The translations under genes were made by a program, and so were the position numbers. 64,000 nucleotides of DNA from Octopus vulgaris (lineage: Eukaryota): contig OX597816.1 of the NCBI GenBank assembly GCA_951406725.2, forward strand, positions 89,714,001 to 89,778,000. The letters are read 5' to 3'. The notes beneath the pieces were generated by a model. The model had not been told where the DNA came from. It did no database searches and saw only the letters and a list, made by a program, of their open reading frames with translations. This document shows, one piece after another, positions 1 to 64,000 of this stretch (positions are counted from its first letter, which is position 1; the number at the start of each line of letters is the position of its first letter).

Positions 1-59
1 TAGGCCATTAAACCAAACTCAGTAGTTCGTTCATTTTTTTTTTTAAGTTAAATTAAAAT

Positions 60-1010
60 ACATGAGCAGCAACAGTTCTCACATCGACAATGCTCTTCTC
101 AATACGTGTGATGTACCAGTTAAGACAATCTTTTGCACTTCTTGCAGGGATGGTAAGCCAGGGATCATTCTCATATCATTTTCGGTTCCCTTCTTGATCA
201 TTCCTAGTGCTCCTACGATCACTGGTATTGTAACCGCCTTGAGATGCCACATTTTCTCAATTTCAATGAGTAGGTCTTTATATTTTCTGAGCTTGTCAAA
301 CTCTTTCGCTGAGATATTATGATCACAGGGGATGCTCATGTCGATCAATAAGCAAACTTTATTGTTTTGGTCTTTCACAACAATATCTGGTTTATTGGCC
401 TTGATGGTTCGGTCTGTATGTACTGGAAAGTCCCACAGAATGGTTACATTTTCTCCTTCAGTTACAGCCTCAGGGTGGTGATTATACCACTTGTCGGCAG
501 TTTTGATATTGTAATGCCGACTTATTAGCCAGTGGAGATATTGGCCAACTCTGTCATGTCTTAATTTATACTCCACTGGTGCTAAGACTTTACATCCAGA
601 GATTAGGTGGTCCACTGTTTCAATCATGTCGTTGCAGAATCGGCATTTTGGGTCTGCTCCATTTTTCATCACATTGGCCTGGTAGTTCCGGGTTAATAGG
701 CTTTGATCTTGAGCAGCCAGGATGAAACCTTCGCTCTCTGCTTTTAGCCCTGAGCTCCGTAGCCACTGATGGGTTTGCTTCTGGTCAACATCAGCTTGTT
801 TGCTGCGGGTCACATATTTGCCGTGCAGAGGTTTCTCCTCCCACCTATCAGCCAATTGCTCGTGCGCTTTCTTCATTGCCATCATTTTCACCTTCTTTGC
901 AACAATAGTTGCCGTACTTCCCTCGGGTTGTTCAGTTTGGGTATCCTGCACGAGATCAATAGCAAATTTTTTGCTTTCCTTTATGATAGAATGAAGCTTC
1001 TTTCGTCTCT
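60..1010 (-). mobile_element. 5'-truncated R4/Dong-like non-LTR retrotransposon (C-terminal zinc knuckle + restriction-like endonuclease)
   Basis: ORF 79..1233 contains CRFC...ETVDHLISGC, RHD, ILWD, NKPDIVV...LID and K..KY motifs of RLE-type LINEs; the 5' side abuts (TAA)n/(TAC)n. Confidence 0.9.
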
Positions 1011-1052
1011 CATTATTATTATTATTATTGTTATTATTATTATTATTATTAT

Positions 1053-1090
<38 letters not shown>

Positions 1091-1133
1091 TTACTATTTT
1101 TATTATCATTATTATTTTTATTATTATTATTAA

Positions 1134-1199
<66 letters not shown>

Positions 1200-1203
1200 C
1201 ATT
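1011..1203. repeat. (TTA)n/(TAG)n compound microsatellite
   Basis: Read directly. Confidence 0.95.
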
Positions 1204-1415
1204 AAGGTGGTGAGATGGCAGAATCGTTAGCACGTCCGGGAGAATGGTCAGCGGAATTTCGTCCGTCTTTACGTTCTGAGATCAAATTCCGCCGAGGTCG
1301 ACTTTGCCTATCATCCTATCGGGGTCGATAAAATAAGTACCTTTTGAACACTGGGGTCGATGTAATCGACTTATCCCCTCCCCCAAAATTGTTGACTTTG
1401 TGACAAAATCTGAAA
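1204..1415 (+). mobile_element. tRNA-derived SINE, family A
   Basis: Head ggtggtgagatggcagaatcgttagcacg...caaattccgccgaggtcgactttgcc with A/B-box-like motifs; the family recurs many times in the window. Confidence 0.8.
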
Positions 1416-1469
1416 TTATTATTGTTGTTGTTGTTGTTGTTGTTATTATTATTATTATTATTATTTAAT

Positions 1470-1835
1470 GTTTGACTTATTATTTCATGTTTGACATCAA
1501 GAGACAAGTTAGAACTTCATGTTGGTGTTATGCTTAGGGTGCCATATAGTTGGTGTAGTACATAACGTTGTTCTTGAGAATATTTAAGAAACCATAAGAA
1601 AATTATGTTTGTTTTAAAATTTGATATTACATAGAAAGTATTTTGCGTAGGATATGGGAAGTTCCCATGACCACTATCTTTTGATTTCTGCCAATTTGGT
1701 GTTTTCTGGTATCTGAGCTAGGTAACAATCAGCCCCTTTTGCTATCATTCCCAGGGCTCCTATGACAACAGGTATTGTTTTAATCTTCAGGTTCCACCAC
1801 ATATAGCTAATTTCTATTTCAAGATCTTTATACTT
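1470..1835 (-). mobile_element. RLE LINE 3' fragment (R4/Dong-like)
   Basis: SKYKDLEIEI...TIPVVIGALG motif; flanked by (TTA)n on both sides. Confidence 0.8.
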
Positions 1836-1843
1836 GCTTATTA

Positions 1844-1913
<70 letters not shown>

Positions 1914-1934
1914 TATTATCATTATTATTATTAT

Positions 1935-3500
1935 TATTTTGGTTTGGCTCAGGTTCGGTCTTATTCTTGTTATGATTTTTGTAGCTGACGAGTTACAAGT
2001 TTTCAGCAATCTTTCAAGTGCTTAGAATACTCCTGTTAATCCTTGTTGTCCCTACGAGTTAAACTTTCGGTAGGAGCTCTATCGGGCATTCTATTTCAAT
2101 CTCCTTCACAACATTTTTCTATATCTTGGCTTACTGTTCCCAACGCTACCAATTATAGGTGGTATGACTTTTACGGCTCTCATGCTCCAAATTCTTCCTG
2201 TTTAAAATTTTAAGGGACTGTATTTTCTTTTTTCCTGTTTCTTTACAGACATGGAATCAGATAGGCATGATGGGTCGATAAGTAAGCAACTTCACTTTTC
2301 CGTATCTATAAGCGTTATGTCTGGTCTATCATTTTCTAATGTTTCGTCAGTTTGAATAGGAAAGTCTTACATTTTTGACTCGATGATTGTACCATGTGTT
2401 TCCAGCTTCAAATCTCCATTTCTGGCACATTTCCAGTGTAAAAGATTTAAAACTTTGTCGTGGCTCCATTTCGTATATTTTTCCTGTGTCAACTTCAGGC
2501 ATTCTGTCACATTGTGTACCACTGTCTCGTACCAAATTCCACGGGCTCTACATTTTTCTGACACCTTCTCTCCATATTTTTTTCTGAAGTTGTTTGATAT
2601 TGAGATGCAATAATTAGGCTCTCTGTTTCTTTTTGTAATTGCCCTTTTTTAACCAAGCTTAGGATTTTGTTCCACATTCGTCTTCAGTCACTTTGCAGTG
2701 GTTTTTCTTCGATCTGTCTGGCGTGCTTTCTTCGTATTTCATTCTTGTCCTTTACTCATATAACGCGCTTCGTCACCTGTTCTTTATAAACTGTTTTTAG
2801 TATTTTTCTTTTTTTTTAACTTTAAAAAACCCGAAAAACTACTAAAAATAGTTAAAATATTTAGAACACTGGCTGAGCCGGTCCTTCTCTTTGGATCAGA
2901 GACCTGGGTCTCATCGGCTCTCTAAGAAAAAACAACTAGATTGAACATATTCCAACCTGCTCGGCAAGAAACAGAACATCATTTGGAAATCACACCCAGC
3001 GCTTTGTAACTTCTACGGAAATCTGATACCAATATCCCTCAAACTAAAGCAGAAATGGCTACAATTTGCTGGCCACTATCATCGAGTAGAGAAAGAGGTA
3101 ATCTCATCCCTGCTCCTATGGCATTCCTCTGGAAGTGTTTTCTCCAGGAAACTGACATTTCCAGATACTATATCTCGGGACTCAGGACCGTTTAGAGTTG
3201 AAAGAGCTTGCCAATGGAGTTCTGACCAACCGTAGGTTGGTCGAAGGTTGTTGATAAGTAGTTTTTCTGTGTTGCTGTGTAAATACTCTACTAGACTTTT
3301 TCTTTCCATCTGTACATATTCTTATACTGTTATTAAGCCTCTTCTACCCTGGTCTCTCAAGTACACCTGGTTGATATCAGCTTTCGCAAGGTGAGCTTCA
3401 TATATCGTCAACAGCTTCCTAGTTTCTTCCAAGTTTCTTTATAACGCTTTCGGTCCAATCTAATATTCCAACTGCTCTTGAATTCATTGCTTTTGAAATT
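1935..3500 (-). mobile_element. Degenerate RLE LINE fragment, interrupted by an RTE fragment
   Basis: CRARGIWYETVVHNVTEC zinc knuckle, HDKV..LLHW; a GRRGL motif near 3340. Confidence 0.65.
2868..3240 (+). mobile_element. RTE-clade LINE 3' fragment
   Basis: Frameshifted translation gives PVLLFGSETW...LQFAGHYHR...LLLW...RKLTFPDTISRD, typical of the RTE C-terminus. Confidence 0.6.
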
Positions 3501-3529
3501 CAGCTTTGACCGCAATAATTTTCTATTAT

Positions 3530-3862
3530 TGAGCTGACAGCATCGTTATCACGTTGGGAAAAATGCTTAGTGGTATTTCGTTTCTCGCTACGTTCTCAGA
3601 TCAAATTCCACCGATCTTCACTTTGCGTTTCATCCTTCTAGGTTCGATAAATTAAGTACCATTCAAGTACTGGAGTTGATGTGATCGATTATTCCTCTCC
3701 CCACAAAAGTACACGCCTTGTGCCTACAGTAGAAAGGGTTACCGAGGTCGATTTGCTTTTCATCCTTTCGGGATCGATGAAATAAGAATCAGTTACGCAC
3801 TAGGGTCGATGTAATCGTCTCGCCCCCTCCCTCAAATTTCAGGCCTTGTGCCTAGAGTAGCT
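3530..3862 (+). mobile_element. Two degenerate/partial family A SINEs
   Basis: ccgaggtcgatttgcttttcatcctttcgg and gtcgatgtaatcg cores. Confidence 0.7.
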
Positions 3863-3869
3863 TCTTTTA

Positions 3870-6250
3870 TTTTTAAGGGTATCTAGAACAATTACGGTTT
3901 TAGATCTTATAAAAACCCACTACGCATCAAAGAACTAGAAAAATTTGAAGACGATCCTATAAAGTTAGAAATGTAAAATTTAACCAAAAATCCAACAAGT
4001 TCCAATCATATGTAGATATGATTACAGACATACATCGAACCTTTCAAAGCATCAACAAACATGTTAATGATATAAACAACCAAATACAATAACTAACCGA
4101 CAACATAACAAAAACATACAAGGAAACAAGCCCCACCACTTATAAGTCAATTAATGTAGAAGCAAAATATTTAGCCAGAAAGTTCAAATTAGAAGACAAA
4201 GGAGAAAAGCTTATCCCACGAAATCCTTTTATAACCCTAAAAGATCATAAAAATAACTTCACGCAAAGTCTTAGCTGTAGATTAATAAATCCCACAAAAA
4301 GCGAAATAGGAATTATGAGGAAGTTCACATTAGATAATACTATATGCTATATTAGAGCACATTCAAATCTTACTTAATGAATATGCAGTAGTGCAACTAT
4401 CGAATGGTTTAAGAAAATAGAAGATAAATCCAAATGTAAATTTATACAATTCGATATAGAATTCTACTCCTCGATCCTCAAAAGCTTGCTTTAGAAGGCA
4501 CTTGAACTTAGTAAAAACATACGTCAATATAACAAATACTGATGTAGATATGATTATGAACCCAAGGAAATCATTATTCTTTCATGATAATTCCTTTTGC
4601 GCAAAACAAAATGGAGACGAATTATTTGACGTGGCAATAGCGGGTTATGGCAGTGCAGAAATAGCTGACCTTGTAAGCCTTTATATCCTAGATACCCTTC
4701 AAAAAGAAAAAGAAAGAAAGAAAAGAAGCTAACATAGGTTTATATAAGGACGTTGGCCTGTAAGTAGTATACAATAAAAACGGATATGATATGGATAGAA
4801 TAAGGAAAAATTATGCAAAATATTTAGACAGTAAAAGAGTAAAAGAGAGAGTAACTTTCTAGACATTAACATGAATCTTAACACAAGAAAAGTTAAACCG
4901 TACCACAAACCAAAAGAGGTAACCTCGTACATAGATAATGGTTCCACCACCACCAGTAATTAAACCACCCACCAGCAGTAATTAAACAAATGGTTAACAG
5001 CTTTAGCAGGCGCGTCTCCAATTTATCCGCCGACGAAGACACTTTTGAAAAAGCCGCCCCAGATTATAATGCTGCATTAGTAAGATCCACCTTTAAGAAT
5101 AACATATACTACATTGAACCAAAAATACATAGACAAAGAAGGCGCAGAAAGAAGGAAATTTTATGGTTTAACCCACCTTTAGCATGAATATAGGTACTAA
5201 CAAAACTAAAAATTTCCTAAAGCTAATAGACAGCTACTTACTACACTCACACAAATACCACAAGATCTTCAACAAAAATACTGTCAAAGTTAGCTATAGT
5301 TATCTCCCCAATGTAGGGTCAATAATATAAACACACCAGAAACACCCCCGAAAGACAATGCAAATGTAGATCCGCAAACCGCTGTCCTCTAAGCAACAAC
5401 TGTCTTGTGAAAGAATTCGTATACAAGGCGTCATTCAGAGACAAAAATATTAAAAACATGCAAAATCTCTGTCAAATATGATGTGGACATTGAAAGAAGG
5501 TAGAGTAATCAACCCCCCAGATAGAATGGAAAATTATTGCTAAAGCATATAAGTACTGAGGACAAGGTACCAAATGTGAACTCTGTATTACTGAAAAATT
5601 AAACATTATATAATCAACAGATAACATGTTAAACATTAGGGATTAAGCCTTCTCTTCCTGCATACACAAGCAATATTTTGCACTCAGATGCTTCAAAGAA
5701 GAGCCATTACCTGCGACGGTAATCCCAACAGAGTAGCCCCTTTCCTGAACGTGAAATCTGAACACACATAGCACACAAAATACACACACACAAGAAATAT
5801 GCCACAACGATGATCTACCTCAGCACACAAGTTTAAGAACACCACACCCAGAATAAAAACAAAATAATGCAAATTGACCAGACAATTTGCACAAGACAAA
5901 TTCAAAGGAGACAAATATTCAAAAGATGGCTCTGTGTGTGTGAGAGAGTGAGAGAGAGAGAAGGGAGGCGAAGAGGGAGTCAGGTAAGCTTGCCAGTGTT
6001 CCAGCGTGTGCGCGAATTTATGTATAGAACTAGAGAGTCTTTTGAGAGTATCTAGCACAGCTAAGATATGGAAATTTATGAAATTTTTAAGAGTGTCTTC
6101 GGCAAGTTGGGACGAACTATCATAGCTAAGATATCGAAGTTTATAAACATCTTTAAGAAGCTATATAGTATTCTATCTATAAACCCTTCATCGTATTAAG
6201 ATATAATGTCTATAGACATAACAATCTCAAAGTTTTAGTAAATATATTAT
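3870..6250 (+). mobile_element. Decayed Penelope-like element (Nematis-like clade, tentative)
   Basis: Fragmented translation: RLINPTKSEIG, FIQFDI.F, FDVAIAGYGSAEIADLV, WFNPP, KIFNKNTVKVSYS, CELCITEK, SCIHK; many stops and frameshifts. Confidence 0.8.
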
Positions 6251-6330
6251 TATTTATTTTTTTATTTATTAATAGTAGTAGTATTAGTAGTAGTAGTAGT
6301 ACTAGTAGTAGTAGTACTACTAGCAGCAGC

Positions 6331-6362
<32 letters not shown>

Positions 6363-6471
6363 CATCCTATCTATAAACCCTTCATCGTATTTAAGATATA
6401 ATGTCTATAGACAAAACAATCTCGAAGTTTTAGTAAATATATTATTATTATTGTTGTTGTTGTTGTTGTTG

Positions 6472-6521
<50 letters not shown>

Positions 6522-6527
<6 letters not shown>

Positions 6528-8859
6528 TAGTCTTATTTTTATCACGTGCTTTCACTGCACTACCAGGCGCAGGTCTGTGTGCCTTGAGTATGTGCTGTGG
6601 TTTGTTGTAATGCTTTTATTTTTACAGCATTGAAAGTGTTTTACGTAGGATGTGTGCGGTGCCTAGTAGTGCTATTTTCTGTATGTTATATATACTTGTT
6701 AGTCGTTTTATGTATTTGTCAGAATATTTTTTTATCATACCTAATGCGCCTACTTTGATAGGAATTGTTTCTGTTTTTAGACTCCACATTCGAGTTACCT
6801 CCATTTGCAGATCTTTTTATTTTGAATGTTTCTCCGTTTCTTTTGGAGAAACATTGACGGATATAGTTCTTTTTCAGCTATGTTGGTATTTGAGTGCTGA
6901 TACTTCCAAGTGCACCAATTACTATTGGTATCACGACTACTCTCTTCATTGACCGCAACCTTCGTATTTCCCACTTTAAATCCTCATAGATGTTTATTTT
7001 TTTCTTTTTCTTTCACATTGATCCTGTTATCATCGTGTATGCTATGTTGATTATCATACATGTCCTTTCTTTTTTATTCACCACAACAATGTCCGGTGTC
7101 GGGTGATCGCACTGGATCTTTGCATCCCACAAGATTTTACAATTATCATATTCGGTGACTCCTTCTAGACTTTACTCATAGCACGTCTTTGCTCTTTGTA
7201 GGCCGTGATTTCCACAGATCTTCCCATAGATCATTCTTGCTACATGTCATGGCGTCTTTTGTATTCCTGTTGTGCCCAATTTTGGGCATCCACTAAACGA
7301 TGTGGCATACCGTTTCACTTCTCACTCCATCCATTCTGCTTTTGTCGCTATCGGCAGTACTGTCGATTCTGCACTTCATATAGCTGGTCCTTAACGTTTA
7401 TTCCTGAGCTGCACATATGAGTACTTCTGTCTCTAGCTTCAGGTTACTCATCCTCATCCATAGCCAACGGTCCACTGCAACTGTTTTGGCCCGCATATCT
7501 CTTACATTTTCTTTTCCTTCCATGCTTTTGTTTTCTTCATTTCTTGTTTAAATTTTTCTTTCGTTACACAATTTTCAGATTTGAGGACGCTGACCTTCTT
7601 CATGTGTTTCAACAGTGGTTCCACGGCACATTTTATATACTACACTAATCTGTTTTCCTCTACTTCAATACAGTCCCGGAAAATGATCAAACCTCTCCCA
7701 CTCTTTCTTCTGGACAAGTACGGCCTATCGGTGTCACTCTTAAGGTAGAAGACTCCACATGCTGTCAACATTTTTCTTGTCTTAGTATCCATTTTCTTCA
7801 CTTCTCTCTTTTGCCATTTTATAATTCCTACTCTATACCACCCCACACCAATAATAAAAATGATAGTAATAATAATAATTATTATTAATATTATTATTGT
7901 TGTTGTTGTTGTTGTTGTTGTTATCACTAAAGGCGGCGATCTGGGAGAATCGTTAGCACGTCGGGCGAAATGCTTAGTGGTATTTCGTCGACCTTCTGAG
8001 TTCAAACACTAGGGTCGATGTAATCGATTATATCCTACCTAAAATTTCTGGACTTGTGCATATTGTAGAAAGGATTATTATTATTGTTGTTGTTGTTGTT
8101 GTTATTATTATTTTGGTTTGACACAGGTTTGGTCTTATTCTTGGTAGTATTTATGTGTATGACGGGTTACTATCTGTAACGTTAGATATCCACAAGTTTT
8201 CAGCAGTCTTTGAAGTGCTTAGAACACTCCTGATAACCTTTGCTGTCCCAAAGAAGACAAACTTTCTGTTGGAGCACTACCAGGCGTACTATTTCAAACT
8301 CACAAAATCTTACATTTCTCCGATGCCAGTACTCTTTCCATTCAATGATTGCACCATGTGTTTCCAGTTTCAAATCCCCATTTCTGGCACAGTTTATAAT
8401 GTAAAACATTTACAACTTGATCGTACTTCCATTTCTTATATTCTTCCGTTGCCAACTTAGGGCATTCTTCCACAATGTGTGCTACTATCTCGTTCCAAAT
8501 TGCACAGGCTCTACGTTTTACCCAAGTTGTTTGTTTTCATTGCTTGATCTTGAGCTGCTACAGTTAGGCACTCTTTCTTTTTTTAATTGTTCTTTTTTAA
8601 CCAAGCCTAATATTTTGTTCCACGTACACGGCCATGCATAATTATCCACAAGTTTTCAGTAGTCTTTCAATTGCTTAGAACTCTTCTTATAACCCTTGCT
8701 GTCCCTAAGATGCAAACATTCTATAGGAGCTCTATCGAGCATTCTATTTTAATATCCTTCAGCCATTTGTCTATATCTTGACTTACTATTCCCAACGCAC
8801 TAATTATTATACGCAGGACTTTTACTGTTCGCATGCTCCAAATTCTTCTCATTTCAAAT

Positions 8860-8860
<1 letters not shown>
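6522..8860 (-). mobile_element. Stack of 5'-truncated RLE LINE fragments (6522-6860, 6860-7850, 8110-8640, 8640-8860) separated by (TTA)n/(TTG)n, plus a SINE piece at 7925-8075
   Basis: TIPIKVGALG...LLGTAHILRK, GRGLI, DTKTRKML, ILWD, RHD and IIISALG motifs. Confidence 0.8.
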
Positions 8861-8928
<68 letters not shown>

Positions 8929-9035
8929 TCATCATCATCATCATCATCATCATCGTCATTATTATTAATGAATGGCGACATAAACTATAAAGCTAAACAT
9001 CTTATCAAGTAAGCTATCCAGAAACCTATCAAACG

Positions 9036-9089
<54 letters not shown>

Positions 9090-10949
9090 TAGTAGTAGTA
9101 GTAGTAGTATATCGAATTTAACATTAGCAATTTGAAGTATATCGTTGATGACCACAAAAAGGCTAAGACATAGATGTAGCGATAGAAATACTTTGATTGA
9201 TTGACAGATAAGCAGACGGAGAGGAAGGTTTAAAATTACTTACGACTTGGCCTGTAGTCTGTCCAAAAAGAAACAAAATTGATAATATTATATTCAAAAC
9301 TGATTCATTAAAAGCCATAGATTAGAGCAAGAAGCAAAATACATATGTATGTGTATATATGTAGTGGGGAGCAAAATGAGTAACTTTTGATTCCTCATTT
9401 CTCCTTACATGTTTGAAAATCATTACATTGCAAGTATAGCATTACTATTTTCTACTGCTGGATCATTTTTAGGAGTAAAAATGGGTCAGCACAGCTGTTG
9501 TTGTTGTTGAAGTTTAAAGCGTTCAGAACATAGTCAGATAGCAGGTCCCATTTTTCTTAAGAAAATTTTCCTTAATTTTGACCCGATTGGAATTGAGGTT
9601 GCTAATAAAATATCTGGATAGTTTTTGGCGCTTAATAATCCATATTCTTTTCCCTGTTGGATTCCAAGTCAATTTTTTTCCACACTAATATCTAATTTAA
9701 TCATTTTAAAGTTTCAACAGTGATGTCTAAGATGAGTAATTATCGGCTAATTTCAATAGTCGATAAGTACTGCATGGTGTGTAAATATATCAGGAAGAAG
9801 ACACTCCAGCATATCGTGATGAAGCTACAGCGAATATTTTATGTTGAGTTGGGTTTTTTTTTTAGTCGAGTTTCTTTAATTTCATATCACGTGCCATTTT
9901 CGCCTGATCTTTTTTTATTTAACTTTTTTCTTGCATTTCTGATCTTTCTTGTGTCTAGGGATAGCTAGGGATGTGTATGAGTCTCTTTTCTGGAGAATTT
10001 TAACTTTACCTTATCATGGCTTACTCGTTTTGCCCCGGCCAAAGTTGTCTTTTATATACTCAAAGAGAATGGCGATAATTTTCTAAAATAGTGATGAGAT
10101 CGTATTATAATGCTTTTAATGCATTTAGTGAAGGCCATTTCCTTACCTAATATAGTTTTTGTAATGTAGTGAACATTTGTAGAAAATACATTTTGCCTCA
10201 AAGTCAAAAATGCAGAAAAGGCTCCTCGTTGAGCCCCATTACCACCACCCTATATATATGAGAGAGAAAGAGAGAGAGGGAGGGAGAGAGAGAGAGCATA
10301 TTGACGGTGTATTAAACTTTACTTACATGGATTTCCCGCTATGCCCAGACATAGAGTCGCAATTACTACAAATAAAGAATATTATTTATTAGATTAAATT
10401 AAAATCGTAACGATTTTGTTTGGTTATTTAAAAAATTACAAGGATAATATATTGTAAGTGATTTAATTGATTCTGTTAAAGAACCGATATATGTTAGGTT
10501 AGAAAGAAAGTTCTGTCACAATTTTGACATAATCAGTTCGAGGGTACGTTTGCAATACTTACTGTTTAATAAGCTTTAATTTTTACATCCCAATGTTTTT
10601 CTTTTTCTTTTATTTTTGTTTGTTTGTCGATTGTACCATAGTGATCTTTTTTTTTCGTATCGTTTTTACCCCTTTTAAAATTACTTTAGATTAGATTTTG
10701 CACATGTTAGAAACTGCTTACGGTATAAATTCGAAAAAGGCTCTGAGGCAATGGAACTCACTAGAAATATTTGTTCTGTCTGTAAAAATTAAGCTTTGTC
10801 CGGAAATGTCAATAATAGTTTCGTTAGTTTCACTCGAGATTTTTTTTCTGTTGTTCTGTTTAAAAACCGTAGTTGAGGAAAATCCCAACCAAACTGCATG
10901 AGTGTTACCAAAACAATTCAATTCAAATCACTCTTAAATCATAAAATAC

Positions 10950-11740
10950 CTTAATGGACTAAGTAAGAAAAGTATCTAAACTTGGCTGCTGCGACCCTAT
11001 CATCTGATTGCCGCTCAGCATAATCATAGAGTTTCCCTATGCTCGTCGTTAAAGAGTAGACTCGCTGCCGAATATTTCCTGGTAGAATCATAACAAATGG
11101 TGATCATAGGTTTTTTATAACTATATTCAACAAAAATGACAATGGTTAGCACCCAAGGAGAAAGAAGAATCCATCTCCGAACCAAGAGTATTCCCGAAAA
11201 TATTATGCTTTGTATTTAGTGGTAGATGAAGGGTGGTCATCTATCTTAAAGTGTTAAACCAAAACGAAACAGTTAATGCAAAGTATTGTCGTAAACGAAA
11301 GCATTGCACAAAAATTTGCAGTAAAAGCACCCGTCATTGCTCAGTCGTAAAGGGGTGTTGTTCTTACATCATAAAGCAAAACTACATGTTACCCACGTCA
11401 CTCAGGGAAAGGTAATGGCACTAAATATTGAACTTTTGCCACATCCTCCTAACGCTCCTGACCATACTCCTTCTGACAATCATCTTTTCAGATTATTGTA
11501 ACATTATTTAGATGGAAAACTGTTTATAAATTGTGAAGAGGTTAAAGATGTTGTTGAGAGTTTCTTTGCTTAAAAACTGAAGGATTTTCTGCTCGAGTGA
11601 TCGACAGTTTGTAAATAGACGGGATTATGTTATCAATAATGAGGGGAAATATTATGTTGAGTAGATATATCAATTAAGATCAAAGGAGTATATCTTTCTT
11701 TCTTTCTCATCTTGAAATGTAACTGGACTTTTTCCAATAA
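10950..11740 (+). mobile_element. Degenerate mariner transposase remnant
   Basis: Region near 11430-11550 translates LLPHPPNAPDHTPSDNHLF..L...LDGKLF, matching the mariner HPPYSPDLAPSDYHLF motif. Confidence 0.7.
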
Positions 11741-12168
11741 ATTTTGATTCTCCTGGGAAGTTCAAATTTACTGTAGTGGAAATATAATTTAGAGATACAA
11801 AACTAAATACTGAATATGATTTGGCGTTATCTTTCTTCTGCGATGTTAATGTATCAGAAATACCAATTGTTGGGTTTTGTACAATTCTGCAGAGAGTGAA
11901 TGTGAAATTTCATGAAATGTGGGCCATTCCTCAGAGCTTTAGCAACAAGAGGGAATTGTCACATCGGAAAGTCATTACTTTTAATTATTGCATTGATCTT
12001 AAAAGACAAGTAAGCATTTGTATCGCACATCTGAGTGAAGTAATAGAGCAAATGCGGTTAAATATTAATCTGTTATACATATTTTGAGCATGTCATAGTA
12101 TCCGTTCTAAGAACACTTTATGGCACCCACAAATGAAAAAAACATCAATATTTCCACTATTTTAACGA

Positions 12169-12239
<71 letters not shown>

Positions 12240-13989
12240 GACGATAAATTGATGCAACTCCTAAATGTTTGAAACTAAGTTTGATATTTAATATTCGTTA
12301 GTTCATTGCTTTTGGCAGTGAAATTCATCTACATACATTAATATAGAAGAGTATTCACCAGAGTTGCTTATTATGACTCTGCATTATGACTCTAAATATA
12401 ACCGGTATGATTAGCTTGCGAAATATTAGCCAGTTACTGCATGTTCCTACTGTCTAAAGAATACAATTATCATTGCTCGTCATAATTCCTATACTTCCAA
12501 ATTAAAACTATGTAACTGAATCATTTAGAGTTGTCATTGCCAGATACAGCGCAGTGGTAACTTAGGTTAGTTGGAATGATATCCTTTAGAGTCATGCGAA
12601 CTAATACTAATGTGTTATAATCATAGAAATAAAAAGGAATTTCGTATAATATCAATTTATTCGCCAATTAAGCGCGCTTTCGGCCTGAAGCCCCACATAT
12701 TTTGCAAGGTGTGTAAAACTAAGTGTCTTGTAAGTATTGCAAGTTACCTTCTCGAAGTATATTTAATACATCAAGAAGTAAACACGGAATACACTGTCCA
12801 ACCGTAAGTGTCGCAACAGTGCAGCGAAGAAGGAATACAAATTTAGCATCCATTATTCTCCAATCGAAAATTACGCTATATTAATTATCACAATGTATTA
12901 ATGTATGCTATTGTTACAAATCGGTCCTAAAATAGCGTCAAGTGTCTTATTCATAATGTTAATAAATCACATTTGTTTTTTGCTGGGGTAAAGCATTTCA
13001 AAACTAGCATATATATTATAGATTCTCTTAATTTTGTATAACATAAATATTTTAGAATAAGGAAAATCTCAAAACGTATTGTGTAACCTAGACAAATATG
13101 TGTGTGACAGAGATAGAGAGAAGTGGAGGAGAAAAGATGAGACAAAGTCACTACCCAAGAAAGTATGAAAACGGTGATACGTACCAGCAACAGCTGCAAT
13201 AAACGATAGATTCTTCATCTTGGCGAGTTGTGCTGCAATTTTCGAAAACCAGACCTTTTATAACACGAAATACCAAATATAATCAATGTGCATATCGTGC
13301 ACAGATGGTGCATTAAATGTAATAAAACTGAAATGCGTATTTGTGTGGGAACTATCAAACTATAAATTGGGTGTATATGGTTGCAGCCCAAATTTATCGG
13401 TATTTACTGCATATTTGAAGGAAAACCGTGGTCTAGTGGATAGATTGTCGGTTTATTTGGTAATGCAATATTCAATTCCAGCTGAAATAGTGTACTTCCT
13501 ATTACTTTTAAAATAAGCAAACATATTGTCTTATTTTCATTTCATTTTATTTTGTATTAAATCATAATTTGTGATAAATAACGTCCTTGCTTCATTTATT
13601 CACTGCATTTCTGAAGGTGACGAAGTGCCCATATCCTGCTTATTCACTTGCATATGTAAAACGTACATGTTGGTACGTTTATACACACGAGTGTGTTTTT
13701 ATGAGTATATATGTGTTCATGAACACATATCTTTTTACGCACCTACCTGTTTATATGTTCGCATGTTCATACGACCATGTATCCATATACCTCTAAGTGC
13801 ACATTTATACGTATGTGCATGTGCGCGTCTATATGCTTTTGTATGTGTATGTCCATATTTGTATGTATATATGTGTGAGGGGAATTTTTATGCTAAATAC
13901 TTGAATTCCTGATCGAATTTGTCTATAGCTTTTACAAAATTTTTCATGAACCCCAGTTTTATTTGTAGTGGTGGTAGCAAAATTTTGTT

Positions 13990-15050
13990 TGGTTCAGTGA
14001 GAAATGGATGTTAAACATTTTTCGTCCCATGCTCCAGTGATTGACGAGGCGGCCAGTCTCTCCTGATATAGTGGGAACCTCTTATACGGCTGTCCCATTA
14101 ACACAAGAAGCTGCAGGAGAGTAGGGGAGATGGGAGAGTAGGGGAGATGGGAGAGGAGTTCATAGGTGCACGCCTGTGCTTCTGATCCGGCAACACGCGA
14201 GTTGTGGACCGGAGCGTTGTCCTGCAGGAGGAGGATGCCTTTGCTGATCTTGCCCCGCCTCTTGATTTTGATAGCTTCTCTTAATATCCTCAAAAGTGAA
14301 GCATAATAGGCTCCTGTAATTGTGGTACCCTTTGCCAGGAAATCTGTCATCACTACTGTGTCCTGGTCTCAGAAGACTGTGAGCATGACCTTGCCAACGG
14401 AGGGCAGCACCCTTGCCTTCTTTGGAGGAGGTGAGTCACGGTGCTTCCACTGCATTGACTGGGCTTTGGTCTCTGGATCATAGTGATGGACCCAGGTTTC
14501 CTCCTGTGTAAACAGTCTTTTGAAAAATGTTGACTCATCTTCTTGGCACATCTCCAAATTCATCCTCGAGAACTCGACGCATTTTTGCTTCTGGAAAGGT
14601 GTGAGCAGCCTAGGAATCCATCTGGCAGACACCTTTTGCATATGCAGATGGTCATGAATGATAGTTTCCACAGACCCGGTACTAATCTTGACCTCATGGG
14701 CTATTTGGCGAATAGTTATGCATCAATCTTCCAAAATGGCAGCCTCAACTTGACGGACAGATGCCTCATCAATGGCAGAAGGGGGCGACCAGATCTGGGA
14801 GCTGTTTCCACAGAGTTCCGACCATGTTTGAATTCACGATGCCAGCGTTTTACAAGGTCATATGACGGGGCATCATCACCATAAGTTACTTTCATTTCAT
14901 CAAAAGTCTCCCGTGGTGTGCGTCCTTTCAAATACAAAAACCGGATCACTGCTCGACACTCAACAGGCTCCATTTCACACTTGACTCAGTTCAAACACCT
15001 GTAAATCAGAAACTACAATTAGTTCAGAGCTGTAATTTGCCACTTAATCT
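13990..15050 (-). mobile_element. Mariner (DD34D) transposon, frameshifted and 3'-incomplete
   Basis: MEPVECRAVIRFL HTH, RSGRP, VSARWIPRLLT, EETWVHHYDPETK, LLQDNAPVH, HLPYSP. Confidence 0.92.
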
Positions 15051-15629
15051 ATAGAGATTTTGCCCTACATTATTATAGTTTCTTATGTGGTGGTTTAATA
15101 AAGTATGCAATTGAGTATTATCTGGTAATTGATATTTGATTTCGATGTATTTCTCCATTTTCTTATTTTGTATTATGAATTTGTGGTAAAACATTTTACC
15201 TTTGCCCATATAATACAGTAAATGAATTAATTGCATCGCAATTCTTAACATTTATGTATTAACTTTGTTGGGTACTTCACTAGCAGTATATTGGATGTAT
15301 GTTATCCCATGGAGGGTTGCATTTACAACCCCTATCTCAATTTGTATATATATATATACATATATATTAAATATATTCATGTATACACATAGACGCAGAT
15401 GCTATCAAATAGCTTTGTTTACACTTACACACCCACACATGCATATTCAGAGAAACACATACATATAAATACATTGGAATACACCTATATAGATAGATGC
15501 ATAGAAATAGCTATATGTACATATACTCGTACTTACAGATATACATGTATGTATATACGCGGATATATACTAATATGTACATTTGCAAACAAATATACAC
15601 ACACGTCCATGTAGGCAGGTACACGGACA

Positions 15630-15662
<33 letters not shown>

Positions 15663-15664
15663 AA

Positions 15665-16125
15665 CGTATGCACTTTATTTGTTCACCGGTATACTGCGAT
15701 TTAGCGCAATTGAGATGGTTCCCTCAAAGTGCCGGCTGTTAAAACATCTGAAAGTAATAGAGTTGGAGACAACTGACTCCAAATCCCTTTCAGGAATGAT
15801 GGACATCGATGTTTCGCCATTTTTGTAGCTTATCAACATTACGTACCTGAGCCGAAATGGGGGCGAACTGACTCTCCAGACTATGACTATATGCAAAATA
15901 GTGTAAAAACCATTTGCTGGTACGCCCCAACGTAGGAATAAATTCGAATATGAATTAAAACAGTGCTAGCGTTGTAAACATTCCTGAACACACATTTTGG
16001 GGATTTGGAGCGAGTTGTCTTGCCTGTCTATTACTTTCATGTGGTTTAACACTCGGCACTTTGAGAGAGTCATCTCCACCGCATCAAATAGGAGCCTACC
16101 GGTGAACAAGCAAATCACATACTTT
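15665..16125. repeat. Old imperfect inverted repeat (~130-bp arms), possible decayed MITE
   Basis: 15675-15790 aligns to the reverse complement of 15997-16112 (ttgttcaccggta...ctcaaagtgccg...gaaagtaataga...ctccaaatccc). Confidence 0.7.
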
Positions 16126-16289
16126 GTGTATGTATGTTCGATAATACTGGCCAACAACCAAAATGCTTCTGAGACCAGAGTAGCAAATTCCAACTAATTT
16201 TAGGTCGCTTTTTAGGTCGTATGTCAAATCTGAGCACAAACCGTCCAGAGGTATTCTACCCACTAATGCTCAACCTACAACAAAATTCG

Positions 16290-18880
16290 ATGTCGTCTAT
16301 TGCAAGCTGAGCCTATCCGAGTTTTGCCTGCCCGTGTTAGCTGTCTACAGGCCGCCTCTTGCCGACCCCCAGGACGATGCTCATTTACTCGAAGCGATAA
16401 GATTCGTTTCAGCTTCGCATGACTGTTTGGTACTAGGAGACTTCAACGCTCCCACGATCGATTGGCCCGCATCAATTTGTACAACATCTTCCCGGTTCGG
16501 CCAGGCCCTTCTTGACGTGGCTGAAGATTGTTTTCTATCGCAACATGTTGAATATCCGACAAGGCATCGGTCTGGGCAGCAGCCATCTATGCTCGATCTG
16601 GTATTCTCCCGCTATCCAAGATCAGTGTCAGACGTATCTGTGTGCGCCCCTCTTGCCAAGAGTGATCATGCGGTCCTGAAGTTCGTCATGCACATAACTT
16701 TTTCTACGCCCACGACTACTTCGCTGCCACGTAGAGTCTTCTCTGCAATTAATCTTGAAATTCTAACCGAGGCTTCCGCGCTTCTGGACTGGCGATTCCT
16801 GATGACGTTGTCCTCAGTTGACGAACTATGGTCATCCCTCAAAGCATATGTAATCTGGTTGACTGACCAGGCAGTTCCCGTTGGGCTTCCCAAGAAGAAG
16901 AAACACAAGCCCTGGGTGACGAAGAAGGTTAAACGAGAACGTCGACTCAGAGATATTGCTTGGGCTGAATTCAAAAATCTGGATTCGACTGCAGCTTTTG
17001 AGGTGTACAAAACTCAACGAGACCGAGCCGTGAAAATTGAAAAGGAAGAACGCTTCAGTTATGAATACAAAATCGCGGCAAATGCCAGTAGCAATCCAAA
17101 AACCTTCTTTGCCCATGTCCAACGGAATTCCCGCTTGAACAACCAGATTACAACGTTGGTAGACTCAACAGGCGTATCGATTGAGGACCCTTATCAACAG
17201 AGTCAATTATTTGCCGAGGCTTTTTCAACTATTTTCAAACAAGATGATGGTCGTGAACCCCCTCCATTTGATAGATCGGTACCTCCAATGCCTAGATTGG
17301 TCATCACGCGGGACGAAGTCAAACGTGTTATTCAAGGCCTCGATGTCAACAAGGGTCACGGCCCTGACGGCATACACCCACGGGTTATCAAAGCGTTGGC
17401 TCCGGTCATCTGCGAGCCCTTAACACGTCTATTCAATATGTCATTGGCGACGGGTGTTATACCTGCGGACTGGAGAACAGCGATAATCTGCCCAATTTTC
17501 AAGAAAGGGAGCCGCGAAGACCCGCTTAACTACCGACCGGTTTCCCTTACATTAATAATCAGCAAGATGTTCGAAACCATCCTTAAGAAAAGTATGATGC
17601 TCCACCTCCAAAACACAGCCTCTATCTCTGATTCCCAACACGGCTTCGTGCCGTAGAGATCATGCTTGACCAACTTACTGGTAATGGAAGAATTGGTGAC
17701 GCGCATCCTCGATGATAGTGATGCTGTTGACATCGTTTTATTGGACTTTGCCAAAGCTTTTGACTCGGTAAACCACCGCCTATTACTTGTCAAGCTTCAA
17801 GCATATAGTTTCCATCCGGATATTGTACGATGGGTTGGTGCCTTCCTCTCAGATCGCTCCTTCCAAGTCCAAGTTAATGGTTCGCGATCCGACGTCTCCA
17901 GTGCGAGCAGTGGCGTGCCTCAAGGTTCTGTGCTTGGGCCCTTGTTGTTCTTAGTCTTCATAAATGACTTGCCCGACGACCTTACGCAACACACCCTACT
18001 ATTTGCCGACGATATCAAACTGGTCGCTCCTCGCGGTGATATAGAGGATCTTCGTCGATGCCTCCACCAAATTTGGAAGTGGTCTAACAAATGGGACCTG
18101 TGTCTGAACGTGTCAAAGTGCTGTCATCTGCCTGTTGGCTCTCCTCCTGCAACTCAACTTGATTTCGAGCCGGGTCGTCTGCTGCTGGAGAGGACCGATC
18201 AGGTAAAGGACCTGGGTATCTTGGTGGATTCCTCCTTTTCGCCTTCGGCCCAGTGCGTCCAAGCTGCCAACAAAGCACGCGGAATTCTGTTCTTGATTCG
18301 ACGGTCATTCGGAATGCTCACAGCAGCCATATTCCTACCACTCTATGTCACGCTGGTGAGGCCCATATTGGAGTACGGGATTCAAGCCTCTTCTCCTTAT
18401 CTCCTCAAAGACATACAGCATCTCGAATGAGTCCAGAAGCTGGCTACCCGCATGGTTCATGGTCTCAAAAATTTGTCCTATGAAGAAAGGCTGAGGACGC
18501 TCGACCTTTATTCTCTTGAAAAACGCCGCCGCCGTGGTGATCTTATTCTCGCCCACAACATCATAAGCGGAAAGTGTAGCCTCTCGAAAGAGCTGTTCAC
18601 TCCTGCTCCAGAGCGTCGGCTGCGGGGTCATTCCGAAAAGCTCTACCTGCGACGATTTCATCTCAGTCGAAGGAGAGGAGCTTTCTCCGTCCGGGTTGCG
18701 GATCCGTGGAACAAGCTGCCAGACGAGATGGTGAAGATGCCGACGACCGCTTTGTTCAAAGCTTCCCTTGACCTCAAGTGGCCTGAACTCTTTACATGAA
18801 CACCACCCTGTACTTAACTCCATGTCCCTCTTCATGGCCTTGCTATTTGCTTTTGAGCCAAATTAACTAACTAACTAACT
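16290..18880 (+). mobile_element. CR1-group LINE (APE endonuclease + RT), 5'-truncated, two nonsense codons
   Basis: VYRPP, GDFNAP.IDW, LDLVF, SDH; NYRPVSL, QHGF, LDFAKAFDSV, GVPQGSVLGP, FADD. ORFs 16334, 17666 and 18452 share one frame; (CTAA)n tail at ~18864-18880. Confidence 0.93.
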
Positions 18881-19285
18881 AGCTTCTAATGAATATCATG
18901 GTTAAAACTGTTTGTTAGCTCTACTTTTCAAGGTCGACGTATGTGTCATAAAAGGTTCCAACAGACTTGCGACAGTATGTTTCTTACTACACTTACAGTC
19001 CCACTGCCCTTCAGTATTGTTCCAACAGGCATAGGAGATGGTCGCGCTGTGCAGCTTTATATATTGAAGTCAAAGGTAGGTGACTTTCCTCGTCAAACAC
19101 TTTTTAAACTTATAATAAATATTCATTGAGCGAGCTATTGATACGAGGGGTGTTCAATAAATAATGCTCCTGGCCTACTTGCAGTTGTTTGATCTAGCTG
19201 AAATTTTGCATGTATATGTATATGTTTTATTATGGTTATGTACCCACACCTATATAAGTATGTATGTAATCTGATTTGTATCACA

Positions 19286-19416
19286 TAATCTCCGAAGAGG
19301 CCTTAGGATATTTTTGTAAATGTCTCATTTATAACTACATATTGACCTACCTTAAATGGCTAATATAAGTAAAATGAGACATACTTATCTACATGGCCGA
19401 AACAGCTGTAAGATGT
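19286..19416 (+). ncRNA. Type I hammerhead ribozyme with long stem II (U4C core variant)
   Basis: atct-CCGAAGA-ggcc...[atgtctcattt/aaatgagacat]...ggcc-GAAA-cagctgTA-agat; palindromic stem III acagctgt. Confidence 0.7.
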
Positions 19417-19519
19417 AGTCTATATTTATATTTATGTGTGCTTATACTTATTTTCTCTTATACATATTCTACTTGTTGTATAACATTACTCTTTTATGTA
19501 CACTCCTTTATGTACACTG

Positions 19520-19642
19520 TTTTGCCCTACATTATTATGTTTAACCTTATAGTTTCTTATGTGGTGGTTTAATAAAGTATGTGATTGAGTATTATCTGGT
19601 AATTGATATTTGATTTCGATGTATTTCTCCATTTTCTTATTT

Positions 19643-19645
<3 letters not shown>
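19520..19645 (+). repeat. Direct repeat of ~15058-15172 (tail of the hammerhead-bearing element)
   Basis: Shared tgccctacattattat...gtatttctccattttcttattttgtat. Confidence 0.85.
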
Positions 19646-19689
<44 letters not shown>

Positions 19690-20684
19690 AAGTTTTTGTG
19701 AATGCGTAACAGTATACTCATCTGTGTATATATATCTACGTATGTGTAAGTTTGTACATCTGTATATATGTCTCAGTTTTTGCATGTGTGTATGTGTGCG
19801 TGTGATTCTGTGTGTGTGTCTGTCTGTCTGTCTGTGTGAGTAACTGCACATATCGTTTATTTGTAGGTATCTGTGTATATAGTGTGAGTGTAGGTACGCA
19901 TCTATGTATGTATGTATGTATGTGTATATCTATAGAGGTTTTGGTGCATGTATACAAGAATATCCGAGTGTGTGTGTGCGTCTGTGTATTTATATGTATG
20001 AAGACATATATCTGTCAACATCATCTCTATCTACACACACAGACACACCCTCTTATCTGCATTACATCTCCCTCCTCTCCAATCTCCTTTTGTTCTGGTA
20101 TTTATGAATGGTCAATCTGGCTAAGATCCTAAGTTGAAAAATAGTTTACTGACCTTCATAAATACTTTTCTGGTACTCTTTTTCTCTGTTTGTTCATTAT
20201 TTTCTTTCATTTCTTTTTCTCTTTCTCTCATTATCTTAAATTCAGTCGTTTTCAATCTATCTCTGTTCCCAGTACATATTTTTACTTGTCTTTTTTACTT
20301 ATCATAGGCGTTCTTCATATACCTATCCTTAGACATATATAGAGATAAAATTTAATCTTTTTCCAATTCTGCGATGAGCTTTTCCCCTTCAATCTCCTGA
20401 ATTCCTTTCCTATATATGTTTATACTTTTTCTGTGTATATATGAATATAAATGTTTCCAAAATAAAACCGCACTTCATAGTTTGAAGATCTGATGAAGTT
20501 ATAAGAAGATACACAAATATTCGACTAGGAATGCATTGCATCTTAAGGCAGAAACATATGTAAGCTAATGAAGTTCATAACATAAGCTCTTATTCCTGCT
20601 CTGTACTCGACTAATACTTTGTTCTGAAGCCTATGTATATTGAGTTCTAACATCAGGCTATTTGTATCGCTATACCTAAGCAAA

Positions 20685-20725
<41 letters not shown>

Positions 20726-20739
20726 GTTCACCACGGGCC

Positions 20740-21020
20740 AAATAAAGCCGTGTGAGTGGTAGGCGGAAACTGAAAGACGCCCGCCGTATATATGAGTGTG
20801 TGTGTGTGTAATATATGTTTGTATGTCTGTGTTTGCCACCCCACCATCGCTTGCCAACCGATGTTGGTGAGTTTATGTCCCCGTATCCTGGCGGTTCGGT
20901 CAAAGGGACCTATAAAATAAGTACTAGGCTTACAAAGAATAAGTCCTGGAGCCGATTTGTTCGACTAAAGGCGGTGCTCCAGCATGGCCGCAGTTAAATT
21001 ACTGAAACAAATAAAAGAAT
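20740..21020 (+). mobile_element. Family B SINE, partial
   Basis: ggaaactgaaaga.gccc...(TG)n...ggcggtgctccagcatggccgcag 3' end. Confidence 0.75.
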
Positions 21021-21106
21021 ATATATATATATATATATAACAATGAAAATCGTTGCAGTACATGTCACTTCATACGTACAGGTCAGTATATAAACAGAAA
21101 AAAATG

Positions 21107-21305
21107 GAAGAAGAACAAGAACAAGAAGAACAAGAACAAGAAGAACAAGAACAAGAAGAACAAGAACAAGAAGAACAAGAACAAGAAGAACAAGAACAAG
21201 AAGAACAAGAAGAAGAAGAACAAGAAGAACAAGAACAAGAAGAACAAGAAAAAGAAGAAGAAGAAGAAGAAGAAGAAGAAGAAGAAGAAGAAGAAGAAGA
21301 AGAAG

Positions 21306-21340
<35 letters not shown>
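21107..21340. repeat. (GAAGAACAAGAACAA)n grading into (GAA)n and (CAA)n
   Basis: Read directly; the poly-E/Q ORF is an artefact. Confidence 0.95.
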
Positions 21341-21343
<3 letters not shown>

Positions 21344-21504
21344 CCACCAGGTCCTGTTAAGTAATTTAGAAAAATACTGTAATGAAATCTTGGTATTTCT
21401 ATTTCATAAATTTTTAGACCCAATAATTTTAGAAGAGTAAAGCAAAGGAATTTAATTGGGAAGTTCATAGCAGTTCTGAATGGAGAGTTATACGAACAAT
21501 AATA

Positions 21505-21890
21505 ATGGTTTCAAAATTTGACACAAAGCCAGTAATAACGGGGTAAGGGATATATATCGATTACATCGATATCTATTGCTCAACTGGTACTTCTTTTATC
21601 AACCCCGAATGGATGAATGGAAAAGTCGACCTCGGCGGAATTTGTACTCACACCATAAAGACGGACGAAATGTCACTAAGCATGTTATCCGGTGTACCAA
21701 TGATTCTGCTAATTCGATGCCTTATCCGTTTGAAACTTTGGAACAGTGCTAGAGAGTTCAGGGGAAGACATAAGTTGATTACATCGACCCCAGCTTTCAA
21801 CTGGTACTTATTTTATCGACCCCAAAGAAATGAAAGGTACAGTCGTCCTTGGCGGAATTTGAACTCGGGAAGAAAAGACGGACGAAATAT
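21505..21890 (-). mobile_element. Two family A SINE copies
   Basis: aaagtcgacctcggcggaatttg core. Confidence 0.75.
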
Positions 21891-21894
21891 CAGG

Positions 21895-22620
21895 AGCACA
21901 CTGATAACCAGGAAATTGTCGTAGGCTCCCATCGCTACGTCAAAGGATCCCGGGTGTCAGATTGCTTGACCCATGCCGAACCTTTGTTGAACAGCACTGT
22001 CCTCCTGGCATGCATAATAATTGCTACAGCTCTGTCGCTAATGCTAGTGAAGACCCTAGCGAAAGAAAGCGCCTTGGTCAGTAGTTCTTTTGGTATACAC
22101 GAGTAAAAATTGACTATATCAAATTGGGAGAACTTTGCTCTGTTTCTACCCTTGCTGTGAACCATGCGGTCACTTCGTTGGTGCTGCGCCACAGTGAGAG
22201 GTTGGTGGCCTTCCTTATACTGTTATTGATATCTCTCAATATATGTTTGCTCGCCAGACCGATCTTAGATTTGACCGGATTGATCAGGCAGCATTTAGGG
22301 TTTCAGGCAAAGTTCGGTTTATGGTGATTTTGGTGATGAAAACGTTTCTTTTAGCTAGGATCTCTACCCTAGTTGCTATCTCTGGTTCGTTAGCGAATTT
22401 TTGAACTTCATTTTTGATGTCGCTATATGTGTGTGGGGATGCGCGCCTATACTTTTGTGTAATGTTGTTCTCTGGTAGTCTATTGTATTCCAGGGTGCCT
22501 AACCTGTATAAATTCTTCGTCTTATCGGAGAAGATAAGGGACCTATCAGAGTTTTTTAATAATCTAATATCGACACGGAGCTTACACTGGAAAGAGGTCC
22601 GTCCTTGCTTCCATCCATGT
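21895..22620 (-). mobile_element. Penelope-like RT fragment (related to the 3870-6250 element)
   Basis: CLINPVKSKIG, KFSQFDIVNFYSCI, IIMHARRTVLF, MGAYD. Confidence 0.8.
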
Positions 22621-23344
22621 TAGGATTTCTCCTATTTGCTTTCTTGGCACAAAATATAACTGTCACTTATATGAAATCAAGCCTTGTCTTTCAGTCTGTC
22701 TTTTTTAGGGTGGGGAATGTATTGCGTAATGTATGATAATCTTAAATTCAAATAGATAAATTTCAGAAAATGAGAATTACTGGAACAATGTCAACACTCT
22801 AATGAATATTTTCAAAAAAGTTGTTTTTTTTTTTAAATCCGACATAAGTATAATGCATATTGTTTTACGCTCAGTGTATGATGTATGGTCTTACTTCATG
22901 TCATATTTGGTTGTTATTTCGTGATATAAACTTTATTGCTTTAAGGGTGTAGGTGTCTGTTGAATTCTTAACCACTTACACATTCAACGACGTAACATTG
23001 TGTTACGTGTAAGTGTGTGAACGCATGTTGAATAGATTAGCGTGGGAATACTTTATGTATTTTTGTTTTTACTTTGTGTTAGCATGTCATTATATCTGTA
23101 AGTATTGAATTTGCACATTTATCGAATAAATCAATAATGCAGGCGTGGCCAAGTGATCTAAAGGTTTAGCTTCGCGATCTTGAGGTCCCACGCTCTTATC
23201 TTCAACGTAACATTTTGGGTGTCTTATATTTATGTGCGTGCATGCGCGTGTGAGTGTGCGCGTGCGCTCATCTGTAGACATTCCAATATTCACATGCTAT
23301 TATTTATAACTTCACATGCACTACGAGATCCAATTTCCAAAAGG

Positions 23345-24078
23345 AATTATGTATGTATGTATGTATGCAAGTATGTCAGTCTATTTCAAGATTTCTTGCC
23401 TATAGAGAAAGAACCGGTTTCTAACCTTGATCCAAGGCTCCTACATTGTAATTTCAATATCAACAACAGGGTATTTTGGAGGGGATGGATGGATGGATGT
23501 GCAGATTTGTATGTTTTATGCATGTATTCTCAAGCATATAGTTGCATATCGAGACATACTCATATATATTTAAATGATAAACTTCTGGAAAGTTTTACAC
23601 ATTTTTACAGTTCCAGTGATGGAATGGATCTGTAGTCTTCGAATCGATGTTCTGCTTCCTGGTTTTGAGAAGCCCAATTTCTCAAGGAAGGAGAAAATCG
23701 ATTCGAAGACTACAGATCCATTACATCACTGGAACTGTAAAATCTTTAAAACTTTCCAGAAGTTTATCATTTAAATATATGTGTCTCGATATGCAACTAT
23801 ATGCATGAGAATACATACATAAAACATACAAATCTGCACATCCATCCATTCATACATACATACATACATACATACATACATACATACATACATACATACA
23901 TACATACATACATACATACATACATACAAAAAATACCCTGTTGTTCATATTGAAATTACAATGTAGGAGCCTAGGGTCTAGATTAGAAACAGGTTTTTTC
24001 TCTATAGGCAAGAAATCTTGAAATAAACTGAATAATGACATACATGACATACATAATGACATACATGCATACATAATT
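23345..24078. repeat. ~730-bp fold-back (arms ~23345-23648 and 23698-24078)
   Basis: Near-identical inverted arms around a ~50-nt partly paired centre. Confidence 0.92.
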
Positions 24079-24264
24079 GTTCCAGTAATTCACATTCAAT
24101 TTGAATACTTGAATTGTATGTTGATCCTTCTACTTGTTTTTCATCTGTGTTGTAAATAATTTGGTCATACAGATCATATACAGAGTACCTCAGCTATTTG
24201 AGGACAAAAAATTTAATTTAAAAAAACCAAAAATATATATTAGAATATAATTCTTTTATTGATT

Positions 24265-24516
24265 TTATTCTTTTACTTGTTTCATTCATTAGATTGCGGT
24301 CATGGTGGGGTTTTTTTTAGTCGAACAAATCGAACACTAGGACTTATTTTTTTTAAGCCGAGTACTTATTCTATCGGAACTTTTGCTGATCCGCTAGGTT
24401 ACAGAGACTTACATACAATACCGGTTGTCAAGCGGGGATGGTGTTGGCGGTACAAACGCAGACACAAAGACAAAAACAAATAGATACATGCATACACACA
24501 CACAGACACACACACA

Positions 24517-24558
<42 letters not shown>
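24265..24558 (-). mobile_element. Family B SINE, 3' half (5' half at 28418-28585)
   Basis: Matches the left half of the intact copy at 57440-57890 up to its internal (TA)n. Confidence 0.75.
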
Positions 24559-24562
<4 letters not shown>

Positions 24563-24645
24563 GGTCCCGGGTTGATTCGGGGTTAACCACAGTAAATAAG
24601 GTACTCAATACATAGCAGAGTAAAATTAATTTATTATATAGAAGG

Positions 24646-24696
24646 AGCTTCTACAGGACTAGAACTGTTTCATTCAAGAGAAATCTTCAGGAAGCT
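24646..24696 (-). ncRNA. Type I hammerhead ribozyme (mirror of 28292-28342)
   Basis: Reverse complement reads AGCUUC-CUGAAGA-UUUCUCUUGAAU-GAAA-CAGuucuagucCUGUA-GAAGCU. Confidence 0.85.
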
Positions 24697-24859
24697 AGTT
24701 AACAAGAATTGTATTGGCATTTATACATTTAGGCAGGTTTAAAGGGGTGTTGGTGGGGGACTTTTTGGGGGTAGGCATAGCGCAAAATATCATACTTGGG
24801 GGAGTGGTCAAGGAGTCAGTGTTAAATTAGATAGAAGGATAAATAAAAAATAAAAAATA

Positions 24860-24893
<34 letters not shown>

Positions 24894-25354
24894 AAAAAGG
24901 GGGATAGAGTTTTAGGTAAATAAGGAGATTCTCACTTATACCTATGCACATATGTATACATATATACACACGCATACAAACATATACATATACATACACA
25001 CATACATACACACACATATATATATATATATATACATATATATACACTTACACATACATATACATATCTACACATACACATATATGTATACATACACACA
25101 CTCACATGCATACACGTATACACACATGTATATATACACACACACGACAACACATACATATACACACAGAAAAATATATATACACATACACACACATACT
25201 CACATACACGCATACACACACAAATCCACACACACACATGCACACCCAGCACACTAGTCCCTATATACACATATATACACATACACACACACATATATAT
25301 ACATACATACACATACACACACATACATATACATACACACACATACATATACAT

Positions 25355-25395
<41 letters not shown>

Positions 25396-25424
25396 AACAT
25401 GTGTACCCATGCATATCTACACAT

Positions 25425-25463
<39 letters not shown>

Positions 25464-26081
25464 CAAATACAGACCCATTCCCTAATTTTAATTTTATTAT
25501 CTTCGTTTATTACTTTTGTTATCTTTTGCCGCTTGGTCACAAACATCTTGGCTATGACAGCCAGTCCATTTATCTGTCTACTGGAAAACAAGCACTCATT
25601 CACTCACGCACACTCTTTAGCACGTACACTCACTCATTCGTACACTCATACACATACACGCACGCACGCGTTATATTCATACATACATACATCTACATAC
25701 ATTCACGTATATACACATACGTACGCGTACCTACAGATTCATGTCTACACTCTTAGGAGGCTAGTCTATACATATACACCAATAAATATAAATACACACA
25801 CATACACGTACACCTACATACAAATACATACATGTATATATATATATACCTATTCACACATATATACACATATATACATACACACACACATACATACACA
25901 TATACACACATATATATACACACATATACACATATATACACACATACACATACATACATGTACACACATACACATACATACGTATACATACATACATCCA
26001 TACATCCATACATACATACATTTATACACATACACACACCCACATACATACATATATATACGCGCATATATATATCCATAT

Positions 26082-26114
<33 letters not shown>

Positions 26115-27496
26115 CATATATACATATATATTCATACACACACATACACATACATACATACATATACAAATATACGCACACACATACATACATACTCATA
26201 TACTCATACACACACATACACATGTACATGCGTCCCCTTACACGCACACACACACGCGCGCGTCCATATATACACATAAGTACACCCATGCGTAAGAGTA
26301 TACATATATCTATGCTTACACATACACACACACACACGCGCCTCCTTATATTCATACTTACATGCATACTCAAAAAATAAGTAAATAGTAAAATATAATA
26401 TAATATATATAATAATATAATAATATAATAATATAATATAATAATATATACCTATATAATAATATACCTATATAATAGGTAACTGCACGTACATATACTT
26501 AATATTTTTTATTTATTATTTATTTTTTGAGTATGCATGTATGAATAACTGCGCGTATATACATTTTACTATTTACTTATTTTTGAGTATGCATGTAAGT
26601 ATGAATATAAGGAGGCGCGTGTGTGTGTGTGTATGTGTAAGCATAGATATATGTATACTCTTACGCATGGGTGTACTTATGTGTATATATGGACGCGCGC
26701 GTGTGTGTGTGCGTGTAAGGGGACGCATGTACATGTGTATGTGTGTGTATGAGTATATGAGTATGTATGTATGTGTGTGCGTATATTTGTATATGTATGT
26801 ATGTATGTGTATGTGTGTGTATGAATATATATGTATATATGTATATATGTATATATATATATATATATATATGGATATATATATGCGCGTATATATATGT
26901 ATGTATGTGGGTGTGTGTATGTGTATAAATGTATGTATGTATGGATGTATGGATGTATGTATGTATGTATACGTATGTATGTGTATGTGTGTACATGTAT
27001 GTATGTGTATGTGTGTATATATGTGTATATGTGTGTATATATATGTGTGTATATGTGTATGTATGTGTGTGTGTATGTATATATGTGTATATATGTGTGA
27101 ATAGGTATATATATATATACATGTATGTATTTGTATGTAGGTGTACGTGTATGTGTGTGTATTTATATTTATTGGTGTATATGTATAGACTAGCCTTCTA
27201 AGAGTGTAGACATGAATCTGTAGGTACGCGTACGTATGTGTATATACGTGAATGTATGTAGATGTATGTATGTATGAATATAACGCGTGCGTGCGTGTAT
27301 GTGTATGAGTGTACGAATGAGTGAGTGTACGTGCTAAAGAGTGTGCGTGAGTGAATGAGTGCTTGTTTTCCAATAGACAGATAAATGGACTGGCTGTCAT
27401 AGCCAAGATGTTTGTGACCAAGCGGCAAAAGATAACAAAAGTAATAAACGAAGATAATAAAATTAAAATTAGGGAATGGGTCTGTATTTGTATGTG

Positions 27497-27527
<31 letters not shown>

Positions 27528-27556
27528 ATGTGTAGATATGCATGGGTACACATGTT

Positions 27557-27629
<73 letters not shown>

Positions 27630-27951
27630 ATGTATATGTATATGTGTGTGTATGTATATGTATATGTGTATATGTATATGTATGTATATGTATGTGTGTG
27701 TGTATGTGTATATATGTGTATATAGGGACTAGTGTGCTGGGTGTGCATGTGTGTGTGTGGATTTGTGTGTGTATGCGTGTATGTGAGTATGTGTGTGTAT
27801 GTGTATATATATTTTTCTGTGTGTATATGTATGTGTTGTCGTGTGTGTGTATATATACATGTGTGTATACGTGTATGCATGTGAGTGTGTGTATGTATAC
27901 ATATATGTGTATGTGTAGATATGTATATGTATGTGTAAGTGTATATATATG

Positions 27952-27982
<31 letters not shown>

Positions 27983-28291
27983 ATGTATGTGTGTATGTAT
28001 ATGTATATGTTTGTATGCGTGTGTATATATGTATACATATGTGCATAGGTATAAGTGAGAATCTCCTTATTTACCTAAAACTCTATCCCCCTTTTTCTTA
28101 TATATATATATATATATATATATATTTTTATTTTTTATTTTTTATTTATCCTTCTATCTAATTTAACACTGACTCCTTGACCACTCCCCCAAGTATGATA
28201 TTTTGCGCTATGCCTACCCCCAAAAAGTCCCCCACCAACACCCCTTTAAACCTGCCTAAATGTATAAATGCCAATACAATTCTTGTTAACT

Positions 28292-28342
28292 AGCTTCCTG
28301 AAGATTTCTCTTGAATGAAACAGTTCTAGTCCTGTAGAAGCT
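28292..28342 (+). ncRNA. Type I hammerhead ribozyme, canonical core
   Basis: Stem I agcttc/gaagct, CUGAAGA, short stem II ttc/gaa with U-U first pair, GAAA, stem III acag/ctgt, GUA cleavage triplet ending at 28336. Confidence 0.85.
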
Positions 28343-28360
28343 CCTTCTATATAATAAATA

Positions 28361-28417
<57 letters not shown>

Positions 28418-28419
<2 letters not shown>

Positions 28420-28585
28420 GATAGGCTTCTTTCAGTTTCCGTCTACCAAATTCACTCACAAGACGTTGATCGGCTCGAGGTTACAGTAGAAGACATTTAC
28501 CCAGGATGCCACGCAGTGGAGACTGAACTCGGAACTATGTGGTTGGGAAGCAAGCTTCTTACCACACAGCTACGCCTTTGCCTAT
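28418..28585 (-). mobile_element. Family B SINE, 5' (tRNA-like) half
   Basis: ggcttctttcagtttccgtctaccaaa...gccacgcagtgg.gactgaac... Confidence 0.8.
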
Positions 28586-28629
28586 ATATAATAAATAAGT
28601 ATTTATATAATGAATTATTTTATAAAAAA

Positions 28630-29720
28630 TATATTTTTATTATAAAACCAATATATTTTTTCATAGAATTCAGTACACATAACAAAAGTTTATCAACTTC
28701 GTTTAGTGCCTTGAAACGACTAAATACATTGATCAGTTTATTTTTATTCATGTTAGCTATAATATCCCCAACAGGTCTTGGTATTGTGTGCATAGTTGTA
28801 GGTCTTCCTCACAAGCACGCTCCAGACGTAGTAGTCCAGAGGGTTGAATCAAGGGAGTTAAGAGGTTAAGTGTCAGCAGAAATATGATCGGGAGAATTTT
28901 CAGTCATCTACTCCTGGGCCGTGCAGGCTGTGTGAAAGGGAGCTGAGTCAAGCTGGAACACGTACTGCTCCCCCGACCCGAGCAATCCTCTAGATCCAGG
29001 GCTTCACAACTGTCTCTATTGTCTAGATGTAGTATACTGCTTGAACCTAAAATATTGTGGAAAAAAGTGAGAAGGCATGACATTGCCTTCATTACAAACG
29101 AACCCCAAGACCATCAAAGACGGGAACTTGATGTGCCCAACAGTAGAGACTTCAATAAGTCTGACGCAGGGCGTCTGTCATTTCTCCTGTTTACTTTTTG
29201 GTATTGGACAAAGTCTCATTCGAAAAAAACCAGATTATGTAGGGCTCTTCGGTGTGCTTGAGTCTGTTCTGTTTAGCAAGCGCCTCGACTAGATTGCACG
29301 GTTCTCTCAGATGTTACCAGATATGAACTGCCCTCTTCTCATAACATAGGATTTGTACCTGATGTTTTCGTGCACCACAAATCTAATCGTTGACCCCAAC
29401 TCAAAGAGGTAATTAGCTACAGCCTTCTTTGACTTCGGAATTCTCATTGATAGTACCCTGGACTTGCTGGACAAACTCGACTTTTCTGACAATGTCGAAT
29501 CACCGAGAATGTTTTTCTTTTGTTAGCCACGGACGACACATTGCCCCCAGTGACCAGAAGCTCTTTTCTTATTACAAACACGAAGGACCTGGCAGACATT
29601 GTAGTCTCAGAATCATTATCGTTGGCGGTAAAGTAACGAGAAGTGCATGCCTTTTCATCGTCTGCGTTAGATTCGAAGCTTCTATGTTCAGCTGAAAAAA
29701 AGAGAGGATATTTAGTTAAA
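28630..29720 (-). mobile_element. Degenerate Tc1/mariner (maT/DD37D-like) transposon
   Basis: NSLD.NPLDYYVWSVL motif near 28810-28865, VFQ.DSAP.HT near 28925-28965, STIRFVVHENIRYKSY. Confidence 0.65.
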
Positions 29721-30899
29721 ATTTGGTTCTCAAATAGCTGATGCACATTGTATACACAAAAGGTAGGTAATTTTCTTCTGTCCTATGTCCATCAATACTC
29801 ACTCTAGGATAGCATGTTACTTAAAGTTATTAACGCCAAGCAAAAAGGAACTGAAAAATCCCCATGAGATATTGTTCTTCTATGATTAGTTTCATTAATG
29901 CCTTCGTTTTAAGAGATTCTTTTTTCTTTTCTTCGTTTGCACTATCCGAATTTTTTGTTCTTTTCAAATTTTCCAGGATTAATGAATGAAGACCACTATC
30001 AAGTTATTCCGATATTCAATATACGCCGTACTCACAACCTCCTTTCTCATTTCCCACTCTTCGGTCGAAATTTTATTTTTATTGTTTATGTTATATAAAT
30101 ATTTGATGCTTTATTTTTTATCTTTTGAAATTGAGTTCATTTTTCCTTATAAACATTCACCCTCAGCGTTATGGTAGCCATTAAGGACTTGTTAAGCGGT
30201 AGGCAGATTTTTGGTCTGTAATTGTTCAGCTTCATGTTTCATTGGGCTTGGAAGAATAAACTGGGATTATAATTGGTATATCACAGCTTATAATATTACA
30301 CACTTCGCTTTTACATGTGATCATATCTACTCCCCGGCTGATGATATACTATCACTTTACACAGAGAACTCGAAATTCATTTTCGATAGACCATTCTTAC
30401 TGGTATTAATAACAATATTCATTTACTTAAGCCTCCACAAATAAGACATTGGTTTTGCCGATCAGGGAGAGCCTGCAAAAGCCATTGACACTGTCCTATC
30501 CTCCGGATCCAGTAAGTAAAAAAGAAAAACTTAATTCTGAGTCTGTCTTTCGTTGGGTTGTAGTGGGTCTACGGTTTAAGGTAGCTGGTTGCATAGACCA
30601 CAGCTTTGTGGCTCTTACACTCAACTCAGAAAAGACGAATATTGAACGTCCCAGTTACAGGAAGACGAACGAGTCCTTTCGAGGCGGAAAGATTTCATGG
30701 ATCATACCAGTAGACTAGTTAAACTCGAGAATTTATACGAACTACCATCTGCAGCATGTGGTAGATTTCGCTAAAAACAAGAATGAGAGAGGCTTCTCTT
30801 AATTTTAAAAATAGCTATAAGGAACAATAGCATAATAAAGAAACGAGTTAATCGAATAGAAAAAAGAGGCATCGCAAGCGATGTGTCAGAGGTGAGAAT

Positions 30900-31560
30900 G
30901 GCTCCAGACTATTTCTTCTATCCGAAACAATCTCCACCTCATGCAAATACATCGTAGAGCGGATTGGAAAACGATCTAGCATTGGCAGGGTCCTGCTCAG
31001 TTTAGATCAGTCCGAAGTATTTGATGGGATGGACCATCACTACATTCCGGCCGTCAATAACTGCCGGGTTCAGATGAACCGTTTAGCATCGAACACTCGG
31101 TCCATCAAGGATGATCATTCGCCTCTCTCCTGTATGTTTAGACTCTGAAGTCTTTGCTGTGGAAGACGGGAAGTTTGAGGTGTATCTGAGTCACTTAGGA
31201 ACCGCATCGGCATACGTGCACGATACCACTGTCAAGGTGTCCGAAACTTCAGGCATAGACAATACTGAAAGTGTACCAGGTATGTAAAGGAGCACTTGTA
31301 AACCAGTATCGGTCGATGAACTTACAACTACGTACTAAGTGACGCAAGTCTATGTTCACCAGCTGTTATTTCTGTCACTGGACTGAGGGTTCAAGCGCTT
31401 GGTGTCTGGTTCGAGCAGACCTCTATATGGATAGGAGCTGGGAAGAGGTTACGATCAGGGTAGCCAATCTCACTCAGAAATGAGCTAAGAGCAAATTTTC
31501 TCTAAAAGGTCGGCTGGAAGTAAGTATTTCATACACTGCCCGTGTGGTATTCTACCGCCA
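30900..31560 (+). mobile_element. Highly decayed L1/Tx1-like RT fragment
   Basis: NNLHLM..IVE, LLSLDQSEVFDGMDH (cf. [12 protein letters not shown]) and SAYVHDTTV (cf. AYADD). Confidence 0.55.
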
Positions 31561-31757
31561 GGTCCTCTTACTTGGCCCCAAGAAATCTTTGACCAAATTG
31601 GAGTACATTCCCGTTTTTACGGTTTAAGTTCAAATAACACCACGACTTAGCTTTCATCTTTTTGACATCTATAAAATAAGCACCAGTTAAACACTGGGCT
31701 CTAATTGACCTATCCCTCCCTCGAAATTGCTGACTTTCTGCCGATATTTGAAATCAA

Positions 31758-31801
<44 letters not shown>

Positions 31802-31889
31802 TGGCATAAAAACTATCCACCTGTTACAACAAATAAGAAAAACTGTTTTATGGTGAAATTTACGATGTAATACAATGCAATAAATATTT

Positions 31890-33420
31890 GTTTCAAATTT
31901 TAGCACAAGGCTAGCAAGATCGAGGTAGAGTAAGTCGATTACATCGACCACAATCTTCAACTGGTACTTACTTTATCAACTCCGAAAGTATGAAAGACAA
32001 AGTCGACCTCAGCAGATTTTGAACTCAGATCATGTAGACGGGAAAAATGCCGCTAAGTATTTATGCCCAGCTTGCTAACGATTCTGCCAGTTCGTCGACA
32101 AATATAATACAATGAATATTAAAAAGAGAGGAAGAGAGAAGAGAGAGAAAGAATTTTTGTGCGTGTAGTGTCATTGGTAAAGCAATTCTTTTCTATTCTA
32201 GGCACAAGGCCTGAAATTTGGGGGGAGGGAGCCAGTCGATTAGATCGACTCCAGTACGCAAATGGTACTTAATTCATCGACCCCGAAAGGATGAAAGGCA
32301 AAGTCGACCTCGGCGGAATTTGAACTCGGAGCGTAAAGACAGACGAAATACCTATTTCTTTACTACCCACAAGGGCTAAACACAGAGAGGACAAACGAGG
32401 ACAGACAAACGGATTAAGTCGATTATATCGACCCCAGTGCGTGACTGGTACTTATTTAATCGACCCCGAAAGGATGAAAGGCAAAGTCAACCTCGGCGGA
32501 ATTTGAACTCAGAACGTAGCGGCAGACGAAATACAGCTAAGCATTTCACCCGGCGTGCTAACGTTTCTGCCAGCTCACCACCTTCTCATTGGTAAAGCAA
32601 TTCGTAGTTCGAATGAGGAGAACAATTTGATCGGCGTTTACAGTCTAGGAAAGGGGAAGTGAAACCCACGTCGCGGGCGCAATTTCACCCGCAAGTGCAT
32701 TTTATTGCTCCCGAGGTTTGGTATATTCGTATGTACAAGATATAGTAAATTTTTCAATTATAAAATTTGTACAATATTCGTATGTCTACTTGCGACATAG
32801 GTCAGGTGACCACTACGACTTAAAACGGTTAAACTCGGACAGAAAATCGTCCGGTAATTGCCATTTGTACGAAAATTTTGTTTTCACTATAAAACACACA
32901 CCGCTAGGTTTGTACCACCCCTTGAGACCCAACTACACTCTAGCTGAAATATAAAGAATAAGTACTATTAACGTCCTAAATTCAGTGGCGGTGTTAATGA
33001 AGATGTTACGCGTTAATTTAATGTCAAACTTATCTTTATTAATGTATATCGAATTATACATACATATATACATGAGTAACACAGAGTTAGAACTTGTGAT
33101 TCGCCCGCAAACCTTTTACTCTGGAAACTTTTTACAAAAAAGTTTCCCCACCACTAGTCTAGGAGAAAAAGTAAACTTGTTTTTCTTATTTCTTTATTGC
33201 CCACAAGGGGCTGAACATAGAGGGGACAAACAAGGACAGACAAAGTGATTAAGTCGATTAGATCGAACCCAGTGCGTAACTGGTACTTAATTTATCGACC
33301 CCGAAAGGATGAAAGGCAAAGTCGACCTCGGCGGAATTTGAACTCAGAACGTAACGGCAGACAAAATACTGCTAAGCATTTCGCCCGGCGTGCTAGCGTT
33401 TCTGCCAGCTCGCTGCCTTG
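31890..33420 (-). mobile_element. Cluster of family A SINEs (31890-32100, nested pair 32195-32585, 33185-33420)
   Basis: ccccgaaaggatgaaaggcaaagtcgacctcggcggaatttgaactc core. Confidence 0.85.
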
Positions 33421-33596
33421 TAAAGTTGTTTTTCTGTTAAAATCAATCTATAACAGCCGTCACTTTTGTCGTGTTTCTTTTGTTTCTTTTTACTGCCAAC
33501 ATTGGAAATCATTTCTCTGCTCTATTGGAAATCGAACTTTGTTTTTTTTTTGTAAAACTTCAGCATGTGACCAAGGAAGTTAAATTGTACGTCTTT

Positions 33597-33657
<61 letters not shown>

Positions 33658-33929
33658 TTCTCTCTCATACACACACACACACACACACACAAACGCACAG
33701 ATACACTCGTGGGTAGTTGCGTACGGTATATGTGCGTGTGAGTGTGCGTAATTGTGTTTATATGCACATACACATGCATACACACACATACATACATACA
33801 TACATGCAAACAAACAAACATGTAATAAAACTAAACAGGTGTTCGGGGCAAGCTGCACAGGCATACACTGAAATCGAATTTTATGTCAATAGTCATTTAA
33901 TATATAAGTGCATGTAATATTGTATACAT

Positions 33930-34272
33930 ACGGGCGTGGCCGTATAGTAAGAAGTTTGCCTCCCTGCTAAGTGGTTCCGGGTTCAGACCCAGTGTGTGGT
34001 ACCGTGGGCAAGTGTATTCCATTATAGACTCGGGCTGACCAAAGCCTTGTGAGTGGATTCGGTAGACAGAATTGTGTGTATGTGTTTGTGTGTATGTGTG
34101 TGTGTTAGGCCCTTACCACCACCACCACCACTTGACAACCGCTGTTGGTGTGTTCACATGCCCGTAACTTAACGCTTCGGCAAAAGGAACTGATAGAATA
34201 AGTATCAGCCTTTACAAAAAAATAAGTACTGGAGTCGATTAGTTCGACTAAGATTTTTCAAGGCGGCGCCTC
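33930..34272 (+). mobile_element. Family B SINE
   Basis: tRNA-like head ggcgtggccgtatagtaagaagtttg...ggttccgggttcag. Confidence 0.8.
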
Positions 34273-34344
34273 TGAATAAATAAAGGTTAAAGGATATATA
34301 TGTAAGAAAATTATCCGTTAGAAAATTTCCATTCGAGGTAATTT

Positions 34345-34392
<48 letters not shown>

Positions 34393-34402
34393 CCTCGAAT
34401 GG

Positions 34403-34455
<53 letters not shown>

Positions 34456-34458
<3 letters not shown>

Positions 34459-34918
34459 GAAAGAAGGTTTGAAAATGCAATTTAAAAGATGTTTATTTAC
34501 TTTACCGGTTACACTCTTTGGAAAAAAATTGTCAAAAGTAACATGTGGAAGTTTGGTTGCGTTAATTATTGGTTGTTGCAAATTGCTACATTACATATAT
34601 ACAGTCTTTGGTAACAGGGACATGTTAATGACATAAAAAAGTTCAACAAGTTCCTTAAAATATTGGGCACAAAAGATTACATAAATAATCGTTCTCAAAG
34701 ACATACTTAAGATAGTTTCCAAAAGGAATTGATATTGGTATTGTATCTGAATATTCAAACATGCACAGAATATTGGTTGACACAGAGTACTATAATCCAT
34801 ATAAATATACATTCTTTGGTGACAACAGTATGTTGAGAGTATAAAAAAGTTTAACAAGCTCATTGAAATAATGGGCACAAAAGATTAAAACAAATATATT
34901 ATACATCTCAAGGTAATT
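34456..34918. repeat. Unclassified repeat; inverted copy at ~43807-44250
   Basis: Mirror ORFs 34591-/43844+ and 34390-/44125+. Confidence 0.9.
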
Positions 34919-35003
34919 GCCGAAGCGCTAAGTAACGGGGACATAAACACACCAGCATCGGTTGTCAAGCAATGCTAGGGGGACAAACACAGACACACAA
35001 ACG

Positions 35004-35063
<60 letters not shown>

Positions 35064-35215
35064 TACGACTGGCTTCTTTCAGTTTCCTTCTACCAAATCC
35101 ACTCACAAGGCTTTGGTCGGCCCGAGGCTATAGTAGAAGACACTTGCCCAAGATGCCACGCAGTGGGACTGAACCCGGAACCATGTGGTTGGTTAGGAAG
35201 CTACTTGCCACGCAG

Positions 35216-35220
<5 letters not shown>
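34918..35220 (-). mobile_element. Family B SINE, partial
   Basis: Near-identical to 57570-57880. Confidence 0.85.
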
Positions 35221-35257
<37 letters not shown>

Positions 35258-35317
35258 ATATATTATATATATATGTATCAATATATATAAAATATGTATA
35301 TAATATACTATATATAT

Positions 35318-35383
<66 letters not shown>

Positions 35384-35416
35384 TCTGTGTATATCAATAT
35401 ATATATACATATATAT

Positions 35417-35482
<66 letters not shown>

Positions 35483-35552
35483 CTGCGTGGCAAGTAGCTT
35501 CCTAACCAACCACATGGTTCCGGGTTCAGTCCCACTGCGTGGCATCTTGGGC

Positions 35553-35554
<2 letters not shown>

Positions 35555-35590
<36 letters not shown>

Positions 35591-37488
35591 TGGCATAAAA
35601 ACTATCCACCTGTTACAACAAATAAGAAAAACTGTTTTATGGTGAAATTTACGATGTAATACAATGCAATAAATATTTGTTTCAAATTTTAGCACAAGGC
35701 TAGCAAGATCGAGATAGAGTAAGTCGATTACATCGACCACAATCTTCAACTGGTACTTATTTTATCAACTCCGAAAGTATGAAAGACAAAGTCGACCTCA
35801 GCAGATTTTGAACTCAGATCATGTAGACGGAAAAATGCCGCTAAGTATTTATGCCCAGCTTGCTAACGATTCTGCCAGTTCGTCGACAAATATAATACAA
35901 TGAATATTAAAAAGAGAAGAAGAGAGAAGAGAGAGAGAGAGAGAGAAAGAATTTTTGTGCGTGTAGTGTCATTGGTAAAGCAATTCTTTTCTATTCTAGG
36001 CACAAGGCCTGAAATTTGGGGGAGGGAGCCAGTCGATTAGATCGACTCCAGTACGCAACTGGTATTTAATTTATCGACCCCGAAAGGATGAAAGGCAAAG
36101 TCGACCTCGGCGGAATTTGAACTCAGAGCGTAAAGACAGACGAAATACCTATTTCTTTACTACCCACAAGGGGCTAAACACAGAGAGGACAAACGAGGAC
36201 AGACAAACGGATTAAGTCGATTATATCGACCCCAGTGCGTAACTGGTACTTATTTAATCGACTCCGAAAGGATGAAAGGCAAAGTCAACCTCGGCGGAAT
36301 TTGAACTCAGAACGTAGCGGCAGACGAAATACAGCTAAGCATTTCGCCCGGCGTGCTAACGTTTCTGCCAGCTCACCACCTTCTCATTGGTAAAGCAATT
36401 CGTAGTTCGAATGAGGAGAACAATTTGATCGGCGTTTACAGTCTAGGAAAGGGGAAGTGAAATCCACGTCGCGGGCGCAATTTCACCCGCAAGTGCATTT
36501 TATTGCTCCCGAAGTTTGGTATATTCGTATGTACAAGATATAGTAAATTTTTCAATTATAAAATTTGTACAATATTCGTATGTCTACTTGCGACATAGGT
36601 CACGTGTCCACTACGACTTAAAACGGTTAAACTCGGACAGAAAATCGTCCGGTAATTGCCATTTGTACGAAAATTTTGTTTTCACTATAAAACACACACC
36701 GCTAGGTTTGTACCACCCCTTGAGACCCAACTACTCTCTAGCTGAAATATAAAGAATAAGTAATATTAACGTCCTAAATTCAGTGGCGGTGTTAATGAAG
36801 ATGTTACGCGTTAATTTAATGTCAAACTTATCTGTATTAATGTATATCGACTTATACATACATATATACATGAGTAACACAGAGTTAGAACTTGTGATTC
36901 GCCCGCAAACCTTTTACTCTGGAAACTTTTTACAAAAAAGTTTCCCCACCACTAGTCTAGGAGAAAAAGTAAACTTGTTTTTCTTATTTCTTTATTGCCC
37001 ACAAGGTGCTACACACAGAGGGGAGAAATAAGGACTGACAAAGGGATTAAGTCGATTACATCGACCCCAGTGTATAATTGGTGCTTAATTTATCGACTCT
37101 TAAAGGATGAAAGGCAAAGTCGACCTCGGCGAAATTTGAACTCAGAACGTAGCGGCAGACGAAATACTGCTAAGCATTTCACTCGGCGTGCTAACGTTTC
37201 TTAATTCTTTATTGCCCACAAGGGGCTGAACATAGAGGGGACAAACAAGGACAGACAAAGTGATTAAGTCGATTAGATCGAACCCAGTGCGTAACACAGA
37301 CACACAAACGCACATATATATATATATATACATATATACGACGGGCTTCTTTCAGTTTCCGTCTACCAAATCCACTCACAAGGCTTTGGTCGGCCCGAGG
37401 CTATAGTAGAAGACACTTGCCCAAGATGCCACGCAGTGGGACTGAACCCGGAACCATGTGGTTGGTTAGGAAGCTACTTGCCACGCAG

Positions 37489-37581
<93 letters not shown>

Positions 37582-37642
37582 AATATATTATATATATATA
37601 TATCAATATATATAAAATATGTATATAATATACTATATATAT

Positions 37643-37682
<40 letters not shown>

Positions 37683-37695
37683 TCTGTGTATATCA

Positions 37696-37762
<67 letters not shown>

Positions 37763-37765
37763 TAT

Positions 37766-37830
<65 letters not shown>
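35555..37830 (+). repeat. Second copy of the tandem duplication: lacks 33280-34986, has an extra SINE at ~36985-37200
   Basis: Junction gcgtaac|acagacacacaaacgca at ~37295 joins copies of 33280 and 34987. Confidence 0.88.
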
Positions 37831-37833
<3 letters not shown>

Positions 37834-39552
37834 CAGTGATGTCAACCCCCAACACACTATATCGGACATAACGTTTAGTGCCCCTGATGTCTTAGCGGCG
37901 ATAAACGAAATAAAACACAATTCAGCAGTAGGCCCCAATAGGTTCCCTGCTTGTGTCCTGAAGGTGTGTCGACACCAACTTGCATCTCCCCTTGCTAATC
38001 TGTGGAGAAACTCACTGGATGCTGGCTATATTCCAAAAAACCTTCTGCCCCAGTCTGTTGTCCCAGTTTTCAAAAAGGGAAACAAGTCCCTTGCAGTGAA
38101 CTACCGTCCGATCTCACTCACCTCTCATATCATCAAGGTATTTGAGAGGGTGGGGAGATCTCGAATAACCCAATTTCTGGAAAGCAACAGACGGCTGATC
38201 TCTAACCAACATGGGTTCCGTAATGGAAGGGACTGCCTAACGCAGCTCCTGCATCACTTTGATGACATTTTGAGAGCTTTGGGAGAGGGCCCCAACACCG
38301 ATGTCTTCTACATTGATTTCAGTAAGGCCTTCGACAGGGTCGATCACAAGATCCTATTGAAAAAATTATCCAGCATTGGTGTCTCTGGAAAGTTACTGAA
38401 ATGGATCAAGTGTTTCCTGACAGACAGATCTCAACATGTTGTAGTTGAAGGGGTAAGATCAAGCCCAGCCAAAGTCAGTAGTGGCGTTCCGCAAGGCACT
38501 GTGCTGGGCCCACTTCTTTTCATCATCTACATTAATGACATTAATGACATCATCAAGCACAGCAACATAAAAATCTTTGCAGATGATTCCAAGCTACAGA
38601 AGGTCATAAATGAGGCGAGTGACCGGACATGCCTTCAGTCAGATCTACTGGCTGTTATCCAATGGGCAGAAAAAAACAATATGCTGCTGAACGAGGATAA
38701 ATTTGAGTTAATCCACTTTGGAAAAGAGGATGCCCTGAAACTCCCATACTCCCTTCCTTCAGGTGAAACTCTCGCGGCGTCCAACAACATCAGAGACTTG
38801 GGAGTAATTGTGGACAACAACATAAGCTGGGCCACTCATATAAACACCAAAGTTGACATGGCCCGCAGAATGTGTTCCTGGATTCTCAGAACTTTCCAGT
38901 CGAGAGATATCCACACCATTATCCTTCTCTTCTCCACTTTTGCCCGACTCCACCTTGAATACTGTTGTCCACTGTGGTCTTCCCACACAATACAAAGTAT
39001 CATAAAAGTTGAAGCACCTCAAAGGGCAATCACAAGAAAGATAGATGGCATGACAGGCCTCGACTATTGGGGTCGACTAGAAAAGCTAAAACTTTATTCT
39101 CTCCAACGTCGTCGTGAGCGCTACATCATCTGCATGATGTGGAAAATATTCCATCAGCATTGCCCAAATGATGTTGGCATCACCTTTAAGGTACATCCAA
39201 GGCTTGGGCCCCGTGCCATCCGCCCAAAACAAAAGTCGCACTCTCATCTCATAACAACAATACGGCACAATTATTTCACCTCAATTGGCCCCGCTCTCTT
39301 TGACATTACACCAAAACACATTAAAACAGAAACTGACCCTATAGGGTTCAAGAAGTCTTTGGACAGATTCCTTCAAGAAATCCCGGATAAACCCCCTACA
39401 CCCGGATATGTCTCTGTAAACAATAACTCTCTACTTGAGTGGGCCATAGTGCCCAAATTCTGACTTGAAAGACTTCACCAGGTGGTGCTATTAAGTTAGA
39501 CATGGCCTGGGCCAATAATGGCCGAAACCTATCAAAGTATCAAAGTATCAAA

Positions 39553-39555
<3 letters not shown>
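37830..39555 (+). mobile_element. CR1-group LINE, 5'-truncated, RT frame open, inserted in (TA)n
   Basis: [40 protein letters not shown]; tail (ATCAAAGT)x3. Confidence 0.93.
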
Positions 39556-39613
<58 letters not shown>

Positions 39614-39738
39614 TCTATATACATATATCTATTTATATATATATATACATATATCTGTATATATCAATATATATATATATATGTCAATATATATACATAT
39701 ATCCATATACATATATCTATATACATACATATATATAT

Positions 39739-39774
<36 letters not shown>

Positions 39775-40034
39775 GTATATCTATATACATATATATATAT
39801 ACATATATATATATACATATATCTATATACATATATCTATATACATATATTTATATACATATAAACTAATAGTTATCGCCATACTAATATGGCATTCTTA
39901 TAAAAATAAGAAAAAAGCTGTCCGCTTATTAGCTCCATGAGGCCATCGCCTTAAGTTAGCTATTTGATACACAAACTGTATCCATATAACCTTCGAACAA
40001 GGGAGGTCAGTCGCTCCACACTACTTGACCGGCA

Positions 40035-40076
40035 GCTACAGACGCGTTTCGGGGTATTGCCCCTTTTCAATGCAGC
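40035..40076 (-). ncRNA. Minimal type I hammerhead, U3-A8 variant (A)
   Basis: GCUGCA-UUGAAAA-GGGGcaauaCCCC-GAAA-CGCGUC-UGUAGC. Confidence 0.85.
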
Positions 40077-40571
40077 GTAGCCAGCCAGTAGGTGTCGCTT
40101 CCGACAATCTCTGTTCGATGGTTTTATTTACCTAGTTTCGGTGGAATACATCCACTTGTTTTCAATAATAGAAATATTAAAATAACTAAGTCTCTCTAAA
40201 AGAGAACAGCGGCAGCGTTCCCGGAAAATAATAGTTATCGCCATACTAATATGGCATTCTTATAAAAATAAGAAAAAAGCTGTCCGCTTATTAGCTCCAT
40301 GAGGCCATCGCCTTAAGTTAGCTATTTGATACACAAACTGTATCCATATAACCTTCGAACAAGGAGGTCAGTCGCTCCACACTACTTGACCGGCAGCTAC
40401 AGACGCTTTCGGGGCCTTTTCAATGCAGCCAGCAGTAGGTGTCGCTTCCGACAATCTCTGTTCGATGGTTTTATTTACCTAGTTTCGGTGGAATACATCC
40501 ACTTGTTTTCAACTAGGTAAATAAAACCATCGAACAGAGATTGTCGGAAGCGACACCTACTGGCTGGCTAC

Positions 40572-40613
40572 GCTGCATTGAAAAGGGGCAATACCCCGAA
40601 ACGCGTCTGTAGC
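40572..40613 (+). ncRNA. Minimal type I hammerhead, variant A, inverted copy
   Basis: Exact reverse complement of 40035-40076. Confidence 0.85.
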
Positions 40614-40924
40614 TGCCGGTCAAGTAGTGTGGAGCGACTGACCTCCCTTGTTCGAAGGTTATATGGAAATATATATACATATATCTATATACAATAATAG
40701 AAATATTAAAATTACTAAGTCTCTATAAAAGACATTACGGCAGCGTTTACTGGAAATTAATTGTTATCGCCATATTAATATGGCATTCTTATAGATATAA
40801 GAATAATCGCTGCCATGGTCAAATCCATGAGGCCACCGCCATCAAGATAGCTATTGATACACATCTGTATCCATTATAACCTTCGAACAAGGGAGGTCAG
40901 CCGCTTCACACTGCCAGTCCGACA

Positions 40925-40966
40925 GCTACAGACGTGTTTCGGGGTATTGCCCCTTGTCAATGTAGC
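40925..40966 (-). ncRNA. Minimal type I hammerhead, variant B
   Basis: GCUACA-UUGACAA-GGGGcaauaCCCC-GAAA-CACGUC-UGUAGC. Confidence 0.85.
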
Positions 40967-41264
40967 GCAGTCAGACCCGCAGGTGTCGCCACTGACGTCG
41001 CTGTTCGAAGGCTTATATTTACCTAGTTTCAGTGGAATACATCCACTTGTTTTCAATAATAGAAATATTAAAATTACTAAGTCTCTATAAAAGACATTAC
41101 GGCAGCGTTTACTGGAAATTAATTGTTATCGCCATATTAATATGGCGATAACAATTAATATTGATACATGGAGCTGACCATGGCAGCGATTATTCTTATA
41201 TCTATAAGAATGCCATATTAATATGGCGATAACAATTAATATCTATATACATATATCTATATAA

Positions 41265-42765
41265 ACTTAGACTTAGATAAACTTAGATATGTTTCGACCA
41301 AAGATTGGTCCAGGCCATGTCTAACTTAATAGCACCACCTGATAGGATTATTCGAATCCTGTTTAAGTGAAGTTTTGTTCAAGTAGTGAGTTCTTGTTGG
41401 GTGAGTTGTATCCAGTTTTGTTCAAGTAGTGAGTTCTTGTTGGGTGAGTTGTATCCAGTTTTGTTCAAGTAGTGAGTTCTTGTTGGGTGAGTTGTATCCA
41501 ATTATGGGTGGCTTATCTGGTATTCTTTGAAGGAATCTATCCAGACTCTGTTTAAAGTTGATGGGATCCTTTTCCTCTTTGATCTCCCTCGGGACAATGT
41601 TAAATAGGGCAGGGCCTGTTGAGGAAAAGAAATTATGTTGCAGTGTACATGTATGTTGTGATCTTGAATTTGGCAGGGGACGTATAGCTCTTGGTCCAAG
41701 CCTTGGATGAACCTTGAAGCTAATGTTTAGGTCGTTTGGGCAAAGTTGGCGGTATATTTTCCACATCGTACAAATGATGTACCGCTCACGGCGACGCTGG
41801 AGGGAGTAAAGTTTTAAGGCTTTAAGGCGATCCCAATAATCGAGAGCAGCCATGCCTTCAATTTGTTTAGTGAGAGCCCTCTGGGGTGACTCAATTCTGG
41901 AGATGTTTTGTCTTGTGTGAGGAGACCACAGTGGGCAGCAGTATTCAAGGTGTGGCCGTACAAAGGAGGGAAAAAGTGGTATGATGACACCTTGTTCTCT
42001 AGACCGGAAAGTTCTTAAGATCCAGGAACTCATCCTACGGGCTATATCGACCTTCTTGTTGATGTGTGCACTCCAACTGAGATCGTCATCAACAATTACA
42101 CCCAGGTCTCTGATATTGTTAGAGGCTGTGAGCGGTTCCCCTGAAGGAAGAGAGTATGGTTGTTTTAGTGAGAAATTTCTTCCAAAATGCATCAGCTCAA
42201 ATTTTCCCTCATTCAGTTGCATTTTGTTTCTGTCTGCCCATTGACTCACAGCATATAGATCAGACTGGAGTTGAGTTCGATCTGCTTCTTCATTGACGAT
42301 TTGCTGGAGCTTAGTGTCATCAGCGAATATTTTCACTTTGCAGTAATGTACGACACTGGAAAGGTCGTTTACGTAAATTATGAAGAGTAGCGGACCCAAA
42401 ACAGTTCCCTGGGGAACACCGCTGGTGCCTTTTGCTGGGTTTGAGTGGACTCCATCAACTACAACATGTTGTGTTCTATTCGCCAGGAAATACTTAATCC
42501 AGTGTAGAACTTTTCCACGGATTCCAACATTTGCCAATTTTGAGAGTAGGATGTTATGGTCTACCCTGTCGAACGCTTTACTGAAGTCAAGATATATGAC
42601 GTAAGAGTTCGAACCTGTTCCCAAGACTTTGAGTACATCTTCAATGTGGTGTAAGAGCTGTGTTAGACAGTCCCTGCCACAGTGAAAGCCATGCTGATTT
42701 GAATTTAGGAGTTTGTGGGTCTCCAGGAAGTCAGCTATCCTTGATCTTAACACTCTTCAAACACT
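41265..42765 (-). mobile_element. CR1-group LINE, 5'-truncated (relative of 37830-39555)
   Basis: ORF 41422..42753: [30 protein letters not shown]; (TCTAAG)-type tail. Confidence 0.92.
41371..41499. repeat. 43-bp tandem triplication at the LINE ORF end
   Basis: agttttgttcaagtagtgagttcttgttgggtgagttgtatcc starting at 41371, 41414 and 41457. Confidence 0.95.
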
Positions 42766-42811
42766 TTAATACATATGTCAATATATATACATATATCTAT
42801 ATACATATATC

Positions 42812-42899
<88 letters not shown>

Positions 42900-42921
42900 C
42901 ATATATCTATATACATATATC

Positions 42922-42967
<46 letters not shown>

Positions 42968-43171
42968 TCTGTATATATCAATATATATATATATATGTCA
43001 ATATATATACATATATATGTATACATGTATCTATATACATATATATATATCAATATATATATATATATATATTTACATATATCGGTATATATCAATATAT
43101 ATATATATATATGTCAGTAGATATACATATATCTATATACATATATCTATATACATATATATATATATATC

Positions 43172-43265
<94 letters not shown>

Positions 43266-43336
43266 ATATATCAATATATATATTATATTAAATTAGAGAC
43301 AAAACCAATATACATCATATATATATATATATATAT

Positions 43337-44330
<994 letters not shown>

Positions 44331-44676
44331 TATATATATATACGAAAATTTAGAGGACTGACCACTAAAAATGGACAACCTATATGCTAAACGTAGACGC
44401 CAAATCGCCATTACCATGAAGAATATGTTCTCAAGAAAAATCTCAGCAAAAAAAAATGTAAAAATAAGAAAGATAAATTAAATATACGAAATAAAACGAT
44501 TTTTAATTTTCGTTTTTTTTTAAATATGCTAAGCCACTGGTTTTAATTGATTAATATCAATTTCTACCCTTATTTAATTTTATATATATATATTTTCCTG
44601 AGCGTCCAATAACACTATACTTGTTCCACGTCCTCGCGTTGTTGTGTTTTCTCTTTGTGCTTTCATGTTTGGATTA

Positions 44677-44798
<122 letters not shown>

Positions 44799-44938
44799 CA
44801 TGCATACATATTTATATATAAATATATATAATACATGCATATATATATATAATAGAAATATCAAAATTACTAAGTCTCTCTAAAGGAGATTACGGCAGCG
44901 TTACTGGATATTAATAGTTATCGCCATACTAATATCAA

Positions 44939-44978
44939 TGCATTGATAAAGGGCAACAACCCTGAAACATGTCTGCAG
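44939..44978 (+). ncRNA. Minimal type I hammerhead, variant C copy 1
   Basis: UGCA-UUGAUAA-AGGGcaacaaCCCU-GAAA-CAUGUC-UGCA. Confidence 0.82.
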
Positions 44979-45298
44979 ATGTCTGACTAGCAAGGTGAAG
45001 CGGCTGACCTCCACTGTTCGAAGGTTTGTAATGGAAGCAGGTTCGTGTGTCAAATAGCTAGCTAGAGGCGATGGCCTCTTGGAGCTAATCAGCAACAGCT
45101 TTAGTCTTATATTTATAGACTACCATATTAGTATGGCGATAACTATTAATATCCAGTAACGCTGTCGTAATCTCCTTTAGAGAGACTTAGTAATTTTAAT
45201 ATTTCTATTATTGAAAACAAGTGGATGTATTCCACTGTAACTAGGTAAATAAAATCTTCGAACAGACGGTCAGTAGCGACACCTGCGGGTCTGACTAC

Positions 45299-45341
45299 GC
45301 TGCATTGATAAAGGGCAACAACCCTGAAACATGTCTGCAGA
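45299..45341 (+). ncRNA. Minimal type I hammerhead, variant C copy 2
   Basis: CUGCA-UUGAUAA-AGGGcaacaaCCCU-GAAA-CAUGUC-UGCAG. Confidence 0.85.
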
Positions 45342-45504
45342 TGTCTGACTAGCAAGGTGAAGCGGCTGACCTCCCCTGTTCGAAGGTTTGTAATGGACGC
45401 AGGTTCGTGTGTCAAATAGCTAGCTAGAGGCGATGGCCCCTTGGAGCTAATCAGCGACAGCTTTAGTCTTATATTTATAGAGTACCATATTAGTATGGCG
45501 ATAA

Positions 45505-45552
<48 letters not shown>

Positions 45553-45559
45553 GCACACA

Positions 45560-46315
45560 CATGAGGGGGTAAACAGAATTAACCGGAAGCACTCTCTGTA
45601 GGACATGCCCGTTGTAGTTCGGGCATTGCCGCTATAAGCCACTTGATACATCCCTCAGGACGCTTGGTGCGTCTTTGTTTTGTAGTGCTTCTCTCCTGTT
45701 CGTCGATGTTTGCGATGGCTGAAACGAAGGAACAGCGTCTTCCGTGAAATTCTGTTTTCTGCTGCGGAAAACGGCCGCCGAAACGGTTGCCATGAGCAGA
45801 ATACATGTTTACGCTTTGAATATGGTCACTTGTCGCTTGAAGATCAACCTCGTTCAGGACGAACGTCGACTGAAAACATGAAAATTCATGAACTGAACTC
45901 GGAGGACCGTCACTGAACAATTGATGAACTTGCTGATATTTTGGTGTCCTGGAGCTCCTGCCAACGAATTTTGAGCGAGGAATTGCAAATGAAAACAGTT
46001 GCATCAAAATCTGTACCTCACTTGCTCACGGAATATCAGAAGCAGTCACGACTGTATGCGTGTCGTGAACTGAAAGAACAGTTGGAAGTTGATCCAGACC
46101 TTTTTCGGAGGTCATCACTAGTGAGGAAAGCTAGTGCTGCGGAATTTGCAAATGTGGAAGAGGTGAAGAAAAAAGCGACGGAGACGTTAAAAGGCATCAC
46201 TTTACAAGAGTTCCAGCACTGCTTCTGGACCGATGCATTGCTTCAAATGAAGAATACTTTGAAGGTGATAAAAGTGTAAACTAAGTGAATGAAATGCCCG
46301 GACTTGTACCTCGGG
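45560..46315 (+). mobile_element. Internally deleted mariner remnant
   Basis: SLEDQPRSGRTS, SKSVPHLLTEYQK, FANVEEVKK. Confidence 0.75.
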
Positions 46316-46374
46316 GGTAACTTTCTAGATACAATCCCATGGTCATTCATGAGCGAAGGAGGTCTTCACCCTTT

Positions 46375-46410
<36 letters not shown>

Positions 46411-46441
46411 CAAAATAAGCAACAAGTATATACAAGGTAGT

Positions 46442-46527
46442 GTAGTACAATTGTTTCATGCTACTTCATTTTATTAAACACTGTAAGTATTACATCAGTT
46501 TTAAAATGTCTAGCAACCTTCAGCCAC
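46442..46527 (-). ncRNA. Type I hammerhead with extended stem II (A9G core variant)
   Basis: GUGG-CUGAAGG-uUGCUA..CAUUUUA..UAAAAUG..UAGCAu-GAAA-CAAUUGUA-CUAC; palindromic stem III acaattgt. Confidence 0.65.
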
Positions 46528-46566
46528 TTATCGAATTTTCCAATTAAACGGACAATGCACATTCTT

Positions 46567-46736
46567 ATCCCTATTTCATTTGCCAACATTATAAAGAGGG
46601 TAGATATATAGACAGAGAGGTTGATTTCATATACAGACGGAGAGTAAACATACTACTATCATGTTCTTAAGAACGAAATCAACCTCTCTGTCTATATATC
46701 TACCCTCTTTATAATGTTGGCAAATGAAATAGGGAT
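46567..46736. repeat. Perfect 62-bp inverted repeat with 46-nt spacer
   Basis: 46567-46628 is the reverse complement of 46675-46736. Confidence 0.95.
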
Positions 46737-46949
46737 TAAATGTGCTTACTTCAATATATGCAGCAAAGTTATCAGCGAGAGATATGCGCTTAATGTTTTT
46801 TGGAAACGTTTTCAATATGGAATGTATTTGAGAAAGATAAACCCTCATTTCTTCTTCGATGCAACGGAGCTCTCTCTTTTTAGGATCTGATGCTATTGGG
46901 GGTTGAAAATCCCAACTCAAATAAATACGATGTGGAATTTTTATGAAGA

Positions 46950-47780
46950 AATTTCGAACCCAATCATACTCTTCTGTGTTCAATGACAGAAAATAGATGT
47001 TAATTTTTTCTTCTAGATTTGTTCAAATACAATAGGAGTCATTTCTTTTATGCAGCTTTTACGTATTAAGGGAAACATTTCTTAGTTACCACCTTCAGCT
47101 CTATTTTCCCAAATTACAACTTTCTTTCTAGATGAAACCAGCTTATCTGATGAAGTGATAATGTTTTCATCTCTACTTTGACTACTGGTGTTGATGCTAA
47201 AGTTGTGCAAATATCTCTGTTAAATATTCCAGCTTGGAAAACTAAAATTCTCAGTGGAGTTATTCCAAGAAGCGTTCGTGTTTTTCTTCTTTAAAAATGC
47301 TTGCAATTCCTTCTGAAGTTCTGAGAGTCATCTGACTTTTGTGTGTAAAAGTAAGCGCTTGTGCAGAGAATCAAAATCAACACAAATTCATTCAAATAAA
47401 CGACAAATAAACGACAAATAAACGAATTTCCTTCTCCATTCCCTTATGGAGTTTGCTAATATTATTATAGGAATAATCTTCCCTAATCACAAATGTTAAC
47501 AAACTAAAGCAGTGTTTCCCCAACTTTTTTTACTCACGGCGCACCTTACAATAAGTCAAAATGTTTTGGCGCATTTCAACAGTTTGGCTTAATACTTGCT
47601 TTAACTCAACTGGTATTGTTTTTGAAGCTAGTACCTTCCTGTGTTGGAAGCAATGATTACGTATAACATTAGAATTTTGTTGTTTTACGAGAGATACAAA
47701 ACCTTTAATAGAGCCTGTCATAGATGGTACCCCATCAGTACATATTCCAACATGTGAATTCAAGGGTTAATTCCATTTTT
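46950..47780 (-). mobile_element. hAT (Buster/Charlie-like) transposase remnant
   Basis: VGICTDGVPSMTG, HCFQHRKVLASK, LLHTKVR, EYDWVRNF. Confidence 0.8.
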
Positions 47781-50733
47781 CCTTCGAATATGCAATAAAT
47801 ACCGATAAATTTGGGCTGTAACCATATACACCCACTTTATAGTTTGATAGTTCCCACACATGTATTTCAGTTTTATTACATTTAATGCACCATCTGTGCT
47901 CGATATACATATTGATTATATTTGGTATTCCATGTTATAAAAGGTCTGGTTTTCGGAATTTGCAGCATAATTCGCCAAGATGAAGAATCTATCGTTTATT
48001 GCAGCTGTTGCTGGTACGTATCACCGTTTTCATACTTTCTTGAGTAGTGACTTTGTCTCATCTTTTCTCCTCCACTTCTCTCTATCTCTAAATTATATTT
48101 CCACTACAGTAAATTTGAACTTCCCAGGAGAATCAAAAACTATTAGAAAAAGTCCAGTTACATCTCAAGATGAGAAAGAAAGAAAGAAATACTCCTTTGA
48201 TCTTAATTAATATATCTACTCAACATAATATTTCCCCTCATTATTGATAACCTAATTCCGTCTATTTACAAACTGTCGATCACTCGAGCAGAAAATCCTT
48301 CAGTTTTTAAGCAAAGAAACTCTCAACAACATCTTTAACCTCTTCACAATTTATAAACAGTTTTCCATCTAAATAATGTTACAATAATCTGAAAAGATGA
48401 TTGTCAGAAGGAGTATGGTCAGGAGCGTTAGGAGGATGTGGCAAAAGTTCAATATTTAGTGCCATTACCTTTCCCTGATGTAAGAACAACACCCCTTTAC
48501 GACTGAGCAATGACGGGTGCTTTTACTGCAAATTTTTGTGCAATGCTTTCGTTTACGACAATACTTTGCATTAACTGTTTCGTTTTGGTTTAACACTTTA
48601 AAATAGATGACCACCCTTCATCTACCACTAAATACAAAGCATAATATTTTCGGGAATACTCTTGGTTCGGAGATGGATTCTTCTTTCTCCTTGGGTGCTA
48701 ACCATTGTCATTTTTGTTGAATATAGTTATAAAAAACCTATGATCACCATTTGTTATGATTCTACCAGGAAATATTCAGCAGCAAGTCTACTCTTTAACG
48801 ACGAGCATAGGGAAACTCTATGATTATGCTGAGCGGCAATCCGATGATAGGGTCGCAGCAGCCAAGTTTAGATACTTTTCTTACTTAGTCCATTAAGGTA
48901 TTTTATGATTTAAGAGTGATTTGAATTGAATTGTTTTGGTAACACTCATGCAGTTTGGTTGGGATTTTCCTCAACTACGGTTTTTAAACAGAACAACAGA
49001 AAAAAAATCTCGAGTGAAACTAACGAAACTATTATTGACATTTCCGGACAAAGCTTAATTTTTACAGACAGAACAAATATTTCTAGTGACTTCCATTGCA
49101 GCAGAGCCTTTTTCGAATTTATACCGTAAGCAGTTTCTAACATGTGCAAAATCTAATCTAAAGTAATTTTAAAAGGGGTAAAAACGATACGAAAAAAAAG
49201 AACACTATGGTACAATCGACAAACAAACAAAAATAAAAGAAAAAGAAAAACATTGGAATGTAAAAATTAAAGCTTATTAAACAGTAAGTATTGCAAACGT
49301 ACCCTCGAACTGATCATGTCAAAATTGTGACAGAACTTTCTTTCTAACCTAACATATATCGGTTCTTTAACAGAATCAATTAAATCACTTACAATATATT
49401 ATCCTTGTAATTTTTTAAATAACCAAACAAAATCGTTACGATTTTAATTTAATCTAATAAATAATATTCTTTATTTGTAGTAATTGCGACTCTATGTCTG
49501 GGCATAGCGGGAAATCCATGTAAGTAAAGTTTAATACACCGTCAATATGCTCTCTCTCTCTCCCTCCCTCTCCCTCTTTCTCTCTCATATATATAGGGTG
49601 GTGGTAATGGGGCTCAACGAGGATCCGTTTCTGCATTTTTGACTTTGAGGCAAAATGTATTTTCTACAAATGTTCACTACATTACAAAAACTATATTAGG
49701 TAAGGAAATGGCCTTCACTAAATGCATTAAAAGCATTATAACACGATCTCATCACTATTTTAGAAAATTATCGCCATTCTCTTTGAGTATATAAAAGACA
49801 ACTTTGGCCGGGGCAAAACGAGTAAGCCATGATAAGGTAAAGATAAATTCTCCAGAAAAGAGGCTCATACACATCCCTATCTAACCCTAGACACAAGAAA
49901 GATCAGAAATGTAAGAAAAAAGTTAAATAAAAAAAGATCAGGCGAAAATGGCACGTGATATGAAATTAAAGAAACTCGACTAAAAACAAAACCCAACTCA
50001 ACATAAAATATTCGCTGTAGCTTCATCACGATATGCTGGAGTGTCTTCTTCCTGATATATTTACACACCATGCAGTACTTATCGACTATTGAAATTAGCC
50101 GATAATTACTCATCTTAGACATCACTGTTGAAACTTTAAAATGATTAAATTAGATATTAGTGTGGAAAAAATTGACTTGGAATCCAACAGGGAAAAGAAT
50201 ATGGATTGTTAAGCACCAAAAACTATCCAGGTATTTTATTAGCAACCTCAGTTGCGATCGGGTCAAAATTAAGGAAAGTTTTCTTAAGATAAAAGGGACC
50301 TGCTATCTGACTATGTTCTGAACGCTTTCAACTTCAACAACAACAACAGCTGTGCTGACCCATTTTTACTCCTAAAAATGATCCAGCAGTAGAAAATAGT
50401 AATGCTATACTTGCAATGTAATGATTTTCAAACATGTAAGGAGAAAATGAGGAATCAAAAGTTACTCATTTTGCTCCCCACTACATATATACACATACAT
50501 ATGTATTTTGTTTCTTGCTCTAATCTATGGCTTTTAATGAATCAGTTTTGAATATAATATTATCAATTGTGTTTCTTTTTGGACAGACCAAAGGCCACTC
50601 TAAGTAATTTTAAACCTTCCTCTCCGTCTGCTTACCTGTCAATCAATCAAAGTATTTCTATCGCTACATCTATGTCTTAGCCTTTTTGTGGTCATCAACG
50701 ATATGCTTCAAATTGCTAATGTTAAATTCGATA

Positions 50734-50783
<50 letters not shown>

Positions 50784-50943
50784 CGTTTGATACGTTTCTG
50801 GATAGCTTACTTGATTGATTGAGTCTAGTTTCAGCTTATGAGCTGTGGCCATGCTGGGGCACCGCCATTTATGATAATATATTTAGCTTTATAGATTATG
50901 TCGCCATCCATTAATAATAATTACGATGATGATGATGATGAGG

Positions 50944-51068
<125 letters not shown>

Positions 51069-51430
51069 TATAATAATAATAAATTTGAAATGAGAAGAAT
51101 TTGGAGCATGCGAACAGTAAAAGTCCTGCGTATAATAATTAGTGCGTTGGGAATAGTAAGTCAAGATATAGACAAATGGCTGAAGGATATTAAAATAGAA
51201 TGCTCGATAGAGCTCCTATAGAACGTTTGCATCTTAGGGACAGCAAGGGTTATAAGAAGATTCCTAAGCAATTGAAAGACTACTGAAAACTTGTGAATAA
51301 TTCTGCATGGCCATGTACGTGGAACAAAAATTTAGTGGATATCTAACGTTACAGATAGTAACCCGTCATACACATAAATACTACCAAGAATAAGACCAAA
51401 CCTGTGCCAAACCGAAATAATAATAATAAT

Positions 51431-51484
<54 letters not shown>

Positions 51485-53041
51485 AATAATAATAATCCTT
51501 TCTACAATAGGCACAAGTCCAGAAATTTGAGATAGGATGTAGTCGATTACATCGACCCTAGTGTTTGAACTCAGAAGGTTGACGAAATACCACTAAGCGT
51601 TTCGCCCGACGTGCTAACGATTCTCCCAGATCGCCGCCTTTAGTGATAACAACAACAACAACAACAACAATAATAATATTAATAATAATAATTATTATTA
51701 TTACTATCATTTTTATTATTGGTGTGGGGTGGTATAGAGTAGGAATTATAAAATGGCAAAAGAGAGAAGTGAAGAAAATGGATACTAAGACAAGAAAAAT
51801 GTTGACAGCATGTGGAGTCTTCTACCTTAAGAGTGGCACCGATAGGCTGTACTTGTCCAGAAGAAAGAGTGGGAGAGGTTTGATCATTTTCCGGGACTGT
51901 ATTGAAGCAGAGGAAAACAGATTAGTGTAGTATATAAAATGTGCCGTGGAACCACTGTTGAAACACATGAAGAAGGTCAGCGTCCTCAAATCTAAAAAAT
52001 GTGTAACGAAAGAAAAATTTAAACAAGAAATGAACAAAACAAAAGCATGGAAAGAAAAGAAAATGTAAGAGATATGCGGGCCAAAACAGTTGCAGTGGAC
52101 CGTTGGTTATGGATGAGGATGAGTAACCTGAAGCTAGAGACAGAAGTACTCATATGTGCAGCTCAAGAATAAACTTTAAGGACCAGCTATATGAAGTGCA
52201 GAATCGACAGTACTGCCGATAGCGACAAAAGCAGAATGGATGGTGTGAGAAGTGAAACGGTATGCCACATCGTTTAGTGGATACCCAAAATTGGGCACAA
52301 CAGGAATACAAAAGACGCCATGACATGTAGCAAGAATGATCTATGGGAAGATCTGTGGAAATCACGGCCTACAAAGAGCAAAGACGTGCTATGAGTAAAG
52401 TCTAGAAGGAGTCACCGAATATGATAATTGTAAAATCTTGTGGGATGCAAAGATCCAGTGCGATCACCCGACACCGGACATTGTTGTGGTGAATAAAAAA
52501 GAAAGGACATGTATGATAATCAACATAGCATACCCGGTGATAACAGGATCAATGTGAAAGAAGAAGAAAAAATAAACAACTATGAGGATTTAAAGTGGGA
52601 AATACTAAGGTTGCGGTCAATGAAGAGAGTAGTCGTGATACCAATAGTAATTGGTGCACTTGGAAGTATCAGCACTCAAATACCAACATAGCTGAAAAAG
52701 AACTATATCCGTCAATGTTTCTCCAAAAGAAACGGAGAAACATTCAAAATAAAAAGATCTGCAAATGGAGGTAACTCGAATGTGGAGTCTAAAAACAGAA
52801 ACAATTCCTATCAAAGTAGGCGCATTAGGTATGATAAAAAAATATTCTGACAAATACATAAAACGACTAACAAGTATATATAACATACAGAAAATAGCAC
52901 TACTAGGCACCGCACACATCCTACGTAAAACACTTTCAATGCTGTAAAAATAAAAGCATTACAATAAAGCACAGCACATACTCAAGGCACACAGATCTGC
53001 GCCTGGTAGTGCAGTGAAAGCACGTGATAAAAATAAGACTA

Positions 53042-53116
<75 letters not shown>

Positions 53117-53120
<4 letters not shown>

Positions 53121-53248
53121 CCGGGAGACGTTTAAGAGAACACCGGGAGACGTTTAAGAGAACACCGGGAGACGTTTAAGAGAACACCGGGGGACGTTTA
53201 AGAGAACACCGGGGGACGTTTAAGAGGAACACCGGGGGACGTTTAAGA
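53117..53248 (+). repeat. Six tandem 22-bp units at the LINE 5' end
   Basis: aacaccggg(a/g)gacgtttaagag x6. Confidence 0.95.
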
Positions 53249-56200
53249 TGTAAGAACGATAAAACAGAGCTCCGGAATCTATCCACAAACATCGAAAACA
53301 AAGACATCGTATGGAGCCAAAAGTTTACTAACAAAGGATTGGACTATATCCGAGTAAGTAATACTCATTGAAATTTATTACTATTTTCGAAACGAAATGA
53401 TGTATTTTAACTCGATATCATCTCCACCTCTAACACAACACATGTAAACATGCGTGAAACATTACGATCCATCAACACCAGATCATCCCCGACCCCAAAC
53501 ACCATGTACAAAAAAACTACGAAGAAATTAAATACCACCGATATTATTCAACCCAAGAATAACAATCGGGAAGTACGTTCTTTAAACTTACAACACAAAA
53601 TGTACGAAAAACTACACGTGCAAAACAATGTGACAACAGAAATGAACGGACCGGTACCCTACGAAAATGACGACCGTCAAAATAATGGGCCGGACGTTGT
53701 TCCTCATGTCCCGCAAATAAAACCCAAAAGACATAAATGGACACGTGAGGAATACATTTCTATCCTACACGAATACTTCACAGCAGTGCTCTACCCAAAA
53801 AATGAAAACACAACACATACATATAAAATATGGAAGGAAAATAACATAAATATAGACTTGGATACAGCAATGAACCCTAATAAACTAGCTAACGTACGAA
53901 GATACATTCTCAACGCAAAAAAATATCAGAAATAGAAATAGAACATCTAAAAGAAAAAAATACACCAGGAAAATGTAGATAGAAGCCACACAACAATGCC
54001 CAATAATACAAACACTGAAACAGTAAAACATGAAGACAAACGTAACATTCCTAACAAACACGATGTAAACAAAAAGCAACAAACCCAAACCGTAAGGATG
54101 CATAATAATACACGACAAACAACAAGCCAAAACACGGCAAACAAACATATAAATAAGAAAGAAAGCGACACAAATCTAAAACCTGGAAACAACGAAGGGG
54201 AGCCTAATGATTATGATAATATAAAAAGTAAAATAATCGAAGAACTGAAAACCACAGTGCTCAAAATGGACCACCGACCATACCTCCCAAAAAGCAAAAT
54301 AGACGAAACAACAACAATTATAAACAGCATAAACCTAGCCGTCACGGAACTAATAGCCACTGAAACAAAAAGCGATATCACTGAGCTAAATGACTTAGTA
54401 TACGCAGCAGTCACTGCAGCCACAAAAGAAGCTGGATACTCACTCAAACCCATCCAAACAGGAGTACCACCACCCAAACAAACCCTGTGGATAAATAACA
54501 ACCAAAACAAAATACAAAAAATGAGAAAATATCTGTCGATTCTTAATGAAATCAGTAGACAATCAACGCTACTGAGCAACAAAAAGTAAACAAAAATACT
54601 CCGCAAATATAACATCACAGAAAAAGATTTACCTGAGATAAAAGAAAAACTGAAGCAAGATATCCTTGCCAAAGCACAAAGGATCCGCCGGTTCGAGAAA
54701 CGCCAGCGCTTCTTTGAACAAAACAAAAAGTTCAACTCCAACCCCAAAAAGTTCTACCAAGAACTGGAAAAAAATAAAATAGAAATCACTGCAGCACCAA
54801 CGGCAGAAGAAGTGGAAATATTCTGGAGAGAAATATGGTCGGCGAACGAATAACCAAAGAAGGGGGTTTAAAACAACAAACTCAGCATCTAAGCAACTTT
54901 GGACCCCCATAACAACTGAAGAAGTCACCCAGGCACTGCAAAGACTAAGCAACTGGAAGGCACCTAGGCATGACAAGATCCCCAACTTCTGGTTGAAATA
55001 TCTTACAGGAATGCACAAAAAGCTGGCTGAAAACTTTAACAACATACTAGCAGAGCCAGAGACAATGCCTGAATGGCTCACGAAAGGGAAAATCATCTTA
55101 ATTCACAAATCAAATGAGACAGCAAAACCAGAAAACTACAGACCAATAACCTGTCTCCCTACAATGTACAAGGCATTTACTGCAGTGATATCGCAAAGGT
55201 TGAACAAGCACCTGGACGAAAACAACCTGTTTCCAGAAGAGCAGAAAGGATGCCGCAAAGGCTCATATGGCTGTAAAGATCAACTAATGATTAATAAAGA
55301 CATAACTGAAGACAGCCACAGAGAGAAGAAAGGTCACAGTATGGCCTGGATCGACTACAAAAAGGCGTTTGATAGCATCCCCCATACATGGATCCTCGAA
55401 ACACTAGCCATTAACAAAGTAGCACCAACAATTATAAAATTCATAGGACACTCTATGAATAAATGGCAAACAGTGCTACAGCTCCAAACAAAAGAGGGAC
55501 TCATGAAAACCAAAGACATCCCCATTAGAAGAGGAATATTCCAGGGAGACACGCTCTCTCTACTCCTTTTCTGCTTTGCACTGTCACCTCTATCTGATAT
55601 GCTAAATAGAACTGGATGCGGATATAAATGTTACGGCAAAATGATCAGCCACCTTTTATATATGGATGACCTAAAACTATACGCTGCAAATGACAAACAG
55701 CTGGAAGCACTATTAATGACAGTTCATGGATTTACCAAAGAAATAGATGTGAAATTTGGATTAGAGAAATGCGCCAAAGTAACCCTGAAAAGAGGAAAAC
55801 TAGTTCAGAGTAGCAACATCACGCTAGATAAAACCAATGAAATAAAAGAATTAGACCAAAGCCAAACTTACAAATACTTAGGAATCCATGAACTAGATAA
55901 GACACAACACACACAAATGAAAGAGAAAATGAAAAAAAAGAATATTATAGACGAGTTAGATCAATACTGAAAACAGAGCTCAATGCTAAAAACAAGATAA
56001 TAGGTATCAACACTTTAGCCGTCCCAGTTATAAGTTACAGCTAGAATATCCTTAACTGGACACTAAATGAACTGACCAAAATAGATAGGAAAACAAGAAA
56101 AATAATGACAGGATCTAGGATGCATCACCCAAAATCTGACATAGAAAGGCTAAATATACAACGTATAGAAGGTGGTAGAGGCCTTATACAGCTGGAAAAC

Positions 56201-57375
56201 TACTATAAAATAACCACCATAGGACTGCAAAGATATCTACTTCAGAAGGAAGGAAAATTGATACAAATAGCGGCAAAACACGAGCAAAACAAAAAACTGT
56301 TCTCAGTATTTAAGGAAGCTGACAAATACAAACAAGAAATAAAACCACCTAACAAATATGAAGAAGAAGAAGAAGAAGAAGAAGAAGAAGAAGAAGAAGA
56401 AGAAGAAGAAGAAGAAGAAGAAGAAGAAGAAGAAGAAGAAACAACAAAAGCTATAAAACAAATGAAATCCAAACTAAAAATAGAACAGTAACGAACCATG
56501 ATAAAACGATGACAAGAAAAGCCCCTTCATGGCAAATACTGGACTAAACTAAATGCAAAAGAAATAGACAAAGAAAAATCCCAACAATGGTTGAGAAGCT
56601 CAGGACTCAAAGCAGACACAGAAGGATGTTTAATTGCAGCACAAGACCAAAGCCTCCCCACCAGAAATTACCAAAAACATGTAATGAAAAGAAATATAAC
56701 AAGTAACTGCAGAATATGTGGAGATGGACAAGAAACAATAAATCATATTATCTCTGGCTGCCCAGTCCTGGCTAAGAAGGAATATATTCACAAACACGAC
56801 AGAGTTGGGACCTATATACACTGGAAACTATGCCAACATGGAATAACAACAGAAAAAAGATGGTATAGGCACACACCAGAAAAGGTCACAGAAAACGAGA
56901 AAGCAACCATACTCTGGGATATGCCAATAAACACAGATAGAGAAATTAAGGCTAACAGACCAGATATAGTTGTCAGAGATCATGAGGAAAATCATGTTTT
57001 CTAAGTGATGTATCAATACCAGCGGATGACAACGTTCTCTAAAAGAAATGGAGAAACTTTCAAAATACAAAGACCTGGAAATAGATGTAACCAGAATCTG
57101 GAATCTAAAAACAGAAACAATTCCTATCATAATAGGTGCATTAGGCATGATGAAAAATATTCAGACAAATACATAACAAAAACACCAGGACTTACAAACA
57201 CATATAACATACAGAAAATTGCACTACTAGGCACTGCACACATCCTACGTAGAACACTTTCCATACAATAACCATCAGAGGATCACAACAAACCACAGCA
57301 CATACCCAAGGCACACAGAGCTGCGCTCGGTAGTGAAGTAAAAGCACGATATAAAAAATATACTACTGAATAATA
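53117..57375 (+). mobile_element. Near full-length R4/Dong-like LINE (RT + CCHC + RLE), inactivated by stops and frameshifts, inserted in (TAA)n
   Basis: HKWTREE N-terminus, YRPITCL, DYKKAFDS, GIFQGDTLS, YMDDLK, CRIC..ETINHIISGC, KHD, NRPDIVV; ends ctactgaa(TAA)n. Confidence 0.93.
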
Positions 57376-57439
57376 ATAACAACAACAACAACAACAACAA
57401 TGATATATTTATTAAAACTTGGAGATTGTTATGTCTATA

Positions 57440-57657
57440 CTCTTTACTCTTTTACTTGTTTCAGTCATTTGACTGCGGCCATGCTGGAGCACCGCCTTTA
57501 ATCGAGCAACTCGACCCCAGGACGTATTCTTTGTAATCTTAGTACTTATTCTATCGGTATCTTTGGCCGAACCGCTAAGTTTCGGGGACGGAAACACACC
57601 AGCATCGGTTGTCAAGCAATGCTAGGGGGAAAACACAGACACACAAACACACACACG

Positions 57658-57728
<71 letters not shown>

Positions 57729-57891
57729 TACGACGGGCTTCTTTCAGTTTCCGTCTACCAAATCCACTCACAAGGCTTTGGTCGGCCCGAGGCTATAGTA
57801 GAAGACACTTGCCCAAGTTGCCACGCAGTGGGACTGAACCCGGAACCATGTGGTTGGTAGACAAGCTACTTACCACATAGCCACTCCTGCG
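57440..57891 (-). mobile_element. Full-length family B SINE with CTATA target-site duplication
   Basis: gtctata|SINE|ctatagac; the left arm shows the empty site gtctatagac at ~6402-6412. Confidence 0.88.
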
Positions 57892-57936
57892 ACTATAGAC
57901 ATTATATCTTAAATACGATGAAGGGGTTATAGATAG

Positions 57937-57967
<31 letters not shown>

Positions 57968-58248
57968 TATTTACTAAAACTTTGAGATTGTTATGTCTAT
58001 AGACATTATATCTTAAATACGATGAAGGGTTTATAGATAGAATACTATATAGCTTCTTAAAGATGTTTATAAACTTCGATATCTTAGCTATGATAGTTCG
58101 TCCCAACTTGCCGAAGACACTCTTAAAAATTTCGTAAATTTCCATATCTTAGCTGTGCTAGATCCTCTCAAAAGACCCTCTAGTTCTATACATAAATTCG
58201 CTCACACGCTGGAACACTGGCAAGCTTACCTGACTCCCTCTTCATCTC

Positions 58249-58314
<66 letters not shown>

Positions 58315-59530
58315 GCCATCTTTTGAATATTTGTCTCCTTTGAATTTGTCTTGTGCAAATTGTCTGTTCAATTTGCATTATTTTGTTTTTGTTCTGGGTG
58401 TGGTGTTCTTAAACTTGTGTGCTGAGGTAGATCATCGTTGTGGAATATTTCTTGTGTGTGTGTATTTTGTGTGCTATGTGTGTTCAGATTTCACGTTCAG
58501 GAAAGGGGCTACTCTGTTGGGATTACCGTCGCAGGTAATGGCTCTTCTTTGAAGTATCTGAGTGCAAAATATTGCTTGTGTATGCAGGAAGAGAAAGCTT
58601 AATCCCTAATGTTTAACATGTTATCTGTTGATTATATAATGTTTAATTTTTCAGTAATACAGAGTTCACATTTGGTACCTTGTCCTCAGTACTTATATGC
58701 TTTAGCAATAATTTTCCATTCTATCTGGGGGTTGATTACTCTACCTTCTTTCAATGTCTATATCATATTTGACAGAGATTTTGCATGTTTTTTAATATTT
58801 TTGTCTCTGAATGACGCCTTGTATACGAATTCTTTCACAAGACAGTTGTTGCTTAGAGGACAGCGGTTTTCGGATCTACATTTGCATTGTCTTTCGGGGG
58901 TGTTTCTGGTGTGTTTATATTATTGACCCTACATTGGGGAGATAACTATAGCTAACTTTGACAGTATTTTTGTTGAAGATCTTGTGGTATTTGTGTGAGT
59001 ATAGTAAGTAGCTGTCTATTAGCTTTAAGAAATTTCTAGCTTTGTTAGTACCTACATTCATGCTAAAGGTGGGTTAAACCATAAAATTTCCTTCTTTCTG
59101 CGTCTTCTTCGTCTATTTATTTTTGGTTCAATGTAGTATATGTTATTCTTAAAGGTGGATCTTTCTAATGCAGCATTATAATATGGGGCGGCTTTTTCAA
59201 AAGTGTCTTCGTCGGCGGATAACTTGGAGACGCGCCTGCTAAAGCTGTTAACCATTTGTTTAATTACTGCTGGTGGGTGGTTTAATTACTGGTGGTGGTG
59301 GAACCATTATCTATGTACGAGGCTACCTCTTTTGGTTTGTGGTACGGTTTAAATTTTCCTGTGTCAAGATTCATTTTAATGTCTAGGAAGTTGTCTAAAT
59401 ATTTTGCATAATTTTTCTTCTATCCATATCATGTCCGTTTTTATTGTATACTACTTAAATAAAGTATATATATACATATATATCTATATATATATATATA
59501 TATATACATATATACATATATATGTGTATG

Positions 59531-59562
<32 letters not shown>

Positions 59563-59576
59563 TACATATATATGTG

Positions 59577-59620
<44 letters not shown>

Positions 59621-59621
59621 A

Positions 59622-59672
<51 letters not shown>

Positions 59673-59673
59673 A

Positions 59674-59719
<46 letters not shown>

Positions 59720-59724
<5 letters not shown>

Positions 59725-60275
59725 CTTCGCTTCGCTGACAAAAATTAGGAAGGCTGATGTCCACGATGTCTGTACACTCGCTCATGGCTGATAAGGCCGA
59801 TGTTGGATCGACATATCCGATTGTAAGAATGACAGAGGTATGGTTGTCCGGGATTTCATTATGCAGCAGAAAAATGTGTTTGCCTTTGATGTTTGTCTTC
59901 AAGAGAGACACTGCGAGAGATCTCAAAGGAGGAAACCACATCGCTGATGGTATGCAACCCAGTAACACGGTCAGCTTTTAGAGTGGACCACTCACGATAA
60001 TCAATGTCACAAACGCTAAGGGACTGCTGTAGGCAGTCCTTGTAACGTTTGTTTGGTGCCCCCTCCCCCTTGTTGCGGGGACAGTAGTGAACTCACCGCA
60101 CATGATGATCTTACGTAGGCGGTGGTTTTTCATCCTGTCAACGTGTCCTGCCCAACATAATCGTGTCGCAAGTAAAATGGCTTCTAGGCTGGTGATCGCT
60201 TGAGGACCTCAGTGTTGGTGATATAGTCGGTCCAGTAGATGATAATGATGGCACGAAGGCAGCGTTGGTGAAACA
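59720..60275 (-). mobile_element. RTE-clade LINE 3' fragment
   Basis: RCLRAII, WTDYITNTEVL, SLEAILL..RLCWAGHVDRM, APNKRYKD. Confidence 0.8.
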
Positions 60276-60499
60276 TATATATTTCTAAGATCGCATACGA
60301 CAACAGAAGAATATATTAGATTTTGCAAAACTTTATAAGACGTGTTGAAAGTGTCGTTCTTCATTTTCAATACATAAGTTGACTCTTCTAGACATGTTTT
60401 GACGTGGTATGGAGCGTGTGAAGGTTATGATTGCGTCTTTTAGGATATGCAGGACGTAGAAAATTCCCTGAGGAGAGACATTTTGAACACCCTATATAT

Positions 60500-63400
60500 A
60501 TGAAAAAACAAGTCAGGATAGAAAATGCTAAAATAATTTTATAAAGAACATTTCAGTACCGGTTCCAGTCATTGAGACCTTTTCAACTGTAACAATTAAA
60601 TAATTAAATTTAGAAAAATTAAAAGAAAAGTTTTTTTAAAAGAATATTTGTATAGTGTTCAAATATAAGTGGCATTTTCTTTGTTTCTGCCATTCACCGT
60701 CTCTCTTGTTTACTCTTGTGGGTTCGAGGTCGTTGTGAATTCTTGGTAGGGAAGAAGAAGGAGGAGGAGGAGGAGGAGGAAAAGGAAGTGGAGGGGAGGA
60801 AGGAGACAAAGAATTTGAGAATGTCTTGATTGTAGTATTTTGAATGGTCAGTGGAGGCTAGCAGTTGCTGTTCAATTCATGAAAAAAATTCTATTGGAAG
60901 TTTTGTTTATAGAATTTGTGTAGGTGTTATACTAAAAAGCATTAGAGATAAAGTTAGGAAGGAAAAGGGGGAGAAGAAGAAGAAGAAGAAGAAGAAGAAG
61001 AAGAAGAAGAAGAAGAAGAAGAAGAAGAAGAAAAAGAAGAAGAAGAAGAAGAAGAAGAAGAAGAAGAAGAAGGAGGAGGAGAAGAAGAAGAAGAAGAAGA
61101 AGAAGAAGAAGAAGAAGAAGAAGGGAGAATATGAATGAGTGAAAGTAGTGAGGTGTTGGATGACTTAAAGTTGGCACGTTATGGATTATAGCAGTGATTG
61201 GGGCTGATTTTAATGGATTCTTAGGAATGTAATATTTGCGTGTGTATTCGTGTTATTCTAAGGCCGAGGTGGATATATCGTTTATCGTAGGCGCATTCAG
61301 AAGGGGTCTGTATTTTGTAATAAAGAGAGTTTCTTTACTAATTCGTTGACTCCCGATTATATCGTCCTTGAATTGGTAGAGGGAAAAAATCCTGAAGCCT
61401 GGAGTTCTGTTGTTGTCGCAAATATCTATGTGTTGGCTGAATGCTATTTTTCTGTTTAGGGGAATTTTTATCTGGGATCTGTGCAGGGTCATTCTTTTAC
61501 GTAAACTATTTTTTGTTTGGCCTATGTATTGCTCTTGACACCCAGAGTAGGTTAGTGTGTATATCAGGTTCTCCGAAGCACATGTGAAGTTGCTTTTCAC
61601 TGTGAAACGTTGTTCCTGTTTGAAGGAGAACTCTGATCCCTCAATTAGATAATCGCATATCCCACAATTGGGTCTTCCACATTTTTTTACTGTCGACTTC
61701 TGTGTTGATGAGCGTATTCGGGCTTGTGTTAGGAGACTTTTCATAGATTTGGGCTGTCTCTTGCTTTTTATGATCGTGTGTTTGGAGTATTAAGTTCATT
61801 CTGTGGTCCTTTTCTAGCAGGGGTATGTTTTGGAGGATGGTGTCGGAGGCTTCATTGTTGAGAGGGTTGTGTGTGGAGATGTATGGTAAGGCTTTTGGTC
61901 GTAAATTTTTCTTTAATTTGGGATGTCTGATTTCCTGGATGTTGAGTTGAAGGGCACGTTGAATGCATATGTCAATTAGTGAAGGTGGGTAGTTCCTGGT
62001 GATGAGGGTATCTTTTAGTTCATGTAGTCGTGTATCTCTGGTGTTTGCATTAGAAACTATAGTACATATCCTTTTTGCTAGATTGAAGGGGATATTCATT
62101 CTTGTGTGTCTGGGGTGGCATGAATTGAATGGTAGCTATTGCTTGGAATCCATAGGCTTATAGTATATATCTGTTTCTATTACATTATTAGATTTCTTAA
62201 TGAGGATGTCGATGAAGGGGAGTTGTTGCTGGCTATATTCCATTGTGAATTGGATGTTTACGTCCAGTCCATTTAAAATTGCTTGGAATTCTTTGAGTTT
62301 CTCTATATTTTCATGCCAAAGAATGAAACAGTCATCTAGGTATCTCTTCCAGTTGTTTTCTATGTAGAGGGAGAAAGTGCTGCCATATCTTTCTAGAACC
62401 TTACGATACAGACTGATTTCTAGATATCCTATGAATAGGTTGGCAAAGGAGGGGACCATTTGCGTACCCATCGCAGTCCCCGATTTTTGTCGGTAGAAGT
62501 TGTCTTTGAAGGCGAAGTAGTTATTTTTGATGCGATGTGGGAGTTCGTTGGCGTGATTCTCTAGCCAGAATTGAATTGCCTCTATTCCTAGGTTGTGGGG
62601 GATATTGGAATAGAGGTTGACTACATCGAAGGATACTAGTAGGGTGTTTTTGTTTATTGTTTTAGGCAGGTGATTGAGCATATCCAGGTCATCCCTTATA
62701 TAGCTTTTGACATGTTTAAGGAGTGGTTTTAAGAGGGTATCTAAAAAGTTACTGAGGCGGTGGGTTTTGAATGTGGGACCTGCTATTATCGGTCTTAATT
62801 TGAGGTCATTAGGATTAGGGACTTTAATTATTTTGTCTGTGGCTATCTTGCATGCGATACTTATTTTCTCACTTTTGTGTATCTTGGGAATACTGTAGAA
62901 TTGGCTGGTTTTACTTGTGAAATTGGTCATATAGTCATATTCTTTGTCGGTGAGCCCTTCTTTGTATGGGTTTAACATGGATTTTAGTTCTCTCATTCTT
63001 TGCTGACTGTAGTTTGGGGCCTTTTCATAATATGTTGTGTCTTCCAACATAGATAGTACTGAAGTTATGTAAAATGTCGTGTCCATTAAAACAACTGCAC
63101 TCCCTTTACCGGCCTCTTTGATTGTTATTTTTTTGTCATTTTTTAATTTGTTCAGCTCAGCGCATTCTTTTTTGCTGAAGTTTTTTTTGTGTTTTTGTTT
63201 GTGCATATGTTGATTTTGGTAATTTGAGATGTGTTCACAGAAATGATCAAGAGTTTTGGTCTTAACTTTTGAGGGGGTGTAGTTACTCCTATTTCTGACA
63301 AATTATTCGTCCTCGTTGTATTTGTCGTATAGCTCCTCAGTAAGTCGTAATTTTTTACAGAATTCTGCGATGACTTCTTTCATTTCATTTTAGTTGGGTT

Positions 63401-63550
63401 GTTGTTGGGTGGGTGTAAACTTGAGTCCTTTCGAGGGTATATTGATTTGGTTTGCTGTTAGTTCATTGTGAGTTAGATTGATCATTTTTATCACTTTTGG
63501 TTCCTCCTGCCTGTTTGGTGCTATCTTATGTTTCTATGTTTTCGTATTGG
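60500..63550 (-). mobile_element. Neptune-like Penelope element (RT + zinc finger + GIY-YIG), frameshifted
   Basis: SKGLKFTPT, RPIIAG, SFDVVNLYSNI, GTAMG, RYLDD; CGRPNCGIC...NLIY...YIGQT...LRKRM..H. Confidence 0.92.
60553..60590 (-). ncRNA. Minimal hammerhead in the PLE 3' repeat (U3-A8 core, GAAA mutated to GGAA)
   Basis: CAG-UUGAAAA-GGUCucaauGACU-GGAA-CCGGUA-CUG; palindromic stem III ACCGGU. Confidence 0.65.
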
Positions 63551-63554
63551 GTCT

Positions 63555-64000
63555 TAAAATTCCCCCAAAACAGAAAAATAGCATTCAGCCAACACATAGA
63601 TATTTGCACTAACAACAAAACTCCCTCTACCAATTCAGGGACGATAGAACCGGGAGCCAACGAATTAGTAAATAAACTTTCTTTATTACAAAATAAAGGC
63701 CCCTTCTGAACGCGTCTACGACAAACGATATATCCACCTCGGCCTTAGAATAACACAAATACACACGCAAAAAGTACATTCCTAAGAATCCATTAAAAAT
63801 CAGCCCCAATCACTGCTATAATCCATAACATGCCAACTTTAAGTCATCCAACACCTCACTACTTTCACTCATTCATATTTTCCCTTCTTTTTATTTTTCT
63901 TCTTCTTCTTTCTCCTACCCCTTCTCCTTCCTTCTCCTACCTAACTTTATCACTAATGCTTTTTAGTATAACACCTATGCAAATCCTATAAACAAACCTT
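63555..64000 (+). repeat. Inverted, diverged copy of the Neptune 3' region (pseudo-LTR), running off the window
   Basis: Aligns to the reverse complement of ~60900-61470 (NRKIAFSQHIDIC appears in both). Confidence 0.85.

What the first reader, a model, noticed from the sequence alone, without database searches (positions are those of the whole stretch)
24558..28418. 3.7-kb palindrome with outward-facing hammerheads, inserted in the (TA)n core of a SINE
Seen: each arm ends in a canonical type I hammerhead (24646-24696 minus, 28292-28342 plus). The interior is ~1.5 kb of compound TA/CA microsatellite with one unique island. The whole unit splits a family B SINE (halves at 24265-24558 and 28418-28585). 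The arms differ by a few SNPs and by repeat lengths, and the centre (~26395-26560) is asymmetric. Inference: a non-autonomous PLE-like element inserted with a head-to-head inversion; read-through on either strand would give a long dsRNA hairpin trimmed at its 3' end by a ribozyme.
Basis: partly seen in the sequence, partly recalled or inferred. Interest (0 to 1): 0.75.

Follow-up and report, generated by a model that had tools for sequence, protein, structure and literature searches.

The report
Head-to-head Hydra-clade Penelope insertion
The 3.7-kb palindrome is two cut-short tail ends of a young, abundant Penelope-like jumping gene joined head to head inside a TA repeat, a layout already known for this class; its copies always pair one long end with one short end, which likely reflects two copying starts on one RNA.

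Summary
The palindrome, both type I hammerheads and the split SINE are real. It is not a separate non-autonomous element. Both arms are 5'-truncated 3' UTR pieces of an autonomous 5.2-kb Penelope-like element (PLE), whose 713-aa reverse transcriptase + GIY-YIG ORF has the Hydra-clade motifs.

Head-to-head insertion is this family's usual form: 42 of 65 other loci sampled, each with its own junction; this centre occurs once in the genome. That argues against a fold-back assembly artefact, although reads did not test it. Inverted truncated copies, a one-sided tail, (TA)n targets and 3' hammerheads are published PLE features.

The added detail is quantitative. In 44 of 44 pairs exactly one arm carries the 71-nt tail, arm lengths are uncorrelated, and the two arms share rare variants. 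Both ends lie 3' of the ribozyme cut site, so cleavage does not make the ends. This best fits two priming events on one uncut RNA (inferred). This scan noted the long-end/short-end rule before on other DNA of this genome. Cleavage, expression and dsRNA are untested.

The parts
24260..24519 (.). Left half of the target SINE (ends in CA repeat)
   Evidence: adjacent to the right half in 18 intact rows
24520..24558 (.). Left (TA)n target run
24559..24629 (-). 71-nt tail (long end); in tandem copies the same sequence is the 5' UTR leading to the ORF start
24646..24696 (-). Type I hammerhead motif, left arm; predicted cut between 24652 and 24651
24630..26395 (-). Left arm: 5'-truncated PLE 3' UTR (TG/TA microsatellite with unique islands)
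26396..26470 (.). AT-rich junction filler, unique in the genome
26471..28358 (+). Right arm: 5'-truncated PLE 3' UTR, about 90 nt longer at its 5' side, no tail (short end)
28292..28342 (+). Type I hammerhead motif, right arm; predicted cut between 28336 and 28337
28333..28351 (+). Hairpin overlapping the cut site and the 3' strand of stem I; predicted to compete with the active fold; conserved in older subfamilies
28364..28418 (.). Right (TA)n target run
28419..28590 (.). Right half of the target SINE

Best explanation
The palindrome is one recent insertion of an autonomous Hydra-clade Penelope-like retrotransposon, made of two 5'-truncated copies of its 3' UTR joined head to head in the (TA)n core of a SINE, and it was likely made by two priming events on one uncut RNA. 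Shown: the family, its ORF, the target, the one-tail rule, independent truncation, and shared variants between arms. Inferred: the RT-GIY-YIG protein nicks both strands of (TA)n, and each 3'-OH primes reverse transcription at one of two fixed sites 22 and 93 nt 3' of the hammerhead cut site. The cDNA started at the distal site would displace the first one. Each cDNA stops on its own or at the RNA's broken 5' end, and the two 3' ends join by a few bases of microhomology or filler. The hammerhead is a passenger of the 3' UTR, conserved for the element's life cycle, and does not define the ends.
For: Family and ORF: over 990 first-look candidates (apparent cap), with the 40 scored all about 100% identical. 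Longer arms contain RT/EN. A 713-aa open ORF exists and the unit is 5193 nt. Hydra motifs RWR, DKT, CxCX5C, CxxC and CxH are present with no CX2-5CxxC (against PMC8557442 section 11). Homologues carry GIY-YIG and RVT_1 hits. Layout: 42 of 65 other loci show both hammerheads head to head, and 6 more show an inverted piece. One-tail rule: 44 of 44 independent pairs have one tailed and one tail-less end, sampled from both end types. Independent truncation: tail arm longer in 17, shorter in 19, within 30 nt in 6 of 42; Spearman -0.11, p 0.48. Junctions: overlaps of 1-4 nt in 10 of 45 alignments and 0 in 4. Same source: arms differ by 45 of 12,688 island bases (0.35%), and 30 rare variants are shared by both arms in 10 units, 3 of them here. 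Near-equal arms are in excess, 6 observed against 1.0 expected, p 0.00015. In vitro, a PLE protein nicks and extends both strands and starts RT at two sites bounding the tail on uncleaved RNA (PMC11167929).
Against: Shared variants could also come from one donor locus making several RNAs, or from arm-to-arm gene conversion. The 6 near-symmetric units also fit fold-back. [quoted passage not shown] 17 of 65 loci show no inverted partner within 8-9 kb. Loci were the top-scoring, youngest hits, not a random sample. No reads spanning the unit were examined. Pfam and PDB gave no RT or EN hit on the ORF itself, and no tree was built. Strand displacement by this RT is not shown.
Confidence: 0.72

Rival explanations
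1. Same family and target, but the two arms are copied from two RNA molecules of one donor locus by an asymmetric RT-EN dimer, one subunit starting at each site.
For: Explains the one-tail rule, independent lengths and shared donor variants. A PLE dimer is predicted in PMC11167929.
Against: Does not explain the excess of near-equal arms. Needs both RNAs to come from the same locus although many loci exist.
Confidence: 0.14
2. Fold-back or self-priming: one cDNA hairpins and copies itself, as proposed in a related form for Adineta PLEs, with later centre deletions.
For: Palindromic junctions in a few units (L083, L095, L103); excess symmetry; self-priming proposed in PMC3846280.
Against: The tail-less arm is longer, by up to about 5 kb, in 19 of 42 units, so the tailed arm cannot be its template, and a tail-less cDNA cannot template a tail.
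Confidence: 0.07
3. A distinct non-autonomous palindromic element, or a host dsRNA/ribozyme device, that moves or is kept as a unit.
For: This copy has no ORF; two intact hammerheads face outward; the hammerhead is conserved across subfamilies.
Against: The centre occurs once in 2.8 Gb; all 44 independent junctions differ; arms are nested pieces of the autonomous unit; no host gene was recognised in the window by an ORF scan.
Confidence: 0.05
4. Assembly artefact (fold-back chimeric read).
For: Long near-perfect inverted repeat; no spanning reads were seen (inconclusive).
Against: The two flanks are different and rebuild one SINE. The ends differ by the family's tail rule, the arms differ by substitutions, the centre has filler, and dozens of loci show the same rule.
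Confidence: 0.02

Closest known systems
Hydra-clade C-terminal EN+ Penelope-like elements (Craig et al. 2021, PMC8557442; passages and supplement parts read), e.g. Penelope-13_HM and Hydra-1_Obim
   Same: RW[KR], DKT, CxCX5C, CxxC and CxH motifs; (TA)n target; 3' type I hammerhead, many with the same U-U at the base of stem II; inverted 5'-truncated copy (listed for Penelope-13_HM); tail at one end (Fig. 2 legend).
   Different: The unit is 5.2 kb with a ~2.9-kb microsatellite 3' UTR, against generally under 3 kb. The tail is 71 nt, against 30-40. The hammerhead and the N-terminus differ from Hydra-1_Obim by eye, so it is another family. The strict one-tail count is not given in the passages read.
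PAc (Poseidon, Anolis) in vitro system (Frangieh et al. 2024, PMC11167929; parts 1-2 of 4 read)
   Same: Two RT start sites bounding the tail, AT-rich target, both strands nicked and extended, uncleaved RNA as template, hammerhead inactive without protein.
   Different: Different clade; its hammerhead overlaps the ORF start, whereas here the ATG is 131 nt after it; no strand-specific start site was reported.
L1 twin-priming 5' inversions (recalled, not read)
   Same: Two target nicks prime two cDNAs that join head to head by microhomology.
   Different: L1 arms are non-overlapping parts of the RNA; here both arms cover the same 3' end, giving a palindrome.
Animal non-LTR retrozymes (Li, Clavereau and Pollet, 10.64898/2026.07.22.740005; part 1 of 5 read)
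   Same: Type I hammerhead, PLE link, no ORF in this copy.
   Different: Retrozymes are short tandem monomers; this is an inverted pair of truncated pieces of a coding element.

Membership tests
EN+ Penelope-like element | Single ORF with RT and C-terminal GIY-YIG endonuclease | tested here: met
   713-aa ORF with YRDD at 347, LVY at 586 and YIG at 603; homologues hit PF01541 and PF00078. The ORF itself had no such Pfam or PDB hit. It is absent from this truncated copy.
EN+ Penelope-like element | Partial tandems (pLTR) and inverted 5'-truncated copies | tested here: met
   Tandem units 5193 nt apart; 42 of 65 other loci inverted
EN+ Penelope-like element | Tail extension at one end, equal to the sequence after the pLTR | tested here: met
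   71 nt; continues into the ORF in L037, L051 and C1 tandems; longer than the published 30-40 nt
EN+ Penelope-like element | Hammerhead motif near the 3' end | tested here: met
Hydra clade | RWK motif, no GxKF/Y | tested here: met
   RWR at 38 (conservative variant), no GxK[FY]
Hydra clade | DKG changed to DKT | tested here: met
   DKT at 116
Hydra clade | CxCX5C linker; CCHH absent; CxxC and CxH flanking the E and N residues | tested here: met
   CNCPDKTTC at 567, no CX2-5CxxC, one Cys only between VY and YIG, CDLC 667, CMH 695
Hydra clade | (TA)n insertion target | tested here: met
   Nearly all ends abut (TA)n
Hydra clade | Groups with Hydra elements in an RT tree | not tested
   Reference Hydra proteins were seen only as supplement text and compared by eye
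Hydra clade | Generally short (<3 kb; descriptive, not diagnostic) | tested here: not met
   5193 nt
Type I hammerhead ribozyme | Full core and three stems, stem I open | tested here: met
   among 21 motifs from older-subfamily loci, frequent changes fall on N7 and loop II; motifs were found with a core pattern, so this is partly circular; no compensatory pairs
Type I hammerhead ribozyme | Self-cleavage | not testable with these tools
   Folding predicts a competing hairpin
Non-LTR retrozyme | Short non-coding tandem monomers each with a hammerhead | tested here: not met
   Arms are truncated pieces of a 5.2-kb coding unit

The most novel reading that the evidence does not exclude
Hydra-clade PLEs integrate by nested twin priming: both nicked target strands prime on one uncut RNA at two fixed sites 71 nt apart, with strand displacement, so a palindrome is the normal product. 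A conserved hairpin keeps the hammerhead off until the protein or circularisation needs it. Hundreds of young kilobase inverted repeats would then be a standing source of editable dsRNA in this genome.
Probability: 0.3. Interest if true: 0.6.

Novelty: new member of a known kind. Interest (0 to 1): 0.3.

Why it matters
The locus itself is ordinary retrotransposon debris. The family is useful because how PLEs form inverted copies and one-sided tails is stated as open in PMC8557442 and PMC11167929. A young, high-copy family with an open ORF, two sharp ends, a 44-of-44 one-tail rule and same-source arms gives clear predictions for the existing in vitro assay. It also shows that such palindromes should not be annotated as MITEs, host switches or assembly errors.

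Tried and rejected
Rfam scan: 0 hits.

Pfam and PDB on the ORF: only a below-cut-off VtrA_C hit, rejected as chance.

First guess of Neptune clade: rejected once the motifs fitted Hydra.

Over the centre the tool skipped the repeats and no piece spanned the junction, so this is inconclusive, and the empty site was not seen. No RNA holder was listed.

Editing signature in copies: singleton T>C exceeds A>G on the sense strand (17 vs 7, p 0.02, one of six tests; 20 vs 4 for variants seen at most twice; 12 vs 3 with strict filters). The changes are not clustered, at most 2 per arm, so hyper-editing is not supported; RT wobble error is an equal reading.

Local alignment to one reference gave unreliable arm ends in microsatellite and was replaced by k-mer change points.

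Rows dropped: L069 and L061 (overlap other loci), L042 (duplicate of L041); L037 and L051 dropped from length statistics (tail runs into an ORF); L090 dropped from the spectra. L034 was mis-scored by a pattern and is tailed.

Literature: 6 searches listed no paper on twin priming in PLEs or on this family. The library lacks most subscription journals and Repbase/Dfam entries, bioRxiv supplements are closed, and the repeat library of PMC13282606 (passages only) was not examined, so the family may already be catalogued.

Full report
Observation. Aligning the left half against the reverse complement of the right half shows two arms, 24626-26395 and 26562-28362. They differ by two substitutions in non-repeat sequence, four changes in one microsatellite and repeat slips. 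The flanks rebuild one SINE: the same two halves lie 9-119 nt apart in 18 of 20 paired rows from the window and fetched loci. The left arm alone ends in a 71-nt extension, 24559-24629.

What it belongs to. The arm end is a young, abundant repeat. Two searches of the 2.8-Gb genome each returned about 1000 candidates, and the 40 scored were about 100% identical. I fetched about 10 kb around 39 hits to the short end and 29 hits to the long end; three overlapping or duplicate loci were dropped, leaving 65. Longer arms run into a reverse transcriptase and GIY-YIG ORF. One copy has an open 713-aa ORF, and tandem copies give a unit of 5193 nt: 131 nt from the hammerhead to the ATG, a 2.1-kb ORF, and about 2.9 kb of microsatellite-rich 3' UTR. 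The window's arms of about 1.8-1.9 kb lie wholly in that UTR. The tail is the start of the next unit's 5' UTR. The host looks like an octopus; that is an inference from repeat content and from earlier scan notes, not a test.

Clade. The protein has RWR, DKT, YRDD, CxCX5C, CxxC and CxH, and lacks CX2-5CxxC and GxK[FY]. These match the diagnosis of the Hydra clade in PMC8557442. That paper's supplement lists (TA)n targets, hammerheads with the same U-U pair at the base of stem II, an inverted truncated copy in Penelope-13_HM, and a different octopus family, Hydra-1_Obim. Of 120 listed homologues, 119 have DK[TS] and 117 a CxC..C linker. Pfam and PDB did not recognise the ORF itself, and no tree was built.

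Architecture across copies. 42 of 65 loci have both hammerheads head to head at the anchor, 6 more have an inverted piece (one only 10 nt), and 17 show none in view. Counting the window and one further unit in L090, there are 44 independent pairs. 42 have one tailed and one tail-less end, 2 have the tail running on into an ORF, and none is tail/tail or short/short. Sampling from both end types removes anchor bias for this rule, though not the bias to young copies. All junctions differ and this centre occurs once in the genome, so each palindrome is its own event.

Arm lengths and source. Arm lengths are uncorrelated: the tailed arm is longer in 17, shorter in 19 and within 30 nt in 6 of 42. 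The near-equal class is in excess (p 0.00015). Arms of one unit differ at 0.35% of island bases; here 0.47% against a mean of 1.62% and a minimum of 0.64% to other loci. They share 30 rare variants in 10 units. With the calibration quoted in PMC13282606, 0.35% would mean roughly half a million years or less; this is a crude inference.

Mechanism. Both ends lie 3' of the hammerhead cut site, at 22 and 93 nt, so the templates were uncut or re-ligated. This agrees with the in vitro result that a PLE protein nicks and extends both strands, starts at two sites bounding the tail, and uses unprocessed RNA (PMC11167929). A hairpin overlapping the cut site is predicted to take stem I pairing from 0.85-0.99 down to 0.01-0.03, and it is kept in older subfamilies where frequent changes fall on N7, loop II and the 5' flank. 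I favour two target-primed starts on one RNA, the distal one displacing the proximal cDNA, followed by joining of the two cDNA ends through short overlaps. This accounts for the one-tail rule, shared variants, independent lengths and the near-equal class (run-off at the same RNA end). An asymmetric dimer with two RNAs from one donor is the main rival. Pure fold-back (PMC3846280) fails for the 19 units whose tail-less arm is longer. These steps are inferred, not shown.

Artefact and function. Public contigs did not span the centre and no RNA holder was listed, so neither the assembly nor expression was tested with reads. Distinct flanks, rule-abiding ends and filler make an artefact unlikely. 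An ORF scan of the window showed only retroelement and repeat ORFs; small exons would be missed. The dsRNA hairpin idea stays possible and unsupported.

Novelty. The layout is published. Six literature searches listed no paper on this family or on twin priming in PLEs, within a limited library. Earlier notes of this scan report the same long-end/short-end rule on other DNA of this genome; I had counted it here before reading them. Verdict: new member of a known kind, interest 0.3.

Noticed in passing
L037, L051, L059, L062, L063, L071, L073-L078, L089, L091, L108, L110, L111, L122 (C-run between RT and EN): 19 of 27 matches have a C-run one base short, which separates RT from EN by a frameshift; 6 are in frame and 2 are one base long. 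This is either a prolific frameshifted master (helped in trans or by slippage) or homopolymer miscalling.
   Followed up: partly
Element copies in L031-L108: Sense-strand singletons show T>C over A>G (17 vs 7; 12 vs 3), unclustered. This could be RT wobble error or editing of an antisense template.
   Followed up: partly
L059:3570-3800; L035 and L046 flanks: The 3' UTR contains an AT-rich ~230-nt block that also occurs on its own in (TA)n elsewhere, suggesting the long UTR grew by capture of other TA-targeting repeats.
   Followed up: no
L041, L042, L049, L090, L122: New copies often insert into the TA run at the end of an older copy, giving nested palindrome clusters; L041 and L042 look like a segmental duplicate.
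   Followed up: partly
L054 near 7780-8000 (oriented): A 10-nt tail stub followed by about 200 nt of unrelated sequence at the 5' junction; possible template switch to a foreign RNA.
   Followed up: no
window 61253-63302 (-): Fragments of another Penelope-like element of a different clade, with RT and a GIY-YIG region carrying a CxxC-type linker (read by eye).
   Followed up: no
window 79-1281, 16184-18430, 37616-39463, 41422-42756, 53411-57004: LINE-type reverse transcriptase or endonuclease ORF fragments (by eye).
   Followed up: no
window 23550-23840: A separate ~290-bp inverted repeat just left of the SINE (seen; centre near 23690).
   Followed up: no
window 21048-21386: Tandem array with 15- and 9-nt periods.
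   Followed up: no

What the first reader, a model, noticed from the sequence alone, without database searches (positions are those of the whole stretch)
44939..45341. Intact hammerhead pair predicts an exact excised monomer, 44974-45335
Seen: two identical + strand hammerhead cores 362 nt apart, each with a GUC triplet ending at 44973 and 45335. Their ACAUGU stem III palindromes could pair with each other in a double-hammerhead fold. Inference: this is the copy in the window most able to release a unit-length RNA. The tandem A pair cannot, because its second ribozyme (~40395-40430) has deletions in stems II and III.
Basis: partly seen in the sequence, partly recalled or inferred. Interest (0 to 1): 0.75.

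Follow-up and report, generated by a model that had tools for sequence, protein, structure and literature searches.

The report
Retrozyme copy with promoter between ribozymes
Two identical self-cutting RNA motifs 362 bases apart are really there and mark one older copy of an abundant small jumping repeat of a known kind (a retrozyme), but its likely promoter lies between the two motifs, so this copy probably does not release the predicted RNA monomer.

Summary
Confirmed: two identical type I hammerhead cores (U3-A8 variant), C17 at 44973 and 45335, 362 nt apart. They belong to one 666-bp insertion (44849-45514) of a 362-nt non-coding retrozyme family with hundreds of genomic copies, set in (TA)n with an inverted arm, the Penelope-type footprint. 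The dimer model is well supported for the family: stem III stays self-complementary in six related ribozyme types, and in complete arrays the double hammerhead folds at or near the energy minimum. The claim for this copy is weak. Core A has lost its distal helix I arm. The only snRNA-type promoter-like element (45213-45230; predicted start about 45275) lies between the cores. Read-through RNA would carry an 87-bp inverted arm predicted to block the fold. Better source loci exist elsewhere, mostly in a younger sister family. A site-specific L1/Tx1-like LINE lineage inserts at the predicted start of these repeats and at +1 of U2 genes. I found this independently, but the scan had already noted it, and the two fixed priming ends, on other DNA of this genome. 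No cleavage, circle, transcript of this locus or Penelope partner was shown.

The parts
44681..44848 (.). (TA)n/(TG)n microsatellite, left flank and likely target
44849..44935 (-). Inverted arm: unit positions 187-273, outer end at the family's 'long' fixed end (273); complementary to 45125-45211
   Evidence: (97.7% over 87 bp)
44936..44938 (.). 3-nt junction between the inverted and direct arms; truncates the 5' helix I arm of ribozyme A
44939..44978 (+). Hammerhead A: 4-nt 5' arm, core UUGAUAA 44943-44949, stem II 44950-44963, GAAA, palindrome 44967-44972, C17 at 44973
44974..45335 (+). One full 362-nt unit between the two cleavage sites (the proposed monomer); folds as a rod under helix I with a branched top
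   Evidence: circular fold -115.1 kcal/mol, z -5.4 against 100 shuffles
45125..45211 (+). Unit positions 187-273, holding the two fixed 3' ends of family insertions (214 = 45152; 273 = 45211), both AT-rich
45213..45230 (+). PSE-like element (predicted snRNA-type promoter); the only one on this arm
   Evidence: (best of 724 positions, 6.9 bits)
45270..45286 (+). Empty target site of the site-specific L1/Tx1-like elements; predicted transcription start about 45274-45278
45275..45362 (+). Hammerhead B with full extended helix I; core 45305-45311, palindrome 45329-45334, C17 at 45335
45301..45514 (+). Second, partial unit (positions 1-214) ending at the 'short' fixed end; 6 differences in 214 nt from the first unit
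45506..45548 (.). (TA)n right flank, overlapping the unit's AT-rich end
39863..40667 (-).
40692..41243 (-). Third, more diverged insertion with one core whose stem III (ACACGU) is no longer palindromic

Best explanation
The two cores are one insertion of a 362-nt non-coding retrozyme, likely pasted into a (TA)n tract by a Penelope-like enzyme, and this copy is likely a dead-end product rather than a source of unit-length RNA. Family cycle (inferred): an snRNA-type promoter inside each unit starts RNA about 30 nt upstream of the ribozyme. Arrays with a promoter followed by two cores fold a double hammerhead through the stem III palindromes, cut out a monomer and probably circularise it. A Penelope-type RT/GIY-YIG protein primes from both ends of a (TA)n break at unit positions 214 and 273 and copies across the cleavage site, giving a direct arm and an inverted arm. 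This copy (shown): the direct arm starts at unit position 1 and ends at 214 of the next unit, so it holds two cores but only one promoter-like element, between them. Its own transcript would start near 45275 and carry core B alone, able to cut only with a second molecule in trans (inferred). Read-through RNA from upstream would form an 87-bp duplex enclosing core A (predicted).
For: Family: 159 exact copies of the 39-nt core, 575 of the 28-nt end motif, 2489 first-look candidates; no PLE ORF joined to a unit in any locus held. Fixed ends: 78 of 93 and 90 of 101 outer arm ends fall at about 214 or 273, and 54 of 78 and 62 of 90 of these abut (TA)n. In two-armed insertions with both ends fixed, 42 of 45 (family A) and 18 of 18 (family B) pair a short with a long end, as here. 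Inverted arms, a one-sided tail and (TA)n bias are PLE hallmarks (PMC8557442, passages). Copies within one insertion share lineage variants in 152 of 255 comparisons, against 26.6 expected. Arms cross the cleavage site and reach 4.4 units, and 5' ends do not pile up at position 36, so the template is a circle or an uncut multimer. Dimer: palindromes ACAUGU, ACGCGU, ACUAUAGU, ACUCGAGU, ACUAGU, ACUGCAGU in related families; the fold costs 0.7 and 1.5 kcal/mol in complete arrays, 4.3 here, and 21-75 with the inverted arm. Promoter: a matrix built only from 7 U1/U2 promoter types picks 45213-45230 as best of 724 positions, and picks the same spacing in families B, C and D. Sister LINE copies insert 3 nt before U2 +1 and at the matching place in retrozymes. 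Newt satellite 2 has an snRNA promoter (PMC2220036, passage citing Coats 1994). Only 1 of 9 cloned Xenopus genomic dimers cleaved in vitro (10.64898/2026.07.22.740005, part 3).
Against: No experiment and no raw reads: promoter, cleavage and circles are all inferred. The family A PSE score (6.9 bits) is at the low end of real PSEs (leave-one-out 5.8-19.3), and I saw the likeness by eye before building the matrix. No autonomous Penelope with this repeat was found (none in the 30 best of 148 GIY-YIG loci). Unit-specific variants in three family B insertions (L272, L274, L291) fit a linear multimer or two templates better than one circle. Energy models ignore tertiary contacts, proteins and pseudoknots. 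A start between about 44910 and 44939 would leave the double fold only about 4 kcal/mol uphill.
Confidence: 0.68

Rival explanations
1. One reading: RNA spanning both cores folds a cis double hammerhead and releases 44974-45335 from this locus.
For: Both cores are identical and intact. The fold is nested and beats two single hammerheads (4.3 against 8.2 kcal/mol). The penalty stays near 4 kcal/mol if 26 nt or less of the inverted arm is transcribed. The monomer keeps the family's strong fold (z -5.4).
Against: No promoter-like element upstream of core A. Read-through brings the 87-bp arm (+75 kcal/mol for the nested fold). The ribozyme that cuts 45335 has a 4-bp helix I. The copy is old: its two repeats differ at 6 of 214 nt.
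Confidence: 0.17
2. The family is copied from linear, uncut multimeric transcripts of arrays, not from circles; the ribozyme is dispensable or weak (U3-A8 core, A-U at the base of stem II). This changes the template step only.
For: A variant confined to the terminal unit of both arms (L274), to one arm (L272), or to two of three overlapping copies (L291). Minimal PLE hammerheads cleaved poorly in vitro (PMC4209133, part 2). An insertion of the ORF1-only element plus unit was copied across the single cleavage site (L154/L198).
Against: Palindrome and helices are conserved through sequence change in six families. U3-A8 is reported active in vitro (PMC3088659, passage). No recurrent first-versus-last-unit difference in 28 tandem pairs, apart from two-way hotspots and one duplicated locus pair. 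Related mollusc retrozymes form abundant circles (PMC7229834, part 3).
Confidence: 0.3
3. The units are solo or truncated pseudo-LTRs of an autonomous Penelope-like element rather than a separate non-autonomous retrozyme.
For: Insertion anatomy is that of PLEs, and U3-A8 minimal hammerheads occur in PLE pLTRs (PMC4209133, part 1). Xenopus retrozymes match PLE pLTRs (10.64898/2026.07.22.740005).
Against: Units join head-to-tail with no ORF between them. No PLE ORF adjoins a unit in orientation among the loci held. None of 30 GIY-YIG loci has this repeat as its 3' end.
Confidence: 0.07

Closest known systems
Metazoan non-LTR retrozymes (Mytilus 350-390 bp, axolotl Rtz331/353, coral; PMC7229834, parts 2-3 of 6, discussion and passages read; bioRxiv 10.64898/2026.07.22.740005, parts 1 and 3 of 5 read)
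   Same: Non-coding 150-450 bp tandem unit, one type I hammerhead per unit, GC under 50%, highly self-paired predicted circle, weak palindromic stem III needing a dimer (as axolotl HHR_Amex1), co-occurs with PLEs.
   Different: U3-A8 core and A-U at the base of stem II; mostly dispersed 1-2-unit insertions with inverted arms and two fixed ends in (TA)n rather than long arrays; expression and circles not shown here.
Newt satellite 2 (dimer hammerhead and snRNA-type promoter; seen only as cited in PMC2220036, PMC7229834 and PMC3088659 passages; the primary paper PMC308520 was not held)
   Same: Double-hammerhead logic and a predicted snRNA-type internal promoter upstream of the ribozyme.
   Different: Invertebrate-type genome, unrelated sequence; promoter here is predicted from the genome's own U1/U2 promoters, not assayed.
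Penelope-like elements and their non-autonomous derivatives (PMC8557442, passages; PMC4209133, parts 1-2 of 4)
   Same: 5' truncation, partial tandems, inverted 5' copy, tail at one end only, (TA)n bias, minimal and U3-A8 hammerheads.
   Different: No RT-GIY-YIG ORF; tail is 59 nt rather than 30-40; no matching autonomous pLTR found.
Target-specific Tx1-clade LINEs: Tx1L in Tx1D, Keno in U2, Tx1-Mar (PMC4494074, passages and section 15; PMC4640811, passages); applies to the element that targets this repeat, not to the finding itself
   Same: APE-RT-zf ORF2 most like L1 ORF2p, fixed target in multicopy sequence, 16-20 bp duplications, tandem stacking.
   Different: Targets are hammerhead repeats at their predicted start and the first bases of U2; no tree was built, so Tx1 membership is by features only.

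Membership tests
Type I hammerhead ribozyme | Core C3-U4-G5-A6-N7-G8-A9, G12-A13-A14, A15.1-U16.1, H17 (or the U3-A8 covariant) | tested here: met
   UUGAUAA...GAAA...UC at both sites; U3-A8 is a known natural variant
Type I hammerhead ribozyme | Helices I and II with covariation | tested here: met
   Stem II AGGG/CCCU, GGGG/CCCC, GAGG/CCUC across families; helix I 5 bp plus extension for core B, only 4 bp for core A
Type I hammerhead ribozyme | G10.1-C11.1 pair | tested here: not met
   A-U in family A; G-C in families B and C; A-U again in a further family
Type I hammerhead ribozyme | Self-cleavage | not testable with these tools
   needs in vitro transcription
Double (dimeric) hammerhead | Stem III too short alone, with self-complementary stem/loop III | tested here: met
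   Six different palindromes in related families; double fold 0.7-1.5 kcal/mol above the free ensemble in complete arrays
Metazoan non-LTR retrozyme | 150-450 bp non-coding tandem unit with one type I hammerhead; no LTR, PBS or ORF | tested here: met
   362-nt unit, head-to-tail, no ORF; PBS and PPT not searched explicitly
Metazoan non-LTR retrozyme | Multicopy and mobile | tested here: met
   159 exact cores, 575 exact end motifs, dispersed with unrelated flanks
Metazoan non-LTR retrozyme | Highly self-paired monomer | tested here: met
   z -5.4 (A), -6.3 (B), -5.5 (C) as circles
Metazoan non-LTR retrozyme | Expressed as linear and circular monomers | tested here: inconclusive
   Only assembled contigs of runs guessed to be RNA; family-like contigs bridge the cleavage site but cannot show strand, ends or circularity
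PLE-mobilised element | 5' truncation, partial tandem, inverted copy, one-sided tail, (TA)n target | tested here: met
PLE-mobilised element | Autonomous PLE sharing the pLTR or 3' end | tested here: inconclusive
   None in the 30 best of 148 GIY-YIG loci, nor beside units in loci held; search far from exhaustive
snRNA-type Pol II transcription unit | PSE about 55 nt upstream of the start | tested here: met
   Best matrix site lies 50-56 nt before the LINE junction in families A-D; U1/U2 spacing 54-58 in 38 of 40 genes; sequence-level only
snRNA-type Pol II transcription unit | Capped start, SNAPc dependence, 3' box | not tested
   no raw reads; 3' box not searched
Tx1 clade (targeting LINE) | APE-RT ORF2 of the L1 group, knuckle-bearing ORF1, sequence-specific target with TSD | tested here: met
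   the CCHC knuckle of the ORF1-only element scores below Pfam's cut-off
Tx1 clade (targeting LINE) | RT phylogeny inside Tx1 | not tested
   no named reference sequences returned

The most novel reading that the evidence does not exclude
These retrozymes are parasitic snRNA-type genes. Each unit carries a PSE that starts RNA at the foot of the ribozyme's helix I, so only insertions long enough to hold promoter plus two ribozymes (about 660 nt or more in one arm) can make circles and propagate. A Penelope enzyme copies the RNA from two fixed points, one short and one long, the long one stopping just before the PSE. An L1/Tx1 lineage, with an ORF1-only passenger, hijacks that same start site in at least five retrozyme families and in U2 genes.
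Probability: 0.5. Interest if true: 0.62.

Novelty: new member of a known kind. Interest (0 to 1): 0.38.

Why it matters
The locus itself is one of hundreds and probably inert. Its value is as a test case: it separates 'two intact ribozymes' (the criterion for an active retrozyme in 10.64898/2026.07.22.740005) from 'promoter plus two ribozymes', and predicts which genomic copies make circles. The family gives a natural covariation series for dimer hammerheads, a strict short-end/long-end rule that constrains how Penelope-type enzymes prime, and a LINE that marks the repeats' start sites. I found no paper on a LINE targeting hammerhead repeats. Repbase reports, subscription journals and supplements were not seen.

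Tried and rejected
Rfam at gathering thresholds: no match in the window. Sequencing runs: no RNA holder listed; runs only guessed to be RNA, all contigs. Laying four runs on the locus left 44941-45032 nearly bare, because contigs fit the second repeat as well; this says nothing on expression of this copy. Laying four runs on L225 showed no listed contig bridging the ORF1-only element into the ribozyme. A loose-end motif from those contigs, tried as a possible autonomous pLTR, has no match in the genome. Two exact cores 3.9 kb apart (L031) looked like a PLE but hold two ORF1-only elements. A 6.5-kb gap in L215 is a Gypsy-type insertion, not an ORF2. The Neptune-like PLE at 61253-63500 shares no sequence with the unit. 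The family A copy in L340 lies opposite a PLE and looks like a chance neighbour. A TATA/Inr reading of the promoter (note 6) was dropped for the PSE reading. The palindrome tally is biased by its own filter and is not used as evidence. A trans-dimer fold crashed and was not obtained. Protein searches returned no clade name for the LINE. Sampling note: the '0 of 60' and '2 of 64' two-core counts leave out loci already held, among them multi-unit L002, L005 and L018, so they understate the share; the 60 came from the first 100 listed of 159 hits, the 64 from the first 100 of 575.

Full report
Observation. The window shows two identical hammerhead cores starting at 44939 and 45301, with GUC ending at 44973 and 45335. 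The core reads UUGAUAA, the U3-A8 covariant of C3-G8, which is reported in nature (PMC4209133 part 1) and as active in vitro (PMC3088659 passage). Stem III is the 6-nt palindrome ACAUGU, too short to close alone. A core pattern has 5 matches in the window against 0.01 by chance. Rfam finds nothing.

Anatomy of the insertion. Self-comparison gives a 666-bp element: an inverted arm 44849-44935 (unit positions 187-273), 3 junction bases, a full unit 44939-45300 and a partial unit 45301-45514 (positions 1-214), between (TA)n tracts. The junction removes all but 4 nt of the 5' helix I arm of core A. The two repeats differ at 6 of 214 nt and the nearest other copy is 97% identical, so the insertion is not recent.

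The family. The genome G000 (2.8 Gb, 227 contigs; an animal by its U1/U2 genes and repeats, group not tested) holds 159 exact copies of the 39-nt core and 575 of the 28-nt end motif. In two samples of 60 and 64 loci, 33 and 37 have an inverted arm, and 78 of 93 and 90 of 101 outer ends fall at about position 214 or 273, mostly against (TA)n (the second sample is anchored on the motif at 187-214, and the samples overlap in part). This locus follows the rule. Such anatomy matches PLE insertions as described in PMC8557442 (passages). Two intact cores in one arm are uncommon: 0 of 60 and 2 of 64, counts that omit multi-unit loci already held. The neighbour at 39863-40667 belongs to a younger sister family B, 82% identical, with units 99-100% alike and arms up to 4.4 units.

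Template. Arms run across the cleavage site and 5' ends show no excess there (3 of 105 within 4 nt of position 36), so a cut linear monomer is not the usual template. Copies within one insertion share lineage variants far more than chance (152 of 255, 26.6 expected), and 28 tandem pairs show no recurrent first-versus-last difference beyond two-way hotspots and one duplicated locus pair. This fits a circle or a homogeneous multimer. Against a single circle, three of 20 family B insertions carry unit- or arm-specific variants (L272, L274, L291). I leave circle against multimer open, about 60:40.

Dimer model. Related families found through their flanks have stem III sequences ACGCGU, ACUAUAGU, ACUCGAGU, ACUAGU and ACUGCAGU, all self-complementary (one common variant, ACUCGGGU, needs G-U pairs). 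The double hammerhead is a nested fold. From the predicted start, it costs 0.7 kcal/mol in a family B array (the free minimum already has it) and 1.5 in complete family A locus L015. At this locus it costs 4.3 from 44939, against 8.2 for two single hammerheads. In the dimer, site 44973 is cut by core B with a full helix I, and site 45335 by core A with 4 bp. With 36, 56 or 87 nt of the inverted arm in the RNA the cost rises to 21, 50 and 75 kcal/mol; a pseudoknotted form would need the 3' part to thread the loop repeatedly (inference).

A LINE marks the start site. An ORF1-only element of 1.7 kb ends directly on unit position 332 (window 45270) in 15 of 21 genomic hits (11 separate places), on the matching site of family C in 3, and elsewhere in 3; where both flanks are held, 11-21 nt of the site are duplicated. 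Its ORF is related to ORF1 of an autonomous LINE (29% over 217 aa) whose ORF2 is APE-RT-zf and closest to L1 ORF2p. Of the 30 best ORF2 loci, 21 end 27-31 nt before a hammerhead-like core, 1 on the family C site followed by another LINE, 7 on another repeat and 1 lacks the 3' end (the query came from a copy beside family C). Eight of 20 hand-picked loci show a full-length copy with a 16-20 bp duplication inside a retrozyme, and two sister copies sit 3 nt before +1 of U2 genes. Family B is hit too. The site in this window is empty.

Promoter. U1 and U2 genes of this genome share a motif whose AGT core lies 54-58 nt before +1 in 38 of 40 genes examined. A matrix from 7 promoter types scores 45213-45230 highest of 724 positions in the unit (6.9 bits; real promoters 5.8-19.3 left out in turn; 0.0006 of window positions reach 6), 50 nt before the LINE junction. 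The best site lies 52-56 nt before it in families B, C and D. That puts +1 near 45274-45278, at the foot of the extended helix I of core B. Newt satellite 2 is reported to use an snRNA promoter (PMC2220036 passage; primary paper not held). The plus strand of the window has this element only at 45213, between the two cores. Loci with promoter plus two intact cores exist: 3 of 27 best family A loci and 12 of 20 best family B loci, both sets chosen for completeness.

Verdict on the locus. Shown: sequence, anatomy, family statistics, LINE junctions. Predicted: folds and promoter. Inferred: Penelope mobilisation, circles, and that this copy does not release 44974-45335. Only 1 of 9 Xenopus genomic dimers cleaved in vitro (10.64898/2026.07.22.740005 part 3). 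Contigs of runs guessed to be RNA bridge the family's cleavage site (records 7 and 28) but cannot show strand, ends, circles or locus of origin. No autonomous partner was found.

Novelty. The element is a new member of the metazoan non-LTR retrozymes (PMC7229834). Searches for a LINE targeting hammerhead repeats found no such paper (listings only); Repbase and supplements were not seen. The scan had already noted the LINE, the promoter reading and the two fixed ends on other pieces of this genome; these are unchecked notes, and I reached the LINE and promoter readings before looking. What this locus adds is the consequence: two intact ribozymes are not enough if the promoter lies between them.

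Noticed in passing
L031, L194-L206, L212, L213, L215-L218, L225: ORF1-only 1.7-kb element (about 450 aa, CCHC knuckle) inserted site-specifically at unit position 332, often stacked in tandem with 11-21 bp duplications.
   Followed up: yes
L292-L321, L352-L371: Autonomous L1/Tx1-like LINE subfamilies with different fixed targets: at least five hammerhead repeat families, U2 +1 (L364, L366), a site 30 nt after a TATAAAAG (L368), and unidentified repeats (L314-L319, L360-L362).
   Followed up: partly
L242-L271: Family C retrozyme (356 nt) with a U3-G8 wobble core, between canonical C3-G8 and U3-A8; same predicted architecture with no BLAST-detectable similarity to family A.
   Followed up: partly
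window 60898-64000: Decayed Penelope-like element (RT and GIY-YIG with a cysteine-rich linker, Neptune-like from recall), minus strand, with inverted pLTR and (TTC)n flank; unrelated to the retrozyme.
   Followed up: partly
G000: Many GIY-YIG loci share an open frame of 781 aa, suggesting a young PLE family; 3' ends seen in the 30 loci fetched do not match units A-C.
   Followed up: partly
window 37860-39560 and 41265-42770: Two related LINE RT fragments (69% identical), facing each other around the family B and third retrozyme insertions.
   Followed up: no
window 8862-11797 with 48083-51017; 6451-8297 with 51190-53118; 4761-6252 with 57960-59457: Long inverted repeat pairs (92-95%) of LINE-like sequence across the window.
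   Followed up: no
unit positions 69-79: 5' ends and inversion junctions cluster here (about 15 of 105 in one sample), inside the rod under helix I; possibly an RT pause.
   Followed up: no
L274, L291, L272: Variants confined to terminal units or to one arm, hinting at linear multimeric or two separate templates.
   Followed up: partly
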